Origin: Escherichia phage vB_ESM-pEJ01
DNA: 64,000 bases
Sequence record: OP114734.1
Strand: one strand, 5' to 3'
The position numbers and the translations under genes are program-made. The notes under the pieces are model-generated. The model was not told the origin of the DNA. It was given only the letters and a program-made list of their open reading frames with translations, and did not search any database. This document shows, piece after piece, positions 1 to 64,000 of this stretch; the stretch's first letter is position 1, and each line of letters begins with the position of its first letter.

Positions 1-1
1 C

Positions 2-982
2 AGTGCACAGGTTACTCCGGCGAAAGTAGGTCAGGAATCCGAAGATGAAGTTGTAACCAAACTGATCGAAGAAGGCAAACTGGCAGAAATCGCGCATGGC
101 ATGGCTACTTCCATTGCAGAAATTCAGGAAGGCTTTAACGGTTCCAGCAATAACCCGTGGTCTGAAATGTCAATGCGTATCGACAAACAGGTTGTTGAAG
201 CGAAATCTCGCCAACTGAAAGCTCGTTACTCTATCGAAGTTGCGCAGGATCTGCGTGCTGTACACGGTATGGACGCTGACGCTGAACTGAATGCTATTTT
301 GGCTAACGAAGTTCTGTTGGAAATCAACCGTGAAATCGTTGATGTAATCAACTTTACCGCTCAGGTTGGTAAAACTGGTATGACTCAGACCGTTGGTTCT
401 AAAGCTGGTGTATTTGACCTGCAAGACCCGATCGATACTCGCGGTGCTCGTTGGGCTGGTGAATCCTTCAAATCTCTGATCTACCAGATCGACAAAGAAG
501 CTGCTGAAATCGCTCGTCAGACTGGTCGCGGTGCTGGTAACTTTGTTATCGCTTCCCGTAACGTTGTAAACATTCTGGCTTCTGCTGATCAGGGTATCAG
601 TCTTGCTATGCAGGGTGCTGCAAAAGGTCTGAATACCGACACCACTAAAGCTGTTTTCGCTGGTGTTCTGGCTGGTAAGTACAAAGTGTTCATCGACCAG
701 TATGCTCGTCAAGACTACTTCACCGTAGGTTACAAAGGCGACAACGAAATGGATGCTGGTATCTACTATGCTCCGTATGTTGCTCTGACTCCGCTGCGTG
801 CAACTGACCCGCAGTCTTTCCACCCGGTTCTGGGCTTCAAGACTCGCTATGGCATCGGTATTAACCCGTTTGCAGACAGCAAATCCCAGGCACCGTCCGC
901 TCGCATCACCTCCGGTATGTTGAGCAAAGACAGCGTAGGTAAAAACGCATACTTCCGTCGTGTATGGGTTAAAGGTTGCTAA
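2..982 (+). CDS. 23: Major capsid protein gp23, C-terminal part (5' end lies upstream of window)
   Basis: Frame open from nt 2; translation matches T4 gp23 C-terminal region; terminator and late promoter follow. Confidence 0.9.
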   Translation, partial: SAQVTPAKVGQESEDEVVTKLIEEGKLAEIAHGMATSIAEIQEGFNGSSNNPWSEMSMRIDKQVVEAKSRQLKARYSIEVAQDLRAVHGMDADAELNAILANEVLLEINREIVDVINFTAQVGKTGMTQTVGSKAGVFDLQDPIDTRGARWAGESFKSLIYQIDKEAAEIARQTGRGAGNFVIASRNVVNILASADQGISLAMQGAAKGLNTDTTKAVFAGVLAGKYKVFIDQYARQDYFTVGYKGDNEMDAGIYYAPYVALTPLRATDPQSFHPVLGFKTRYGIGINPFADSKSQAPSARITSGMLSKDSVGKNAYFRRVWVKGC

Positions 983-1066
983 TATAAGCCATTCCTGAAA
1001 AACTCCGGTCGGGTGCAATACCCGACCTATCATAAACCTTATGACAGTGTAAAGTGTTAATTCCAA

Positions 1067-1097
1067 AGGGAAGACTCGAAAGGGTCTTCCCTTTTTG
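1067..1097 (+). terminator. Intrinsic terminator after gene 23
   Basis: 9 bp stem AGGGAAGAC/GTCTTCCCT followed by TTTTT. Confidence 0.6.
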
Positions 1098-1112
1098 CGT
1101 ATTATATCCCGT

Positions 1113-1120
1113 TATAAATA
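1113..1120 (+). promoter_or_regulatory. T4-type late promoter box TATAAATA
   Basis: Exact TATAAATA just after the gene 23 terminator. Confidence 0.5.
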
Positions 1121-1481
1121 AGGTTGCAAGCCTATATTCTATTGGGAGCGAAAATAGATACACACAACAAAGACAGGAAGATGCAGAACATCGGTGGGTT
1201 GCTAGCCTAAATCCGGTGGCTATGATATGTGATTTCTTTTGATGCTGGATTTATTAAAACACAACAAACAATTCCACCAATTTTCGTAGTAACTGCATGG
1301 CAAAGGGACCAATGAATGAAATGAGCGTTCATGTTGATATTGGGTCGGATAGATTTGGTAGATATACAGATCTGGTGTATGCCGACCTTGTTATGACATT
1401 CCAGTGTGACGCTAGCGGTAATTTTTGGTTTTGGTACGCTGTTCCCCGAATTAACCCAAAATTCTCCATAAGGAGGAATGC

Positions 1482-1634
1482 ATGAGTAAGAAAGAAAACA
1501 GCTATGTTATGACTCGTAAGGAATACAACGAATTGATGTTAGCATTAGCTTATGCAATTATTCGTTCTGATCATGCAATTAATCTGGTAAACAAAGTTAA
1601 CCGTAGCGTTGATAATGTTTCTAGGAAGAAGTAA
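1482..1634 (+). CDS. Small hypothetical protein (50 aa)
   Basis: ATG 6 nt after AAGGAGG; ORF MSKKENSYVMTRKEYNEL...; below the 60 aa cutoff of the ORF track. Confidence 0.45.
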   Translation: MSKKENSYVMTRKEYNELMLALAYAIIRSDHAINLVNKVNRSVDNVSRKK

Positions 1635-1673
1635 GTTTATTTTTGGAATCCTTTGGATTCCTTTTTCTTTTTG

Positions 1674-1681
1674 TATAAATA
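1674..1681 (+). promoter_or_regulatory. T4-type late promoter box TATAAATA upstream of gene 24
   Basis: Exact TATAAATA about 38 nt upstream of the gene 24 ATG. Confidence 0.6.
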
Positions 1682-1718
1682 TGATATATCCATTAAGGCA
1701 AATACAGGATTCATAAAC

Positions 1719-2960
1719 ATGACTCATATTTTTACTGAACTGTTGCGGGAATCTACTTCCTCAGTAGCTAACCAGACAGCGCGACCGCAACTATTATCAT
1801 TAACTCGCGCGGTAAACAACCTGATTTTCTCTGATCTGGTAGCAATCCAGCCAACGGATCAACCAGTATCTGCATTGTACGGCCTACGTTATCTTAATCA
1901 TGATGGTCAGATGACTTTCCGAACTGCTGCGACCTACGGTGGCGCGGCTGGTGATCGCACAGAGATTGAAGAGTTTTCAAAAGAAAAATCTTATGAAGAA
2001 GGCGCACTATTCAAATCAGGCGATGTTGTATACGAAGTTGTGACCGCTGGTACAGTCGGTGAAGATGCCGCAACTCCAGAAGCTGCGATCTTTAAAGGCG
2101 TAATGACAAACAAAATTCGTTTCTATAGCGATTGTGCATCGGTAGAATACTTTGAAGATAAAAACACCGAAATTTCGTCTACCTCTATGCAGTTTGATAA
2201 ATGGCAGGTTAATGTAGGTTCTCGTAAACTGAAAACCTCATTCACGACCGAATTGATGCAGGATCTTGAGGCAAGCCAAATCAACTCTGAAAACTCTGTA
2301 ATTGATCTTCTGGCTACTGTTGCTTCCGAAGAGATCAACAAAGATATTATTCAGAAGTTGATCACTGTATCATCTCGCTATAAAATTAAAGGGATCACCC
2401 CTGATGGCGTACTTTCTCTCGTTAGCGTTCAGGATGCACCAACACAAGCGCGTGAACTTTACCGCTACGCGTGCGAAATGAGCAATCAAATGTTGCGTAC
2501 TTCCTCCTTTGCTGGTACATACGTTTTGGCTTCTTCTCGCGTGGTTGGCCTCCTGCAATCTACCGGGTGGATGGAAGAAACCGACAATGCTCTAAGCGAA
2601 GGTCGTCTACGTTGCGGTCTGGAAGTGTACGCAGACACGACAACACCTTTCGATTATATGCTCGTTGGTTGTAAGCACATGATCGGTGATATGGAGAGTG
2701 TAGGTTCTCTGTTCTACTCCCCATATACAGAAGCCGACGGCGCTGGCGCGTATAAGAGCGTAATTGACCCTAATAGCTTCCAGCATCATGTAGCTATTAT
2801 GAATCGTTATTCACTCTCTGTCAACCCATACACATCAAAAGTTGATCAGGAAGAACACCAGGTCATCAAGGGTGACGATTGGGGTAAAATGGCTGGACGT
2901 TCAGAAATGTCCTACATTTTAGGAATCGAACTGCCACCGCTTGAGATTGACAACGCTTAA
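1719..2960 (+). CDS. 24: Capsid vertex protein gp24
   Basis: Translation from internal Met MTHIFTELLRESTSS... aligns with T4 gp24 (ELLRESTxT, SDxVAxQ, MAGRS motifs); late promoter upstream. Confidence 0.9.
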   Translation: MTHIFTELLRESTSSVANQTARPQLLSLTRAVNNLIFSDLVAIQPTDQPVSALYGLRYLNHDGQMTFRTAATYGGAAGDRTEIEEFSKEKSYEEGALFKSGDVVYEVVTAGTVGEDAATPEAAIFKGVMTNKIRFYSDCASVEYFEDKNTEISSTSMQFDKWQVNVGSRKLKTSFTTELMQDLEASQINSENSVIDLLATVASEEINKDIIQKLITVSSRYKIKGITPDGVLSLVSVQDAPTQARELYRYACEMSNQMLRTSSFAGTYVLASSRVVGLLQSTGWMEETDNALSEGRLRCGLEVYADTTTPFDYMLVGCKHMIGDMESVGSLFYSPYTEADGAGAYKSVIDPNSFQHHVAIMNRYSLSVNPYTSKVDQEEHQVIKGDDWGKMAGRSEMSYILGIELPPLEIDNA

Positions 2961-3548
2961 CTAAATATCTAACCAAGACAAGTCAGATCCGCCCAAGATT
3001 TTTTCGACGGCGGATCTATTTTCTTGATGATATAAGTTAAAACATGGTATCCCATGTCTACGGGCAACATAAACAGCAATTCGAGTTCCTCCCGAAACGA
3101 TTCCATTAACTTCTTTCGCCCAGAATATCACACAATCTACAGGATCATCAAGTGTCTCACCTAAGACTTGAGCAACATTTCTAGAAAACAGATTTTGCAT
3201 GTATAACGGTATAGAACGAGGATTATCATAAACGTGTTCTAATTCATCCATCGCCAGATTCTTTTGTTCTAAGGTTTGCCATGCAATAACATCATGACCG
3301 TTATGCTTATGGTCATAAAACTTCCAAATTGGAATGAAAATTTTTCTATAATCTGGATCGTAATACTTCATGAAAGCATTGTCCATACCGTAAGCCCCTC
3401 CAGAATGCGCTACAACGCGATTTTCTGACAATACCCTCCCAATGGTACTAGCCATTATCAAAATGTCGTTAGGCGCTTTTCTAGAGCCTATCAAAGCACA
3501 TCTACGAAGTGGTTTTACTCCAAATAGATCTTGTAACTGGTCAAACAT
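2961..3548 (-). CDS. DprA/Smf-like Rossmann-fold (SLOG superfamily) protein
   Basis: Motifs HSGGAYGMDNAF, FSRNVAQVLG and SGGTRIAVYVA resemble the DprA/LOG Rossmann core; sits where T4 has rnlB. Confidence 0.4.
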   Translation of the reverse strand: MFDQLQDLFGVKPLRRCALIGSRKAPNDILIMASTIGRVLSENRVVAHSGGAYGMDNAFMKYYDPDYRKIFIPIWKFYDHKHNGHDVIAWQTLEQKNLAMDELEHVYDNPRSIPLYMQNLFSRNVAQVLGETLDDPVDCVIFWAKEVNGIVSGGTRIAVYVARRHGIPCFNLYHQENRSAVEKILGGSDLSWLDI

Positions 3549-3572
3549 AATATTTCCTCCATAGAAAGCAAT

Positions 3573-3601
3573 ATCATACTACAAGTTAATAACAAATGCA
3601 A
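3573..3601 (-). promoter_or_regulatory. Sigma70-type promoter (TTGCAT-N17-TATGAT on - strand)
   Basis: -35/-10 hexamers with 17 nt spacer about 25 nt upstream of the 2961..3548 start. Confidence 0.5.
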
Positions 3602-3668
3602 GTATCCGCGTAGCGGAAGCGAGCACAGCGAGCAATAAAAACACTTCCAGTAATTGATTAATAAATGT

Positions 3669-3727
3669 TCGAAACAAATTTTTATTATTCTATAAGATAA
3701 GTCTTCGTTTTGATCATAATTTAATCA
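3669..3727. repeat. ~60 bp repeat unit, copy 1 (CGAAACAAATTTTTATTATTCTATAAGATAAGTCTTCGTTTTGATCATAATTTAATCA)
   Basis: Near-identical to 3817..3876 and, inverted, to 55212..55270. Confidence 0.7.
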
Positions 3728-3816
3728 TACATGTAAAAACTACACAAAAGGATATCGCTTCGCGAACCCCTACGGAGTATAACATTTGTGTTACAATATG
3801 TAGTGATTAATAATTA

Positions 3817-3876
3817 ACCAAAGATACATTTTCTATGTTCTAAAGATCTTTCTTCGTTTTGATCATAATTTAATCA
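3817..3876. repeat. ~60 bp repeat unit, copy 2
   Basis: Direct repeat of copy 1; both share the 26-mer TCTTCGTTTTGATCATAATTTAATCA. Confidence 0.7.
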
Positions 3877-3934
3877 AACAGTATTAATATTGTGCACATG
3901 TAAACTAAAATTATGTTAATAACAGATACAAAAA

Positions 3935-3954
3935 AGCCGCCCAGAAGGACGGCT
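3935..3954 (-). terminator. Intrinsic terminator (- strand)
   Basis: Stem AGCCGTCC/GGGCGGCT with one G-U pair, then T-run on the - strand. Confidence 0.55.
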
Positions 3955-3962
3955 AATGTTAA

Positions 3963-4400
3963 TTATTTGTTGATAACGATCTGATTTCGGCGAATGGTAA
4001 CATTACTCTTAGAGATGATCAGATCATCCGGCACTACGTTAGTTTTGTATGGTTGGAATCGAACAAGCATCTGATTGCGTTTAGACCATTCCTTAATCTT
4101 GATTTCCATCTGGATATTGTTGCCTACGTGAGCAACCGCAATTTCACCTTTATTCTCATAGACCCACTTGCTGGTAACGTCTCCAGCAAAAGCCTTAATA
4201 ACTTGCAATGCTTCGTCGTATGCGGTAGAGCTGTGAACTTTCAGAAGGCCAGCCGTAGCAAGACGGGAGCAGGTGATCGCCGGAGATTGCCAAACATCAA
4301 CATTAATTTGCTCAATCAGAGTAACACCGCCCTGATCAACTGCTTTGAATGCTTCGAACATTGCCTTTTTCATTGCTACGTGGTTTTTACGGAATTTCAT
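3963..4400 (-). CDS. Hypothetical protein (145 aa)
   Basis: ORF with terminator immediately downstream; no recognisable motif. Confidence 0.6.
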   Translation of the reverse strand: MKFRKNHVAMKKAMFEAFKAVDQGGVTLIEQINVDVWQSPAITCSRLATAGLLKVHSSTAYDEALQVIKAFAGDVTSKWVYENKGEIAVAHVGNNIQMEIKIKEWSKRNQMLVRFQPYKTNVVPDDLIISKSNVTIRRNQIVINK

Positions 4401-4446
4401 AATTAGTCACCTCTATTGATTAGTTATTCAGAATATTAATTACAAA

Positions 4447-4722
4447 TCAGGACATTGCCCGTTTGAATGCGTCCATTATAACAGTGTTATTTGGCTTGTC
4501 AACACGTTTTTGAACTTTATTTTTAAATTTTTTGTTGATGTGGTGTTTACGATAAACAACCTTTTCACGATTGGCGTAAGACTCTCGTGCATCTTTTACC
4601 ATCAACCATGCCTTAGCCGCATCTTGTCCGCTGATCCCGCCAATCTTCTTAGCAATATCAACAAAATTAAGACCGTGGTCTTCGCGTAGCATGTAAACCA
4701 TTAACGCTGTTTTCTTGTCCAT
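4447..4722 (-). CDS. Small HTH-like DNA-binding protein (91 aa)
   Basis: Helix-turn-helix-like segment FVDIAKKIGGISGQDAAKAWL; basic C-terminus. Confidence 0.45.
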   Translation of the reverse strand: MDKKTALMVYMLREDHGLNFVDIAKKIGGISGQDAAKAWLMVKDARESYANREKVVYRKHHINKKFKNKVQKRVDKPNNTVIMDAFKRAMS

Positions 4723-4919
4723 TACTTCGCCTCATTGACGATTAACAGGATAGTGATCAGTACCGGAAACTGGATCATGACAGTACCAAAAAACCGGATA
4801 AACGCATTTTCTGACTTCCACACATGACATGCGACTAGCTGATAGACCATTGTTGCAACCAAAGCCAGAAAATACATCTCGATTGGTGCTTCTTTGATCA
4901 ATCGTACAATCTCATTCAT
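4722..4919 (-). CDS. Small membrane protein (65 aa, two hydrophobic helices)
   Basis: Hydrophobic segments YFLALVATMVYQLVA and FFGTVMIQFPVLITILLIV; overlaps downstream start. Confidence 0.5.
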   Translation of the reverse strand: MNEIVRLIKEAPIEMYFLALVATMVYQLVACHVWKSENAFIRFFGTVMIQFPVLITILLIVNEAK

Positions 4920-4927
4920 ACTTCACC

Positions 4928-4999
4928 TCATACATTCATAAACACAACAACGAATAATACAGTAACAGTTATCAACGCCATTTTCAACCCCATATTCAT
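4928..4999 (-). CDS. Possible 23 aa hydrophobic micro-ORF
   Basis: ATG after GAGGAGAAG; MNMGLKMALITVTVLFVVVFMNV; just downstream of a promoter. Confidence 0.25.
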   Translation of the reverse strand: MNMGLKMALITVTVLFVVVFMNV

Positions 5000-5046
5000 A
5001 ATATTTTCTTCTCCTCACTATGGACAGTAGCATGTCGATGCGTGCC

Positions 5047-5074
5047 ATTATAGGCATCTAAATCGCTCTGTCAA
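5047..5074 (-). promoter_or_regulatory. Sigma70-type early promoter (TTGACA-N16-TATAAT on - strand)
   Basis: Consensus hexamers immediately downstream of the hoc terminator. Confidence 0.55.
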
Positions 5075-5089
5075 GCACAAAAACAAAAA

Positions 5090-5109
5090 AGCCACCCCGA
5101 AGGATGGCT
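5090..5109 (-). terminator. Intrinsic terminator after hoc
   Basis: Stem AGCCATCC/GGGTGGCT followed by T-run on the - strand. Confidence 0.6.
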
Positions 5110-5120
5110 GATAGATTTCA

Positions 5121-6335
5121 TTAAGCAGGATGCGTTTCACGAATGCGTAGAACTCGCTCTAACGTATCTCGGTCCAGTTTATGTAACTCTTTGGAATGAT
5201 ACATGAAACCATTGCGAGATTCCATGCAAGTGCAGTCACTATATTTTTCTTCCGCTGCCGCGATTGTCTCCAGATCTTTGGCGTACTTGCTGGTTGAATA
5301 AACTTCTCTGTTACGCCACTCTAACCCAGCCTCATTGAATTTAACAATCTCGTCAAATACCCACCATCCAATGTAGATAAATGAAGTTTTGCGCCACGGG
5401 ATCGGGTGTACGTAACGAAACATTTTAACAACTTCCATTGAACATTTTCTACTTGTACTTGTTGCAACTTCTACTGTTTCATCTTCGATCTGTTGATATA
5501 GTTTAGCAACACACCAGAATTTGGCTGTGTCATCGTAAGTAGCACTCTCTTTGAACAGATGACCGTCTGGAGTGATAGAAAATCCTTCCAGTGCTTCGCC
5601 AACCTCACTACCGATCAGAGTCGGTGGTATTTGCCCTTCGCGCTGCAAATACCAGTTATATTTGATCGTCAAATTAGGCATACCGCTAGAATCGCCTACA
5701 ATGTTCTCTGACACAACATAATTAAGTAAGATCTCATTACCTAGTGCCACGGTCTTTGATTCCACCACATCCTGATCTACGTTCATTGTTGCCAGCATGA
5801 TTTTAGTCGATGCGCTAGCGGCTGAATCTTCCGACTCACCCCACACTTTTACAGTATACACGCCGTTTTTATCTGCTGTAAATTCTTGGATCGTAATATC
5901 CTTTTTTGTGTCTATAACGCCATCGCCCTTACTCCAACTATAATGTAGTTCATAGTTGTCTGATGGAGTCTTCCCACCCGAAAATTTTACTGTTGCATGT
6001 AATTCTACGTTTGTTTGTGATGATACGTAGAAATGCTGCGGTTCGGTGATATTTACGATTAATTCAGCTTCTTCAATGAGGAAAACTTCAGATTCTACTG
6101 ATGTCATCGTATCGGTATCCTGTACCGTTACTTTATAGCTACCCGCATTTTCACTTGTTGCGTCTGCTACAGTTAGCGTAGCTGTGCTATTTTCATGCGG
6201 TTGGTCGTCTTTTGTCCATGTATATGTCAAATTGCTGGGTAATGGTTCGTCACCCGCTACAGTCGCCGTTAAGGTGAAACCATCTCCAGCAAGAAAACAT
6301 CTTTTGTCAGATTTAATTGATACTGTGAAAGTCAT
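5121..6335 (-). CDS. hoc: Hoc, highly immunogenic outer capsid protein
   Basis: Repeated Ig-like modules (TYTWTKDD, YSWSKGD) plus C-terminal module; position next to inh as in T4. Confidence 0.8.
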   Translation of the reverse strand: MTFTVSIKSDKRCFLAGDGFTLTATVAGDEPLPSNLTYTWTKDDQPHENSTATLTVADATSENAGSYKVTVQDTDTMTSVESEVFLIEEAELIVNITEPQHFYVSSQTNVELHATVKFSGGKTPSDNYELHYSWSKGDGVIDTKKDITIQEFTADKNGVYTVKVWGESEDSAASASTKIMLATMNVDQDVVESKTVALGNEILLNYVVSENIVGDSSGMPNLTIKYNWYLQREGQIPPTLIGSEVGEALEGFSITPDGHLFKESATYDDTAKFWCVAKLYQQIEDETVEVATSTSRKCSMEVVKMFRYVHPIPWRKTSFIYIGWWVFDEIVKFNEAGLEWRNREVYSTSKYAKDLETIAAAEEKYSDCTCMESRNGFMYHSKELHKLDRDTLERVLRIRETHPA

Positions 6336-6504
6336 ATAAAGCCACTCCCATAGAAAATCCGAATTTAATTAATTGAAATAGTTGATTGCCATCAACCAGA
6401 TAACCATTGCGAGATTCCAATACATGAGTATTAGAATAGTGATGCCACGAGGCCGAAATAGTATCGATCTCGTCTGGGTATTTGTTCTGTTTGATGTAAT
6501 ACAT
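6313..6504 (-). CDS. Small ORF resembling the Hoc C-terminal module
   Basis: HYSNTHVLESRNGYLVDGNQLFQL vs Hoc KYSDCTCMESRNGFMYHSKELHKL; shared 18-mer AACCATTGCGAGATTCCA at about 5207 and 6403. Confidence 0.35.
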   Translation of the reverse strand: MYYIKQNKYPDEIDTISASWHHYSNTHVLESRNGYLVDGNQLFQLIKFGFSMGVALYDFHSIN

Positions 6505-6600
6505 TGATTTTGTTAGACATGTAGTATCCTCTTTTTAATTGCATAACGGAACTACAATTAAAATTATAACAAATATTTCACAACTTTTATCACCCAAAAA

Positions 6601-7326
6601 TTACTTGAGTGTGTGGAATTGGCTGTGTTTAGTCTCTCGCACCTTGACAGACCCATCGCGTTTGATATAATAGATCAGCGACTTGAGGGTGTCGTGTACA
6701 TACGCGTGCGGGAAACGTTCTGGATACTTCTTCCAATCTGGAGTATTAACGATCCAGTCGAAAATCCACCACGGGCAGGAGTAGTAACCACGACCGCCAC
6801 CGATCAAGCAAATGGTCGGACGGAAGCCAGTAAGATCGCAAAATGAATCAGTGTCATGTGCTGGGGAACGATGCTCTGCTTCGTTAGAGAAAATGTTGGC
6901 TACCGGAGATTCCACTTTAACTTCCGGTGCTTCTTCAACATATGACTTAACTTCTTCGACCACTGGTTCAACTGCCGGAGATTCTTCTTTTGTTTCTTCA
7001 ATGACGATCTCAGGTTCTTTCATTGCTTCAACCAGAGACGGATCAACTTCGTCGAATACCACTTTATCATCTGCGGTGTCTGCTGCCAGAATAAGATCGT
7101 TAATACTGGTTCCTTCCGCCGGAGTTTCTTCTTCCATTTCGGAAGCCAGTTTAGTTAATTCTGTTTCTACGAACTCGATCATGTTCTCTAGCGAGAGCGT
7201 CTTTTTGACCTTTATATCAAATTGTTTTGCGTAGTCCGCTAATTCTGTTTTAGCGACTTTCTGTGATTCTTTGTCGTCGGACGCCGCAATAGCGCGGAGT
7301 TCTTCGAAATATTCTTTATCAAACAT
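6601..7326 (-). CDS. inh: Inh-like protein (inhibitor of prohead protease), putative
   Basis: Position upstream of hoc as in T4; acidic central region; identity not verified. Confidence 0.45.
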   Translation of the reverse strand: MFDKEYFEELRAIAASDDKESQKVAKTELADYAKQFDIKVKKTLSLENMIEFVETELTKLASEMEEETPAEGTSINDLILAADTADDKVVFDEVDPSLVEAMKEPEIVIEETKEESPAVEPVVEEVKSYVEEAPEVKVESPVANIFSNEAEHRSPAHDTDSFCDLTGFRPTICLIGGGRGYYSCPWWIFDWIVNTPDWKKYPERFPHAYVHDTLKSLIYYIKRDGSVKVRETKHSQFHTLK

Positions 7327-7352
7327 GTTATTCTCCTGATTGGGGGTGTTTG

Positions 7353-7360
7353 TATAAATA
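7353..7360 (+). promoter_or_regulatory. T4-type late promoter box TATAAATA upstream of uvsW
   Basis: Exact TATAAATA about 37 nt upstream of the uvsW ATG. Confidence 0.6.
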
Positions 7361-7396
7361 TTTGTATACTGTATTTATTGAGTGAGGCTATTCGCT

Positions 7397-8899
7397 ATGC
7401 AAGATATTAAAATTCACTTTCTGAACTACTCCCATGTTCAAATTGAATGTAGCGATTCAATTTTATTAGAAATGCGAGATTATTTTAGTTTTGAAGTCGA
7501 GGGAGCGCGGTTTCAAAAAAGATTTAAGTATGGTGGATGGGATGGGCGTATTCGTCTTTTAGATTACAACGGAAAGCTGCCAATCGGCCTAACTAAAACC
7601 GTGGGAATCTTCGCTAAAAATATGGGCTATAGCGTATGGGTAGATCCTCGCTTATTCGAAAAAGAACAAGTTACAGAAGAAGAAATTACAAAATGGTGTA
7701 ATGACTTAGAATTATATTCCGGTGCTAACAGGATCACCCCGCATTGGTATCAATCAAAGGCCGTCTTTGAAGGTATTCATCATAAACGCCGTATGTTAGT
7801 TTTGCCTACGTCCGCTGGTAAATCTGCGATTGCTTGTATGTTGTCTCGTTGGTACTTAGAGAACTACGAAGGGAAAGTGTTGATCATCGTTCCTACCACG
7901 TCGCTAGTGCTGCAAATGCGTGATGACTTTGTTGATTATCGCCAGTTTCCTTATGAAGCAATTCATACTATCATGAGCGGTACTAGTAAACACGTAGGTG
8001 ATCGCCTGATCGTTGTTAGTACGTGGCAATCTGCATGTAAACAACCTCGTGAGTGGTTCCAACAATTCGGGATGGTTATTGTTGACGAATGTCATAAAGC
8101 CACTGCTAAAAACCTGCTAAACATCGTTACTGATATGGATCATTGCCAGTTCAAAATCGGTATGACTGGTTCCCCGAAAGAATCAAAGTGCCATTTAATG
8201 CAGTATGTCGGGCTTTTCGGTGATATTTCTAAGATCGTGAGTATTGACCGCCTGATGGAAGAAGGCCAGGTGACAAAACTGAAAATTAACTGTCTTTTCC
8301 TTCGTTATACCGATGAGGAATGTAGCGCGGTTAAGGGGCGAGAATATGCGGAAGAGATCAAGTATATTACGTCTAACCCACGACGAAATAAGTTTGCTTG
8401 TAATTTGGCGCTAAAACTCGCTAAGAAGGGCGAAAACGTATTCCTGATGTTCCGCAATACTAAGCACGGAAAACTTATGTATGACGCGTTACAGAAGGTA
8501 CACGACAAGGTTTATTATATTGACGGTGGAGTTAAGACAGAAGAACGTGATGAATTTAAGAAAATGGCGGAGGGTGACACCGGGATCATTTGTGTTGCGT
8601 CTTATGGTGTGTTCTCTACTGGTGTTTCAATTAAGAATTTGCACCATGTTATTTTCGGTCATCCAGTGAAGGAATCAACTATCGTTCGTCAGAGTATCGG
8701 TCGTGCATTGCGCAAACATGGTTCTAAGGATATTGCAACGGTCTGGGATCTTATAGATCATCTGGCGGTGAAGACAAAGAGCAAGAATGCTAAGAAACAG
8801 TTTAGTCACCTTAATTATGCTCTTAAACATGCCCTTGAAAGAATAAAAATTTACAACACCGACCGATTTGAATATGTCACGAAAACCATCGAGATTTAA
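7397..8899 (+). CDS. uvsW: UvsW DNA helicase
   Basis: Aligns with T4 UvsW from MQDIKIHF; Walker A LPTSAGKS, DECH box, helicase C motifs. Confidence 0.93.
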   Translation: MQDIKIHFLNYSHVQIECSDSILLEMRDYFSFEVEGARFQKRFKYGGWDGRIRLLDYNGKLPIGLTKTVGIFAKNMGYSVWVDPRLFEKEQVTEEEITKWCNDLELYSGANRITPHWYQSKAVFEGIHHKRRMLVLPTSAGKSAIACMLSRWYLENYEGKVLIIVPTTSLVLQMRDDFVDYRQFPYEAIHTIMSGTSKHVGDRLIVVSTWQSACKQPREWFQQFGMVIVDECHKATAKNLLNIVTDMDHCQFKIGMTGSPKESKCHLMQYVGLFGDISKIVSIDRLMEEGQVTKLKINCLFLRYTDEECSAVKGREYAEEIKYITSNPRRNKFACNLALKLAKKGENVFLMFRNTKHGKLMYDALQKVHDKVYYIDGGVKTEERDEFKKMAEGDTGIICVASYGVFSTGVSIKNLHHVIFGHPVKESTIVRQSIGRALRKHGSKDIATVWDLIDHLAVKTKSKNAKKQFSHLNYALKHALERIKIYNTDRFEYVTKTIEI

Positions 8900-8905
8900 T
8901 AAATA

Positions 8906-8929
8906 GGGGCTTTAATGCCCCTTTATTCT
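8906..8929 (+). terminator. Weak intrinsic terminator after uvsW
   Basis: Stem GGGGC/GCCCC followed by TTTATT. Confidence 0.4.
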
Positions 8930-8942
8930 ACGGAGATTAAAA

Positions 8943-9179
8943 ATGATTAGCTTTAAACGTTTTTTGGTTGAGGCCGCTATTGACGGTTTCATGCGTAAGA
9001 TTTATTCTTGTAATACTATCGAGGGATTAAATGAACTTGAGGCATATTATGAGAAGCGCAAGAAAGAAACAGAATTGAAACCTGCTGATGATATTTCGAT
9101 CCGTGATGCCATCGCTGGACGCCGTAAGCAACTGGAAGCGGACAACGAGCCGGAAGAGGAGCCGGAAGAGGATTTTTAA
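8943..9179 (+). CDS. uvsW.1: UvsW.1 small helicase-associated protein
   Basis: 78 aa; LKPADDISIRDAIAGRRK and acidic C-terminus as in T4 UvsW.1. Confidence 0.8.
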   Translation: MISFKRFLVEAAIDGFMRKIYSCNTIEGLNELEAYYEKRKKETELKPADDISIRDAIAGRRKQLEADNEPEEEPEEDF

Positions 9180-9190
9180 GATATAAAAAA

Positions 9191-9209
9191 GCCCCATCAA
9201 TGATGGGGC
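9191..9209 (-). terminator. Intrinsic terminator (- strand oriented)
   Basis: Stem GCCCCATC/GATGGGGC; T-run on the - strand side. Confidence 0.5.
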
Positions 9210-9242
9210 AAAATAAACCAATTAAAATCGGTTATCAACAAA

Positions 9243-9419
9243 TTACATTAACAGCATTGTTTGCTCTACGAGTTGTTCTTGTTCTTCGCCGTTCGCATCT
9301 TCACTAATCGAACGTTCTGTTACTAGCTGTAAGCAGTAGCCAGTGTGAACAACGCCGTTTTCTGTCTGGACGGATAACGCATCCTCGACAGGTTGTTTAC
9401 AACAAATACAGATTTTCAT
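9243..9419 (-). CDS. Small Cys-rich protein (58 aa) in the uvsY.-1/-2 position
   Basis: ATG after GGAGG; MKICICCKQPVEDALSVQTENGVVHTGYC...; below the ORF-track cutoff. Confidence 0.45.
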   Translation of the reverse strand: MKICICCKQPVEDALSVQTENGVVHTGYCLQLVTERSISEDANGEEQEQLVEQTMLLM

Positions 9420-9440
9420 AAAAATTCCTCCTGCATGTAT

Positions 9441-9848
9441 TTAGCGACCAGATTCCAGCATACGCAATTCTATAGCATTCTTGATCGCAAAGCCACGAGA
9501 TTTAACGATATCAAGTGCGCGACCAGCAAAATCCATTACCATCTGGTAATATGCAATTTTCGTATCAAGCGGTAAGATCTCGTCGTCTGCTGCCATGACA
9601 ACTTTCAATTCTGATTTCTCATATTCAGCACGACACCAGTCATCACTACGGTTAGTGTAAAAATCAAGACGATTTTTCATAGCCTTTTTCTTTTTAGCCT
9701 CAAGAGCAATCGTCTCTCTTTTCGCCTCGCTGTAAATCCTTAACCACTTTGAGTATACTACCGGATTATTCAGCGCCTCCCATTGCAACTTAGTCGCATC
9801 GATCTTCATGTCAGCTTCTAATTGTTCTTTCAAATCGTTTAGGTCCAT
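9441..9848 (-). CDS. uvsY: UvsY recombination mediator
   Basis: 135 aa; KLQWEALNN...SRGFAIK aligns with T4 UvsY. Confidence 0.9.
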   Translation of the reverse strand: MDLNDLKEQLEADMKIDATKLQWEALNNPVVYSKWLRIYSEAKRETIALEAKKKKAMKNRLDFYTNRSDDWCRAEYEKSELKVVMAADDEILPLDTKIAYYQMVMDFAGRALDIVKSRGFAIKNAIELRMLESGR

Positions 9849-9895
9849 AATATCCCCTTATTCACACTAAGACCTATATCATATCACACACAAAA

Positions 9896-10282
9896 TCACT
9901 TTGCAAGTCTTATGCGTAGTTGTTCAAGATCATCTGGGTTATCTATTACTGAAAAGTAGATTGATACTATGATCGAGTTGTCATCATACTGCGGAGTTAC
10001 TTCTACTGTCAGGTTTCGGACCCGTGGTTCATAGTTTCGGATCGCCTCATTGATGTTTTTTGATAAGGTATCCACTGTCAGTGGGTTCATGTTCTCAAAC
10101 AGTGATTTATTGAGATCGCATCCAAACAGTGGATCAAATGGACGAGATCCTTTGCGAGTAGTTACGATCAGTAGAATAGAATCCTTAACCGCTTTAATCC
10201 CTATGTTCTTTTTAACGTCGTTATTCCACGATCTGGATATATTGAGATCCAAATCAGTATACATCTGATTAATAGTTGCCAT
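9896..10282 (-). CDS. 25: Baseplate wedge protein gp25
   Basis: TTRKGSRPFDPLFGCDL and FSVIDNPDD match T4 gp25; ATG chosen at MATINQ after GAGG. Confidence 0.9.
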   Translation of the reverse strand: MATINQMYTDLDLNISRSWNNDVKKNIGIKAVKDSILLIVTTRKGSRPFDPLFGCDLNKSLFENMNPLTVDTLSKNINEAIRNYEPRVRNLTVEVTPQYDDNSIIVSIYFSVIDNPDDLEQLRIRLAK

Positions 10283-10290
10283 GTTATACC

Positions 10291-10920
10291 TCAAAGAATT
10301 TTAAGGAAACTGGATAGACCTGATAATGAATATACACCAGATTCCCCGCATTCGCACTTGATCGGTACTGCCAGCGTGATTTGATTTCTTGTTAGCTCGT
10401 CGATCACTTCTTCCACTTTATCCGTGGTAAGCATATCCAGCACGCGGTCAAAGTCCTGTGCGTTCAGGTCGTCTATATTGAATTGCTGATCGCCGATCAC
10501 GATATATTCGATACATGCAATTACCATCTGCATAATATCAACATCTTCTGTAAACTTAGGTTGACGAAACTTGATTTTTACTTGTCCTAAGTCTAGAATA
10601 TATGGTTCAACTTCTGGTATCTGTGTGCGTGAAACATCAAGAGAGTATACTTTCTCTTTATTGCATACACCACACACCCAAGTAGCATCAATTTTCATCT
10701 TATTGAGGCTGTGACACCATAAGAGAAGAAAAATATATTCTGCTTCGCATTTCTCTAGCTCTAATGCATTGATCCCCGTACATTCATGTATGATCTCTAT
10801 AACAACCTCTGACAGCTTGCCAGTCTCTTTTGCTGCTACCAGTTTTTGAAATTCGCCGAAGGTGAAAGCACGGGCGTGTATCAACTTTTCGCCTAATTGG
10901 ATCTTGAAAAAGTATTGCAT
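10291..10920 (-). CDS. 26: Baseplate hub subunit gp26
   Basis: Size (209 aa) and position between 25 and 51 as in T4. Confidence 0.75.
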   Translation of the reverse strand: MQYFFKIQLGEKLIHARAFTFGEFQKLVAAKETGKLSEVVIEIIHECTGINALELEKCEAEYIFLLLWCHSLNKMKIDATWVCGVCNKEKVYSLDVSRTQIPEVEPYILDLGQVKIKFRQPKFTEDVDIMQMVIACIEYIVIGDQQFNIDDLNAQDFDRVLDMLTTDKVEEVIDELTRNQITLAVPIKCECGESGVYSLSGLSSFLKIL

Positions 10921-10962
10921 AATAAAACACCCTTTATAAACACATAGAATTATTTAGTATTT

Positions 10963-10970
10963 TATAAATA
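10963..10970 (+). promoter_or_regulatory. T4-type late promoter box TATAAATA upstream of gene 51
   Basis: Exact TATAAATA about 20 nt upstream of the gene 51 ATG. Confidence 0.55.
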
Positions 10971-10990
10971 CCCGAAAGGGGGATTATACC

Positions 10991-11761
10991 ATGAATATTA
11001 TCCGAATAAAACTACCGGAAGGTGTGCAGAGATTTAAACCATTCACGGTAAAAGATTATAGAGATTTCCTTCTGGTGTCAACTGAAATTAAGATGAATCC
11101 AGAAGAAGAACAAACGATTCTTGATGAGCTATTAGAAGAAATATATCCAGACGTAGATCCGGCATTTCGTGAATATATTTTCCTGAATGTCTTTACTAGT
11201 TCAATTGGTAAAACTAAGATACCGCTTTGTTTTACTTGCCCGACTTGCAACAAAGAAAGAAGAATGTTGCTTAACTTACAGGTTGAAGCACTAAAACCAA
11301 TCGTTCTAGAGGCCGCAGGGCTTAAAATAACTTTCCGGTATGTTAAACCATCAACCGACTATGCAAAAACGTTTCTGGATGCGATAGAGCGTGTATCTGA
11401 TGGTATTAATGACTATCTATGGACTGAATTGCCGGAAGAAGTTAGAGAACAGGTTATCGATTCAATCTCATTTTCTGAATTTGAAGAAGTTGTTAAGCAG
11501 ATGCACACAATCAAGATCGAACAAAAGATATCTTGTTGTGAGAGTCATGACCTGAAATACATAGGTCTTCTTCCATTATTCAAATTGTTGTTGAATCCAG
11601 ATGAGTTATTCATCTTTTATCGAATAAACCATCTATTGGCAAAATCAAATTATTCTATCAGTGATCTTATGGACATGTTACCCGTCGAGAGAAACATTGC
11701 ACTGACACTGGTCGAGAAAGACGTAAAAGAGGCAAACAATGCAAAGAACGGGGTTTCCTAA
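10991..11761 (+). CDS. 51: Baseplate hub assembly catalyst gp51
   Basis: Size and synteny (26-51-27); Cys pairs CPTC and CCESHD. Confidence 0.75.
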   Translation: MNIIRIKLPEGVQRFKPFTVKDYRDFLLVSTEIKMNPEEEQTILDELLEEIYPDVDPAFREYIFLNVFTSSIGKTKIPLCFTCPTCNKERRMLLNLQVEALKPIVLEAAGLKITFRYVKPSTDYAKTFLDAIERVSDGINDYLWTELPEEVREQVIDSISFSEFEEVVKQMHTIKIEQKISCCESHDLKYIGLLPLFKLLLNPDELFIFYRINHLLAKSNYSISDLMDMLPVERNIALTLVEKDVKEANNAKNGVS

Positions 11762-12848
11762 TGTCTCAATAAAACTTTATCAGGATTATGAGGCATTTCT
11801 AAATCATCGCTTTATAGAATTGGGTGCTACCTTTGTTACAATGACTCTGCGTGATTCGATTCGTGGGGTGAACGAAGGATTGTTGCAATTCTATGATAAT
11901 AAGGCGATGCATACAAAATTAAATGGACGAGAGATCATTCAGATTTCGCTATCCACTGCTAATACAGATGAAGTGTTTAACCGAATCTATGGGATCTCTC
12001 ATAGTAATGTAACGATTGACCAAAAATCTGACAACATTTTAACATTCCAGTTAAAGAGCTATCACGAAACACTAAACCTTAAATTTTCTCGCTCATTAAC
12101 AAATAACGCTGTTAATAACGTAACTAGCATGATCGATGCCATCTATAAGGAAGTTCCTTTATGGAAACCTACTATAAAGGGTGATAACGTTGTTATTCCT
12201 CGTTGTCCGTGGGTTAGTACCATAAATGACTATATGGATTTTGTTAGGGTATACGGGCAAAGCGTAGAAACCGAGTCTTTCGTGTATTGCTGGGAAGATT
12301 TTGATGGTATAACGATCGCTGGACACGATACAATATTAAAAAATGAGCCAATACCAGCTATAATCTGTGAGCCTAGACTCATGGGGCAATTTATTGATAT
12401 GTCGCCTAATCTGATGGTTTTTAATTTCGAGTGGCAGACTAAGAGCAATGCTAAAGTTAAAAATTCATTTAGCAATGTGACATACACAACTATTGATTTT
12501 GTTACTAAGCAGTATAATAAAATTGTTGTTGGTAATGGGGATAATATTGCACACTTTGCTCATGGTGGCGCTTATGGTAATTTAACTTATAAGAATGCGT
12601 TTTTGGAAGGTTCTAAACTTGCCACAATAGAACAATATGATTCATATGCTACCGCCGTGTGTCACGGTAATTTTTCGTTGCGCCCTGGTATGGTTATTCG
12701 ATTCTTTGATGAGAAGCAACAAGCACGCAATGATTTTATTGTTGACGAAGTGGTGCATGAAATTAGCCGAGAGCAATCATTAACTCACCTGTATATGATC
12801 GGTAACAGCGAAGAATTACAGGAAGTCAAATTTGAAGGTAAGATATAA
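11739..12848 (+). CDS. 27: Baseplate hub subunit gp27
   Basis: Aligns with T4 gp27 (YQDYEAF, MTLRDS, EGLLQFYDNK, IIQIS, SLTHLYM). Confidence 0.9.
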   Translation: MQRTGFPNVSIKLYQDYEAFLNHRFIELGATFVTMTLRDSIRGVNEGLLQFYDNKAMHTKLNGREIIQISLSTANTDEVFNRIYGISHSNVTIDQKSDNILTFQLKSYHETLNLKFSRSLTNNAVNNVTSMIDAIYKEVPLWKPTIKGDNVVIPRCPWVSTINDYMDFVRVYGQSVETESFVYCWEDFDGITIAGHDTILKNEPIPAIICEPRLMGQFIDMSPNLMVFNFEWQTKSNAKVKNSFSNVTYTTIDFVTKQYNKIVVGNGDNIAHFAHGGAYGNLTYKNAFLEGSKLATIEQYDSYATAVCHGNFSLRPGMVIRFFDEKQQARNDFIVDEVVHEISREQSLTHLYMIGNSEELQEVKFEGKI

Positions 12849-13366
12849 TGACAGAAACTAAACCTATGTTAAAATTTGTTGTTCCTGTAAAAAAATTAGA
12901 GATAAACGGGAAACATATCAAGATCCCAAAAATGGGGATTAAGCAACATCGATTATTAAAAGATGTTCGTAGCTGTGATGAAACATTAAAGATTCTTCTT
13001 GATTCAATCTGTCCTGGGTTAAACGCTGCCGAGTCTGAATTGGTTATGCTTAACCTTTGTGCGTTTAATGGTAAGTGTCTGGAAGAAAAAGATGGTCTTA
13101 AGCTGTCTGATGTGTATATTTGTACAGAGACTGAATTTACTTTAAATGGTAAAGTCTTTAAATTTAAAAATCCAATGTATACTTCTGACCCCATTATCGA
13201 TGACGCTGATTTCTTGAGTCATCATTATCACGATCCTAGCGTAGACTTCCATGATTTCCCAGCTTTTATTATGGATTGGGCTACAGGATTAAGAAAAACT
13301 ATTGCACTGGATACACCGGAAGGTACTATCTATGGTGGAATTAACATATTGGATCGCCTATCATGA
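12848..13366 (+). CDS. 28: Baseplate hub distal subunit gp28
   Basis: Size and synteny; start overlaps gp27 stop. Confidence 0.75.
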   Translation: MTETKPMLKFVVPVKKLEINGKHIKIPKMGIKQHRLLKDVRSCDETLKILLDSICPGLNAAESELVMLNLCAFNGKCLEEKDGLKLSDVYICTETEFTLNGKVFKFKNPMYTSDPIIDDADFLSHHYHDPSVDFHDFPAFIMDWATGLRKTIALDTPEGTIYGGINILDRLS

Positions 13367-15096
13367 ATGACGCATTAACATCATTTCGCGGGATGCGCAA
13401 GGAAGCGGAAGAAAACCCGATTGATAAACTTAACAAATTAGATAAACTTGATTCTATTGATAATTTGCAAGCCGCTACCGAATTGGTGGCGGAGACAGTA
13501 GAACAAAAATCTAATGAAGTTGTTGGTGCGGTAGAGGATAACACCGCAGCCAATGAATTGACGGCAGAGAATACCCAATCTACCGCTGGTAATACCCAAA
13601 AAACTTATGAAGAATTGCAAAAACTCAATAATTTCTCTTCTCAGATGAATGAGAAATTACGTGGTTTTGGTGTTATGATGGAACGTAGATTTGGTGTTGT
13701 CAGTAAAATGGCTAGCGGTATTGGTGCGATTGAAGAAGCACTGAAAAAACCGGAACAGCCGCAAACAATGCCATCACCTCAGCCAGTTTTGCCTACTGTA
13801 CCGGAACAGCCTAATAATGACAACTATCAAGGTCTTCCAAAGAAAAAACCAGATGTTGAGGAACGGAAGAAAAAGAACGCCACAGATAAGCGTAATGCCG
13901 ATTCTATGGAAAATCTTCTTAAAGTTGTTCGTGGAGGATTTAAAGAAACCATAGGTATCTCTAATAAGGTCTTAGGGATGTTATTTAAGATCACCTTGAC
14001 CGCTATGGCAGAAGCCGCAAAATGGGGCGCTATTTTGATGGGTATTGTTTTTGCCATCGACACCCTTATGATTCATTTCAGATATTGGAGTGATTTATTC
14101 GAAACAAAATTTGATGAATTTATGGATAAGGCCGGAGAATGGGCTGGACCAATTAGCGATATCTTAACCACGATTCGTCAAGTTCGAGATTATTGGTCTA
14201 AAGGCGAATATGGAGAATTAATTAAATCTCTTGTTATGGGTATTGGTGATGCATTCTATAAAACCTTTATCCAACTTGATCGAATTATCACTACTGGTAT
14301 TGCTAAAATTCTTCGCATGATCCCCGGTATGGGTGATTATGCCGATAAGTTAGAATACGGTGCTTTAAAGTCTGCTGTTGCTAAAGGCTATAAGCCAAAT
14401 GAAAGAGAACTTGAATTAATGGATAAGGTCGAGTCTGAACACGAAGAAGACAAATATGGAGAGCGCACAGGATGGACAGGAAAAGCCCGTGATATTGGCG
14501 AAGCTATTGGGGATTCTATTAAGGATAAAGTTAACGAAGGTCTTGTTAGTCTGGGCTGGAGAGATCAAAAGGATGTTGACGCAGAGAAACGACAAGAAGA
14601 ATTAAAACGCGGGGAATACAAGTCTGTTTCTGCTGAACAACGATCTGCTAGTCGTAAACTTAAAATTAAAAGTGAGGGAGCGATCAATAATATTAATGAA
14701 GTTATGGAGAATTTGAGCGGTGACTATGACAAAGAAAGAATGGGAGAGTTGAAAAAGGATATTGATGTTTACCGTGAGCAAGTTCAAGATCCTACATTAG
14801 TTGAAAGTGATCGTTCTCAGTTAGAGCGTCTTATTGAAAAATTTGATGAGATGTATGCTGATAAAACTAAGGGTGTGGTTCCAACTAATCCTGTTCCTGC
14901 AACTGAAACGGAAACAGCAAAACAAGCGGAACGTACTGAACAAATGCAGAAACAAGCTGCAATCCAGCAACAAACGACAAATCAGACCTCAAACGTAAAT
15001 AATACACAAATTGTAACAAACAATAGAACTATTAAACAGGGTGCACCAACAACTAGAATTGATGCTCCCGGTACAATTAATATGGGGAACTTTTAA
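13363..15096 (+). CDS. 29: Baseplate hub / tail length determinator gp29
   Basis: 577 aa, synteny, coiled-coil and Gln-rich C-terminus. Confidence 0.8.
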   Translation: MNDALTSFRGMRKEAEENPIDKLNKLDKLDSIDNLQAATELVAETVEQKSNEVVGAVEDNTAANELTAENTQSTAGNTQKTYEELQKLNNFSSQMNEKLRGFGVMMERRFGVVSKMASGIGAIEEALKKPEQPQTMPSPQPVLPTVPEQPNNDNYQGLPKKKPDVEERKKKNATDKRNADSMENLLKVVRGGFKETIGISNKVLGMLFKITLTAMAEAAKWGAILMGIVFAIDTLMIHFRYWSDLFETKFDEFMDKAGEWAGPISDILTTIRQVRDYWSKGEYGELIKSLVMGIGDAFYKTFIQLDRIITTGIAKILRMIPGMGDYADKLEYGALKSAVAKGYKPNERELELMDKVESEHEEDKYGERTGWTGKARDIGEAIGDSIKDKVNEGLVSLGWRDQKDVDAEKRQEELKRGEYKSVSAEQRSASRKLKIKSEGAINNINEVMENLSGDYDKERMGELKKDIDVYREQVQDPTLVESDRSQLERLIEKFDEMYADKTKGVVPTNPVPATETETAKQAERTEQMQKQAAIQQQTTNQTSNVNNTQIVTNNRTIKQGAPTTRIDAPGTINMGNF

Positions 15097-16154
15097 TGAA
15101 AATTAGTGTTATCAATGATGCCGTTGATAGCTTTAAAGCGGGGGTTAAAACCTCCGCTGGTTTTACCTCAAAAAATAAAGGGAAAACATTAACCGCTCAA
15201 TTCCCCGCTGAACGTGCTAGCGGTAATGATGCTAGCGGTTATTATATCAACGACTTATATAATAATGGTCTGTTATTCACTGCATACGATTATACATCTC
15301 GTACTACTGGTTCGTTGCGTGATTTCAGGAAAAAGAAAAATGTTGCTAGCGGTTTTGGTGGTAGCGTTAATATCGCTGGTTTTGATTTAAATTTGGGTGG
15401 GAGAAATGCTGCATTTGACCGAGAGGCAATTGCTAATATTCTTCTTCCTCGTAGTCAATCTGACGTTGACGCTGCTAGCCATAAGTTTAATGATGTTGGT
15501 GAATCTGTTATTTCTCGCGGTGGTGGTACTTTAGGCGGTGCTCTTTCTAATATGGCATCTACTGCCGTTTTTGGTGGTATCGAAAGTATTACTGGTGGAT
15601 ACCTTGCCGATCACGGTGAACAGATTTATAATACTGCGCGAAGCATGTATGCTGGTGCTGACGCACGAACTAAAAACTACGTATGGCATCTAACCCCACG
15701 TAGTATTGAAGACCTTCGCAATATTCTGATCATATACGAAACGTTTTTAGAGTTGTCTTATGGGTCTAGTGGTATTTCCAGCACCGCAAAAGAATTAAAA
15801 GCGGAAGTTGATGCGTGGTATAAAAATACACTATTGAGAAAATCCACCCCAGAGGAAGCGAAGAGAAATGATACTCTGTTTGAAGGGATCACCGATTTTC
15901 TATCAAACGCAATTACTGTATCTAACCCGACAATATGGATGATCTCTAACTTCGGCAAGCGTACATCGTTTGAAGGGCGTAGCGATGCATTTGGTCCCGC
16001 TCAGATCTCAAGTGTACGTCTGGACAAGTCGCCTGATGGTAAGTTTAATGGCCTTGCTATTTCTCCTAACTTGCCCAGTACATTTGTTCTGGAAGTATCA
16101 TTTAGAGAGATCTTGACACTTTCCCGTGGTACTATATTTGGGAGTGTGGTATAA
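15096..16154 (+). CDS. 48: Baseplate tail tube cap gp48
   Basis: Size and synteny (29-48-54), coupled starts. Confidence 0.8.
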   Translation: MKISVINDAVDSFKAGVKTSAGFTSKNKGKTLTAQFPAERASGNDASGYYINDLYNNGLLFTAYDYTSRTTGSLRDFRKKKNVASGFGGSVNIAGFDLNLGGRNAAFDREAIANILLPRSQSDVDAASHKFNDVGESVISRGGGTLGGALSNMASTAVFGGIESITGGYLADHGEQIYNTARSMYAGADARTKNYVWHLTPRSIEDLRNILIIYETFLELSYGSSGISSTAKELKAEVDAWYKNTLLRKSTPEEAKRNDTLFEGITDFLSNAITVSNPTIWMISNFGKRTSFEGRSDAFGPAQISSVRLDKSPDGKFNGLAISPNLPSTFVLEVSFREILTLSRGTIFGSVV

Positions 16155-17086
16155 TGTTTGATTTAAATGATTTTAACGAACAAGCCGCTAACCTTGACTT
16201 TCAGCGATCTAACTTATTCAGCGTGGCATTTGCCACCACTCCAAGTAATAAGACACAAGCGATCCTAGAAAGTATGGGCGGTGCGGTATATGATATTATA
16301 CCAAATGCATTAAATGACTATTTCGGGATTACTCGTGGTGATTATACTGACGCATTAACAAATCTTGCTGTACAGGGTGTTAGGCGTGCTGTTGATTCAT
16401 CCGGTGTCAAAAAGTATCTTTTAGGTGCAATGTCATCCCGCGTAGTTCAATCTCTTCTGGGGCAATTTGATGTTGGTACATATGCGCTTGACTGGTTCAA
16501 TATGGCATATAAGACAAGCGGTCTTCTGGTGTATGCTGTTAAGGTTCCAGAAAACAGATTGAATTATGAAATGGACCGTAACCACAATGCGCCAAACATT
16601 CGAATTACCGGACGTGATTTTGATCCGCTTGTATTGAGCTTTAGAATGGACTCCAGCGCATCAAACTATAGAGCAATGCAGGATTGGGTTAACTCAGTAG
16701 AAGACCCCGTTACAGGGCTTCGTGCGCTTCCTGTTGACGTTGAAGCAGATATTCAGGTTAACTTACATAACCGAATGGGAGTTCCTCACACGATCATGAT
16801 GTTTAATGGTTGTGTTCCTGTTGGTGTGAGTGCACCGGAATTAACCTATGAAAATAACAACGAAATTACAACATTCGATGTTACTTTTGCGTATAGGACT
16901 ATGCAAACTGGTGCTGTAGGAGAGCAAGCCGCTCGAGAATGGATTGAGGATAAGGCAATAAACGCAATAACAAACACTTTCGGCAATAATTTACTTGATA
17001 GTGGGTTATCTGCTGCTGGTAATGCTTTATCGCGTCTAAATGGCGTTGGTGGACGTGTGGTGAATACTGTCACTAACTGGTTCTGA
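16154..17086 (+). CDS. 54: Baseplate tail tube initiator gp54
   Basis: Size and synteny. Confidence 0.8.
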   Translation: MFDLNDFNEQAANLDFQRSNLFSVAFATTPSNKTQAILESMGGAVYDIIPNALNDYFGITRGDYTDALTNLAVQGVRRAVDSSGVKKYLLGAMSSRVVQSLLGQFDVGTYALDWFNMAYKTSGLLVYAVKVPENRLNYEMDRNHNAPNIRITGRDFDPLVLSFRMDSSASNYRAMQDWVNSVEDPVTGLRALPVDVEADIQVNLHNRMGVPHTIMMFNGCVPVGVSAPELTYENNNEITTFDVTFAYRTMQTGAVGEQAAREWIEDKAINAITNTFGNNLLDSGLSAAGNALSRLNGVGGRVVNTVTNWF

Positions 17087-17094
17087 TAAACGAA

Positions 17095-17120
17095 AGGCGG
17101 GGATAATCCCCGCCTTTTTA
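17095..17120. terminator. Bidirectional intrinsic terminator between gene 54 and the convergent lipoprotein gene
   Basis: Stem AGGCGGGGA-TAA-TCCCCGCCT followed by TTTTTATTTT. Confidence 0.65.
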
Positions 17121-17603
17121 TTTTGCTAAATCATTGCAATATTTTAGTGCCTTAGTTTGAAATTCTGAGCTGTTAAGTTCTTCATAACGGTCATAATCAC
17201 CGTTTAATGCTGCCTTTCTTGCTTCTTGCTCTATCTGCATGTCAGACATGATAATACAGCGATCCCGCGCTTTCATCTTCTCAAGTTGTATAGACTCTTC
17301 TTTCTGCTTGCGCAATTCTTCTTGACGCTTCTTTTCTTCTTGTGCTTTCTCTTCCCGCGCTTCTTTGATTGCCTCCTTGAACATCTGCGTTTGTGGTGCT
17401 AAACCAACTTTAACTCGATCTACGTCTCGACGTTCCATTTTAGAAATAAAGCATGATTCGATCTGATCATCACTTGCATATGCTGCTTTACATTCACGAA
17501 GCAAGAAAACCGGATCTGATTTAGCATTCATCATAGCTTCCATGTTGGCACAACCAGTAAGCATGAATGCAGCCGCAAGACCAATCAGTTTAATCATTTT
17601 CAT
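17118..17603 (-). CDS. Predicted lipoprotein (161 aa)
   Basis: Signal peptide with lipobox LTGC; charged coiled-coil-like middle. Confidence 0.6.
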   Translation of the reverse strand: MKMIKLIGLAAAFMLTGCANMEAMMNAKSDPVFLLRECKAAYASDDQIESCFISKMERRDVDRVKVGLAPQTQMFKEAIKEAREEKAQEEKKRQEELRKQKEESIQLEKMKARDRCIIMSDMQIEQEARKAALNGDYDRYEELNSSEFQTKALKYCNDLAK

Positions 17604-18424
17604 TTAGTCACCTCACCGAAAATTGTAAATTGTCTACGATTCTCATCGCCGAAAGATTCTACTACGTCGTTTACCTTGACGCAAGTCCCTCGCGGTAAAA
17701 TTACTTCACATTCGCAAGGGTTCCATGCAATTGACCCAACAACAAAACCTTTATGATCTTTTACGTCAATTACCCATGATACATTACAAGAATGTTGCAT
17801 CTTTCCGGTCATTGATTCATATCGATTCTCACAATAAAGGCTAGTGCTGTTTGATAGCCATCCTCCAAAGATGATCGGTGTCATGCTGGTAGATACAAAG
17901 TTTTTAAAGGTAAACTCCTTATCTTCAATGATACGCTCTATTGTCTGAATGTCAAGATGTTGACCTCGATAAAGAGTACCGTTTAACTTTTCGGTTTTAT
18001 CCATGACACAATCCATCAAATCAACAATCTCTGATATCTCATCGGTCATGTCTTCTTCCCCTAAGAGAGCACCATTTACCCATTCGTATTGTTCAGACAC
18101 ATAATCACAGATTGCATTATATTCTGCTGGGGTTATGTTGTTATGTTTGTAATGTTTGAATACATTATCTCCAAAGTCTTCGGAGTGTACTTCATACATC
18201 ACATTAATGATTTTCTTGACAAATCCATAATCTTGTGTCTCGCGCTCAAGGAAGCGGATAACCTTCACATAATCATCAAAGTTAATCTGATCGCTGATCA
18301 TCTCAGTGATCATGTAACCATTAATCCCCTCAATGTCATATGTTTCGATGTAATTATCCATACGTTCCATCATTGATTCGCGTGATTCTTCTGAAAGACG
18401 AAAATCCTGTAATTTCTTGAACAT
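17600..18424 (-). CDS. ADP-ribosyltransferase, Alt/Mod-like (274 aa)
   Basis: R-S-ExE triad: LYRGQ, STS, ECEVILPRG; paralogous to the Alt catalytic domain. Confidence 0.7.
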   Translation of the reverse strand: MFKKLQDFRLSEESRESMMERMDNYIETYDIEGINGYMITEMISDQINFDDYVKVIRFLERETQDYGFVKKIINVMYEVHSEDFGDNVFKHYKHNNITPAEYNAICDYVSEQYEWVNGALLGEEDMTDEISEIVDLMDCVMDKTEKLNGTLYRGQHLDIQTIERIIEDKEFTFKNFVSTSMTPIIFGGWLSNSTSLYCENRYESMTGKMQHSCNVSWVIDVKDHKGFVVGSIAWNPCECEVILPRGTCVKVNDVVESFGDENRRQFTIFGEVTK

Positions 18425-18502
18425 TTTAAACCTCCCATATAACAGAAAACGGGGCTAGTATAAAACTAGTCCCCGTTTGAGTCAACCATTATTTCTTAAA
18501 AA

Positions 18503-20554
18503 TTACATTTTAAATTTATCTGGCATTGCGTCTACAGATACCAGATCAGCGATAAGCTGACGTAGAGTTGCCTTATCTGCTTTCTTACGTTCGGTTTTAG
18601 CTTCGCTAATGAAGCTGGAGAAAGACAGGTCAGAAGCAGGTTTAATAACACCTTCACGGATGAATGCATCACCGTCCGCGATCATCTCGCCAGATTCTTG
18701 TAATGCTGCCAGTTCATTTTTGTTCATAATATGTGCCTCAATGTAATAAGTTTCTTGTGAATCAGTCGATGCCGTGGCACTAGTTACCGTATCAAAGGAT
18801 AACACAACACCGCGAGGAAGTAAAATCTCGCATTCTTTGTAAGCAAATGCTTTGTTACCTACTGGCAATACAGGGATGTTTTCCGCGCCAGCAATGGAGA
18901 AAGCAACATTAGCGCCACCTTCACCGCGAGAGCCAGCCATAGAATCAACACCAGCAACGGCACTAGCCACGTTTGCATTCCAGCCGCCAAAAATGTTAGG
19001 TGCAAGGGAAGTGCTCACATAGTTTTTAAAGTAAAACGCTTTTTGCTTACGTGCAGTTTCCCACATTTGCGACCGGAAGTCCATACCACGATACAGAATA
19101 GTACCCGGATCAAGTTTAACGCCATAGTTGGAGAAGGCATTATCCAGTGCATCGCACATCTTGACCAATTCTTCTGGATCTGCGATGCCTTCAAACTCTT
19201 CCAGCTTACGGTCGGTTAGGAAGTTGTTCATATTGATGTATGCTGCATCGGCATATTCGCTCAACACAAAACCTTCCGCGCCTGGCAGATCAAGATCAAT
19301 ATCTGCCATCATTTCACCCATGTTGCTAGCAATTGCTTCAAACATACCGGACGCAACATTACGTAGGGCATCGGTTTTAATCTGGGTGATATGACTACGC
19401 AGCATTTCAGCTTTTACATCTGCTGGCATAGACTGGTCTACTCGATCCATTGCCAGGGCGGTGATCTTGTTTTCGAATACTTCCTCGCTCATGATTTCTT
19501 TTAAGCGTTTGACCGAGGCTGCGATAACTTCCGCAGACAACGGATCATATTGATCCTGAACTTTTACCAGTTCGCTTACTGCGTATTTTGCATCGGCTTC
19601 GCTTTCAAAAATAGTACGCATGAAACCATAGCGAGTGATAATATCACTTGTCCAGTCATTCAGAGAACGGGCGGTTGAACGTTCTAAGGCTTGACGGTCA
19701 ATCAGAGTATTAAACTGTTTCTTAGGTTCGGCTTCGGTGATATCTTCTTCCGGTTTAAGATTAATTTTTTCTGGATGATTCACATAGTCGCTGTTATAGG
19801 TCGCTTGAGTTTTCAGCATTTCTTCTTTAGTCAAACGAGATTTAGCCGCTACGCGTTGTTCCGCTTCCGCGTTTCGTTCTTCTTCTGACACAAGACTAGC
19901 CGCATACGCTTCATCTTTAGTCAGAGATTCACCGGTAGCCTTAGATACCCAGCGATCACCTAAATCACTTTCTACTTTAGTGAACAGGGAATCATCAAGT
20001 TTAATCCCTTTAATCTTATCAATCGCCATACCGCGACGCTTGACAACAACTAAAGCGATCTTTTTGCTGGTCATTACTTCCTGCTGGAATACTTCAAACT
20101 TCGGTGTACGACGCACCAAACGCTCTATAACGCGCTTAACCAGTTCGGTCTTACCTTTCATGCGGGATACGTTAAAACGGAACATAACAGCGTCTAATTG
20201 CGCTTTACGGGCTGTTTCCATAACCACATCAAAAGCACTTGCCATAACTGCAATCGGGTTATCACCTAGACCATTTTTAAGCTGTACAATACGACCGCTT
20301 TTGTTCATTTCGCACAGTACAACATGTGCGGTCTTGTCACCCATACGAATGATTTTAGGTGTTTTGTTGGTGAAGTTACAAAGACGGACAATCACATCTT
20401 TATCGCGTGTCTGTACTGCAAAAAGCTGTTTAGGATTCTGCTTAGGCTTTAAGCACTGTACCGGGGCAATACTACCAAAGTTTTCTTCCTCTTCCGTCAA
20501 CAGCCATTTCTCGAAAGATTCAATCATTAGATCGTCGATTTCTAAGTTAAACAT
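18503..20554 (-). CDS. alt: Alt ADP-ribosyltransferase (virion-packaged RNAP modifier)
   Basis: 683 aa (T4 Alt 682 aa); C-terminal ART motifs LYRGMD, STSLAP, ECEILLPRG. Confidence 0.85.
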   Translation of the reverse strand: MFNLEIDDLMIESFEKWLLTEEEENFGSIAPVQCLKPKQNPKQLFAVQTRDKDVIVRLCNFTNKTPKIIRMGDKTAHVVLCEMNKSGRIVQLKNGLGDNPIAVMASAFDVVMETARKAQLDAVMFRFNVSRMKGKTELVKRVIERLVRRTPKFEVFQQEVMTSKKIALVVVKRRGMAIDKIKGIKLDDSLFTKVESDLGDRWVSKATGESLTKDEAYAASLVSEEERNAEAEQRVAAKSRLTKEEMLKTQATYNSDYVNHPEKINLKPEEDITEAEPKKQFNTLIDRQALERSTARSLNDWTSDIITRYGFMRTIFESEADAKYAVSELVKVQDQYDPLSAEVIAASVKRLKEIMSEEVFENKITALAMDRVDQSMPADVKAEMLRSHITQIKTDALRNVASGMFEAIASNMGEMMADIDLDLPGAEGFVLSEYADAAYINMNNFLTDRKLEEFEGIADPEELVKMCDALDNAFSNYGVKLDPGTILYRGMDFRSQMWETARKQKAFYFKNYVSTSLAPNIFGGWNANVASAVAGVDSMAGSRGEGGANVAFSIAGAENIPVLPVGNKAFAYKECEILLPRGVVLSFDTVTSATASTDSQETYYIEAHIMNKNELAALQESGEMIADGDAFIREGVIKPASDLSFSSFISEAKTERKKADKATLRQLIADLVSVDAMPDKFKM

Positions 20555-20596
20555 TTTATATCCTCTAGTTGATAACCTATAAACCTATATTTATGA

Positions 20597-20620
20597 AAAG
20601 GGGGCTTAACGCCCCCCTTT
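20597..20620. terminator. GC hairpin with flanking A/T runs (bidirectional terminator-like)
   Basis: AAAGGGGGC-TTAA-CGCCCCCCTTT. Confidence 0.5.
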
Positions 20621-20621
20621 A

Positions 20622-20834
20622 TTATAATGCACCATCGAGCAATTGCTCTAATGTGTATCCTGAATAGTCTTTTTCAATCAGGATATATTTTCCTACTCGT
20701 TTAATACAACCGCGCATTTCAACGTATTCTGCGTAGTTGATGGTGCGAGTTGTTCCATCTTCTAGCAAAGCAGTACCGATTTCGTTAATGCGGTCATAAG
20801 TTACGTCGGTAATGATGATTTCGATGTTAGCCAT
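20622..20834 (-). CDS. Hypothetical small early protein (70 aa)
   Basis: ATG at MANIEIIITD preceded by AGGAG; promoter 40 nt upstream. Confidence 0.55.
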   Translation of the reverse strand: MANIEIIITDVTYDRINEIGTALLEDGTTRTINYAEYVEMRGCIKRVGKYILIEKDYSGYTLEQLLDGAL

Positions 20835-20870
20835 TTGATACTCCTTAGTAGTTCGTTTCGGTATGTGTGC

Positions 20871-20900
20871 ATTATAGGGGATCACCGATCCCCCTGTCAA
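20871..20900 (-). promoter_or_regulatory. Early promoter (TTGACA-N18-TATAAT on - strand) with GGGGATC/GATCCCC palindrome in the spacer
   Basis: Plus strand reads ATTATAGGGGATCACCGATCCCCCTGTCAA. Confidence 0.6.
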
Positions 20901-20907
20901 CAACTTT

Positions 20908-21426
20908 TTAGTTATTTTTTAATTGTTCATCTTGCAATAATGCAATCACATGCTGGCGATGCTCTTCTGATTGAGGCACACCAAAAAAGTTTGTTTTGTA
21001 GAAATACTCTAATCGGTCTTCTCGTGTGCTCTCTTCCATCATGATCGCGGGTAGTCCGAGATTTCGGAAACGTCGCTTTTCTGCTGGCGTAAAATCACTG
21101 TAATACAACATAGAATCATCATTACCAGCAATGCTAAACTCATCCTTCATGAAAGAGAATATTGCGTTTAAACGCTGTTTACCGTCCACGATTTCGATCT
21201 CATAGCGAGAGCCATCATCAATCTTAGCCATTGCGATAGAGCCTACCGGAAAATCATTAATCATGTTTTCGATAAACATACGTTTGTTTTCGGTGTCCCA
21301 TACCAAAGGACGCTGATAATCTGGGTTCATGTTGATATAGCCATCTTCTAACCATGCCTCATAAACAGAGATGACAAAGTTTTTAGTATTGGTATAGTAA
21401 CGGCGTTTAGGCGTTAAACGGTTCAT
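20908..21426 (-). CDS. DUF262 / ParB-like nuclease-domain protein
   Basis: NPDYQRPLVWD and IVDGKQRLNAI (DGQQR-type motif); ATG at MNRL after AGGAG. Confidence 0.6.
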   Translation of the reverse strand: MNRLTPKRRYYTNTKNFVISVYEAWLEDGYINMNPDYQRPLVWDTENKRMFIENMINDFPVGSIAMAKIDDGSRYEIEIVDGKQRLNAIFSFMKDEFSIAGNDDSMLYYSDFTPAEKRRFRNLGLPAIMMEESTREDRLEYFYKTNFFGVPQSEEHRQHVIALLQDEQLKNN

Positions 21427-21427
21427 G

Positions 21428-21760
21428 TTATAGTCTCCTGAATGGATCATCACGTAAATCAATATCTTTTAAGAACTCATCCCATGAATGGCGGATATTA
21501 TTCTTAATTCTCCAGATAAGCGAAGGGATTGAACGCTCTCCCATCTGGAAGTATGGATCATATGATCCGTATGCCCAATATGCTACTACAATTCCGCAAT
21601 CAGTGCAATAGTATTCTATCTCGCTTGCTGGCGACCAAAGTCCATCAATATGATCACGGATCTTGCTTTCAATGTTATGACTATGGCAATCAGGGCAACG
21701 GATGCAATGACCTTGTTTGTCATAATTTGACGTTAGCGAATACTTAAACAATCTCATCAT
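21428..21760 (-). CDS. Zinc-ribbon protein (110 aa)
   Basis: CIRCPDC...CTDC (two CxxC pairs); start overlaps upstream stop. Confidence 0.5.
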   Translation of the reverse strand: MMRLFKYSLTSNYDKQGHCIRCPDCHSHNIESKIRDHIDGLWSPASEIEYYCTDCGIVVAYWAYGSYDPYFQMGERSIPSLIWRIKNNIRHSWDEFLKDIDLRDDPFRRL

Positions 21761-22473
21761 AGATCCTTATTGGCTTCAAATACTGCCTTTGCGAATCCTC
21801 GCGGGGTAAGTGACCTGATAGTCTTTGTTCTGGTTCCTTTCCCGCCTAGCTTAGAATGCTGTTTACTGTACCCTTTATTAATCGGCAACGGTTTCTTTTC
21901 TGGCATTATAAAGCCTTGTCCGGTCCATAAGCAAGTCTTTTTCGGGTACATATCACGGGCGGCAATATACTCAGGAAACGTAGGATGTATATCATCTTCC
22001 GGCAAATAACCGCCATATTCCCACGGGTGGAACATGTAATCAGGCTTACGCCACATGCTAGAGATAACGCTTACAGGATTCTCTATCATGTAGGGAACTC
22101 CTAGCCATTCACCCAAATAAGCGGTTATTTTAGCTGCCCGTACATCATGAACTTGAATCAACGGTCCTTGTTCTAGTTTCTTTCGTTCAAAGTGCGCAGC
22201 GCCACTAACAGCTAAATTGGTGCACGGTGGGAATGCAAAGATAATATCCGGTTTCCCCCATTCAAGGTCCATTGCTCTTTCCAGCCAGTTCAAATCAATC
22301 CAGGTGTTTACATAGGTAATGTTTTGATGTTCAAATCGGGTATTATATTTTTTGTATGTACCGTGGTCGCCATCGTCAGCATTAAAGCAGATCACCTTAT
22401 GACCTGCTTTAGCCCATTCTAACCCCATTATCCCCGATCCGTCAAAGTTGCAGAATATTAATTTTTGTTTCAC
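21757..22473 (-). CDS. C5-cytosine methyltransferase-like protein, truncated (238 aa)
   Basis: Motif I-like FCNFDGSG, motif IV-like FPPCTNLAVSGA (Pro-Cys), motif VI-like MIENP; no obvious target-recognition domain. Confidence 0.4.
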   Translation of the reverse strand: MKQKLIFCNFDGSGIMGLEWAKAGHKVICFNADDGDHGTYKKYNTRFEHQNITYVNTWIDLNWLERAMDLEWGKPDIIFAFPPCTNLAVSGAAHFERKKLEQGPLIQVHDVRAAKITAYLGEWLGVPYMIENPVSVISSMWRKPDYMFHPWEYGGYLPEDDIHPTFPEYIAARDMYPKKTCLWTGQGFIMPEKKPLPINKGYSKQHSKLGGKGTRTKTIRSLTPRGFAKAVFEANKDL

Positions 22474-22721
22474 GCTGCCCCCATTGGTTTGATAGTAACA
22501 GAATCTAAAAGACCTTTGTTAGCCAGTTCGCGGCAAGTTTTCAGATCCGCAACTTCCCAGCCAGCCGCAATCAGGTTATCGATTAGGCTGTTAGCAACTT
22601 CTTCGCTCATGAAAGAGCACTGTTTGCCGATGGTGTAGCGTACACGCTGTAATTTCAGTTTACGGAAGCCTTTAACGTTCAGGTCTTTAGCGATTTTCTT
22701 TGCGGTTTCGATGTTAGCCAT
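22470..22721 (-). CDS. Hypothetical small early protein (83 aa)
   Basis: First gene after promoter 22762..22790; coupled to downstream gene. Confidence 0.55.
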   Translation of the reverse strand: MANIETAKKIAKDLNVKGFRKLKLQRVRYTIGKQCSFMSEEVANSLIDNLIAAGWEVADLKTCRELANKGLLDSVTIKPMGAA

Positions 22722-22761
22722 TGTTTGATTCTCCTAAGTGGTATCTCGTCTTGATGGTTGT

Positions 22762-22790
22762 ATTGTAGGGGAGTTATCCTCCCCTGTCAA
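22762..22790 (-). promoter_or_regulatory. Early promoter (TTGACA-N17-TACAAT) with GGGGAG/CTCCCC palindrome
   Basis: Plus strand reads ATTGTAGGGGAGTTATCCTCCCCTGTCAA. Confidence 0.55.
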
Positions 22791-22804
22791 CACTTTTTAT
22801 AAAA

Positions 22805-22972
22805 TTATTTGTTAATTTCTGGTGCGTTGCTAGGATAGTAACCTTCTTTAACTCCGAGATATTTCGCAACCATCCCTACAATCTTCTGTGCTACTACAAT
22901 GTCAAATTTCAGATAATCTTCGCCGTGGGTTTCAATGATATATGCTTCACATGCTGCTTTAGTCTCGAACAT
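22805..22972 (-). CDS. Small early protein (55 aa), paralogue of 26083..26250
   Basis: MFETKAACEAYIIETHGEDYLKFDIVVAQK...; about 85% nt identity to the second copy. Confidence 0.6.
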   Translation of the reverse strand: MFETKAACEAYIIETHGEDYLKFDIVVAQKIVGMVAKYLGVKEGYYPSNAPEINK

Positions 22973-23005
22973 TTTGATTCTCCTATTTCGTTTCGTTATG
23001 TGTGT

Positions 23006-23034
23006 ATTATAGGGGATCTCCAGATCCCCGTCAA
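23006..23034 (-). promoter_or_regulatory. Early promoter (TTGACG-N17-TATAAT) with GGGGATC/GATCCCC palindrome
   Basis: Plus strand reads ATTATAGGGGATCTCCAGATCCCCGTCAA. Confidence 0.6.
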
Positions 23035-23048
23035 CAACTTTTTTAAAA

Positions 23049-23330
23049 TTATTCGTGATTAGTTTCGATGTTGTGCATTTTGCACCAGTTCAGCCAATCA
23101 CCCAGATCCTGATAGTTAATGCTTTTATCTGCTGCCATCGTTTTTGTCTTGATACCCATATGTGCGTTATGAGTAAGCATTTTTACAGTGAACTCAATTT
23201 TATCACCTTTAGCTTTAACATCAACCAGTTTGGTCCACTGGCTACCAGCGCCGCGAATGTTCATACCAACGATGTTTCCGATGTATGCTTCTTTGTTTTT
23301 CAGGATTTCGGTTGCTTTGATGAATTTCAT
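23049..23330 (-). CDS. Hypothetical small early protein (93 aa)
   Basis: ORF with own promoter and AGGAG ribosome-binding site. Confidence 0.55.
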   Translation of the reverse strand: MKFIKATEILKNKEAYIGNIVGMNIRGAGSQWTKLVDVKAKGDKIEFTVKMLTHNAHMGIKTKTMAADKSINYQDLGDWLNWCKMHNIETNHE

Positions 23331-23363
23331 TTTTGATTCTCCAGTTCGTTTCGGTATGTGTGT

Positions 23364-23392
23364 ATTATGCTATGTTCTTACTTTGGTGTCAA
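23364..23392 (-). promoter_or_regulatory. Early promoter (TTGACA-N17-CATAAT)
   Basis: Same upstream AAAAAGTTGTTGACA context as neighbours. Confidence 0.5.
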
Positions 23393-23400
23393 CAACTTTT

Positions 23401-23670
23401 TTAGATATTTTCAGAAATAAATTTTAAAACTTGACGTAAATGTTTCTCATCTTTGATAGTCGCCGGAAGTTCTTCTTTTACTTCCTGTGCAAGATAGATA
23501 TTTCCGTTCCAAGTGAAAGATCCGTCTTCGTTTACGCGATAGCTGAACATCCACTCGCAATCATTTTCGATTTCATATACACACAGAAGGGTGTAATCGT
23601 TAAAGCTATTGATTTCAAGGTCGAAGCCGTGACGTTTTGCAAAGTTGGTAGTGGTTTTAGTCAGCGCCAT
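23401..23670 (-). CDS. Hypothetical small early protein (89 aa)
   Basis: ORF with own promoter and AGGAG ribosome-binding site. Confidence 0.55.
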   Translation of the reverse strand: MALTKTTTNFAKRHGFDLEINSFNDYTLLCVYEIENDCEWMFSYRVNEDGSFTWNGNIYLAQEVKEELPATIKDEKHLRQVLKFISENI

Positions 23671-23710
23671 TGTTTGATTCTCCTAAGTGGTATCTCGTTT
23701 CGATGGGTGT

Positions 23711-23739
23711 ATTATGCTATAGGCGTGATCTGGTGTCAA
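23711..23739 (-). promoter_or_regulatory. Early promoter (TTGACA-N17-CATAAT)
   Basis: Plus strand reads ATTATGCTATAGGCGTGATCTGGTGTCAA. Confidence 0.5.
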
Positions 23740-23768
23740 CAACTTTTTTAAAATTTTATGCAATAAAA

Positions 23769-23788
23769 AGCCGACACTAAGGTCGGCT
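23769..23788 (-). terminator. Intrinsic terminator (- strand)
   Basis: Stem AGCCGAC/GTCGGCT with T-run on the - strand. Confidence 0.55.
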
Positions 23789-23795
23789 AATAAAA

Positions 23796-24104
23796 TCATT
23801 TAGACAAATAATCATTCAGTGCAATCCGGTCGGCATGTTCCGGCGTTACGTCAATCGCAATCAGTTTAACGCGTGCTTTCTTGCGACCTGGGTTTTCTCG
23901 TAACCAGTGCTCATGACCGTGAACATTTTTATACTGCGATGCTTCTTCGAAGGTACGGATCGGACCTGGGTAATCAGCGTAAAGGATCTCTAGGTCATCG
24001 GTGATGTAAAAATATACGTTGTAATTGCTGTTCTCTAGTTTAAGCAGAGACATTCGGAACATTGGGAGATTTTCGCGGGTAAATTCAAAGATATTATCTT
24101 TCAT
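23796..24104 (-). CDS. HxHW-family small protein, member 1 (102 aa)
   Basis: ATG at MKDNIFEF after GAGGA; motif HGHEHW...VKLIAIDV. Confidence 0.55.
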   Translation of the reverse strand: MKDNIFEFTRENLPMFRMSLLKLENSNYNVYFYITDDLEILYADYPGPIRTFEEASQYKNVHGHEHWLRENPGRKKARVKLIAIDVTPEHADRIALNDYLSK

Positions 24105-24153
24105 AGTATTATCCTCAATAGTTGGATGAAACGGGGGCTTAACGCCCCGTATA

Positions 24154-24441
24154 TTAAAACAGCCCTTCCTGTACACCGTAGTAGAGTTCATCGCTGATAA
24201 TTTCATTAATGCGACGGTGTGCATATTCCTGATTTGCGAAGTTGTCAGCAAGTTCTACTTTAGTTTCGCCGTCATGAGTCCATTTAGTGATAACTTTACC
24301 ATCTGCAAATTTGAAGTTGAACTCTTTAGCTACCGCATCGCGTACCAGACGTGCAAACTTGTTGTTGCGGATTGCATTGTCGGTTTCGTGTGCAGCGTGA
24401 GCGAATTTGTTAACTTTCAGAGTGATAGTAATGTATGCCAT
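24154..24441 (-). CDS. Hypothetical small early protein (95 aa), paralogue of 27727..28038
   Basis: Shared segment VRDAVAKEFNFK vs VRKALAKEFNTK. Confidence 0.5.
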   Translation of the reverse strand: MAYITITLKVNKFAHAAHETDNAIRNNKFARLVRDAVAKEFNFKFADGKVITKWTHDGETKVELADNFANQEYAHRRINEIISDELYYGVQEGLF

Positions 24442-24487
24442 AATTTGATTCTCCTAGTTAGAAAGTGTATCTCGTTTCGATGGGTGT

Positions 24488-24516
24488 ATTATGCTATACA
24501 CCCGATCTTATGTCAA
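24488..24516 (-). promoter_or_regulatory. Early promoter (TTGACA-N17-CATAAT) with GGGTGTA/TACACCC palindrome around the -10
   Basis: Plus strand reads ATTATGCTATACACCCGATCTTATGTCAA. Confidence 0.5.
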
Positions 24517-24522
24517 CACTTT

Positions 24523-24801
24523 TTATAAAATAATTTTTTGATATTTTTCTATGATGTTCGTGTAAGTCACATCAACCGCTATCACCGTTGCTTCGAATCC
24601 ACCGTTTAGCCAATGGCTATGGTCATGATCGTGAAAGAAACCAAGACCAGTACGAAGACCTTCTTTATATTCGGCGCGTACATTTAGATCATCATCGATA
24701 AACAGATAAAACCATGAATTTTTACTAGGATTGATGATACAACCTTTCAGATTAGGGAGAATATCACGACTAAGAATAAACTTATCACCTACTTTGAACA
24801 T
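24523..24801 (-). CDS. HxHW-family small protein, member 2 (92 aa)
   Basis: ATG at MFKVGDK after GAGGA; motif HDHDHSHW...VIAVDV. Confidence 0.55.
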   Translation of the reverse strand: MFKVGDKFILSRDILPNLKGCIINPSKNSWFYLFIDDDLNVRAEYKEGLRTGLGFFHDHDHSHWLNGGFEATVIAVDVTYTNIIEKYQKIIL

Positions 24802-24815
24802 AATATTTTCCTCAC

Positions 24816-25124
24816 TTATAAAGTTTGACCGTTGTTTTTCGCGTAATGCTGAATGCGTGCTTGATCTGCTTCCGCTGGTGATAGATTCCATGCAACCACT
24901 ACAACTTCTGACGCATCGTCATCCGTTTCTGATACCCAATGATTGTGATTCATACAGTTATTTGCTATCGAGTGAGCAAATGATTTCATCACTGGAGACG
25001 TATAATCATAGTAACGGATTTTCAGATTTTCATCAACATACAAGTAGATCGTATAAGGTTTATATTCAGTAACCAGTAACAGACAGTTACGCAATTCTGG
25101 GAAAATCTTTTTAGTTAATTTCAT
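24816..25124 (-). CDS. HxHW-family small protein, member 3 (102 aa)
   Basis: ATG at MKLTKK after GAGGA; motif NHNHW...VVVVAW. Confidence 0.5.
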   Translation of the reverse strand: MKLTKKIFPELRNCLLLVTEYKPYTIYLYVDENLKIRYYDYTSPVMKSFAHSIANNCMNHNHWVSETDDDASEVVVVAWNLSPAEADQARIQHYAKNNGQTL

Positions 25125-25125
25125 T

Positions 25126-25344
25126 TTATAATCCTCGGTCTCGGCTATAGTACACGGTACGCCATACAATTTCATGTTTCGTGTCGCTCCAGCACACGAT
25201 CTCATTTACTCTTAAATCTTTGTTATCAACAAAAGATGAACATTGTGACGCTTCTTTCATCATTTTATCTGCTGTTTTCTCATCAAATACAGCACAGATT
25301 TCTTTATACACTCGATAATCTTTGAATTGACTCTGAATACCCAT
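25126..25344 (-). CDS. Small Cys-containing protein (72 aa), paralogue of 25304..25567
   Basis: SQFKDYRVYKEICAVFDEKTADKMMKEASQCSSF vs SKFKEYKAYQQILRVYAPEFAEKMMEDASKCPSF. Confidence 0.45.
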   Translation of the reverse strand: MGIQSQFKDYRVYKEICAVFDEKTADKMMKEASQCSSFVDNKDLRVNEIVCWSDTKHEIVWRTVYYSRDRGL

Positions 25345-25567
25345 AATTAACACCATTCCAACCAATTGTTTTTGAGAAAACGTCTATCCACTGTTGAGTG
25401 TAGCATGTTTCTTTCCATGATACAATACGAGTGGAATAATGGTTTTTGTTTCCAGAAAAGGACGGGCATTTTGATGCATCTTCCATCATCTTTTCGGCGA
25501 ACTCTGGTGCGTATACTCGCAGGATCTGTTGATATGCTTTGTATTCTTTAAATTTGCTCATAATCAT
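25304..25567 (-). CDS. Small Cys-containing protein (87 aa), paralogue of 25126..25344
   Basis: See paralogue; overlaps neighbours by a few codons. Confidence 0.45.
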   Translation of the reverse strand: MIMSKFKEYKAYQQILRVYAPEFAEKMMEDASKCPSFSGNKNHYSTRIVSWKETCYTQQWIDVFSKTIGWNGVNYGYSESIQRLSSV

Positions 25568-25826
25568 TCACTACCTTATCAGCTTCTTTTGTTGTTTTTA
25601 CATCAACTGCGATAACTCGTAAAGGTTCGTCATGGTTCCACCAGTGGTCATGAATATCAGCTTGTGATTTATCACCAAAGGAATCACGAATATCATTTTT
25701 ACATTTATAGCTAATGTGACCTTCATAGTCAACATAAAGGTAATTATCGAAAATCGGCGTTTTTAAGATCATACCGAAAAATCTTTCTTTGTGTGTCTTA
25801 TCCAGCGTTACAGTAATTCGCATCAT
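25548..25826 (-). CDS. HxHW-family small protein, member 4 (92 aa)
   Basis: Motif HDHWWNHDEPLRVIAVDV; AGAGGA ribosome-binding site. Confidence 0.55.
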   Translation of the reverse strand: MMRITVTLDKTHKERFFGMILKTPIFDNYLYVDYEGHISYKCKNDIRDSFGDKSQADIHDHWWNHDEPLRVIAVDVKTTKEADKVVNDYEQI

Positions 25827-25838
25827 AATATATTCCTC

Positions 25839-26018
25839 TTAGAAAGGGATGGTCATTTCTTGAGCTTGTACATTCTCGTTAGGATTAAACTTCATCCAAC
25901 CGATATTGTCTACCAGCATATGTACATTTTTATCATATCCTACGTGAGTAGTCAACACTAAATGTGCTTTACCTTCAACGATGATTTCCATGTACTTCTG
26001 AACTTCGATAGCTTTCAT
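25839..26018 (-). CDS. Hypothetical small early protein (59 aa)
   Basis: ATG after GGAGAATCAAA leader; MKAIEVQKYMEIIVEGKAHLV... Confidence 0.45.
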   Translation of the reverse strand: MKAIEVQKYMEIIVEGKAHLVLTTHVGYDKNVHMLVDNIGWMKFNPNENVQAQEMTIPF

Positions 26019-26050
26019 TTTGATTCTCCGTTTGTTGTCTTGATGGGAGT

Positions 26051-26079
26051 ATCTTACTACTCCCTTTAATCATTGTCAA
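26051..26079 (-). promoter_or_regulatory. Early promoter (TTGACA-N17-TAAGAT) inside GGGAGTA/TACTCCC palindrome
   Basis: Plus strand reads GGGAGTATCTTACTACTCCCTTTAATCATTGTCAA. Confidence 0.5.
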
Positions 26080-26082
26080 CTA

Positions 26083-26250
26083 TTATTTGTTAATTTCCGG
26101 TGCGTTGCTCGGATAGTAACCTTCTTTAACACCTAGATATTTTGCAACCATTCCGGTGATCTTCTGTGCTACTACGATATCGAATTTCAGGTAGTCTTCA
26201 CCGTGGTTTGCTACAATGTATGCTTCGCATTCTGCTTTAGTCTGGAACAT
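26083..26250 (-). CDS. Small early protein (55 aa), paralogue of 22805..22972
   Basis: MFQTKAECEAYIVANHGEDYLKFDIVVAQK... Confidence 0.6.
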   Translation of the reverse strand: MFQTKAECEAYIVANHGEDYLKFDIVVAQKITGMVAKYLGVKEGYYPSNAPEINK

Positions 26251-26284
26251 TTTTGATTCTCCTATATCTCGTTGGTATGTGTGC

Positions 26285-26313
26285 ATTATAGGGGATCGGT
26301 GATCCCCTGTCAA
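26285..26313 (-). promoter_or_regulatory. Early promoter (TTGACA-N17-TATAAT) with GGGGATC/GATCCCC palindrome
   Basis: Plus strand reads ATTATAGGGGATCGGTGATCCCCTGTCAA. Confidence 0.6.
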
Positions 26314-26320
26314 CAACTTT

Positions 26321-26623
26321 TTATTCTTCATCTTTATCTTGATATGCGTACTTCATAAATTTGTCTGCTACTTTGTCCGCGTTTTCAGGTTCTACGTCTG
26401 ACGCTAGGACAACAGCTAGTTCGGTTTTGTCGTTTCCATCATACCAATGATTATGAGTGTCGTTTTCTTCGATATAAAACGAATCGTTTGGAGTTGTGCG
26501 ACAATATACGTCTAAATTCCCATCGATATAAAAGATCCAATCCGAATACAAAATGATTGTTTTAGCAAGATTTTTATTGTCTCTTACAAAAGGTTCCGCG
26601 ACAAATAGCTTAGTTTGTTCCAT
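26321..26623 (-). CDS. HxHW-family small protein, member 5 (100 aa)
   Basis: ATG at MEQTKLF after GAGGA; motif THNHWYDG...LAVVLASDV. Confidence 0.55.
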   Translation of the reverse strand: MEQTKLFVAEPFVRDNKNLAKTIILYSDWIFYIDGNLDVYCRTTPNDSFYIEENDTHNHWYDGNDKTELAVVLASDVEPENADKVADKFMKYAYQDKDEE

Positions 26624-26639
26624 AATATTTTCCTCAAAA

Positions 26640-26828
26640 TTATACAGCTTCGTAAACTTCCCAATGTTCAGCACCAACACGCTTAACGAAAAGGTTTTCT
26701 TTGATGTTATTCATAAACGTCTGGATGGATTTAATGCGGTTGGAAGGTTTCCAGTCTTCGTTGGCATTGCGGTGATACATAATATTACCAGTTCGCTTAT
26801 ATTCAGCAACCATTTTAAGACCACACAT
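26640..26828 (-). CDS. Hypothetical small early protein (62 aa)
   Basis: ATG after GAGGA ribosome-binding site. Confidence 0.45.
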   Translation of the reverse strand: MCGLKMVAEYKRTGNIMYHRNANEDWKPSNRIKSIQTFMNNIKENLFVKRVGAEHWEVYEAV

Positions 26829-26884
26829 AATATTATCCTCAATTTGTGGGAGAGTATTACCCTCCCGATTATTGTTATACTACA

Positions 26885-27187
26885 TTACGCAAAATGGCGT
26901 GTCAATGCTTCTTTTGCTGTTCCGCTAAGATTCTCGATCTCTCCTGGCATAACATCAACCGCCAGAACTTCTACAACATCCTCTGATCCTAACCAGTGAG
27001 TATGACCTTTGTAGAACTTGATATCCCATTTATCGCTATCGCTAGCCCACCACACATCACCGTCTATAAAGTTGATGTAAAGCACACTACGACACATTGA
27101 ATTAGTTACTTTCAATACTGCGCCTTTCATCTCTTCCACGGTATGGTCTTCCATTTTGAAGACCTCGCCTACCTTAACTTTTGCCAT
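26885..27187 (-). CDS. HxHW-family small protein, member 6 (100 aa)
   Basis: ATG at MAKVKVG; motif GHTHW...VLAVDV. Confidence 0.55.
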   Translation of the reverse strand: MAKVKVGEVFKMEDHTVEEMKGAVLKVTNSMCRSVLYINFIDGDVWWASDSDKWDIKFYKGHTHWLGSEDVVEVLAVDVMPGEIENLSGTAKEALTRHFA

Positions 27188-27188
27188 G

Positions 27189-27455
27189 TTACATGCTCCG
27201 AATATGTTTAGATGCATCTTCCAGTTCGTCGATAGTGACACTGTGAGCCAGTAAGTGTACTGGTTGTGGTTCTTCACCTTCCATAGTATTGATCAGATGA
27301 CCGTTTCCTGGGTGGAATGTATCGTTGCCGTTCCAAATAGCATACACATCATCTTCTGTTACGTAGATAATAAGTCCAATCGGTGATTCTGGTAATTGAA
27401 AAATTTTACCCACTGCATCTTTGCGATTGTTTACGATATCTTTTACTGTCTTCAT
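27189..27455 (-). CDS. Small early protein (88 aa), possible divergent HxHW-family member
   Basis: FHPGNGHLIN...VHLLAHSV in the equivalent position; GAGAGG ribosome-binding site. Confidence 0.45.
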   Translation of the reverse strand: MKTVKDIVNNRKDAVGKIFQLPESPIGLIIYVTEDDVYAIWNGNDTFHPGNGHLINTMEGEEPQPVHLLAHSVTIDELEDASKHIRSM

Positions 27456-27474
27456 TTAGTTACCTCTCGTTAAA

Positions 27475-27654
27475 TTACATCACAATCACGCCAGCCGTTG
27501 AAAGTTGATGTTTCAACTGAGCATTTTCTGCTACTGTCAAATCAATGATTTCTTGTGACGCTGCAATCATATAGCCATTGGTGATATTGTTTTGCATCAG
27601 TTCAATGGTCTCTTCGTTGTAGCGGATTTTAGCGATGATTTCGTTGAAGTTCAT
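27475..27654 (-). CDS. Hypothetical small early protein (59 aa)
   Basis: ATG after AGGAGAATCAATT leader; MNFNEIIAKIRYNEETIELMQ... Confidence 0.45.
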   Translation of the reverse strand: MNFNEIIAKIRYNEETIELMQNNITNGYMIAASQEIIDLTVAENAQLKHQLSTAGVIVM

Positions 27655-27688
27655 AATTGATTCTCCTAGTTCTTTTCGGTATGTGTGT

Positions 27689-27718
27689 AGTATAGGGGAG
27701 TTTAACCTCCCCTGTCAA
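27689..27718 (-). promoter_or_regulatory. Early promoter (TTGACA-N18-TATACT) with GGGGAG/CTCCCC palindrome
   Basis: Plus strand reads AGTATAGGGGAGTTTAACCTCCCCTGTCAA. Confidence 0.55.
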
Positions 27719-27726
27719 CAACTTTT

Positions 27727-28038
27727 TTAAAGTTTTTCCATGATAACGGTCATAATTACATCTTCTGCGCGAGCGGTCAGATTATCGGCGTCAGCATGTG
27801 GGCGGTTGGTTGTTACAGAGATAACACCGTTGCGCACTGGTTTAATATTGATATCAAGATGGTCCGCGAAACGTTCGCCAGTTACAGAATGAATTTTGGT
27901 GTTAAATTCTTTTGCCAGTGCCTTGCGAACTTCACGAATCAGGGTAGCGTTTTTCAGTTGGTTCTCCGCGCTCATGGTCTTCTGGGTGTTCATGGTTCCG
28001 TCGAAGTCAATCATTGGCAGCGTTACGATGTATTTCAT
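27727..28038 (-). CDS. Hypothetical small early protein (103 aa), paralogue of 24154..24441
   Basis: Shared AKEFN segment. Confidence 0.5.
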   Translation of the reverse strand: MKYIVTLPMIDFDGTMNTQKTMSAENQLKNATLIREVRKALAKEFNTKIHSVTGERFADHLDINIKPVRNGVISVTTNRPHADADNLTARAEDVIMTVIMEKL

Positions 28039-28083
28039 TTTTGATTCTCCGTTTAAGAAAGTATGTTTCGTTTTGATGTGTGT

Positions 28084-28112
28084 AGTATAGGGGATATGTG
28101 ATCCCCTGTCAA
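28084..28112 (-). promoter_or_regulatory. Early promoter (TTGACA-N17-TATACT) with GGGGAT/ATCCCC palindrome
   Basis: Plus strand reads AGTATAGGGGATATGTGATCCCCTGTCAA. Confidence 0.55.
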
Positions 28113-28125
28113 CAACTTTTTTGAA

Positions 28126-28602
28126 TTATTTTTCTTGATGCTCGCGCTCGTACTTTTCGAAATAAAATTCTACTGGCTGGTCATGAATTGACAGCAAGCC
28201 AAAGCGTTTAGCCGCTCGCAATCCCATATTGCGCTGAATGTACTTCTGGAAGTTCTCGCGTATACACTTACGCCAGTATTCTAAGCCCATACAGCTTTTA
28301 TAAAGATTGCATTGCACACACGCCGGATTCATGTTATCAAGTATATCATGTTCCGGTTTATGCATTCCTACAACCTTATACTTCCACGATCCATCATCAT
28401 TACGGGCAATTCGTCCATTTTCATCATAGACTACCTTTGAGCGTCGCAATACTGGTTTGATGTGGTCTGCGTGCCAGCGATCCCCTAGTTCCTCGCCACA
28501 ATAGGCACAACGTCCACCGTATTTCATTTTCAGGATCTGGCGTTGCTCTTTCTTTGACAATTTTTTAGGTTTAGGGGCTTTCGCCCCTTCATTATCACAC
28601 AT
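28126..28602 (-). CDS. HNH endonuclease (158 aa)
   Basis: CAYCGEELGDRWHADHIKPV...CVQCN zinc-HNH motif. Confidence 0.7.
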   Translation of the reverse strand: MCDNEGAKAPKPKKLSKKEQRQILKMKYGGRCAYCGEELGDRWHADHIKPVLRRSKVVYDENGRIARNDDGSWKYKVVGMHKPEHDILDNMNPACVQCNLYKSCMGLEYWRKCIRENFQKYIQRNMGLRAAKRFGLLSIHDQPVEFYFEKYEREHQEK

Positions 28603-30097
28603 CGAATACCTCTTTTACTGTATTTGCAGTGGTCTTGTCGTAGCGAATACGTTTGATGATTGGGAGAAATAAAGAGAACTCCGGTTCATCTTCTTTACGT
28701 GATTTGCTGCGGATATACCCGTTGCATGTCATCTCAATGACTTTTCCGATCAGGTTATGCCGATCAGCCCATAACATTTCTCGGTCAAGTTCATTTCGAC
28801 GATCGAACGGAATTACACGTTCAATACCATCATCACATTTTTCGGTTGTAGTGTCGGTTAATCCCGATCCGGTGTTAGTCATCATTCGTCCGCACGCACT
28901 ACGGACAGTAAAACCGCCTACCTTATTAGGATCTTTACTATGCGGATATACATCAACAATTTCAGCGTCGAAGTCAATCACTTCTTTAAATTTAACCTGG
29001 TCTTTACTACGGCGATCTTCAAATACACCATGTAAATTTTTAAGGATAATACCTTCTAAGCCCATGTTTACATAGCGATGATATACTTCGCGAGCTTCAT
29101 CGATATTGTTAACTACAGTGTTTTCGATTATCTGAACACGAGGATCGTTAAGTTCTTCAACAATCTGTTTTAGTTCTTCGAATCGATCTTTATATTGCTT
29201 AGTTGCTTTCTCGTTTCCGTAATACACATCACGGTCGATAACATCCCAGACAGTATAAACAATACATTGGGCTTCTTCTTTTGGAATAGTTCCTTTAAGT
29301 GATTTGTTGAGGATACCATTTCCGGTCTGACGATCTGCAACAACGGATTCTTTCACTGCTTCCGCTACTGGCGTTAATGGCATTTCCTCTTCTTCAAATA
29401 TCCATGACAGAGTACCATCATAAACGCTTTCAACGAAGTTCTGCGCTGGTGTTTGCGAAAGGGTAGGCATATATACCAATTCGCCATCTAGAACAATTCC
29501 ACGGCCTCGTAGACGCTCTAAAACCGCAAACAAATCATCAAGTCCCTGATAGGTATTACCTGAACGGGTATAGATTGCTAATGTTTCCCCGTCAATATCA
29601 GCCATACCACGAGCGCCATCGCTTTTAAGTTGTGCATACGCCGGATACTTGATATTAGCAATAGTCTTATCAGAACATGACGATGCAAGGTGGCACGGCT
29701 GCTGGGGGATCAGTTTCTTCCATACCTTGTTTGCAGTGGTAGCGGAACAACCGCATTCCAGATCACGATTCAGGACCATCATTGCAACTTTAGCATCATC
29801 TTCTGACAAGCAAGTCAGAGTATCGGTAACTAGCTGTAATGCTGCGTTACCAGTTACTTGACGCGTGGCAAGTTTATTTTTAAAGACCTGTAATGCACCG
29901 GATAAAGACAATACAGACGAATAACGCGATGGTTTATCGTATTTCTTTACGCCAAACGTAACCTGTTTGCAATATGCCAGATAAAAGCATTCTTTCAGAG
30001 TTTCATTGCTTGCGGATTCTTTCAGGATCTTTTCTTTCAGCGATGTTTTGTCGGTCGCTGCAAGCTGGTTAATGATATTAAGAATTGACATTTTCAC
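28595..30097 (-). CDS. 30: ATP-dependent DNA ligase gp30
   Basis: KxDG adenylation motif (AQLKSDGARG); aligns with T4 ligase over its length. Confidence 0.92.
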   Translation of the reverse strand: MKMSILNIINQLAATDKTSLKEKILKESASNETLKECFYLAYCKQVTFGVKKYDKPSRYSSVLSLSGALQVFKNKLATRQVTGNAALQLVTDTLTCLSEDDAKVAMMVLNRDLECGCSATTANKVWKKLIPQQPCHLASSCSDKTIANIKYPAYAQLKSDGARGMADIDGETLAIYTRSGNTYQGLDDLFAVLERLRGRGIVLDGELVYMPTLSQTPAQNFVESVYDGTLSWIFEEEEMPLTPVAEAVKESVVADRQTGNGILNKSLKGTIPKEEAQCIVYTVWDVIDRDVYYGNEKATKQYKDRFEELKQIVEELNDPRVQIIENTVVNNIDEAREVYHRYVNMGLEGIILKNLHGVFEDRRSKDQVKFKEVIDFDAEIVDVYPHSKDPNKVGGFTVRSACGRMMTNTGSGLTDTTTEKCDDGIERVIPFDRRNELDREMLWADRHNLIGKVIEMTCNGYIRSKSRKEDEPEFSLFLPIIKRIRYDKTTANTVKEVFDV

Positions 30098-30557
30098 CTC
30101 GTTTTGTTAAACGTTCACGAATATCATTGAGGATACTACAAAATTCCGATTCAGTCAATATAGTCTTTAACGGATCAGTTCCACCTATGCTATGACGTAA
30201 TTTCTTATTTCCGGTAGCGAGTAATGCTTTACAAAATTCTGGGTTATTCCGTGCCATCGTAACAAATGCCAGATGTACCAGTCTGTAATAATGCTCACTC
30301 ATTCGATGAATCTGGCGACCCTGAAAATATAACAGGTGATTCTCAATCTTTTCAGTTCTTCCGGTTCTTTTTGCTTTGCCACCGTGCATCAAAAAGATTT
30401 CTCTTTGTCTCTGGGGGTTCTTAAATCTTAGCCCCTGTAAAAATCCTTCTGTGCTGTTAATATCGCAACCAAATAAACGGAATGGTCTTTTATTGAAATT
30501 ACTCAATTCACCCGATGGATAAGGTCCACCCGCATAGATATCAATTTCAGAAGTCAT
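30078..30557 (-). CDS. NADAR (YbiA/DUF1768)-like protein
   Basis: N-terminal GPYPSGELSNFNKRPFRLFGCDINSTEGFLQGLRF resembles the NADAR signature. Confidence 0.5.
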   Translation of the reverse strand: MTSEIDIYAGGPYPSGELSNFNKRPFRLFGCDINSTEGFLQGLRFKNPQRQREIFLMHGGKAKRTGRTEKIENHLLYFQGRQIHRMSEHYYRLVHLAFVTMARNNPEFCKALLATGNKKLRHSIGGTDPLKTILTESEFCSILNDIRERLTKRGENVNS

Positions 30558-30711
30558 TGAAACTAATCTCGCTAATTAGAGAGAACGGATCATAATCGTC
30601 ATTAGGAATATCGATAGTAATCGAATGAGGATTTACCCATACACCAAACTGGCCTTCTTCGGTGAATACTTCGGTATGGATTTCGTGGATGTTTACATTC
30701 ATAGTTTTCAT
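30547..30711 (-). CDS. Hypothetical small protein (54 aa)
   Basis: ATG start; stop overlaps the NADAR-like gene start; below the ORF-track cutoff. Confidence 0.35.
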   Translation of the reverse strand: MKTMNVNIHEIHTEVFTEEGQFGVWVNPHSITIDIPNDDYDPFSLISEISFNDF

Positions 30712-30794
30712 AATAAAATTTCCTTAATAATCAATAACTTACAAAATCATATAGCCAAAATATAGGCGGGATTATTTCCCGCCGTTTAAAATCA

Positions 30795-31118
30795 TTAACC
30801 GTAAACTACCACAATATTCTGTTTGTGTGTTACAGTCCATTTCAGGTCGATCTCTTCTTCCTTCTTAACGCCGTTAATAACGTCTGGATGAGGAACTTTA
30901 TTAAGTTTCCCATGAGGAAGCAATACAGTCTTGCCCAGCAATTCTTTATCAACGTTATCACCGATATCAATAATTTTACCGACTAAAGGAATCTCTCCCA
31001 TAGTTCTTTTTTGCTCGATGATAATACCAAAATCGCTCTTTACTTCTGTCCCTGCGCTTTCCGCTTTAGCTTCAATGATCACATAGTCACCAAGTGCTTT
31101 AGGAGTTTTAACGGTCAT
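30795..31118 (-). CDS. 31: Co-chaperonin gp31 (GroES-like)
   Basis: 107 aa; GroES-like pattern (GDYVIIEA, mobile-loop Gly, NVPHPDV); synteny with 30 and cd. Confidence 0.8.
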   Translation of the reverse strand: MTVKTPKALGDYVIIEAKAESAGTEVKSDFGIIIEQKRTMGEIPLVGKIIDIGDNVDKELLGKTVLLPHGKLNKVPHPDVINGVKKEEEIDLKWTVTHKQNIVVVYG

Positions 31119-31154
31119 AATTTTCTTACCTCTTCAATTCATCTCAATAGTAAA

Positions 31155-31772
31155 TTATTTATATTTCGCGACCTTTGGATTTCGCCGCAGACCGGAATGT
31201 ATTTGCGCTATACAACAATAAGAAACATTAAACATATCAGCTATAATTTGCTTCTTAACTTTTCCTTTAAGCCGCATTATTTCTTCGACTTGCGCATTTG
31301 TCAGTTTTGCCCGTGAGTGGTTTTCACCGACATTGTTATTGAGTCCAGTTCTAAATGAATGTCTCATATTTTCTAGTAAGGTTACTATTTCTAGATTCCA
31401 CACATAATTGCAGGTTTTTACACCATTGATGTGATTAACCTCAAGTCCGGTAACGTCTCCTAGAAATGCATTTGCTACAAGTCGATGTATCTTTTCGGCT
31501 TTAACTGAGATTTTACCATTGTCGTTTTGTTTTGACAATGTTGAATAATAATATCCATATCGGTCTAAAATTGGTTTTATTATTTTACCAGCACGTTTTT
31601 GTTTTACGAGCTTAATATTACCGGGAGAAACTTCTCTATAAAATTCGATACTTCGGTCAATAGATCTCAACCTACCATAATTAGAGATTTCATACCACGG
31701 ATAACCTACAGCTTGTCTCCATTCTTCCGGTGCTGGTAATATGATATTATCATCTTTTGTTTCCATTGTCAA
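31155..31772 (-). mobile_element. Homing endonuclease gene (NUMOD4 plus HNH, 205 aa)
   Basis: WYEISNYGRLRS (NUMOD4) and HINGVKTCNYVWNLE (HNH); inserted between 31 and cd-side genes. Confidence 0.7.
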
Positions 31773-32101
31773 CTGCCACCGTGAATTTCGACGATCTGCG
31801 CTGGAGTCAGCCCGTCCACATTAATCAGACTATCAAGCCCAAAACTACGGAAACCTTCAACTGCAATTTCATATACTGGCAAAGATGTTTCTGATTCTTT
31901 ACGCGGTTTTTCAACATTCGGAACTAACCACTTTTCGTATGTTTCGAAAGGCATCAGTGCCGGATCTCGCGTGGCGATCATATCTCGGACAGTACCATCT
32001 TTCTTAGTAAACTGCAAAGAGTGAGTACCGACCGAAAACATTTTCTTTAGTGCTTCACGAGGTGCGATATTATCAATTTGTTCAGTCATTATCAATACCA
32101 T
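31769..32101 (-). CDS. Hypothetical protein (110 aa); start uncertain
   Basis: ORF overlapping cd stop; two candidate ATGs (32101, 32089). Confidence 0.5.
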   Translation of the reverse strand: MVLIMTEQIDNIAPREALKKMFSVGTHSLQFTKKDGTVRDMIATRDPALMPFETYEKWLVPNVEKPRKESETSLPVYEIAVEGFRSFGLDSLINVDGLTPAQIVEIHGGS

Positions 32102-32588
32102 TCAAATCTGTCAATAATGCTTTTGGAATACGCGTGATCGTAATATCTGCATTATTCAGAATATCAGCCCAATCACGCCCACCATTTCGATCATATGTGT
32201 CGCAATAGTATAGATGTTTAATTCCACTGTTTGCAATTGCTTTAGCGCAATCTGGACACGGTGAAGCAGTACACCACATACTAGCGCCTTCAATCGATAC
32301 ACCGCTACGGGCAGCAAACAAAATAGCATTTAATTCAGCATGGATTTCGTTTTTCTGTGACCATGCACTATGCTCTGGTCGTTTTTCTGGGATCATTTTG
32401 CCGTCATCATCCAGCCAACCGCTTTTATGTGCATGACAGCTACAATTTACTTGCCCTGCTGGAGTTCCGTTAAATCCAGTAGAAATGATTCGCCCGTCTT
32501 TTTCGATCAGTGCTCCTACCTTCCACGAAACACATTTAGAGTTCTTTGCGATCAGATAGGCGATCTGCATGTAAGTTTGTGACAACAT
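32082..32588 (-). CDS. cd: dCMP deaminase
   Basis: HAELNAI and SPCPDCAKAI zinc-binding motifs; aligns with T4 Cd. Confidence 0.92.
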   Translation of the reverse strand: MLSQTYMQIAYLIAKNSKCVSWKVGALIEKDGRIISTGFNGTPAGQVNCSCHAHKSGWLDDDGKMIPEKRPEHSAWSQKNEIHAELNAILFAARSGVSIEGASMWCTASPCPDCAKAIANSGIKHLYYCDTYDRNGGRDWADILNNADITITRIPKALLTDLNGIDND

Positions 32589-32609
32589 AATATAATCCTC
32601 ACATATTAA

Positions 32610-32813
32610 TTAACCGTATACGCGAAAGTATTCTACTGATCCGTCGCTATACTGTTTTACATTGAATGTATTCACACCATGATTATTTCTCATGATGACA
32701 TATACACTGCGACGTTCATCGCTAAACGGCATAACTGGCGCTGGTTCAATATCAACACTAAAACCACGTTTAGCAAGTGCTTCGCCTAATTGCTTGATTT
32801 TATCGGTAAACAT
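32610..32813 (-). CDS. Hypothetical small protein (67 aa)
   Basis: ORF between pseT and cd. Confidence 0.5.
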   Translation of the reverse strand: MFTDKIKQLGEALAKRGFSVDIEPAPVMPFSDERRSVYVIMRNNHGVNTFNVKQYSDGSVEYFRVYG

Positions 32814-33691
32814 TAAAAGTCTCCGTAGTTAACCTGAAAACATTCTACACCAATTGAGCGGTACATGTCAACCACTTGATCACGGTCATCTACCGCCAAA
32901 ACAACATGATAACGCGGTGCAATTTCAGAGAAGAAAATCTCTTTCTTCACTTCATGATCAGGACGACGATCATTAGTTTCACGTTGAAAGTGATCACTCG
33001 GTTCAATACCCTGTTCACGCAACCATTGCAGAGTATCTTCTTCGCAAACATCCTCACGCCCTGAGCATGTAATGATACGATAACCATTATCACGATACAG
33101 TTTAAGCATTTCGATCACTTGCGGACGCGGTTTATCTTCTTTGACCTTTGTCCAGTCAAACGGATGACGACCGCCCTTATCCGCTAATGTTCCATCAATA
33201 TCAAAGATCACTGCCTTCGGCAGCATGGTATTCGGTTTGTATACTTCTTGACCCATATATTCCTGGGTCAGATAAAATTGGTTACGCAAATGAGAAAGTG
33301 GAATTGCTTTCTCGCCTCGATAGAAATTACGTTTCTTTAGTGTCTCAAATGATTCATTGAACACTTGTTCAGTATACACCGCGTTAAATTCTTTTGCAAG
33401 TTCTTTGTAGAATACACGATGTTTTTCTTTCAGGTTAGTATCAGAGATAATGATACTTAATCCGCGTGATAGAGTCTCACGAGCAATCATTCTCTGAATA
33501 GACTCTACCAGTTTTTCTTTTTCCTTAGTATACTTGTATTTCAAATGTGAGTCAACACCAAACAACATAAGACGAAGATCATCGCGATTCACATTACGAT
33601 AATTACTAAACCGTTTACACGTTTCCATAGCCCATGTAGTTTTACCGGACCCAGAACAACCAACGGTTAAAATCACTTCACATTTCGGCAT
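32813..33691 (-). CDS. pseT: Polynucleotide 5'-kinase / 3'-phosphatase
   Basis: Walker A GCSGSGKT (kinase) and DIDGTL (HAD phosphatase); ATG chosen at MPKCEVIL. Confidence 0.9.
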   Translation of the reverse strand: MPKCEVILTVGCSGSGKTTWAMETCKRFSNYRNVNRDDLRLMLFGVDSHLKYKYTKEKEKLVESIQRMIARETLSRGLSIIISDTNLKEKHRVFYKELAKEFNAVYTEQVFNESFETLKKRNFYRGEKAIPLSHLRNQFYLTQEYMGQEVYKPNTMLPKAVIFDIDGTLADKGGRHPFDWTKVKEDKPRPQVIEMLKLYRDNGYRIITCSGREDVCEEDTLQWLREQGIEPSDHFQRETNDRRPDHEVKKEIFFSEIAPRYHVVLAVDDRDQVVDMYRSIGVECFQVNYGDF

Positions 33692-34143
33692 TATTTCTCC
33701 TTCGGTTTGCACCGTTCCTCATTAAGTTCTTTTCGATAATAACACATGATCAACTTACTTTCAAGTGTATATCTCTTAATATCCGCAAGCCAGACTCTAA
33801 ATTTTTGGGAGTCCTCCCACGACATAGAAACTCTAGGTTTACCGTCTATTGTATCCACTTTCAGGTCAATGTCAACTTTTTCTATTGGTGCTGGTAGTGA
33901 AGGATGTAATTTCGGTTCCTGTGAATAATGGTCCAGTGTACACGAAGAAAGCGCAAATACAATAGGCACAGCGAATACATGGATTATGGCGGTCTGAAAA
34001 TTCTTATGTGCTTTCTTAAACATCCAGTGTATCGCAAAAATTGAAAACACCATCAGGATAATAATGCTTGCACCTATCCCCAGATAATCAACCAGATTAA
34101 AATTGCTTATCTGCTCTTGCGTAGGCAATATTTCTATGCTCAT
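33691..34143 (-). CDS. Membrane protein; candidate o-spanin lipoprotein if translated from internal Met (about 34023)
   Basis: Hydrophobic N-terminus, then MFKKAHKNFQTAIIHVFAVPIVFALSSC (lipobox L-S-S-C); adjacent to pseT where T4 has pseT.2/pseT.3. Confidence 0.4.
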   Translation of the reverse strand: MSIEILPTQEQISNFNLVDYLGIGASIIILMVFSIFAIHWMFKKAHKNFQTAIIHVFAVPIVFALSSCTLDHYSQEPKLHPSLPAPIEKVDIDLKVDTIDGKPRVSMSWEDSQKFRVWLADIKRYTLESKLIMCYYRKELNEERCKPKEK

Positions 34144-34463
34144 TTAGTAGCCTCCTTTAATTCTTCGGTAAACTCCTTAAATGAGTCATTAAGCTGTTTC
34201 TCTACCAACTTGGGTTTTTGTGCTACTACATAGCCTCGTGTAGCGTCTTTCATTGCTTTGTTTTGTTCTTCTGCAAACTTAGTTCTTATTCCGTACATCT
34301 CCTTTTGTAGTGAGTCTACGACCTTCATCTTCTCATCTGTCTTTTTCTTATACTCTGTAAATTCCTGATTCAGTCGATCTACCTCCTTTTTATTTTCCCA
34401 CCACATATTTCCACCTACCCCCAGCAACACAGAGATGATAACAATGTATACCAGCTTTGACAT
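34140..34463 (-). CDS. Candidate i-spanin (N-terminal TM helix plus coiled coil, 107 aa)
   Basis: ATG at MSKLVYIVIISVLLGVGG; charged helical periplasmic part; precedes lipoprotein ORF. Confidence 0.4.
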   Translation of the reverse strand: MSKLVYIVIISVLLGVGGNMWWENKKEVDRLNQEFTEYKKKTDEKMKVVDSLQKEMYGIRTKFAEEQNKAMKDATRGYVVAQKPKLVEKQLNDSFKEFTEELKEATK

Positions 34464-34483
34464 ATTACCCCCAACGACAAAAG

Positions 34484-34501
34484 GCGGGGAACTAGCCCCG
34501 C
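34484..34501 (-). terminator. GC hairpin after rnlA (terminator-like)
   Basis: Stem GCGGGG/CCCCGC flanked by A/T runs. Confidence 0.45.
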
Positions 34502-34507
34502 TTATTA

Positions 34508-35677
34508 TTACCAATCAATCTTATCAGCCGGAATCAGTTTCTTATAATTCCGTAGATAGTAAGTTTTCATTGAATCCAGAATACGGTCATAATCAAGACC
34601 ATCAAATGCAATCATCAGACACATGAAAATATATGCTTGTGCATCACCATGTTTACGTGATTCGATAGTCGCATTTGATGCATATGTCTTTCTGTCTTCT
34701 CCCGCGTGTGCGTTATAAAATTCTGTTGCTGTCGTGAAGGCATTGCGAAGAATAGACCTGAATGCTTCCTCGAATAACTCGATTCGTTCCAGTGCTTCTG
34801 GTTCGCCTTCATATGCAGCACGCAAATCATCGGTTTCGCTTTCTACGACATAGTAGATCAGGTTATTAGGAAACATCGATGTGTTTTTAATGTTATGCAC
34901 ACCAATATACCATTCACTCTTCACCTTGAACAGTTGACCGTCTTTAGTGCGTGCAACAATTCCTTCGATACCTTCTGCGGTCCGAACTTCATCAAGAATA
35001 TTGCTAAAACGCGCTGAATCAACCTGTAGCGCATTTACCAGATGAGGACGTAGGATTGCGTCAGCAAATAGCATTTGATGCGGTACGTACTCTCCTGTGA
35101 CGTTATGGCGTACATTCAGAAGTGTTAGCGACGGTTCAGAATATTCTACAACAATTCGGTTGCTGGGTGCTGTATATTCAAAGTTGAAAGTATAATCAGA
35201 CCCAATATCAGCAATCTTAGCGCGTAGATCCGCATACTTCTCTGAATACAGAAGACCGTTTGCTCTCTCTGCCTGGCTTGAGTACAAGGCCGCTTTAGAC
35301 TTCAACTGAACATAGCCGGTATCAATGTATGTGCTTACTAGACTACCGTCCATTTTGTCCATGACCATTTCCACATCTTCCGGCTTAAAGCGAGCGCGAT
35401 CATTCTCACCCAAATTAAAAAACTTCTCCATAGGACGAGATGCAATGCGGACCGGACGACCTTTATCGTCAATTTCAAACATGATCCCGCGACACTCTAA
35501 CGCATCTGGTTTATTCCACATTTCAGGTTTGCTCAAGTACAGATAGCTAAAAATGCGCATACGGGTTTGCATCGCCGTAATTTCATCTTTGTAGTAGAAC
35601 GTATCAGATCCGTCACATAGTGCCATCAGATTTTTGAACAATACTAAAACTTTTTTGTTGTTTTCTTTTGTTGACAT
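34508..35677 (-). CDS. rnlA: RNA ligase 1
   Basis: KMDGSL (KxDG) and ALECRGIMFE...RIASRPMEKFFNL align with T4 Rnl1. Confidence 0.9.
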   Translation of the reverse strand: MSTKENNKKVLVLFKNLMALCDGSDTFYYKDEITAMQTRMRIFSYLYLSKPEMWNKPDALECRGIMFEIDDKGRPVRIASRPMEKFFNLGENDRARFKPEDVEMVMDKMDGSLVSTYIDTGYVQLKSKAALYSSQAERANGLLYSEKYADLRAKIADIGSDYTFNFEYTAPSNRIVVEYSEPSLTLLNVRHNVTGEYVPHQMLFADAILRPHLVNALQVDSARFSNILDEVRTAEGIEGIVARTKDGQLFKVKSEWYIGVHNIKNTSMFPNNLIYYVVESETDDLRAAYEGEPEALERIELFEEAFRSILRNAFTTATEFYNAHAGEDRKTYASNATIESRKHGDAQAYIFMCLMIAFDGLDYDRILDSMKTYYLRNYKKLIPADKIDW

Positions 35678-36074
35678 AATTTGTGTTCCATTCTGGTTTA
35701 AATTTGGTGATCAAAACAGGTTCTTCGATATCGGCAGTGCTTATAATATCCTTACCCGTTGGATTCTCAATATATAACTCAAAGCACTGACGGTAATAGA
35801 ATGTTACTGTCTTACCTTCCTCTAGCGCCTTATGAATATTCTTACTCTTGCGAGTATCCGCCGTTGGTGTTTGTCTGTTAATGCTAGTCCGGTAATAATT
35901 GATCCGCTTTCTGAGATTGACAGTCTGTCCAATATATACCAGTTCATCATCAACCACAATAGCATAAAGAACATTTAAACGGTTCTTCTGAGGCGGTAGA
36001 ATCACATCACCATCTTTACACTCTAAACATGAATATTTAACGAATCCATAGTTTTCTATTAGCTCATTAATCAT
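35613..36074 (-). CDS. denA: Endonuclease II (GIY-YIG)
   Basis: VLYAIVVDDELVYIGQTVNLRKRINYYRTSINR closely matches T4 DenA. Confidence 0.88.
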   Translation of the reverse strand: MINELIENYGFVKYSCLECKDGDVILPPQKNRLNVLYAIVVDDELVYIGQTVNLRKRINYYRTSINRQTPTADTRKSKNIHKALEEGKTVTFYYRQCFELYIENPTGKDIISTADIEEPVLITKFKPEWNTNYVNKRKQQKSFSIVQKSDGTM

Positions 36075-36124
36075 TATCCTTTCCTCACGTCACAACAAAG
36101 GCGGGATTTCTCCCGCCCACCTTA

Positions 36125-36523
36125 TTAACTTTCCAGAATATCGCGAGCTTCGTTACGCTCCTTGATGATTTTCAGGACAAATTCCAGTTTTTCTTTGTTC
36201 AGCGTTCCATTTTCCATTGCTTCTTTGACGGTAAACACTCCGCCACCTTGCCCGTATACAGTGACAGTGATTTCACCTAACATCGTGGTATGAAAACCTC
36301 CAATTTTCGGTGATTCGAAAGAAACAATTACCTCGCGGACAGTATTACCGTCGTTGATTTCTGAGAGGGTAATGTCGTTTTTGTAGGCGGTTGCTTTAAC
36401 CATACGGATCAGCATAGTCTGATCTGGGGAGATGGTCATTTTGTCCATTGCATGTTGCAATGCAGCGTAACCGAAAACTTTAACGAAGTCCAGAACGTCT
36501 TTGCGAGTTTGAAATTTAATCAT
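36125..36523 (-). CDS. Hypothetical protein (132 aa)
   Basis: ORF with own promoter; no recognisable motif. Confidence 0.55.
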   Translation of the reverse strand: MIKFQTRKDVLDFVKVFGYAALQHAMDKMTISPDQTMLIRMVKATAYKNDITLSEINDGNTVREVIVSFESPKIGGFHTTMLGEITVTVYGQGGGVFTVKEAMENGTLNKEKLEFVLKIIKERNEARDILES

Positions 36524-36556
36524 CTTGATACTCCTTAGTTGTTTTGGTATGGGAGT

Positions 36557-36585
36557 ATCTTACTACTCCCGTGATATGCTGTCAA
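36557..36585 (-). promoter_or_regulatory. Early promoter (TTGACA-N17-TAAGAT) inside GGGAGTA/TACTCCC palindrome
   Basis: Plus strand reads GGGAGTATCTTACTACTCCCGTGATATGCTGTCAA. Confidence 0.5.
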
Positions 36586-36593
36586 CTGCTTTT

Positions 36594-36743
36594 TTATGCA
36601 ACCGCAAACATCAACATTTGAACATTCTTGGCTGTCTGGCTTTCAAAGTTCTGACATTCTTTGATAATGTCCTCTACTTTCTCGCCGGAGATCTCCGCGT
36701 AAGTTTCGATTGCCATTTTCAGTACCGAGTCAAAGTTGTTCAT
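36594..36743 (-). CDS. Hypothetical small protein (49 aa)
   Basis: ATG after AGGAGAATCAAA leader; MNNFDSVLKMAIETYAEISGEK... Confidence 0.4.
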   Translation of the reverse strand: MNNFDSVLKMAIETYAEISGEKVEDIIKECQNFESQTAKNVQMLMFAVA

Positions 36744-36783
36744 TTGATTCTCCTTAAAGTGTATTTCGTTTCGATGGGGGGGT

Positions 36784-36812
36784 ATATTACTACCCCCGTT
36801 TCATGCTGTCAA
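36784..36812 (-). promoter_or_regulatory. Early promoter (TTGACA-N17-TAATAT) with GGGGGTA/TACCCCC palindrome
   Basis: Plus strand reads GGGGGGGTATATTACTACCCCCGTTTCATGCTGTCAA. Confidence 0.5.
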
Positions 36813-37031
36813 CTACTTTTTAATGACAAGTTCGAATTTTGCTACCTTGCGTCCTCGTTTATTGAAAGCAACCCACGGACGGTTTTCAATGTAGAACAAT
36901 TCTTCGCCAATAATGAATACTGGCTGATTGTAAAGGCGACCCATCAGGTCACGCTGGCGAATGGTAGTAGATTCGTATACTTCGCCTACTACAAAGTGCT
37001 TGCTGATAGAGTCGGTGCAAGTAAATTTCAT
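36813..37031 (-). CDS. Hypothetical small protein (72 aa)
   Basis: ORF with own promoter and ribosome-binding site. Confidence 0.5.
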   Translation of the reverse strand: MKFTCTDSISKHFVVGEVYESTTIRQRDLMGRLYNQPVFIIGEELFYIENRPWVAFNKRGRKVAKFELVIKK

Positions 37032-37064
37032 TTTGATTCTCCTTTGTTTCGTTTCGATGTGGGT

Positions 37065-37093
37065 ATATTACTACCACCGTTATTCAGTGTCAA
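37065..37093 (-). promoter_or_regulatory. Early promoter (TTGACA-N17-TAATAT)
   Basis: Plus strand reads ATATTACTACCACCGTTATTCAGTGTCAA. Confidence 0.5.
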
Positions 37094-37100
37094 CTACTTT

Positions 37101-37319
37101 TTACTTGTTGTATTCATTCCACCATTGGGTTAGCTTATCAATTATTTTTGTGTTTCTATCCAACTTCTCCCACCGTTTTCTAGGGTTTATCAACCGGAAT
37201 AGGTAAGGTGTACTTGTTAAGTGAACTCGGTCAATGTAGTGATTGATGTACTGCTTTTCGATTCTAAGTTTCATCTTTTTACGATGAAAATATGCAATGA
37301 CTTGTTCTTCTGTTTCCAT
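37101..37319 (-). CDS. Hypothetical small basic protein (72 aa)
   Basis: ORF with own promoter and ribosome-binding site. Confidence 0.5.
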   Translation of the reverse strand: METEEQVIAYFHRKKMKLRIEKQYINHYIDRVHLTSTPYLFRLINPRKRWEKLDRNTKIIDKLTQWWNEYNK

Positions 37320-37343
37320 ATGTTCCTCCGTTTCGATGTGCGT

Positions 37344-37372
37344 ATTATGCTATGGCAAGATCAGATTGTCAA
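37344..37372 (-). promoter_or_regulatory. Early promoter (TTGACA-N17-CATAAT)
   Basis: Plus strand reads ATTATGCTATGGCAAGATCAGATTGTCAA. Confidence 0.5.
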
Positions 37373-37390
37373 CACCCAATAACAAAAAAA

Positions 37391-37409
37391 GTCGCCACTA
37401 TGGGCGACT
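37391..37409 (-). terminator. Intrinsic terminator (- strand)
   Basis: Stem GTCGCC/GGCGAC with T-run on the - strand. Confidence 0.55.
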
Positions 37410-37420
37410 TTGAACAAACA

Positions 37421-37897
37421 TTAATCATGACCGTGATTTGCAATATCCGCTCGCGTCTTATCTTTGTGATTTCCTACGTCAAAGACACGATAACCATTTT
37501 CACGCAAAACTTTAATCACTTCTGGGTTATCCTCAAAGACTCCGACAACTTCATCTTTATCAAAGGATTTAATTACCTCTAATTTGATGTGATAGTCTTT
37601 ACGGGAATCGGTACGGCCTCTCATAAAGATTTTATCAAAACACACCCCGTTAGAAATTAACCAATCAATTGTTTCCATGTAAGCATGTGAACTTCGTCCG
37701 GTGAGGATGTAAATCAAATGCCCGTTGTCGGAAAGAGCATTAATAACACGAATTACATCGTAAATGGGGGAATCTCCCCCACATGCCTTGTTATATTCGA
37801 TCCATGACTCGACTTTATCAAGATTTTCGGTTGGCATCTTTGCTAGTCGATGTGTTGGATCTGTGATCGTAAAATCTAAATCGACAAAATATATCAT
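37421..37897 (-). CDS. HAD-superfamily phosphatase (possible nucleotidase)
   Basis: HAD motifs VDLDFTITD (DxDxT), ILTGRS, FEDN. Confidence 0.6.
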   Translation of the reverse strand: MIYFVDLDFTITDPTHRLAKMPTENLDKVESWIEYNKACGGDSPIYDVIRVINALSDNGHLIYILTGRSSHAYMETIDWLISNGVCFDKIFMRGRTDSRKDYHIKLEVIKSFDKDEVVGVFEDNPEVIKVLRENGYRVFDVGNHKDKTRADIANHGHD

Positions 37898-39081
37898 AGA
37901 TATTTCCCGAATCGGTTGTAGTCATCGTCTGTTAAATCGGTATTAACCTGAGATACCAGATACATAATCTCTACTTCCTGCGCTGCATTCTGTACTTCGT
38001 CAGAGTTCAACCATTTACGCATCCACGGTAACGGATGACGACGAACACTAAACTGGCTTTTCAGTCCGGCAGCACGCATACGGGAATCTGCCAGGTATTC
38101 TACATAGGTTTTCAGAATTTCCGGCGACAGGTTAGGAATTGCCCCCATTGCGAATAAGTGATCTACCCATTCTTTTTCTTGCTCGACAACATCCAGAAAG
38201 ATTTTCGTTGCTTCGCCTTCAAGTTCTTCCGCAATCTGTTTCCACTCATCACCATCAGCCCCCGTTTGCCATTGACGAATAATGTATTGTGTGCCTTTTA
38301 AGTGAAGTTGTTCATCACGCGCAATAAATTTCATGATCTTCGCGTTACCTTCCAGTAAACCACGTTCGGCAAAGCTGAAAGTACATGCAAAGGACACATA
38401 AAAACGTATTGCTTCCAGTGCATTTACGCAGTGTGCACACAGATAAATCGAAGCCATCAGATCTCGTTTTGTATCTTCAAAAAATCTTCTTGCATCATCT
38501 AATTCTGTCTGATCGTCTCGTTCTTCCCAATAGTGGTGGAGAACTTCTTCTTCCCAATAGCGGAGATCTTCTTTTGCATTCTCATACTTACGAATCCAAT
38601 AGAGAACATCATCATAATATTTCCCGATAGATTCCGCTCGCTTCATGATAGCAGGGTTATCGATGATCTGGTCGAACTCACTAGCCGGATCAATGAAACA
38701 GTTACGCATAATGTGTGTATAGCTTCGGCTATGAATCGTTTCGCTGAATGTCCATGTTTGCAACCATGTATCGAGAGTTGGATCAGATACAATTGGACCA
38801 AATGCTGCGGACGGTGCGCGACCTTGAATAGAATCAAGTAATGTCTGATACTTCAAGTTTTCGGTAAAGAAACGCTTTTCAACGTCACCCATATTAAGAT
38901 ATTGAATGCGGTCGGTTGCAAGTGAAATCTCTTCTGGACGCCAGAAAAATGACAATTGCTTTTCGATCAGTTCTTCAAATACTTGATGACGCTGAATATC
39001 ATAGCGAGCGATACCCAACCCACTACCCAGAAACATTGGTTCGTTCATAATATCAACATGTTCGCGGTTAAATACGCTCAT
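37894..39081 (-). CDS. nrdB: Ribonucleotide reductase small subunit
   Basis: 395 aa ferritin-like R2 with conserved Glu/His pattern; synteny with nrdA; uninterrupted ORF. Confidence 0.9.
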   Translation of the reverse strand: MSVFNREHVDIMNEPMFLGSGLGIARYDIQRHQVFEELIEKQLSFFWRPEEISLATDRIQYLNMGDVEKRFFTENLKYQTLLDSIQGRAPSAAFGPIVSDPTLDTWLQTWTFSETIHSRSYTHIMRNCFIDPASEFDQIIDNPAIMKRAESIGKYYDDVLYWIRKYENAKEDLRYWEEEVLHHYWEERDDQTELDDARRFFEDTKRDLMASIYLCAHCVNALEAIRFYVSFACTFSFAERGLLEGNAKIMKFIARDEQLHLKGTQYIIRQWQTGADGDEWKQIAEELEGEATKIFLDVVEQEKEWVDHLFAMGAIPNLSPEILKTYVEYLADSRMRAAGLKSQFSVRRHPLPWMRKWLNSDEVQNAAQEVEIMYLVSQVNTDLTDDDYNRFGKYL

Positions 39082-39096
39082 TAATTCACCTCACTA

Positions 39097-39264
39097 TCAC
39101 TTTTTAACACAAAAGAACTTAGTATTTCTGTTTATTTCGCTATCCTGCTGCAATTCCTGCACAGCTTCAAAACAATTTTGATATGATGAAAACTCTACGC
39201 TGGTAACAGTTCCTTTATTATATACGCCTACGCTAACGGAAAGCAATAACCATAATGTAGCCAT
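39097..39264 (-). CDS. Small hydrophobic-N-terminus protein (55 aa), paralogue of next ORF
   Basis: MATLWLLLSVSVGVYNKGTVTSVEF...C...C. Confidence 0.45.
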   Translation of the reverse strand: MATLWLLLSVSVGVYNKGTVTSVEFSSYQNCFEAVQELQQDSEINRNTKFFCVKK

Positions 39265-39437
39265 TAGTTCACCTTTTGTTTTTCAACACAGTACAGATTC
39301 ATAAAGCGTTTATTGTCTTCACGGATAATCTCGCGAGCTTTAACGCAATCCTGCTTTGTTGCAAACTCAATGCTTGACATATTTCCGTAATTATACATTG
39401 AATTGCTTATTGCAATCAATAACCATACAGTAGCCAT
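39264..39437 (-). CDS. Small hydrophobic-N-terminus protein (57 aa), paralogue of previous ORF
   Basis: MATVWLLIAISNSMYNYGNMSSIEF...C...C; TAATG coupling. Confidence 0.45.
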   Translation of the reverse strand: MATVWLLIAISNSMYNYGNMSSIEFATKQDCVKAREIIREDNKRFMNLYCVEKQKVN

Positions 39438-39634
39438 TATCCGACAACCTCAAAACATTTATCATCAGGAAGAATCGCCCATTCTACACCGTATTCATCC
39501 TCGACGTAGTAGCAAGTCCCATCATGTCGAGCATCATATTCATCACCAACAACAAAGCTATCAGCTAGTTCAAAATCTACAGCAACACATTTAATTTGGT
39601 CATAATAAAATCCTCACTTGTTTTTGATGGTTGT

Positions 39635-39663
39635 ATTATAGCGGGGATTTCTCCCCGCGTCAA
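39635..39663 (-). promoter_or_regulatory. Promoter (TTGACG-N17-TATAAT) with GCGGGGA/TCCCCGC palindrome
   Basis: Plus strand reads ATTATAGCGGGGATTTCTCCCCGCGTCAA. Confidence 0.5.
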
Positions 39664-39671
39664 CACTTATT

Positions 39672-41915
39672 TTACAGCTTGCAAGATGAGCACTCGCTAG
39701 CGTCTTCCGTACCATCAGCACCATCACGCACGTTAGCGTAATACAGGGTTTTCAGACCGTAATATTGAGCAAACAACATATCATCTAACACATCAGCAAT
39801 ATCGACTTTACCAGTCTTATAAGTGCTTGGATCGTATGATGTATTGGAACTAATCGCCTGATCCACAAACTTCTGCATGATCGCTGCCAGTGTGAGATAA
39901 GGCTTGTTACCTTTCTTGATCAGTGTCCAAAGCAGGTCAATAACATCAGCATTATTCTCTACGTTCGGAATAACCTGATTAAATTGCCCTTCTTTCGATC
40001 CTTTAACCGATACAATCCCGCGAGGCGGTTCAATACCGTTTGTGCTGTTAGATACCTGAGAAGACGACTCACAAGGCATCAGCGCCGACAGTGTACTGTT
40101 ACGAATGCCATATTTTTTCAGGTCTTCGCGCAGTTCTTCCCAATCCATCTCATACACCGGATCAACCAGTTCATCTACTGTCTTTTTGTACCAGTCGATA
40201 GGAAGTTCACCGCGACCATAGCGTGTTTCGTGCATCAGTTCGCAAGCACCCTTCTCTTTAGCCAGTCGCACACTAGCCTTAATCAGAGCATATTGCAAGC
40301 GTTCAAACGTTTTATGCGTAAACTCGTTAGCGTCTTCATATGTGAAGAAATTATCTGCTAGATATGATGCAAAGTTAGTAACACCAATACCCAGAGAGCG
40401 ACGTTTTTTGGCTGTCAGAGCTTGTTCTACAGGATAATCCTGATAATCTAACAGGTTGTCAAGTGCACGCACCATAACCATAGCAATGCGTTCTACTTCT
40501 TCCATATTTTCGATATCGAAATTACCTAAAACATATGCTGCCAAAGTACATAGGCTGATCTCTGAATCATCACGCCCCATCGGTTTTGTTGGCAGCGCAA
40601 TTTCACAACACAGGTTAGATTGTTTAATCGGTGCTACATTACGAATAAACGCCCCGTGATTGTTCATGTTGTCTGTGAACGTTGGGTAGATTCGACCTGT
40701 GTTAAAACGTTCAATTGCCACCGCTAAAAACAGGTCTTCGGCTTTAACACGAGTTTTACGAACACTCGGATCTTTTTCCAGTTTTTCGTAAAGCTGGCGG
40801 AAACCTTCCTCATCTCGGAAGTATAGATCCCACAATAAGCCACCCGCAACATCTGGACTAAACAGAGTAATGTAATCCCGTTTAAGGAATCGCTCTACCA
40901 TCAGGTTATTAATCTGTACGCCGTAATCAAGATGACGAATGCGGTTATCTTCCACCCCCTTATTGTTCTTTAACACAATCAGACTTTCAAACTCTAAATG
41001 CCACATTGGGTAATAGAGAGTAGCTGCCCCGCCACGAATACCGCCTTGTGAGCATGACTTAACGGCAGTCTGAAAATGTTTCCAGAATGGGATAACGCCA
41101 GTATGACGAACTTCACCATGCCCGATCTTAGATCCTTCCGCGCGAATCATACCAGCATTGATACCGATACCAGCACGCTTGCTAATATACTTGATGATTG
41201 CATTTGCTGTTTCGTTGATGCCCTGCAATGAGTCATCACTTTCAATCACCACACACGAACTAAATTGGCGTGTTTGGGTACGCACACCTGCCATAATCGG
41301 AGTAGGCAGAGAGATTTGCTTATTCGCAACAGCATTATAAAAATCAATCACATGTTCAAGTCGATTTTCTGTCTCTTCTTGATGCAAGCACATACCGATC
41401 AGCATATACGCAAATTGCGGTGTTTCGATGATTTTCTTAGTGCTGCGATCCTGAACAAGATATTTCTCTTTTAACTGCATCGCACCAGCATAGGTCATTT
41501 TAAAATCAAGTTTATGGTCGATGAATTTCTCCAGATATTCCACTTCTTCACGGGAATATTTTTGCAGAATTTCGCGATCATATTTTCCGGTTGCAATATT
41601 ACGCTCAATATGGCTATAAAAATCAATAGGTTGGAATTGACCGTATACTGATTTACGAAGCGCGAACATTGCAAGGTTACTTGCTACATATTGATAATCA
41701 GGTGTTTCTACAGTAATGTTATCTGCGGCGACCTTAATCAATACTTTCTGGATATCATTGGTAGACATACCTTCTGTCAGAAGTGGTTCAACCATATCAA
41801 ACAATTCATATGGATCAACGTTATGACCTTCGGCTGCCGCTTCCAGAATTTTCATTACTTTTTCTTTTTCAAACGGAACAGTCAGACCGGAAGACTTAAC
41901 AACATTTTTAATCAT
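39672..41915 (-). CDS. nrdA: Ribonucleotide reductase large subunit
   Basis: 747 aa; N-terminal ATP-cone, catalytic Cys regions, C-terminal CxxC tail. Confidence 0.93.
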   Translation of the reverse strand: MIKNVVKSSGLTVPFEKEKVMKILEAAAEGHNVDPYELFDMVEPLLTEGMSTNDIQKVLIKVAADNITVETPDYQYVASNLAMFALRKSVYGQFQPIDFYSHIERNIATGKYDREILQKYSREEVEYLEKFIDHKLDFKMTYAGAMQLKEKYLVQDRSTKKIIETPQFAYMLIGMCLHQEETENRLEHVIDFYNAVANKQISLPTPIMAGVRTQTRQFSSCVVIESDDSLQGINETANAIIKYISKRAGIGINAGMIRAEGSKIGHGEVRHTGVIPFWKHFQTAVKSCSQGGIRGGAATLYYPMWHLEFESLIVLKNNKGVEDNRIRHLDYGVQINNLMVERFLKRDYITLFSPDVAGGLLWDLYFRDEEGFRQLYEKLEKDPSVRKTRVKAEDLFLAVAIERFNTGRIYPTFTDNMNNHGAFIRNVAPIKQSNLCCEIALPTKPMGRDDSEISLCTLAAYVLGNFDIENMEEVERIAMVMVRALDNLLDYQDYPVEQALTAKKRRSLGIGVTNFASYLADNFFTYEDANEFTHKTFERLQYALIKASVRLAKEKGACELMHETRYGRGELPIDWYKKTVDELVDPVYEMDWEELREDLKKYGIRNSTLSALMPCESSSQVSNSTNGIEPPRGIVSVKGSKEGQFNQVIPNVENNADVIDLLWTLIKKGNKPYLTLAAIMQKFVDQAISSNTSYDPSTYKTGKVDIADVLDDMLFAQYYGLKTLYYANVRDGADGTEDASECSSCKL

Positions 41916-41963
41916 ATTACCTCACTTCATATTTTAGTAGGAACAAGTTTTATCCTCCATATT

Positions 41964-41980
41964 GGGGGCTTTCGCCCCCC
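41964..41980. other. GC hairpin with tetraloop between td and nrdA
   Basis: GGGGGC-TTTC-GCCCCCC; T-run only on the + side. Confidence 0.4.
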
Positions 41981-41985
41981 TTTGT

Positions 41986-43206
41986 TTATACTGCCATTTG
42001 AGCGGTGATCGCTGGATGGCTTTGATAGTTGTGAATTTTAAAATCTTTCGGAGTCTTTGTCAATACCTCATCTAAAGATTTAAATTCCGGCAACTCAATT
42101 GTTGGTTTATCAAACGGAACACGGCTTAACTGTTCCATAACTTGATCAAAATGGTTTTTGTAAATGTGAGTATCTCCACCAGAGAAAATCAGTTCTCCTA
42201 CCTCAAGATCACACATTTTCGCTATGATGTGAGTTAACAGCGCATAGCTGGCGACGTTAAAGGGCAAGCCCAAAAAGCTGTCTACGCTTCGCTGAAACCA
42301 CATACAAGACAGTTTACCTTCATTGACGTAGAATTGTACGAACGGATGACATACACCCAATACAGCATTATGTGTTCCTTGTACGTTCCATGAGTCAATG
42401 ATGATACGTCGATCCGTTGGATTGTTTTTAATTTGTTCAATCACGTTTTGTAACTGGTCTTCCCAAATCTTCGGGCGATAGACATATTCTTCATCGTCTT
42501 TAGTGCTTGATGTGTCTACGTCCATACTAACAAACATCGTGGTATCCGGTGCTATAATATCCCCACCCAGATAATCACTATCAAGCAGATAACCGAAATA
42601 ACCATCATCTACCCATTCCTGGAATCCCCACAAGCAATATGCATCATTAACAAAATTAGATTGAGTCTTCCAGTGGTCTGCTACCAGAATATAATCAAAC
42701 TCTTCATAACGCATACCACGCCAGATAGCACATAAACGGTCTTCTGTGTCATTGGTTGGCGTAAAGTCTTCTACCCACGGGTGCTTAAATGTATGTGTAT
42801 ATTTGCTCTTAACGCGCTTAATTTTGATTTCACCATGTGGATGAATCGGTTTGCGTCTCCACGCCATACCATACATATTGCCGACATTATAACCATTGAA
42901 TCGCAAGGGATTCTTTTCTTTCATATCAAGACAGTTGCCGCGCCAAATATCAAAGGCTTCCTCGTCAAACTTGCCGCGTGTAATTTCCTGTAAGCGACGG
43001 CGGTCAAGTGATCCCTCCATAAACCATAGCAATTCGCCAATTACAGAGGCTGTAGCCATCTTTTTAGTGGTCAGTAATGGGAAACCCTTGCTTAAATCAA
43101 TTCGCATCTCTGCGCCGAATTTAGAGAGCGTACCTACCCCCGTGCGGTCTTCACGAGGACAGCCATTATCAAGAACATCACGCAATAGTTTCAAATATTC
43201 TTTCAT
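41986..43206 (-). CDS. td: Thymidylate synthase with a large in-frame insertion (406 aa)
   Basis: DRTGVGTLS and catalytic CHPFVQFYV core; about 120 extra residues between YGMAWRR and DQLQNVIEQIKNNPTDRRIII. Confidence 0.85.
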   Translation of the reverse strand: MKEYLKLLRDVLDNGCPREDRTGVGTLSKFGAEMRIDLSKGFPLLTTKKMATASVIGELLWFMEGSLDRRRLQEITRGKFDEEAFDIWRGNCLDMKEKNPLRFNGYNVGNMYGMAWRRKPIHPHGEIKIKRVKSKYTHTFKHPWVEDFTPTNDTEDRLCAIWRGMRYEEFDYILVADHWKTQSNFVNDAYCLWGFQEWVDDGYFGYLLDSDYLGGDIIAPDTTMFVSMDVDTSSTKDDEEYVYRPKIWEDQLQNVIEQIKNNPTDRRIIIDSWNVQGTHNAVLGVCHPFVQFYVNEGKLSCMWFQRSVDSFLGLPFNVASYALLTHIIAKMCDLEVGELIFSGGDTHIYKNHFDQVMEQLSRVPFDKPTIELPEFKSLDEVLTKTPKDFKIHNYQSHPAITAQMAV

Positions 43207-43447
43207 CCCACATCACCTTTTTCTTATTGATTGCTTTCTTACGCAGTTTTGCTACTGTCTCGTCAATGTCTATAAAGATAACACCACGGTCGAATATAGT
43301 AGCAGGTCTTGATATATCGCTATTTTCTTGCACAGGAAGCCATGATGCGCTCGCTTCATCATAGAGATATTGTAAACCGTAATAATCTACGGCTACTGCG
43401 TAGTTTTCACTGGTAGCTGACCATAATTGAATAATACCGACTTTCAT
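43178..43447 (-). CDS. Hypothetical protein (89 aa)
   Basis: ATG at MKVGIIQLW; overlaps td start. Confidence 0.45.
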   Translation of the reverse strand: MKVGIIQLWSATSENYAVAVDYYGLQYLYDEASASWLPVQENSDISRPATIFDRGVIFIDIDETVAKLRKKAINKKKVMWDERIFETIA

Positions 43448-43539
43448 TATTGTTCCCGTCCGCAATGTAAACACCGACTACCAGCAAACATCAAAGATTC
43501 ACCACAATGTTTGCACTCATAATCTGTCAGAATTTTCAT
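43447..43539 (-). CDS. Possible 30 aa zinc-ribbon peptide
   Basis: MKILTDYECKHCGESLMFAGSRCLHCGREQ (two CxxC); TAATG overlap. Confidence 0.3.
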   Translation of the reverse strand: MKILTDYECKHCGESLMFAGSRCLHCGREQ

Positions 43540-43540
43540 G

Positions 43541-44122
43541 TTACGCCTTCTTACGTTCTAAAATTTGTTCGCTGATCAGGTAATCATCAAGGAAGTAATT
43601 ATGTTCTTCTTTTGTTGCAAAGTCAAAATATAATTCCTGAATCATTTCCTTAGAGATGCCAACATCATATTCAAACAGATCATTAATTCCTGATCGTTGA
43701 ACATACGTTAACACAATACGGTCCGCAAAGTCAACTGCTTTTTCAATCAGGGAAGGTCCGCCAATAACGCTTACCAAACCTTGCAATTTCTCTATGACTT
43801 CTAATAATTCCTTCAATCCACCATCATTAGTAATCTCGGTATACACATCTGGTTGGTCGCCGTTTTTTGCTTTCGGTGCTGGCTTACTGGTATCGGTGCT
43901 AACAACCACATTCACACGACCTTCCAGTGCTTTAGGGAGACTTTCAAAGGTATTACGTCCCATTACAACCGCCGCAAGATCAACATCTCCCATAGTGCGC
44001 ATTTTAAAGTTTTCCATGTCCTTTTTGATTGGACGTCCCCACGGTAAACCGCCTTTAAAACCAAAAGCCCAATTTTCATCTGACATTTTAGTATCACCAA
44101 TCGCAAATACACATTGAATCAT
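43541..44122 (-). CDS. frd: Dihydrofolate reductase
   Basis: 193 aa, same length as T4 Frd; GGLPW and MGRNTFESLP motifs. Confidence 0.9.
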   Translation of the reverse strand: MIQCVFAIGDTKMSDENWAFGFKGGLPWGRPIKKDMENFKMRTMGDVDLAAVVMGRNTFESLPKALEGRVNVVVSTDTSKPAPKAKNGDQPDVYTEITNDGGLKELLEVIEKLQGLVSVIGGPSLIEKAVDFADRIVLTYVQRSGINDLFEYDVGISKEMIQELYFDFATKEEHNYFLDDYLISEQILERKKA

Positions 44123-44137
44123 AATATAAATCTCCCA

Positions 44138-44467
44138 TCAAATCAGTTTGAAATAGTTTTCGTTTACATTTTCTTCTGTGATTGCTGTCTTAAATTCTTG
44201 ACCGTTATCCGGTGTGATGAAATAACGGTCTGAATAATCACGAAAACGTTTTAAGTGAGATACCCCAACATTAACACCATGTTCCCAAAAACGAAAGGTA
44301 ATCATTTTTGGTTCATATCGATAGTCGCTGGTTAACACAGTACCATCACCGCGACGGGCTTCATAAACCGTAATACATTCACGATTAGCGGCTTTAAGGC
44401 ATTCTTCAATAGTGCCGCACGAGATAATACTTACTTTTTCATCTACGATTTGTTCTACAGTCCACAT
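44138..44467 (-). CDS. Hypothetical protein (109 aa)
   Basis: ATG at MWTVEQIV after GAGGA; promoter upstream. Confidence 0.5.
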   Translation of the reverse strand: MWTVEQIVDEKVSIISCGTIEECLKAANRECITVYEARRGDGTVLTSDYRYEPKMITFRFWEHGVNVGVSHLKRFRDYSDRYFITPDNGQEFKTAITEENVNENYFKLI

Positions 44468-44498
44468 AATATAATCCTCTCTTTGTTTCGATATGTGC

Positions 44499-44527
44499 AT
44501 TATACTTTGATTCTTACAAACTTGCAA
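44499..44527 (-). promoter_or_regulatory. Promoter (TTGCAA-N17-TATAAT) embedded in the 3' end of the upstream gene
   Basis: Hexamers with 17 nt spacer about 30 nt upstream of the 44467 start. Confidence 0.45.
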
Positions 44528-44937
44528 CCTAATTCTTTTTCAATTTGTTTCTGGCGCTCTATGTCCTGAGTAATTTTGTATTTGTGTTCCGGTTCGTCGA
44601 TTTCATAAGCAACGTTATTAACCGGATCATAACCATCAATTCTATACCCCAATATAGGGTATTGTCGTTTTAATTTTATATTCAAAAGCTGTTCTATTGT
44701 GTCTAGTGCAATCTTTTCGGCAGCTGATAATCCAAAACGTATTCCAAAATATTGTTTCCTCACCGCTTCCGCAAGTTCTTCTGTTAAAATTATTTGCTTC
44801 TGTTTTCTACCATACACATCAAAATATTCACTATAATCATAACACAGACCTGTGTTTCTTGCAACCTTTTTTATGTCTCTAGTTACATGGGCATGACGTT
44901 TATTAAATTCTTTCGCAATATCCAGTGAGCTAATCAT
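44500..44937 (-). CDS. Rha-like N-terminal domain protein (145 aa)
   Basis: N-terminus LDIAKEFNKRHAHVTRDIKK resembles phage Rha family; C-terminal GYRIDGYD...EIDEPEHKYK. Confidence 0.4.
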   Translation of the reverse strand: MISSLDIAKEFNKRHAHVTRDIKKVARNTGLCYDYSEYFDVYGRKQKQIILTEELAEAVRKQYFGIRFGLSAAEKIALDTIEQLLNIKLKRQYPILGYRIDGYDPVNNVAYEIDEPEHKYKITQDIERQKQIEKELGCKFVRIKV

Positions 44938-44964
44938 TTTATCCTCCGTTGCTTAGATGAGTGT

Positions 44965-44992
44965 ATTATACATTACCACATCATCATGTCAA
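44965..44992 (-). promoter_or_regulatory. Early promoter (TTGACA-N16-TATAAT)
   Basis: Plus strand reads ATTATACATTACCACATCATCATGTCAA. Confidence 0.5.
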
Positions 44993-45023
44993 CACCTTTT
45001 CATAAAATTTTAGGCAATAAAAA

Positions 45024-45043
45024 AGCCTCCCCTAAGGAAGGCT
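45024..45043 (-). terminator. Intrinsic terminator after gene 32
   Basis: Stem AGCCTTCC/GGGGAGGCT with T-run on the - strand. Confidence 0.55.
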
Positions 45044-45053
45044 TTAAAATTCA

Positions 45054-46028
45054 TTACATCCCTAACAGAGCGTCAAGATCATCCAGATCAGAAGCGGAGG
45101 AAGTACCGCCACCCAGGTCCAGAGATGCCATCAGGTCATCAGCGGAAGAACTCGACGCTGCGATAGCTGCGGTAGAAACAGACGCGGCGATAGCTGAGGT
45201 AGTGCCAGCATCGAATGCATTCATCTGTGCGTCAAAATCGTCAAGCTGGCTGTTAATCGCTGCCGCAGCACTGGAAGCCGCCGCACCAGCTACCATAGAA
45301 ACGCCCATAGTTTTCTTAAATTTGGTTTCCAGTTCATCGAACGGTTTAAACTGGCTAGGCGCTACAATCTCACCCAGATCAACCATGTTTTCCATCAGAT
45401 ATTTCTGATATGCTTCGTCTTCAATCTTCGGAAGCTGTGATTGCTGCATGAAACGAGAATCATCATAGTTCTGGTGTTTATCAACCTTCTTAGCTTTCAG
45501 GAGGAAGTTAGCACCGGAGAACACACAAGTTACATCTACAGGAACTTCGCCCATATCGGTATTCACGTTCACCATTGCAACGATCTTATCATAAATTTTC
45601 TGACCGAAGCGGAATTTGAATACATTACCTTCATTTTCTGGTGCTTGAGGATCTTTCAGTACCAGAATATTTGCGTAGTAAGAGGCTTTACGCTTAATCA
45701 GTTGCCATTCGGTTTTATCGGTATTGTACAGGTCTTTTTCGTTAATATATTTGCACACAGGGCAAGAATCAAAATCACCGTGGGTGCTTGAGCAGTTTTC
45801 CCAATACCATTTACCATTAACTTTGAAGGAATGGTTTACCAGTTTCACAATCGGCAGACCGTCTTCTGTCTTAGACGGCAGGAAGCGAATCAGGGCTTCA
45901 CCGTTACCTGCTGCATCAGTCTTAATCTTCCACTCTTTCGGATCTTCTTTGGAGAAACCGTTGCCACCTTTCAGTGCGGCCAGTTGAGCTTGCAGTTTGG
46001 AAGAATCTTGACGACGAAACATGTTCAT
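45054..46028 (-). CDS. 32: Single-stranded DNA-binding protein gp32
   Basis: Aligns with T4 gp32 (FLPSK, zinc site CSSTHGDFDSCPVC, LYNTD); acidic C-terminal tail. Confidence 0.93.
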   Translation of the reverse strand: MNMFRRQDSSKLQAQLAALKGGNGFSKEDPKEWKIKTDAAGNGEALIRFLPSKTEDGLPIVKLVNHSFKVNGKWYWENCSSTHGDFDSCPVCKYINEKDLYNTDKTEWQLIKRKASYYANILVLKDPQAPENEGNVFKFRFGQKIYDKIVAMVNVNTDMGEVPVDVTCVFSGANFLLKAKKVDKHQNYDDSRFMQQSQLPKIEDEAYQKYLMENMVDLGEIVAPSQFKPFDELETKFKKTMGVSMVAGAAASSAAAAINSQLDDFDAQMNAFDAGTTSAIAASVSTAAIAASSSSADDLMASLDLGGGTSSASDLDDLDALLGM

Positions 46029-46088
46029 AATTATACCTCTTTATACATTAACTATTGATTAATTTACGTTTTATACTATATCAGATAC

Positions 46089-46685
46089 TTAATTGCTTGT
46101 CAATACTTTATCAATTATATCTAACAGTTTTGGCTTTCTATTTTCAAATTCTAACATCTCTTCGGGAGAAATGTCAACTACTTCTGTTTTGTTGAAAAAG
46201 TTTGGGTCTATAGCATCAGCAACAAAGTTTCTCGCAAGTGCTGCCGCTTTCTCATGAACATATATTCCCAAATATATCAACTTCTTTCTTTCGACCTGAA
46301 TATTGGCAACATATTTACCATCTCGTTTATAAAGACTAACACCGATATATTCAGACGATCGACCTTTCTGTTTACCCATATTTCTTGAGTTTTGTTGCTC
46401 GTTCGCATCTCTCAAGTTTTCAATCCGATTATCTGTTATAATTCGGTTAACATGGTCAACGTATTTTGGCATGTATCCATGATGCATAAAGAAAATTATT
46501 CTATGCTCTTTATGATGTTTACCATCGATACACACCAATCTGTATCCATGACTAGGATTAACTCCACCCGCTCTAGATCCGACTTTATGCTTTCGGTTTG
46601 TCGATATCTTGCGAATCAGCTTACCGTTATCATATTTAAAGAGTTCATGACAACGAGCATACAATTCAGGATCATATGTTTTCAC
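46089..46685 (-). mobile_element. HNH-AP2 homing endonuclease gene (198 aa)
   Basis: HNH motif VDHVNRIITDNRIENLR...QQN and AP2-like SEYIGVS...KYVANI; inserted between 32 and 59. Confidence 0.65.
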
Positions 46686-47349
46686 CTTTTAACCTCGATA
46701 TTTCTTTACACTCTTTAACTACTTTAACAAATAATGCTCTTGCTTTTGCGGCGTCAATAACAAGTAGTTTCTTGTACGCCTTCATTTTAACACTATAAGT
46801 TTGCCAAATCAAGTCTTTGGCTACCTTGTCGTGTGCGTCGATTATATTTAGAAAGCTATCTAACAACATAAACGACTCAAACGATATAATCCGATTTTGC
46901 AGTAGTTTAAAGATACCGCTAGTTTCGGTTGCGGGATTGTATGTAATTAGCTCTTTAAGAGTAACCCCGCGTTTCTCTGAGAAGTATACCAGACTTTTAA
47001 TGTCATCGTCAAATCGTGTTGCTGCATCGGTTATCTTTCCTATGTATTCCATATAAAAGCCGTATGCGTCAACATCAGTGATTTCACCTACCCATGCATC
47101 GGTATTAGCTACCAGATTGCTTAGGAATAGGAAGTATAATTCTCTTAGATTGTACTTTTCCGCTAATTTTGCGAAATAATACTTATCTCTGCGTTTATTG
47201 AATGCGGCATCAGACAACCGCATCCTCCAATTGTATTTTACGCAATCATAACGCCCGTTCATGTGAGCTTTCATCATGCAATATAACATATACACAGATT
47301 TAGCATTAATTCGCATATCTGGATCTGGAGGAAGACGGTTTCTGATCAT
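46672..47349 (-). CDS. 59: Helicase loader gp59
   Basis: Aligns with T4 gp59 (KSVYMLYCMMKAHMNGRYD, ISFESFMLLDSFLNIID). Confidence 0.9.
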   Translation of the reverse strand: MIRNRLPPDPDMRINAKSVYMLYCMMKAHMNGRYDCVKYNWRMRLSDAAFNKRRDKYYFAKLAEKYNLRELYFLFLSNLVANTDAWVGEITDVDAYGFYMEYIGKITDAATRFDDDIKSLVYFSEKRGVTLKELITYNPATETSGIFKLLQNRIISFESFMLLDSFLNIIDAHDKVAKDLIWQTYSVKMKAYKKLLVIDAAKARALFVKVVKECKEISRLKGENI

Positions 47350-47358
47350 ACATACCCC

Positions 47359-47613
47359 TTAAATATCGAGAGTGTTTGTCGGTTCGTCGATCACTCCCTT
47401 CCTGAGCGTTCTATTTACTATACATTCTTGTGTGATCTTGTCAATAATGGACACCGGAATATATTTCTGATAGTGACCATATTCGATAGAGTTTTCCTCT
47501 ACAAACTGCGTTGTCGCTTCAAGATAAGTCAATCCATCTTCAACAACCAGTTTTTCGATTGCAAGACCGTTTGCTGTTTTGTTCGCGGCTTTTACCGCAT
47601 GTTCATTAAGCAT
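47359..47613 (-). CDS. 33: Late transcription co-activator gp33
   Basis: YLEATTQFVEENSI matches T4 gp33; ATG chosen at MLNEHAV. Confidence 0.8.
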   Translation of the reverse strand: MLNEHAVKAANKTANGLAIEKLVVEDGLTYLEATTQFVEENSIEYGHYQKYIPVSIIDKITQECIVNRTLRKGVIDEPTNTLDI

Positions 47614-47881
47614 TGAACACCCGATCATAGAGTTCTACCGCTTCATCGCGTTCTGCTTCGAAGGTTTCGCGCTGTTGCTGGTGATACAGTTTAAACAGAA
47701 TACCCCACATTTTACCGTCTACGCCCAATTCTTCTTTAGCACGCTGTTTGATCTCTTTGATCTTATCGCCGTATGCTTCTTGAATGGTTTTCTGATCGCT
47801 GGCTTCTTTAATCAGTTGTGCCAGGGTATTTCCGTGCACTGCTTCGTCAAATACTACTTTTTCTTTTTTCTGTTCAGTCAT
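47606..47881 (-). CDS. dsbA: DsbA double-stranded DNA-binding late transcription protein
   Basis: 91 aa; position between 33 and rnh as in T4. Confidence 0.7.
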   Translation of the reverse strand: MTEQKKEKVVFDEAVHGNTLAQLIKEASDQKTIQEAYGDKIKEIKQRAKEELGVDGKMWGILFKLYHQQQRETFEAERDEAVELYDRVFNA

Positions 47882-47885
47882 AATA

Positions 47886-48482
47886 TTAACCCTCTTTCGT
47901 CATTAATTGAAAACCACGTTCAGCTTTTGAAATTTCGCTAGGACTTAAATCGTCACCCACATATTCTAGCATCATTTCTCGGATAATGTCAAGTGCTTTT
48001 TCATCACCTGATTTTAACTCGAACTTAAGTTCATAGTGAGCATCTCCCATGACTTCGCCGACTTTGCAATAATAGAAAGTGTCTTTGCACATTTCCACTA
48101 TAGCACCCTCAAGGTCAAGTGTCAATGACTTGCGGTATGTCATTACTTGCAATAAAGGAACGATAAGGTCGGAGTTTACGCCTAGACTATCAACATAGTG
48201 ATAGAAATCATCCATTGTTGAAAAAGTAATTTCTTCTCGGTTGAATAGTCCAGATTCACCATCACCTATTTTGACCATGATCAATGATCTATTAACGTCA
48301 AGTCGAGCATAAATTCCTTTTCGACGCAGTGCATGATCTTCGGTATCATAATAAAATTCGTGTTTTAGTGTGTTAGCATGATCTACGATATTGTACCCGT
48401 CATACATTGCTACCCACAAATCACAGATTGTTTCGACGCCAATTTGTGAGTGTGCATAGTATTTTAATTCAAGTTCTTTCAT
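47886..48482 (-). CDS. CYTH-like (triphosphate tunnel) domain protein, putative
   Basis: N-terminal ELELKY (ExExK) and C-terminal HYELKFELK pattern; inserted between dsbA and rnh. Confidence 0.35.
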   Translation of the reverse strand: MKELELKYYAHSQIGVETICDLWVAMYDGYNIVDHANTLKHEFYYDTEDHALRRKGIYARLDVNRSLIMVKIGDGESGLFNREEITFSTMDDFYHYVDSLGVNSDLIVPLLQVMTYRKSLTLDLEGAIVEMCKDTFYYCKVGEVMGDAHYELKFELKSGDEKALDIIREMMLEYVGDDLSPSEISKAERGFQLMTKEG

Positions 48483-48492
48483 ATGTCAACCC

Positions 48493-49440
48493 TTAGAACT
48501 CACCAATTTTCTGCAACATTTTAACTAACGCATTTGTTACAAAATAGTTATAAATTTTACCGCGTGGTGCTGGTTTAGATTTTTCCCATGACTCCAGAAT
48601 CTGATTCTGAATATCATCTGGGATGTAATCGAAATCAATAAGTTCGCGGTTTTCGTCAAAGCGTCGTGCTTCTTCCTCTGTCATCAAAGACTTTGGATCT
48701 TCGGCATCGAAAATTTGCTCTAACCATTTGGTCGCAATTGGTTTAGCTCGTTCCCCTTCCAGTCGTGAGATAATGAAATCACTACGGCACTTGACAGAAG
48801 CTACACCGTCTTTTGCGTCACCCTTAACACATTTTACCATAAGGTCTTTGTAAGGGCTACCATATTTGCATTTCTTCCATGCTTTCTGTACTGGCGCCCA
48901 CTGTTTCACGTTTTTGTATTTGTGCAACTGTGTGTAGTCACCATCGCCGGAGTTGATCAGCACCTGACGACCTTCTACAGAAAACTTTTTAGTTAACACA
49001 GCGATTATATCATCTGCCTCAACTTTGTCAACCTTAATAACGTGATAAGGCATGTTCTCTTTAAACTCTTCGGTGATCTTATTGATCGCGGCAAAGATCA
49101 TCTCCCAATCACGCGGATCTGCGTCTCGTTTTTCCTTACGGTTGCGTTTATAGTAAGGGGCGATATCACGTCGCCAGTAACCTTTACTTGAATCAAAAGC
49201 AAGTACCGTAATTGGGTATTGTTCTTTGAATTTTGTCATATTATAACGCATGGTGTCAAGGATAAGATGACGGATCATGCCTTCATTAATAGGATCTTCC
49301 GGTTTAAAGGTATGCGAGATAGTAGCAATCATAAGCTGCGACATATCAATCAAATGCACACCTTCCGGTAGTTTATCTTCTGGATCATCGAAGAAATCAT
49401 TAAGTGTAGCGGTAGTTTTTGTAAACGGGTTATACGTCAT
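48493..49440 (-). CDS. rnh: RNase H (5'-3' exonuclease / FEN family)
   Basis: 315 aa; acidic active-site clusters (VLAFDSS, EADDIIA, NSGDGDYTQL); synteny before gene 34. Confidence 0.88.
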   Translation of the reverse strand: MTYNPFTKTTATLNDFFDDPEDKLPEGVHLIDMSQLMIATISHTFKPEDPINEGMIRHLILDTMRYNMTKFKEQYPITVLAFDSSKGYWRRDIAPYYKRNRKEKRDADPRDWEMIFAAINKITEEFKENMPYHVIKVDKVEADDIIAVLTKKFSVEGRQVLINSGDGDYTQLHKYKNVKQWAPVQKAWKKCKYGSPYKDLMVKCVKGDAKDGVASVKCRSDFIISRLEGERAKPIATKWLEQIFDAEDPKSLMTEEEARRFDENRELIDFDYIPDDIQNQILESWEKSKPAPRGKIYNYFVTNALVKMLQKIGEF

Positions 49441-49442
49441 AA

Positions 49443-49628
49443 TTAAGTTCTCTCCACTCTCACAACAACATATTCGCCAAACGAGTTAGATACTTCACGA
49501 TCATACCCGTACTTCTCCATAACTCGCAGAATTGCATTGTTTAGTTCTGCGCGAAAATAATTATAATCCTTATCAGGGATTCTGTCAACTACCCATTTTG
49601 CACCATCAGACAAATCAAATTTAACCAT
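49443..49628 (-). CDS. Hypothetical small protein (61 aa)
   Basis: ORF coupled to rnh start. Confidence 0.45.
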   Translation of the reverse strand: MVKFDLSDGAKWVVDRIPDKDYNYFRAELNNAILRVMEKYGYDREVSNSFGEYVVVRVERT

Positions 49629-49634
49629 AATATA

Positions 49635-50216
49635 TCATCCTCTTTTTGGAAAATTTAAATAAGCATACTCGCCAACTATTTCATGTGCTGCACGGTCATA
49701 AGCCTTAGCCGCCTCAACTTCTGTCTCAAAGTATCCTAGATGTATATTCTTTCGATTGATAACAATATACGCCTTCCACGGCTTTTTCTTGCTTGGTGAT
49801 AATGATACACCTTTATATTTGCTATGGCAAGCCTTTTTCTTTGAGACGTTAAACTGATTTTGCTGTTCGGTTGCTTCTCTCATGTTTGACGGTCTATTGT
49901 TAGTTTTGTCTTGGTCTATGTGATCTATTCGTTCAACCTGAGTACCATACTCTAAAAACCAGACAACTCTATGTACAAACAGATTAAGTTTATGACCATT
50001 GTTGTAAAATGTAAAGTATAAATATCCTTCTTTATGGAGACATACCCTTACCACATCACCTTTTTTGTATATGGACCCTTCTTTTCGGAATCCAGCAGCT
50101 ACAGAATCCTTTAAATGGTATAATATTCCATCGACATGATAGAATCTACCTTTTATCGCTTTCTGTGTCTCGATATCCCAAAATTTTGTTTTTGCCACAA
50201 CAAACACCTCACACAA
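49635..50216 (-). mobile_element. HNH-AP2 homing endonuclease gene (193 aa)
   Basis: HIDQDKTNNRPSNMR...QQN (HNH) and YKGVS...WKAYI...GYFETEVEAAKAYD (AP2); inserted between rnh and 34. Confidence 0.65.
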
Positions 50217-50250
50217 TAAATAATTTCATATTATAACAGGAGACCCAATA

Positions 50251-53200
50251 ATGGCAGATTTTTCTCAACATTTCAAGGCCACCTTTGGCTTTGACGCTGG
50301 TAATGAAAAGGTCGTCAATGTAGCATACGCAGATAAAAACACATCAACGGATGCGGTCAACGTTGAATTTTTCAATTACCATAATGGTATTACTCAGTAT
50401 GACACAACTCGCGGTTATGATCAATACGGAACTACAATCTATCAAAACCGTCCGTATTATGCAAAAGAAGATATCACAAAGCCAGCAGGTGATTTTGACC
50501 CGACTAAATGGCAAGCACTGCGCACGGACCCACGTTGGGATTATGTTGCAGCAACTTCCGGCGATACTCCTTTAAAGTCTGGTGATTATATCGCAGCGGA
50601 CTGTCAGTTTGCAAACTTGACATTCTCAATGCCTACTAATCCGGCAGAGGGAGACACTATAACAGTAAAAGATATCGGTGGCAAGTGTGGTGTTAACGAA
50701 TTATCGTTCTTGAGTACAGGACATGAGTTTTACCATAACGGTAATGTGTACAACCGAAAATGGTATTGCACTACCCCGTATGCAATGAACTATTTCATCT
50801 TTGTTCGTAATCGTTGGCATGTTTATCAGACAGGAACAGAGCCACGCGGTGTGTACGCACAGCCAGCGATTGATGCTATTCAAATGCAGAATGGTGATCA
50901 GGTATTTCGTCGTAGTTCGTTGGGTAATATTACCTTAGTGCTTCCTAAGTTTGCCAACAATGGCGACATGATCCAGACTACAGACCTTGACGGATTAACC
51001 GCAACCAACCACGTTACGGTTAAAGTTCATGAGCACGCAGAAGAACAATCAATTGGCACGTCCGGTCTAAAAGAGATTATCGGTAAGCGTAGCGGTCATG
51101 GTGTATTCATCTTTGACAAGACGGAAAACTTATGGCGTTTGTGGGATGGTGATCAGTCTGTTCGTCTTAAACCGATCATCGATGACACTCGCTTGCAACC
51201 TAATAGCTATGTTGCTGTATTTGGTGATCGTGATGTTACTCTGACGCTGCCGACCAATGTCGAGCCGGGTGATCGTATTCAAGTTTCTATGCAGTATATG
51301 AACGGAAACCAGAATTGCCGTATTATCACCGCCACAGAGGATACAAAAATCCTTATGCAGAAAAACATGGTTCAGTTTCCTAAGCGTAGCGAGTACCCAT
51401 TCAATGGGACCGATACATGGACGGGAGTATCTGAATTGTCTTTCAACGCTGCAAATGATTATGTACCTTATGTGGAGTTCTCTTATTCAGAAGGTGATGA
51501 TGGTAAGAAATACTGGTTGGTGGCACATGCTCACCCGATTGTAGAACGAGTAGATCCGACTCGTAAAGATCGTGTTGGTGTAATTGCACTGGCTACCCAA
51601 ACTGAAACGAATAAAAACCATGAAGAGAATCCTAGCGACGAAGTTGCAGTAACACCAAAAATGCTGGCTAATAAAACCGCCAACGAAACTCGACGCGGTA
51701 TTGCTCGCATTGCGACTCAAGCGGAAACGCATCAAGATACTGGTTCCAACTTCCTGGATGATGTTATCGTTACGCCTAAAAAGTTAAATGACTGTGTTGC
51801 TACCGAAGCCCGTCGTGGTGTGATGGAAATTGCAACCCAGCACGAAACCAATGAAGGTTTAGACGATACCCGCGCTATTACTCCTAAGAAATTAGAAGAA
51901 CGTCGCGCTTCCGAAGATCTCGCTGGTATTGCTGAAATTGTTCAGGCTGGCGGCAGTGCTGCCGCTCGACGTGGCGAAGCTGGTACAGGGATCTATAACA
52001 TCAATGACCATGCTAAAATTGTTACGCCAAAAAACATCAACGAAGTCAAGGCGACCGAAACTTCCCGTGGTGTTGGCTATCTGGCAACTGACGCGGAAGT
52101 GCAAGGGGCTACAGAATCAACCCCGCAAGATGCTTTACTCATCACGACTCGCACGCTAACGAAACGTACTGCTACCGAATCGCGCACTGGTATCGCTGAA
52201 ATTGCAACTCAGGAAGAAACAAACTTAGGTCAAAGTGATAACCATATCATCACGCCTAAAAAGCTGCATACTCGCCGAGCAACGGAAACTTTACACGGTT
52301 TAGCAGAAATTGCAACTCAACCGGAGTTTGACGCAGGTCGTGACGATTCTCGCATTTCTACCCCATTGAAGATTAAAACCTTCTTTGAGAATGCACAGCG
52401 TTTGAAAGTAGATCCGACTCAGGGGCTTAACCTTACTGGTGATTTGTGGCAAGGTATCATGATCAGCGGTCTGGATGCAACCGAAGACACAAAAGGTGTC
52501 GCTAAAGTTGCGACTACTCAGCTTACTGACGCTGGTCAAGATGATACTACAATCATCACGCCTAAAAAGCTGCAAGGCAAGAAGGCCACCGAAGGTAAAG
52601 AAGGCATTATCCGAGTTGGTACTCAAGCCGAAACCGTGGCTGGTATTATGGACAATGTAGCAATTTCTCCGAAGAACTTCAAATATGTTGTTCAGACAGA
52701 GGATACATGGAAAGCAACCGAAGCGCGTCGTGGCTTCTTGAAAGTTGCTACTCAGGAAAACTGTTTTGTTGGTGATAATCTGCAAGGTTCTACTCAAGAA
52801 CTAGGAAACTACCAGCATGACGGAATTGCTGTTACCCCTAAAGGATTAAACTACGCACTTGCTAATTTCTTACCTAAGATGGCAACCGCTCAGAATAGTT
52901 TGAAATTAGGTAACGTAGAGGCCGCTAAATGGGCGCGTAGAGACATTGACCAGACCATAGAGAGCAATTACACGTTTAATAAAAACGTTAACGTGAAGGG
53001 CGATTTAGAGTGCTTAAAATCAGGTTCCTTTGAAACTCTGTCTGTGACTAAGAACTCGACCGATGTTCCGAGTAATGGTCATCTGGTGTTGGGTGAGCGT
53101 GGAGTTGACGGTCACACCGGAATTACTCTGCATGGCACAACCGCATCGGAAGGCATGAAAAACTCTTGGTCTATTATCGTTGGTGGTACTGGAACAGCGC

Positions 53201-53991
53201 AAGTTGTTGATAGTGATGCTATCGCTTTCGGTAAAATCAATGATGGTGGAGTCGTTCAGCATTACGCCTTTGCTATGAAACACAATGGCGATGTGACAGC
53301 ATATAGAGACTTTATTGCAGGTCGTAACCTGTATGCGAAACAAGGCGGGTTATACATTGTTGACCAGTCTAATCCGGCAATGACTCGTTCCCCAGATGGT
53401 ATGCTGAATATCGGTCACGGTGGAAGTGTTAACATCAAGGCAGGTCATCAAACGTTAACTACAGAGATCGCCGGACAGAAATATCAGATCGTACACGCAG
53501 GAAACGCTGACGAAGTTCTTAACCGTCAGTTTGTTAAGAATGCTGGCGATACAATGGTCGGTAAGCTGACTATGGATAATGCGCCTATTGTTTCCGTTAA
53601 GCATGAAGCTAGCGCGGCAACCGCTCCGGCAATCGGTAACATCGGTTTCTGGAATATGCGAGTTACTACCCAGAACATCAAAGAAACTTATCCAGAGAAG
53701 AAAAACGGTACTCTGATGCAATGGGGTACTGACGCGGACGGGCTTACCCAGCTTTGGTCCCCTGATGGTACTCATAAACATTATATCCGTTCCGGTACTG
53801 GTGGTCAATGGACAGCATGGGGTGAAATTTACACCAAACAGAATAAGCCTACCGCTCAGGAAATCGGGGCAGTAGTTGCAGAAGGTGGTTTAATGAACTC
53901 TATGACGGTTCGTGATTGGATCAAAGTTGGTAATGTTAAAATCATCGCCAATAATCTGACTCGTACCGTAGACTTTATCTGGGAAGACTAA
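50251..53991 (+). CDS. 34: Long tail fibre proximal subunit gp34
   Basis: 1246 aa; N-terminus matches T4 gp34 pattern; repeated TPKKL units. Confidence 0.9.
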   Translation: MADFSQHFKATFGFDAGNEKVVNVAYADKNTSTDAVNVEFFNYHNGITQYDTTRGYDQYGTTIYQNRPYYAKEDITKPAGDFDPTKWQALRTDPRWDYVAATSGDTPLKSGDYIAADCQFANLTFSMPTNPAEGDTITVKDIGGKCGVNELSFLSTGHEFYHNGNVYNRKWYCTTPYAMNYFIFVRNRWHVYQTGTEPRGVYAQPAIDAIQMQNGDQVFRRSSLGNITLVLPKFANNGDMIQTTDLDGLTATNHVTVKVHEHAEEQSIGTSGLKEIIGKRSGHGVFIFDKTENLWRLWDGDQSVRLKPIIDDTRLQPNSYVAVFGDRDVTLTLPTNVEPGDRIQVSMQYMNGNQNCRIITATEDTKILMQKNMVQFPKRSEYPFNGTDTWTGVSELSFNAANDYVPYVEFSYSEGDDGKKYWLVAHAHPIVERVDPTRKDRVGVIALATQTETNKNHEENPSDEVAVTPKMLANKTANETRRGIARIATQAETHQDTGSNFLDDVIVTPKKLNDCVATEARRGVMEIATQHETNEGLDDTRAITPKKLEERRASEDLAGIAEIVQAGGSAAARRGEAGTGIYNINDHAKIVTPKNINEVKATETSRGVGYLATDAEVQGATESTPQDALLITTRTLTKRTATESRTGIAEIATQEETNLGQSDNHIITPKKLHTRRATETLHGLAEIATQPEFDAGRDDSRISTPLKIKTFFENAQRLKVDPTQGLNLTGDLWQGIMISGLDATEDTKGVAKVATTQLTDAGQDDTTIITPKKLQGKKATEGKEGIIRVGTQAETVAGIMDNVAISPKNFKYVVQTEDTWKATEARRGFLKVATQENCFVGDNLQGSTQELGNYQHDGIAVTPKGLNYALANFLPKMATAQNSLKLGNVEAAKWARRDIDQTIESNYTFNKNVNVKGDLECLKSGSFETLSVTKNSTDVPSNGHLVLGERGVDGHTGITLHGTTASEGMKNSWSIIVGGTGTAQVVDSDAIAFGKINDGGVVQHYAFAMKHNGDVTAYRDFIAGRNLYAKQGGLYIVDQSNPAMTRSPDGMLNIGHGGSVNIKAGHQTLTTEIAGQKYQIVHAGNADEVLNRQFVKNAGDTMVGKLTMDNAPIVSVKHEASAATAPAIGNIGFWNMRVTTQNIKETYPEKKNGTLMQWGTDADGLTQLWSPDGTHKHYIRSGTGGQWTAWGEIYTKQNKPTAQEIGAVVAEGGLMNSMTVRDWIKVGNVKIIANNLTRTVDFIWED

Positions 53992-53996
53992 TTAAA

Positions 53997-54012
53997 GGGG
54001 GCGAAAGCCCCC
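53997..54012 (+). other. GNRA-tetraloop hairpin between genes 34 and 35
   Basis: GGGGGC-GAAA-GCCCCC directly after the gene 34 stop; no T-run. Confidence 0.45.
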
Positions 54013-54024
54013 TATGGGGTTATT

Positions 54025-55164
54025 ATGACACAAGATATAGAATTACGCAACACTGGAATTAGGTTTGCGCATTTCGACGAAGACTCTGCGACATTTACCA
54101 GCATTTCAGAAAATAACTCTGTGATGTATAAGCTGGAAGTGCGCGGATCTAATGCGGATTCTACCAAACCAGCAAGGATTAGATTTAATGGAGTGGAGAT
54201 CGTTGGCACTGGCTATGAAAATGGCCTAAATTTTAAAGTTCTTACTCCAACTGGACAACTACACGAAGAAAAGGTATTCTATGGTCGCGGTGCTGTTTTG
54301 GCAATGCGTGATTATCTTTCTTTGCTGAAAGGTGACTATATCATTGCGATGGCAACGCATGGAGAATTGTTTGCAGATCCGATCAGTGATGGTGTATTCT
54401 CTAAGCTGGGATCTGTATCATTCCCGAATCACATTTTGCTACAGCAAATGCCTCGTGTATCATATGCAGCAATTTATTCTACTAAAATGGGTAAAATTGT
54501 GTGCGAAGGGATGCAAGCAACTCACGGGGAAGGACAAGATTCATCTATACAAATTGAGAAAGTCTATGATACTATAGATGATCTTGCTATAACAGGAACA
54601 CCACAACGATTTTTAGATTATCCGGTTGAGTATGTTAGCGAAGATGCCGAACATTTCGAGCTAATACAATGGCCTCATGATGAGACCAGCGCCCCACTTG
54701 AGGATTTTAACATAAAGGCAGGTGACAAACTATCAATATCCTTTGAATTGTTCCGTGATAGTGCCGCAGCCGCAGCCAACGTAACAGCGCGTTTCTATCA
54801 CAACTACTTCACCGATGGACAATATCAAACTGGTGTTCGATACAATGCCAGCAAAAAAGACCAATGGGAAAAGTTTGAAGCCGTCTATACCGTACCGGAA
54901 GGAGTTGATAGTGTAGTAACTGGTTGTATCAGATATCCAACCAACTCCAATGAAGGTATTGTTAAAATTAGAAACATACTAATAACGCCGATCAGTGGAG
55001 TCGTCAAAACTACTGGTCCTACTTCATTTGGTGTTAATGGTGTTAGAACAACTCATATTCAGGATAACGGTGATTTTACTAACCCTGTAATGAGTCTTCT
55101 TAAACTACCCAGAGATAATAAACACATCACATCCAACAACTTTAAAGAGTTCGATGTTGATTAA
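54025..55164 (+). CDS. 35: Long tail fibre hinge protein gp35
   Basis: 379 aa (T4 gp35 372 aa); synteny. Confidence 0.8.
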   Translation: MTQDIELRNTGIRFAHFDEDSATFTSISENNSVMYKLEVRGSNADSTKPARIRFNGVEIVGTGYENGLNFKVLTPTGQLHEEKVFYGRGAVLAMRDYLSLLKGDYIIAMATHGELFADPISDGVFSKLGSVSFPNHILLQQMPRVSYAAIYSTKMGKIVCEGMQATHGEGQDSSIQIEKVYDTIDDLAITGTPQRFLDYPVEYVSEDAEHFELIQWPHDETSAPLEDFNIKAGDKLSISFELFRDSAAAAANVTARFYHNYFTDGQYQTGVRYNASKKDQWEKFEAVYTVPEGVDSVVTGCIRYPTNSNEGIVKIRNILITPISGVVKTTGPTSFGVNGVRTTHIQDNGDFTNPVMSLLKLPRDNKHITSNNFKEFDVD

Positions 55165-55175
55165 CATTTTTAACA

Positions 55176-55205
55176 AGCCGATCCATGTGGTCGGCTTTAT
55201 TTTTA
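55176..55205 (+). terminator. Intrinsic terminator after gene 35
   Basis: Stem AGCCGATCC/GGTCGGCT followed by TTATTTTTAT. Confidence 0.55.
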
Positions 55206-55211
55206 TACAGT

Positions 55212-55313
55212 TGGTTAAATTGTAACCAAAACGAAGAAAGATCTTTAGAATAATAGAAAATTTGTTTCGGTTAAAAAATAGCCAGTGCCTACGGCACGTC
55301 GCGAAGCGATATT
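55212..55313. repeat. Inverted copy of the 3669..3876 repeat unit plus shared CGCGAAGCGATAT segment
   Basis: Reverse complement of 55212..55270 matches 3817..3876 over about 55 nt; 55289..55313 matches 3750..3773 in inverse. Confidence 0.65.
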
Positions 55314-55325
55314 TTGTTAACATTC

Positions 55326-55333
55326 TATAAATA
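55326..55333 (+). promoter_or_regulatory. T4-type late promoter box TATAAATA upstream of gene 36
   Basis: Exact TATAAATA about 34 nt upstream of the gene 36 ATG. Confidence 0.6.
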
Positions 55334-55366
55334 CTCGGAACTATAACTAATTTTTGAGGTTACTTT

Positions 55367-56857
55367 ATGGCAGATTTGAAATATGGATCTACTGTAGGTG
55401 GATCTCCCATTTGGACGCAAGGAAACTTGACGATCCAGCCAGCAGGGGATCAGCTTTTCTACAAAGGTCATAAAATCTATACCGCTTTTGATAGACCTTC
55501 GGCTACCGATTTTGATGCTGTTAGTGCATCCGAAGGTGGCACATTTCAAAAGCAAGTTCATTTCGAGGAAGGTTTAAGCGTAGGTAGCGCATCGGCAGGT
55601 GAAACCAAAAAGAATGGTATCTTTAAAGGTCAGAGCGACGCTGCTAATTTTGACGGCGTAAGCTGGGGTTTGCATTCATGGAAGTCAATCGGCTTTGTTA
55701 ATGCCCGTGATGGCGTTATTATGGCGTATATTGACACCACAACGGGCGAATTTAAGTCTAAAGGGACTATCGAAGGGACAACCATTAAAGACACAGGTCA
55801 ACGCGTCTATAGCCCTGTTAATAAACCAACGAATAATGATTTGGATTTAGTTTCCCGTCGCGGTGATACTCTCTCAGGAACGTATAATTTAAACACTGTC
55901 ACTGTTAAACTATCGGTTGATTCGAAATTAATTGCAAGGGAACGTGATTTAATTAATTTTGATGCGACTAAGATCTATTATGGTAACGTTCTTGATACGT
56001 TGGTCTTCCGAAGTAAAGATGAGCCTACCATTTTTGTTAATGGCAAAGAAGGTCGTTTTTATCACACCAACAATAAACCAACTAAAGCCGATGTTGGGCT
56101 AGGCAATGTCACCAATGATGCACAGGTTAAACGTGCTGGTGATATTATGGAAGGTAACTTGCAAGCGCCTAGAATGTTGGCGACAAACGATCCTGCTGGT
56201 CCTAATGAATTGGTTCGTTTGAGCTACTTTGAGAGAAAATCAATGGTAGCAAATCCAACCATCATTGGAAACGTTGATTGGAACACTCTTATTAATCGCG
56301 GTATCTATCGTGTGGAAAATGCTGGGTCGGGTACTAATAAACCGTCTGATAGCTATTATAATGGCGTTTTGATGGTATATCGCCCAGAAGATGCGGTCGG
56401 TACTCGTCGAATTGTTCAGGTGTATTATCCTGAATCTATTGACCATCCGATGTGCTGGCGTTCGTGTTCTAATGAATCATGGACTGCATGGAACTATGTA
56501 GATCACCGTAAATTAGCCGATATTCGCTATGTTAACGTAACTGGCGATACCATGACAGGACCGTTAACTGTTCCGGCTGTAAACGGTGTTAGAACAGCTA
56601 AAACTAACTATAACGGGGATAACTGTTATGCGGCGTTAAGCGGTGCTGATGGTACTGCTATGATTCACCGCATTAGTGATATTAAAGGGACCGAAAAGCT
56701 GGGGATCACCCACGACTCAAAGGTCGTGTTTTTCCGTTCTCGAAACAATACTCAAACCGTGGACCGCTATCAGCTTTATCATGAAGGTAATAAACCTACT
56801 CCGGCTGATGTTGGAGCGGTTCCACTTAATGCGGTGATTGATTTTGGTACTTTCTAA
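55367..56857 (+). CDS. 36: Long tail fibre distal connector gp36 (enlarged, 496 aa)
   Basis: N-terminus MADLKYGSTVGGSPIWTQGN matches T4 gp36; longer than T4's 221 aa. Confidence 0.8.
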   Translation: MADLKYGSTVGGSPIWTQGNLTIQPAGDQLFYKGHKIYTAFDRPSATDFDAVSASEGGTFQKQVHFEEGLSVGSASAGETKKNGIFKGQSDAANFDGVSWGLHSWKSIGFVNARDGVIMAYIDTTTGEFKSKGTIEGTTIKDTGQRVYSPVNKPTNNDLDLVSRRGDTLSGTYNLNTVTVKLSVDSKLIARERDLINFDATKIYYGNVLDTLVFRSKDEPTIFVNGKEGRFYHTNNKPTKADVGLGNVTNDAQVKRAGDIMEGNLQAPRMLATNDPAGPNELVRLSYFERKSMVANPTIIGNVDWNTLINRGIYRVENAGSGTNKPSDSYYNGVLMVYRPEDAVGTRRIVQVYYPESIDHPMCWRSCSNESWTAWNYVDHRKLADIRYVNVTGDTMTGPLTVPAVNGVRTAKTNYNGDNCYAALSGADGTAMIHRISDIKGTEKLGITHDSKVVFFRSRNNTQTVDRYQLYHEGNKPTPADVGAVPLNAVIDFGTF

Positions 56858-56861
56858 TTTT

Positions 56862-56888
56862 AGCGGGGATTATCTCCCCGCTTTTCTA
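56862..56888 (+). terminator. Terminator-like hairpin between genes 36 and 37
   Basis: AGCGGGGA-TTATC-TCCCCGCT followed by TTTTCT. Confidence 0.45.
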
Positions 56889-56927
56889 AATAATATTATT
56901 CTAATAACCGTTTAAGGATTTTATAAA

Positions 56928-59834
56928 ATGGCAGATTTAAGCAGAATCCAATTTAAACGCACTAGCACTAAAGGTCGTAAACCGGATGCTAGTACGATGA
57001 ATCCGGGGGAATTGGCAATCAACCTTGCGGATCAATATCTTCTTACTAAAAATGATTCCGGTACTATTATCAATTTAAGTTGTCCTCCGGTTTATGACCG
57101 CGATGTTACAATGGCGGGTAAGGTTAAAGGTAATAATTATATCTTAAGTAAAACCGCTAACTATCTGGAAGATCAGACAGCGAGAGATCTTAACTACTTT
57201 GGCGCTTTCCGTACCAATGGTCTTGATGGTCTTCTCGAACTCACGCTAAACGTTCCTCACTCTTCCGGTGTCCAGCATGGTCGAGGATTTACTTTCCAGT
57301 ATGGACATACTGGATCACGAGTAGAAACCTATGGATACAATAAAGAAGGTCAAAAAGCATTTAGCTATAAAATGTATCACGAAGGTGATAAACCTACTCC
57401 CTCAGAATTGAACGTTTATAGCAAACAAGAAATTGACAGAATGTTTATTAAAAACGTTAAAATGTCTGTTCCTTCCGGTGACGCAACTCGTGGTTACTTT
57501 AAGATCGCGACCGCAATGATTCCGCAGAATGGTCGAATGGCATTTTTACGGATTTACGGCGGAAACGGATATAATGTTAACTCCTACGATCAGGTGGATT
57601 TCCTTGAAATTGTGATTCGTGGTGGTAATAATAACCCTAAAGGTGTTAGTATTGCTGCATATCGTCGTAATTCTTTGAACGTCCATGAAGTATTTGCAAT
57701 TAATACTTCCGGTGATAACTATGACATTTATGTTAACTATGGTCGTTACACCGATAACGTTATTGTAGAGTTTGGAAAAACTGTTGATGTTGCATTGACT
57801 GTTCACGATGTTCCTGAATTTTCGGCGACTAAACCCGCAACCGGAACTAAATTTGATGCTCGTGTTATTACGATGTTCAACACCGAAAACAAAGCCGGAA
57901 CGTTGATGTTTGATAATAACGGTCAAGGAACATATGATATTATCAGCTTGAATAACTCGACTGATAGCAATAAAAAATATCTTCGTAAGTTTCGTAGCAA
58001 ATCCGCAGAAACAATATGGCATGAGGTTGTCGAGGGTAGCGTATATCGTTTAGCTACTGGTTTTACTGATACAGCGGATCAATTAAAAATTGATTTTAAT
58101 GGTGTTACTGTAAACCGCCTTTTTGTTAAGGGTAATAACGCTATTAGAATGGAACGCCGCGACGGGCAAAGTAACTATATCGAATTCTTTGATTATCGTT
58201 CTGGTGCTAATCGTCGTCAGGGTTATCTAGGTTATGGTGATGGTACTACTAACACTGTACAGTTAGTAAATGAATTAACGGAAGGTAATAACTCTGTAAG
58301 ACTGGATGAGAACGGTCAAGTTTCATTATCCACAGGTAAAACAAAAATTGTATACACAAACGGCGAATATGTTGCTGCATACGCTAACGCATTCCGTATG
58401 ATCTACGGAAACTATGGTGCATTCTGGCGTAATGATGGTGGTAAAATTTATCTTCTGTCTACTGCCGAAAATGATAAATTTGGTAGCTGGAACGGCAACC
58501 GACCATTCATTTATTATTTGACTACCGGTAAAGTTACTTTAGGTGGTGATGGTAACGAAGGTGCATTAGTTCTCGAAAGAGATAGCCGTGCGGCTAGATT
58601 TGCAGGTGACATTTACGTCGGTAAAGGAATGCTAACCTTTGATGCTGGTCGATTAAATTCCCGCGATTACTTCCGGTTTAACCATTGGGGCGATAGCAAT
58701 AACGGTCGCGATAACATCCTACAGATTGAAGACAGTCAGGGCGCACATTTTATCACTGAACGTGCTATGGGTACTGGTAACATAACAGCACGTTTTAAAG
58801 GCTTTGTACGTGTAGAATCTGGTGAAATTGCATTTGATGCTAATCGGGGGTCGCAGTCTCAATTTACCTTACATACATGGGGTAACGAGCAACGCAAACA
58901 GGTTTTTGAATGTAAGGATGCTACAAGTTATCACTGGTATACTGAACGTACTCAGGGTGGCACTGGACCTATTCTGTTCTCTATGGCGGGTAGTCTAAAC
59001 GTTGGTAGCAATATCACAACAACTGGTGCTGATATTACGTTTAAACGCGCTGGCAATAAGCACATCTGGTTTAGAGATCCAGACGGTTTAGAGTTAGGCT
59101 TGATGTACTGCGATGATGCTGGTGTTATTCGCTTCCGTGGTCAGAAACAAGCCCAGGCGTGGAAACTTGCGGATAAGATGATTCATCTTGAATCTGGTAG
59201 CGTCGGCGGGTCTGATAAAGGTTTGATTCGTGGTAGTGTTGCTGGTGGTAGTTGGGCTGGCTGGCGTGACCGTGCTTCCGGTTTACAAGTTGATTGTCCT
59301 CAATCAACCAATTCCGCTCATAACATCTGGAAAGCTACTCATTGGGGTCAATATCATATTGCGGCAATGGGTGTACACGTTCCTGATGGTACTATCGGAA
59401 ATGCTATGGTGCGTATGCACGTACACGATGCAACTTTTGACTTTAGCGCAACTGGTGATTTCCAAGCAGGTCGTAACGGTAATTTTAACGATGTTTACAT
59501 TCGCTCTGATGCTCGCCTGAAAATCAATAAGGAAGAGTATAAGGAGAATGCCACCGATAAAGTTAATCGCTTGACGGTATACACCTATGACAAGGTTAAA
59601 TCTTTAACCGACCGTACTGTCATTGCCCATGAAGTTGGCATTATCGCACAGGATCTTGAGAAAGAATTGCCGGAAGCAGTAACAACTTCTAAGGTTGGCG
59701 ATCCAGATAAACCAGAAGAGATCTTAACAATTTCTAACTCTGCTGTCAACGCTCTTTTAATTAAGGCGTTTCAGGAAATGAGCGAAGAATTGAAAGCCGT
59801 TAAAGCTGAACTAGCGGAACTTAAAAAGAATTAA
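56928..59834 (+). CDS. 37: Long tail fibre distal subunit gp37 with C-terminal intramolecular-chaperone-like domain
   Basis: N-terminus LSRIQFKRTSTKGRKPDAS...GELAINL like T4 gp37; C-terminus has SDARLKINK and coiled coil. Confidence 0.8.
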   Translation: MADLSRIQFKRTSTKGRKPDASTMNPGELAINLADQYLLTKNDSGTIINLSCPPVYDRDVTMAGKVKGNNYILSKTANYLEDQTARDLNYFGAFRTNGLDGLLELTLNVPHSSGVQHGRGFTFQYGHTGSRVETYGYNKEGQKAFSYKMYHEGDKPTPSELNVYSKQEIDRMFIKNVKMSVPSGDATRGYFKIATAMIPQNGRMAFLRIYGGNGYNVNSYDQVDFLEIVIRGGNNNPKGVSIAAYRRNSLNVHEVFAINTSGDNYDIYVNYGRYTDNVIVEFGKTVDVALTVHDVPEFSATKPATGTKFDARVITMFNTENKAGTLMFDNNGQGTYDIISLNNSTDSNKKYLRKFRSKSAETIWHEVVEGSVYRLATGFTDTADQLKIDFNGVTVNRLFVKGNNAIRMERRDGQSNYIEFFDYRSGANRRQGYLGYGDGTTNTVQLVNELTEGNNSVRLDENGQVSLSTGKTKIVYTNGEYVAAYANAFRMIYGNYGAFWRNDGGKIYLLSTAENDKFGSWNGNRPFIYYLTTGKVTLGGDGNEGALVLERDSRAARFAGDIYVGKGMLTFDAGRLNSRDYFRFNHWGDSNNGRDNILQIEDSQGAHFITERAMGTGNITARFKGFVRVESGEIAFDANRGSQSQFTLHTWGNEQRKQVFECKDATSYHWYTERTQGGTGPILFSMAGSLNVGSNITTTGADITFKRAGNKHIWFRDPDGLELGLMYCDDAGVIRFRGQKQAQAWKLADKMIHLESGSVGGSDKGLIRGSVAGGSWAGWRDRASGLQVDCPQSTNSAHNIWKATHWGQYHIAAMGVHVPDGTIGNAMVRMHVHDATFDFSATGDFQAGRNGNFNDVYIRSDARLKINKEEYKENATDKVNRLTVYTYDKVKSLTDRTVIAHEVGIIAQDLEKELPEAVTTSKVGDPDKPEEILTISNSAVNALLIKAFQEMSEELKAVKAELAELKKN

Positions 59835-59875
59835 GGAAAATTCCCAGGGAAGGGAACTACTAAGGAGAAACGGCT

Positions 59876-60115
59876 ATGGTCTATAATATCGTCATTGGTG
59901 CTTTGTCTAATTTCGGAATGAAATTATTGTCAAAGTTAATTAGTGAAAAGATGCTCACTAAAATTTTCTTCTATTGCGCTCGTCGTCTTGCGGCTTATAC
60001 CAATACGCCAATTGATGATCGTTTTGTGGAAGAACTTTATAAGGAGTTTAATAAAGATCAGTCAGAAGATAGTAACGAGCAAGATAAACCTAGTGATAGT
60101 CAACTACCTAAATAA
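59876..60115 (+). CDS. Hypothetical small protein (79 aa) in the gp38 position
   Basis: AGGAG ribosome-binding site; hydrophobic N-terminus, acidic C-terminus; too small for gp38. Confidence 0.45.
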   Translation: MVYNIVIGALSNFGMKLLSKLISEKMLTKIFFYCARRLAAYTNTPIDDRFVEELYKEFNKDQSEDSNEQDKPSDSQLPK

Positions 60116-60148
60116 GAGTACACTGTCATAGTTATCTTAGGGCATTAT

Positions 60149-60805
60149 ATGCAAGTTTCTGAAAAAGGGAAAGACTTTGCTATCTCAAATGTCCTGCGCG
60201 CTATTTTCACAACTAAAAGCACGGAGTTGCTCGTACTTCGTGTTTTTGCTGCCGTCGTGTTGTCCATATTAGCATTTGTCGTTTATAGTAAAAACGAGTT
60301 ATTTGCGCTTTATAAAGAGACTCGTTATGAGACTTATGCTCACATTCTCCAGGTAGAGAAAGACCGCAATTTTGATAATGCAGCACAGGAGCAGTTACAG
60401 ATAGTTCATGTGTCGGCTGATGCCGATTTTTCTGCTGTTTTTAGCTTTCGTCCGAAAAACCTAAACTATTTTGTTGATTTGGTGGCATATGAAGGAAAGC
60501 TACCGCATACGATCGATGAAAAGAATTTAGGCGGGTTCCCTATCAATAAAACGAGTGAAGAATATCGTAGGCATCTTTTAGGTAAATCATATTTTACCGA
60601 TAAAGATTTCCAGTATATTCCATCGAGGGAGAAAAAATTAGAGAATATCGATATAGGGTTTATGTATTCTTGTCCTATATTCAATCTCGATAATGTCTAT
60701 TCTGGTAGTATCGCCATTGCATGGAAGAATAAACCGGATATTGACATTGAGAATTTGGATACTCTTTGCAATCAATCTGCCAGAATCCTCGGAAGGATTA
60801 GATAA
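60149..60805 (+). CDS. t: Holin T
   Basis: 218 aa, same length as T4 T; LEQLQIVH.S.EADFSAV.SFRPKNLNYFVD and YSCPYFNLDN-like motifs. Confidence 0.92.
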   Translation: MQVSEKGKDFAISNVLRAIFTTKSTELLVLRVFAAVVLSILAFVVYSKNELFALYKETRYETYAHILQVEKDRNFDNAAQEQLQIVHVSADADFSAVFSFRPKNLNYFVDLVAYEGKLPHTIDEKNLGGFPINKTSEEYRRHLLGKSYFTDKDFQYIPSREKKLENIDIGFMYSCPIFNLDNVYSGSIAIAWKNKPDIDIENLDTLCNQSARILGRIR

Positions 60806-60810
60806 CTTAA

Positions 60811-60842
60811 AGGGGAAGCCTTTCGGCCTCCCCTTCTTTTTT
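60811..60842. terminator. Bidirectional intrinsic terminator after t
   Basis: Stem AGGGGAAGCC-TTTC-GGCCTCCCCT followed by TTCTTTTTT. Confidence 0.6.
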
Positions 60843-61089
60843 ATTGGCGCATAGAAGCCCCTGAATCACATTTTGACGCTGTATGATGAAAACAGGTAGC
60901 GTACCAGTCATCGGCTTGTTTGTCTTCGTCAGAAAACGCGTAATTGCGTTGTATGCCGTTTTCTACTTTGACCAGTGCAATAGCTGTTTCTGGAAGATCA
61001 ATCAATCGGACAAAATCGCCATCTTCCCATTCTACACGAGCAATATCATAACCCATCTCAAAATAAACAATCGCTTGTTCTAATTTCAT
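60841..61089 (-). CDS. DUF2829 (Tad2-like) candidate small protein (82 aa)
   Basis: N-terminal pattern EQAIVYFEMGYDIARVEWEDGDFVRL and later ADDWY resemble the DUF2829 signature as remembered. Confidence 0.35.
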   Translation of the reverse strand: MKLEQAIVYFEMGYDIARVEWEDGDFVRLIDLPETAIALVKVENGIQRNYAFSDEDKQADDWYATCFHHTASKCDSGASMRQ

Positions 61090-61418
61090 TCTGGAAACTT
61101 CCCGTAAATGTTCTCTGCCAACATACGCGCATCGCTAATGATATCTTTCATGCTATGACCGTAGTGTTCAGCCATTGAGTTGACACAATCAACAAAGAAA
61201 TTATAACGGCGACGGTTTAAGATTTCTTCTCTGCTATAGTTTTCATATTTGACGGTCGAGTGTGCTTTCTCGATTGCCTTGATTGCTATATTGACTTCAT
61301 TGATAATGGTTTTAGCATTGTATGCGCCACGACGGATCAGGATATTTGTCAATTCTCTTGCAATATCTTGCAATTCTTCATATTCATGTTCAAACATAAT
61401 CAACCTCTCAAAATACAA
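61086..61418 (-). CDS. Hypothetical protein (110 aa)
   Basis: ORF in coupled - strand early cluster. Confidence 0.5.
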   Translation of the reverse strand: MYFERLIMFEHEYEELQDIARELTNILIRRGAYNAKTIINEVNIAIKAIEKAHSTVKYENYSREEILNRRRYNFFVDCVNSMAEHYGHSMKDIISDARMLAENIYGKFPE

Positions 61419-61421
61419 TCC

Positions 61422-61754
61422 TTACAGATGAAAACCTGTTACGATCACCGCATCGATCTTACCGCTAGGAATAAACGGTTCGCCCTCTTTTATTTCAACT
61501 TTGAATTGATGCCATTTCGCTAATACTTCTTCCGGTACACCCAGCGATTCGGCGTCTGCTTTAGTTTCATCCATAATCCAACTAGGCTGCATGAGAGCAT
61601 AGTTTACATAGTCCATTTCTGGGGTCATGTCATCAATGTTAATATATTTGCAGTTGACGCGTTTCAGAATTTCAAATTCTTTATTGTCAACCTGTACCAT
61701 GTATAATTCAGTAGTTTCTGGAATCAGTTCCCACACAATCAGTACATTTTTCAT
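61422..61754 (-). CDS. Hypothetical protein (110 aa)
   Basis: ORF in coupled - strand early cluster. Confidence 0.5.
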   Translation of the reverse strand: MKNVLIVWELIPETTELYMVQVDNKEFEILKRVNCKYINIDDMTPEMDYVNYALMQPSWIMDETKADAESLGVPEEVLAKWHQFKVEIKEGEPFIPSGKIDAVIVTGFHL

Positions 61755-61762
61755 AGTTCACC

Positions 61763-62131
61763 TCACTTAACAAAGATTTTCTTTAATGCTTTCAGGATCG
61801 TTGCTTCCGGCGCTTCTTCCGGTGGAGGAAGCAATTCTACCACTTCCTCTTCCAACTCGATATAGTCTACCAGATATTCTACATAGAATGCAAGTGCTTC
61901 CATGAAATTAGATGCTACATCCGATTCACCACAAGCGCCTACATGCATTGTATAAACATCACTGCGATCAAGTTTGTGGATGCTTCCCAGATAGTTTCGG
62001 TTATACCAGACTTCCCACACTTTCAGCTTTCCGGTTTTGGTTGCTGTTTTATAATCGGTTTCGTAATGATGCAATTGACGTTGCAAATCATTGATAATAA
62101 CACATTTTTCGTAATTGTTTTGAATTTCCAT
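61763..62131 (-). CDS. Hypothetical protein (122 aa)
   Basis: ORF in coupled - strand early cluster. Confidence 0.5.
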   Translation of the reverse strand: MEIQNNYEKCVIINDLQRQLHHYETDYKTATKTGKLKVWEVWYNRNYLGSIHKLDRSDVYTMHVGACGESDVASNFMEALAFYVEYLVDYIELEEEVVELLPPPEEAPEATILKALKKIFVK

Positions 62132-62141
62132 GATGTAATCC

Positions 62142-62333
62142 TCACTTATCGTTAAGAAGTTCTAAAACTTTCTGTCGTACTTTGTCAATATTAGTTGATT
62201 CAAAAACTGTACGGTATCCCCAGCTTTGACCGTATGATCGGTTGCAATCTCCATATCCCCATTGTTCAACCTGATAGTATTCAAGGAATGGATGCTGCCG
62301 AACTATGATACCATCTCTATTAAAAATTACCAT
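62142..62333 (-). CDS. Hypothetical small protein (63 aa)
   Basis: ORF with GAGGA ribosome-binding site. Confidence 0.45.
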   Translation of the reverse strand: MVIFNRDGIIVRQHPFLEYYQVEQWGYGDCNRSYGQSWGYRTVFESTNIDKVRQKVLELLNDK

Positions 62334-62355
62334 AATATAATCCTCACGTCAAAAC

Positions 62356-62643
62356 TTATTTTCGGTTGTGGTCACGATATGTTTTAAAATATCCCTCGTA
62401 CCACGGTAAAACATCTGGATTTTTACCACTATACAGACCTTTAACCATCATGTCAATAAGGCCATCTGGTGTTTGATAGTTTCCAGCTTTTATAAGCTCT
62501 CTGATTAAAATCTCTCTGTATATGTCTTTCGGATCTTCGTAATCAACTTGTATTGTGGTTGTGGTCTCATTCAATTTGGTTTCTGGATTATCTCGCATTG
62601 CATCCCACCAATCTTTTGTGACCTTCATGTTATTGAATTGCAT
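62356..62643 (-). CDS. Hypothetical protein (95 aa)
   Basis: ORF in coupled - strand early cluster. Confidence 0.5.
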   Translation of the reverse strand: MQFNNMKVTKDWWDAMRDNPETKLNETTTTIQVDYEDPKDIYREILIRELIKAGNYQTPDGLIDMMVKGLYSGKNPDVLPWYEGYFKTYRDHNRK

Positions 62644-62654
62644 AATTTAACCTC

Positions 62655-63413
62655 TTACTTGCAAACGTATTGATCTACATCAATTGCTCCACCGAATGTA
62701 GGATGACGTTTTTCAAATCGAATAGTTCCGTCGTTTGGTTCGAAAACGGAGTATTCATATAGATCTTTCTTGCCAACATTCTTATAAAACCCGCCTTTAG
62801 TCATAACGGTTTCTTGTACGTTTGCTTTGTGTACGTTGTATTCGTCAATGTATACAAAATCAACCATCTTCCCATTTTTAATGGTTACTTTAAGATCTCC
62901 TGGTTGATTTCCATATTTGGCATACAGTGGCGCTTCTTTAATTTTTGTGGAAATTCCATCTTTCATACTCCACTCATAACGAACGGTGCATTGATAGGTA
63001 AAAGTTTCGACCTTCGGTTCTTCCACCACTTTTTCTTCCTGTTTCGGTTGTTCTTCTTCAACCTTCGCAGAAGTCTCTGAATCGCTTTCTGACGCGGTTT
63101 CTTCTTTAGGTAATACATTCATCAAGTTTTGGATTTGAGCGTTGTATACAGCCTCCAGTGGCTGAATCTGCCCGATATTGATCATTGTATCACGAACAGT
63201 TTTATTCCAGTTGCGTTGCTCTTGTTTAAGAGACGGATCAATCTTAACAGCCTTAACATACACCTCATGAAGTTTCGAATCCAGTGCTGAGATTGACTCA
63301 TTAGCACAAATAAACTTCTCTGATTTGGTAGTGGCTTTAGCGCAATCAAAGGACGCAGCATTAGCACCGAAAGCAGTAGCGGAAATAACGATAGCAGCGA
63401 TAATGTTTTTCAT
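62655..63413 (-). CDS. Secreted protein with DUF1311/LprI-like N-terminal domain (252 aa)
   Basis: Signal peptide MKNIIAAIVISATAFGANA; SFDCAKATTKSEKFICANE pattern; acidic linker. Confidence 0.5.
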   Translation of the reverse strand: MKNIIAAIVISATAFGANAASFDCAKATTKSEKFICANESISALDSKLHEVYVKAVKIDPSLKQEQRNWNKTVRDTMINIGQIQPLEAVYNAQIQNLMNVLPKEETASESDSETSAKVEEEQPKQEEKVVEEPKVETFTYQCTVRYEWSMKDGISTKIKEAPLYAKYGNQPGDLKVTIKNGKMVDFVYIDEYNVHKANVQETVMTKGGFYKNVGKKDLYEYSVFEPNDGTIRFEKRHPTFGGAIDVDQYVCK

Positions 63414-63447
63414 AATATATTCCTCAATGTTTTGTCTTGATGGGAGT

Positions 63448-63476
63448 ATCTTACTACTCCCTTAATCCGGTGTCAA
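63448..63476 (-). promoter_or_regulatory. Early promoter (TTGACA-N17-TAAGAT) inside GGGAGTA/TACTCCC palindrome
   Basis: Plus strand reads GGGAGTATCTTACTACTCCCTTAATCCGGTGTCAA. Confidence 0.5.
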
Positions 63477-63483
63477 CTACTTT

Positions 63484-63696
63484 TTAATTTTTACCCGCTC
63501 GTGCATTAATACGCATTTTCTGCATAGCCATAATCTGGTTTACTGCTTCTTCTTTGCGTTTTTGCGTGATAACGTGACCAGATTCCGCAAACTCTCCCGC
63601 AACTTCTTCTACGATCTCGCGAACTTGAGAACGTCCAAAGATGCGGTTTCCTTCGTAGCTCATAAATTCAGTCACTACTTGCTCAATAGATTTCAT
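63484..63696 (-). CDS. Hypothetical small protein (70 aa)
   Basis: ORF with own promoter and ribosome-binding site. Confidence 0.5.
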   Translation of the reverse strand: MKSIEQVVTEFMSYEGNRIFGRSQVREIVEEVAGEFAESGHVITQKRKEEAVNQIMAMQKMRINARAGKN

Positions 63697-63729
63697 GTGA
63701 TTCTCCTTCTTTCGTTTCGGTGTGGGAGT

Positions 63730-63758
63730 ATGTTAATACTCCCATTTCTTTACGTCAA
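63730..63758 (-). promoter_or_regulatory. Early promoter (TTGACG-N17-TAACAT) inside GGGAGTA/TACTCCC palindrome
   Basis: Plus strand reads GGGAGTATGTTAATACTCCCATTTCTTTACGTCAA. Confidence 0.45.
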
Positions 63759-63761
63759 CAA

Positions 63762-63992
63762 CTATTTTAAATTATTTTCGACCTTCATCCATTCCGCGTA
63801 TTCTTGCGCGGCTACTTTCGGATTTAGTCCGTCTTCGTACATTGCTTCAAGTAATTCTTCGTCGGTGGGCTTATACCCTAGATAAGCCTCCACCTGATTT
63901 TTCCAAATTTTATACCAGTTCATATTATCACCAGTCAAGAGCGCGTGTCTCTGCGTCTTCCCATGCTTGATCCATAACAGCCTTGAAAACAT
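63762..63992 (-). CDS. Hypothetical small protein (76 aa); start may lie at an internal Met
   Basis: ORF at window edge. Confidence 0.4.
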   Translation of the reverse strand: MFSRLLWIKHGKTQRHALLTGDNMNWYKIWKNQVEAYLGYKPTDEELLEAMYEDGLNPKVAAQEYAEWMKVENNLK

Positions 63993-64000
63993 ATTCTAAA

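What the first reader, a model, noticed from the sequence alone, without database searches (positions are those of the whole stretch)
60841..61089. Possible DUF2829 (Tad2-like) anti-Thoeris candidate just after the holin gene
The 82 aa protein starts with a pattern (EQAIVYFEMGYDIARVEWEDGDFVRL) and later ADDWY that resembles the DUF2829 signature as I remember it. DUF2829 proteins include Tad2, which sequesters the Thoeris signalling molecule. The gene heads a chain of coupled small early ORFs (60841..63696) where T4 would have asiA/motA-type genes. The match is from memory and needs confirmation.
Basis: inference. Interest (0 to 1): 0.5.

Follow-up and report, generated by a model that had tools for sequence, protein, structure and literature searches.

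The report
Divergent minimal Tad2-like protein in RB49-type phage
A small, conserved gene of RB49-like coliphages, labelled only "hypothetical" in GenBank, does belong to the Tad2 family of phage proteins that soak up bacterial alarm molecules, but it is a stripped-down, unusually acidic version with an altered binding pocket, so what it binds is still unknown.

Summary

The anti-Thoeris function is not established. The protein lacks the beta2-beta3 insertion. The WNG loop is WED, the second pocket Trp is Tyr, and the subfamily is far more acidic than active Tad2s. Its closest assayed relative (Tad2_80), and both assayed homologues lacking that Trp, inhibited none of seven systems.

Verdict: a new, divergent member of a known family. 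It is most likely a signal sponge of unknown specificity, and canonical 3'cADPR sequestration is unlikely (about 0.2). Interest is moderate to low.

The parts
60841..61089 (-). Complete ORF of the Tad2-like protein: 82 codons plus the TAA stop at 60841..60843. It is identical to RB49p255 / NP_891826.1.
   Evidence: ORF listing. 100% identical in RB49 and about 30 other Krischvirus genomes, and at least 97.6% identical in all 58. Pfam PF11195 at 27.9 bits against a gathering score of 25. Among the 8 most divergent alleles there are 21 synonymous and 12 nonsynonymous distinct codon changes.
60889..61089 (-). Conserved core domain, residues 1-67. Predicted elements: alpha1 (3-11), beta1 (14-18), beta2 (26-32), beta3 (36-43), beta4 (46-50), a short helix (54-58) and beta5 (62-67).
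60844..60888 (-). C-terminal tail, residues 68-82. Predicted disordered, specific to the T-even lineage and variable.
   Evidence: pLDDT below 50 for residues 70-73 and 75-82. Absent in the Klebsiella homologues and not alignable among the T-even members. C74 varies (Y in P0001; F in L011), so a Cys/His metal site is unlikely.
61027..61029 (-). Codon for W21, equivalent to pocket Trp W25 of SPO1 Tad2 and W21 of HgmTad2. The next codons encode E22-D23 in place of the family's N-G.
   Evidence: hhalign and MAFFT alignments. Invariant in the subfamily. Ligand role of W25/N26 from 10.1101/2023.05.01.538930.
60922..60942 (-). Codons for Y50 to D56 (Y-A-F-S-D-E-D), equivalent to SPO1 W73-x-x-S76-x-T78-D79, the second half of the ligand pocket.
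   Evidence: Alignments. Y50 and D56 are invariant among the nine subfamily sequences. No nonsynonymous change occurs here among the Krischvirus alleles examined.
61086..61089 (-). ATGA overlap between the stop of the upstream 110-aa gene and the start of the Tad2-like gene, indicating translational coupling.
   Evidence: Sequence. The same overlap is kept in the distant T-even contig L003.
61086..61418 (-). Upstream 110-aa gene of unknown function (PHROG 9457), a conserved neighbour coupled to the Tad2-like gene.
   Evidence: The homologue in L003 is 27% identical, E 1e-10, in the same arrangement.
60809..60836 (.). 12-bp GC-rich hairpin between the convergent holin t and Tad2-like genes. It is a likely bidirectional terminator, with a T-run on the + strand side.
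   Evidence: RNA fold of -23.2 kcal/mol, z -4.0. Conserved in L003. Annotated as a terminator in Ec_Makalu_003.
62428..62456 (-). Nearest strong sigma-70-like promoter candidate upstream in the chain (TTGACA-17-TATAGT, 11 of 12 matches). It is a possible early promoter for the last five genes.
   Evidence: Consensus scan only. The number of such sites is not above that in shuffled sequence, so this part is tentative.

Best explanation
The ORF encodes a genuine, selectively maintained small protein of the Tad2 (DUF2829, PF11195) fold. It belongs to a rare, minimal and strongly acidic subclade found in RB49-type T-even coliphages, an uncultured T-even lineage, Klebsiella N4-like phages and Klebsiella prophages. 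The most likely function is the family's function. The protein would be made before replication from the early, minus-strand gene chain. It would assemble into an oligomer and act as a sponge that sequesters a nucleotide-derived immune second messenger, most plausibly an ADP-ribose-derived signal made by a TIR-domain (Thoeris-type) system. The ligand would sit in an interface pocket lined by W21 on one side and Y50/S53/D56 on the other, so the host effector is never switched on. The pocket chemistry is changed: WNG becomes WED, Trp becomes Tyr and Thr becomes Glu. The beta2-beta3 insertion is also absent. The ligand or binding mode is therefore probably not that of SPO1 Tad2 with 3'cADPR, and the second (cyclic-nucleotide) pocket of HgmTad2 and MoTad2 should be missing. 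What is shown: the ORF, its conservation, family membership and predicted fold, the residue substitutions, and synteny. What is inferred: early expression, oligomerisation, ligand binding and counter-defence activity.
For: Family and fold:
- PF11195 scores above its gathering score for this protein (27.9 bits) and independently for relatives at 59% and 49% identity (26.1 and 25.5 bits).
- hhalign of the subfamily against 16 Tad2s from the published assay table (15 assayed plus the SPO1, Mo and Hgm controls, less two omitted) gives 95.6% probability over 66 columns.
- The AF2 core is confident.
- Foldseek against 350,542 PDB chains ranks SPO1 Tad2+gcADPR (8smf) and MoTad2 (8v3e) first and second at probability 1.00. 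The next hit has probability 0.57.
- In BFVD, ranks 2-25 have probability >=0.95. Eleven of them are named Tad2-like or DUF2829, and the other 13 are unnamed or uncharacterised.

Pocket under constraint:
- The positions invariant between the T-even and Klebsiella groups (28-34% identical overall) include W21, Y50 and D56, the equivalents of SPO1 W25, W73 and D79.
- None of these positions changes among the Krischvirus alleles examined, where distinct synonymous changes outnumber nonsynonymous 21 to 12.

Accessory-gene behaviour:
- The same small gene occurs in three unrelated phage types in different contexts, as expected for a mobile counter-defence gene.

Expression:
- It lies on the strand opposite the late genes, with no TATAAATA late promoter on that strand in the chain, and it is translationally coupled to the upstream gene.

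Family precedent:
- As I read Table S2, 13 of 18 Tad2 homologues inhibited at least one of Thoeris I, II, IV, CBASS or Pycsar. Homologues without the WNG motif (Tad2_72, Tad2_79) still inhibited Thoeris.
Against: - No binding or phenotype data exist for this protein or its subclade, and no paper in the library links RB49 or Krischvirus with Tad2 or Thoeris.
- N26, which contacts the ligand phosphates in SPO1 Tad2, is Glu here and varies (E/D/V/T/G) across the subclade.
- W73 is Tyr. The only two assayed homologues lacking that Trp (Tad2_80 with Leu, Tad2_81 with Tyr) inhibited none of seven systems.
- The best-matching assayed homologue is Tad2_80. It is likewise minimal and acidic, and it was inactive.
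- Helix alpha2, which forms part of the SPO1 dimer interface, has no counterpart. Only 27-30 residues separate the two pocket aromatics, against 32-66 in all active homologues. The tetramer that creates the pocket is therefore not assured.
- Net charge is -6 to -12, against -4 to +1 in active Tad2s, which is unfavourable for an anionic ligand.
- Sequence similarity to solved Tad2 chains is not significant by direct search.
Confidence: 0.5

Rival explanations
1. It is a canonical anti-Thoeris protein that, like SPO1 Tad2, sequesters 3'cADPR (1''-3' gcADPR) and so blocks type I Thoeris.
For: Tad2 family membership and fold. W21, S53 and D56 match SPO1 W25, S76 and D79. As I read Table S2, type I Thoeris is the system most often inhibited by assayed Tad2 homologues: 9 of 18 including controls. 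Two homologues without WNG (Tad2_72, Tad2_79) still inhibit it.
Against: N26 to Glu places a negative charge where SPO1 Tad2 contacts the diphosphate. W73 is Tyr, T78 is Glu and H71 is Arg or Gln. The alpha2 region and insertion are absent. Tad2_80, the closest assayed relative, did not inhibit type I or type II Thoeris. Both assayed homologues lacking W73 were inactive.
Confidence: 0.2
2. A Tad2-fold protein recruited to a different job linked to the tail-fibre, tailspike or lysis module. For example, it could be a small assembly or accessory factor rather than a signal sponge.
For: In Klebsiella prophages the homologue follows the tailspike gene with a 1-nt overlap and precedes the holin/endolysin/spanin cassette. 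In an N4-like Klebsiella phage it lies between two tail protein genes. In T-even phages it abuts holin t and the distal tail-fibre genes. Tad2_80 was inactive in all defence assays.
Against: In T-even phages it is on the opposite strand from t and gene 37, in the early-type chain, with a terminator between them and no late promoter. The interval between tail-fibre genes and the lysis cassette is a classic site for accessory cargo genes (general knowledge). An assembly factor would not be expected to be shared by three unrelated virion architectures. The conserved residues coincide with the Tad2 ligand pocket.
Confidence: 0.12
3. An acidic protein-binding inhibitor, either a DNA mimic or a direct enzyme inhibitor in the manner of T4 Arn or Ocr. 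It would use the Tad2 scaffold but act on a host defence protein rather than on a small molecule.
For: Strong negative charge: core pI 4.08, net -8 overall. In T4 the corresponding interval between t and gene 52 holds small regulators and inhibitors such as asiA, arn and motA (general knowledge of the T4 map).
Against: No structural match to any DNA mimic; the only strong matches are Tad2 sponges. A claimed protein-targeting (anti-Cas9) role for a DUF2829 protein, AcrIIA7, was not reproduced (10.1101/2023.11.15.567273). The acidic residues are not arranged as an obvious DNA-like surface, as far as can be judged without coordinates (inference).
Confidence: 0.08
4. A decaying or functionally neutral remnant of a Tad2 gene with no present role.
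For: A 40-aa truncated allele exists on two contigs of about 165 kb (P0006). As I read Table S2, five of 15 newly assayed family members showed no activity.
Against: The gene is intact in all 58 GenBank Krischvirus genomes at 97.6% identity or more. Synonymous changes predominate, and none touches the pocket-equivalent positions. Length, position, ATGA coupling and terminator are all kept in a lineage only 49% identical.
Confidence: 0.05

Closest known systems
SPO1 Tad2 (PDB 8SMF/8SMD series; Yirmiya et al., 10.1101/2023.05.01.538930), the founding anti-Thoeris sponge that binds 1''-3' gcADPR
   Same: Same Pfam family and same order of secondary-structure elements: an N-terminal helix, a five-stranded antiparallel sheet, and a short helix before the last strand. 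It is the best Foldseek match (probability 1.00, TM 0.56/0.61). It shares the pocket Trp (W25/W21), S76/S53, D79/D56 and the C-terminal A-x-D-W motif. It is a similarly small protein (89 vs 82 aa).
   Different: About 18-21% identity, and not detectable by BLAST or phmmer. WNG is WED, W73 is Tyr, T78 is Glu and H71 is Arg. The 47 residues between the pocket aromatics, which include helix alpha2 of the dimer interface, are reduced to 28. Net charge is -8 against -3. There is an extra disordered 15-residue tail.
Tad2_80 (IMG/VR Ga0315297_1000001274, 73 aa; Table S2 of 10.1101/2025.08.24.671296), which is identical to P0019
   Same: It is the best match of the subfamily HMM among all assayed homologues (19.7 bits). 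It is equally minimal (26 residues between the pocket positions), equally acidic (net -6, pI 4.46), and has W-P-D-D in place of WNG.
   Different: Only 18% identical to the RB49-type protein. It has Leu rather than Tyr at the W73 position. It was assayed and inhibited none of type I, II, IV Thoeris, two CBASS and two Pycsar systems. For three of those systems the 96-well transformation failed, so the negatives there are weaker.
MoTad2 (PDB 9EIB, 8V3E) and HgmTad2/AcrIIA7 (PDB 8KBI-8KBM)
   Different: Their second pocket, for cyclic nucleotides, is built from the beta2-beta5 insertion at the A-C interface. That insertion does not exist here.
Klebsiella phage and prophage proteins that NCBI names 'Thoeris anti-defense Tad2 family protein' (P0016, P0017; also P0009-P0015 and P0018)
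   Same: Same subclade, with invariant W, Y, D and DW positions, no insertion and a very acidic composition.
   Different: 28-34% identical. They have no C-terminal tail. Their context is different, next to tailspike and lysis genes and co-oriented with them. They are also untested.

Membership tests
Tad2-like / DUF2829 (Pfam PF11195) | The sequence matches the family HMM above the curated gathering score over most of the profile. | tested here: met
   27.9 bits against a gathering score of 25, E 3.4e-6, profile positions 1-71 of 73. Relatives P0004 and P0005 also pass (26.1 and 25.5 bits). The Klebsiella homologue scores 21 bits, below the cut-off.
Tad2-like / DUF2829 (Pfam PF11195) | The Tad2 fold: an N-terminal helix, a five-stranded antiparallel sheet, and a short helix between the last two strands. 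| tested here: met
Tad2-like / DUF2829 (Pfam PF11195) | Profile-profile homology to experimentally characterised members. | tested here: met
   hhalign probability of 95.6% over 66 aligned columns against 16 Tad2 sequences from the published assay table.
Functional Tad2 sponge (SPO1/Hgm/Mo type) | gcADPR-pocket residues: W25, N26, W73, S76, T78 and D79 in SPO1 numbering, with I63, T65, D67 and H71 contributing. | tested here: inconclusive
   W21, S53 and D56 are identical to the SPO1 residues. N26 is Glu, W73 is Tyr and T78 is Glu. The beta4 positions depend on an alignment register that differs by one residue between hhalign and MAFFT. Some active homologues also lack N26, but none that lacks W73 was active.
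Functional Tad2 sponge (SPO1/Hgm/Mo type) | A homotetramer (dimer of dimers) that creates the interface pockets. The dimer contact uses helix alpha2 and strand beta2. | not testable with these tools
   Only monomer prediction is available. The alpha2 region is absent: the beta2-beta3 connection is about 3 residues. The oligomeric state therefore remains an open question.
Functional Tad2 sponge (SPO1/Hgm/Mo type) | A second, cyclic-nucleotide pocket formed by the beta2-beta5 insertion (HgmTad2 with cGG/cGAMP, MoTad2 with cUMP). | tested here: not met
   There is no insertion. 28 residues separate the pocket aromatics, against 47-65 in the SPO1, Mo and Hgm proteins.
Functional Tad2 sponge (SPO1/Hgm/Mo type) | Binds an immune signalling molecule and rescues phage from Thoeris, CBASS or Pycsar. 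| not testable with these tools
   No experimental data were found for this protein or its subclade. The nearest assayed homologue, Tad2_80, was negative.
AcrIIA7-type anti-CRISPR | Inhibits type II-A Cas9. | not tested
   The activity claimed for the DUF2829 protein AcrIIA7 (= HgmTad2) was not reproduced (10.1101/2023.11.15.567273). Type II-A CRISPR is not a feature of E. coli (general knowledge). I considered this and set it aside.

The most novel reading that the evidence does not exclude
The RB49-type, Klebsiella and Tad2_80 proteins would form a distinct 'core-only', acidic branch of the Tad2 family. Its remodelled pocket (W-[E/D/V]-D loop, with Tyr in place of the second Trp) would capture an immune or metabolic signal that is not among those assayed so far. 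For example, it could be a new TIR- or other nucleotide-derived messenger used by Enterobacteriaceae defence systems, or it could need a bridging metal ion. The protein could then serve as bait to discover that signal.
Probability: 0.2. Interest if true: 0.65.

Novelty: new member of a known kind. Interest (0 to 1): 0.35.

Why it matters
T-even coliphages are the best-studied lytic phages, and they are known to counter signalling-based immunity with Acb1, Acb2 and related proteins. In the literature I could search, no Tad2-family protein has been reported or tested in them. All 58 Krischvirus records call this gene hypothetical. Recognising it gives a concrete, easily tested candidate for how RB49-type phages, which are used in phage-therapy cocktails, cope with TIR- and cyclic-nucleotide-based defences in E. 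coli and Shigella.

The protein is also the smallest form of the fold. It would show which parts of Tad2 are needed for oligomerisation and ligand capture. If it binds something new, it would extend the known ligand range of sponge proteins. If it proves inactive, it is a useful warning that a Pfam "Tad2-like" label does not by itself predict anti-Thoeris activity.

Tried and rejected
1. Direct sequence searches against the PDB. The single sequence gave no hit. A 3-sequence profile gave only a chance hit to an autolysin (4krt, E 1.4). A 5-sequence profile put SptTad2 first, but at E 0.54. This was too weak on its own, so I turned to profile-profile and fold comparison.

2. The exhaustive phmmer search returned three large proteins at E 1e-14 to 1e-7 (P0003, P0007, P0008). 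They are eukaryotic FN3 or tandem-repeat proteins whose scores add up over 6-8 repeats of a YRVEW..DG-like motif. I rejected them as spurious.

3. P0002 (83 aa, 83% identical) was rejected as a homologue variant. Its C-terminus is the translation of the opposite-strand ORF 60883..61083, so it comes from a fold-back assembly artefact.

4. A Cys/His metal site in the tail (C66, H68, H69, C74) was considered and dropped. C74 is Tyr or Phe in other alleles, the tail is predicted disordered, and it is absent in the Klebsiella homologues.

5. Looking for this sequence in the homologue tables of the Tad2 papers failed, because the Tad2 sheet of Table S1 is truncated in the stored copy.

6. The IMG/VR pattern scan found only two loci, both identical Krischvirus contigs, so it gave no new lineages.

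7. NCBIfam has no model that names this protein.

8. All eight neighbouring genes fall in PHROGs of unknown function, and Pfam gives nothing except an LprI domain in one of them. Guilt by association with known anti-defence genes was therefore not possible.

9. tblastn of the Acb2 and Tad1 control sequences against the window found only noise.

10. The sigma-70 promoter scan gives candidate early promoters, but no more than in shuffled sequence. Early expression is therefore inferred from strand, position and the absence of late promoters, not demonstrated.

Full report
**Observation.** The window contains an ATG-initiated ORF of 82 codons at 60841..61089 on the minus strand. Its start codon overlaps the stop of the upstream 110-aa ORF (ATGA at 61086..61089). 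Four bases after its TAA stop lies a 12-bp GC-rich hairpin (60809..60836; -23.2 kcal/mol, z = -4.0). The hairpin separates it from the convergent holin gene t (60149..60805, + strand; PF11031, E 2e-61). The gene belongs to a run of closely packed minus-strand ORFs that extends to 63696. Because that run is transcribed towards lower coordinates, this is the last gene of the chain, not the first.

**Source and conservation.** The region is 93-98% identical to Krischvirus genomes, that is RB49, Phi1, JSE, GEC-3S and others. The protein is 100% identical to RB49p255 (NP_891826.1), which is annotated "hypothetical protein". All 58 Krischvirus records in the phage collection encode it at 97.6% identity or more, always as hypothetical. 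I compared the eight alleles that differ most at the protein level. They carry 21 distinct synonymous and 12 distinct nonsynonymous codon changes, and none falls at W21, E22, D23, Y50, S53, E55, D56, D61 or W62. This is a real gene under purifying selection.

**Family membership.**
- Pfam PF11195 (Tad2-like, formerly DUF2829) matches at 27.9 bits against a gathering score of 25, E 3.4e-6, over profile positions 1-71 of 73. PHROG 1048, of unknown function, matches at 5e-19.
- The protein is isolated in sequence. An exhaustive phmmer search of 1.84 billion representatives found only five genuine relatives. Three further "hits" are eukaryotic repeat proteins with repeat-inflated scores, which I rejected.
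- Two relatives of similar length, P0004 (59% identical) and P0005 (49%), each pass the PF11195 threshold on their own. A 68-72 aa Klebsiella group scores 21 bits, below the cut-off.
- Direct searches of PDB sequences are not significant. However, the best match of a five-sequence profile is SptTad2 (8WJD), with two collinear segments in the expected places.
- A profile-profile comparison of the nine-member subfamily against 16 Tad2 proteins, with sequences taken from Table S2 of 10.1101/2025.08.24.671296, gives 95.6% probability over 66 columns.

**Predicted structure.** An AF2 model built on the ten-sequence alignment has mean pLDDT 78.8. Block means are 79-90 across residues 1-67, and the tail is disordered. 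The elements are helix 3-11, strands 14-18, 26-32, 36-43 and 46-50, helix 54-58 and strand 62-67. That is the order described for Tad2.
- Foldseek against 350,542 PDB chains puts SPO1 Tad2 with gcADPR (8smf) first and Myroides Tad2 (8v3e) second, both at probability 1.00. The third hit has probability 0.57.
- In the viral library, the near-identical Krischvirus entry matches at TM 0.89. The following 24 hits all have probability >= 0.95. Eleven of them are named Tad2-like or DUF2829 proteins, and the rest are unnamed or uncharacterised.

**How it differs from characterised Tad2 proteins.**
- *Pocket residues.* The SPO1 Tad2 ligand contacts are W25, N26, I63, T65, D67, H71, W73, S76, T78 and D79. 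In the hhalign register these map to W21, E22, V40, V42, N44, R48, Y50, S53, E55 and D56. MAFFT shifts the four beta4 positions by one residue. The pocket Trp, the Ser and the Asp are kept. The family's WNG loop is WED, the second Trp is Tyr and Thr78 is Glu.
- *Missing insertion.* Only 27-30 residues separate the two pocket aromatics in the subfamily. The figure is 32-66 in every homologue that showed activity, and 26 in Tad2_80. The missing segment includes helix alpha2 of the SPO1 dimer interface. It also includes the insertion that builds the cyclic-nucleotide pocket of HgmTad2 and MoTad2.
- *Charge.* The subfamily has net charge -6 to -12 and pI 4.05-4.47. Active Tad2s have net charge -4 to +1.
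- *Closest assayed relative.* By HMM score this is Tad2_80 (19.7 bits). It shares the minimal, acidic design and inhibited none of the seven systems tested.
- *Trp73.* The two assayed homologues that lack Trp73 (Tad2_80 and Tad2_81) were both inactive.
- *Counterpoint.* As I read Table S2, 13 of 18 Tad2 proteins inhibited at least one system. Two without WNG (Tad2_72 and Tad2_79) inhibited Thoeris. The family as a whole covers Thoeris I, II, IV, CBASS and Pycsar.

**Context in relatives.**
- P0005 lies in an uncultured T-even contig at the same position. It comes at the end of a chain that starts after the topoisomerase gene. It has the same ATGA overlap with a homologue of the upstream gene (27% identity, E 1e-10) and the same terminator hairpin, and it is convergent with holin t. 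No cultured phage other than Krischvirus carries it.
- In Klebsiella prophages the homologue follows the tailspike gene with a 1-nt overlap and precedes the lysis cassette.
- In an N4-like Klebsiella phage it lies between two tail protein genes.
- NCBI already names some of these Klebsiella proteins "Thoeris anti-defense Tad2 family protein". NCBIfam has no dedicated model.

The positions invariant across these groups include W21, Y50 and D56. The same small gene thus occurs in a myovirus, a podovirus and temperate prophages, with its pocket positions conserved. That pattern fits a mobile counter-defence gene better than a lineage-specific assembly factor.

**Expression.** No T4-type late promoter (TATAAATA) lies on the minus strand within the chain. 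Sigma-70-like sites exist upstream (for example 62456..62428, 11 of 12 matches), but they are no more frequent than in shuffled sequence. RB49 is reported to have early and late promoters but no motA orthologue and no middle promoters (PMC1524935). Early expression is therefore inferred, not shown.

**Interpretation.**
- I am about 90% confident that this is a Tad2-family protein.
- I put about 0.5 on the family function, an oligomeric sponge for a nucleotide-derived immune signal, with the ligand unknown.
- Rivals are a role linked to the tail or lysis module (0.12), an acidic protein-binding inhibitor (0.08) and a neutral remnant (0.05).

None of the tools can test oligomerisation or ligand binding, and no paper in the library addresses this protein.

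**Novelty and score.** Family membership can be derived from Pfam and is precomputed for the cluster, so this is not a new kind of system. It is an unreported and untested member in a well-studied phage group, and it represents the most reduced form of the fold. I rate it a new member of a known kind, with interest 0.35. A more novel reading is a distinct branch with a new ligand, at probability about 0.2.

Noticed in passing
window 62655..63413 (-): A 252-aa ORF in the same early-type chain starts with a signal-peptide-like segment. It carries an N-terminal Pfam LprI 'lysozyme inhibitor' domain (PF07007, 26 bits against a cut-off of 22) and otherwise falls in PHROG 14799, of unknown function. 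A secreted or periplasmic protein with this domain in a T-even early region is unexplained.
   Followed up: partly
window 61086..61418 (-) and L003 4669..5004: The 110-aa gene upstream of the Tad2-like gene (PHROG 9457, unknown function) is translationally coupled to it by an ATGA overlap. The same pair, overlap and terminator are kept in a T-even contig whose Tad2-like protein is only 49% identical. The neighbour itself is only 27% identical, so it evolves faster. It could be a functional partner.
   Followed up: partly
window 60809..60836: A 12-bp GC-rich hairpin (-23.2 kcal/mol, z -4) sits between the convergent holin t and Tad2-like genes, with a T-run on the + strand side. The simple terminator scan missed it, probably because of one A-C mismatch on the + strand.
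   Followed up: yes
L004-L006 (Klebsiella genomes) 5308..8216; L002 2953..3159: The Klebsiella homologues of this protein sit immediately 3' of tailspike or tail-protein genes, with a 1-nt overlap in the prophages, and just before the lysis cassette. The small gene may travel with tailspike modules.
   Followed up: partly
proteins P0003, P0007, P0008 (from the exhaustive search): phmmer reported E-values of 1e-14 to 1e-7 for eukaryotic FN3 or tandem-repeat proteins. A short YRVEW..DG-like motif recurs 6-8 times and the scores add up. This is a reminder that whole-sequence E-values for repeat proteins can be misleading.
   Followed up: yes
proteins P0002 and P0006; window 60883..61083 (+): P0002 is a chimera whose C-terminal part is the translation of the opposite-strand ORF, so it comes from a fold-back assembly artefact in a public metagenome. 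P0006 is a 40-aa truncated allele of the gene on two contigs of about 165 kb. It is either a natural frameshift or a sequencing error.
   Followed up: partly
window 1..64000: tblastn with the T4 and PaMx33 Acb2 sequences and the SBSphiJ7 and Clostridium Tad1 sequences found no homologue in this 64-kb window. The rest of the phage genome was not examined.
   Followed up: partly
window 61763..62131 (-): This 122-aa ORF corresponds to RB49p259, whose record notes similarity to a 12.8-kDa T4 protein of the asiA-motA interval. The equivalent gene in contig L003 carries Pfam PF26821 (Phage_T4_Y16F). It is a conserved T-even gene of unknown function, two genes upstream of the Tad2-like gene.
   Followed up: no
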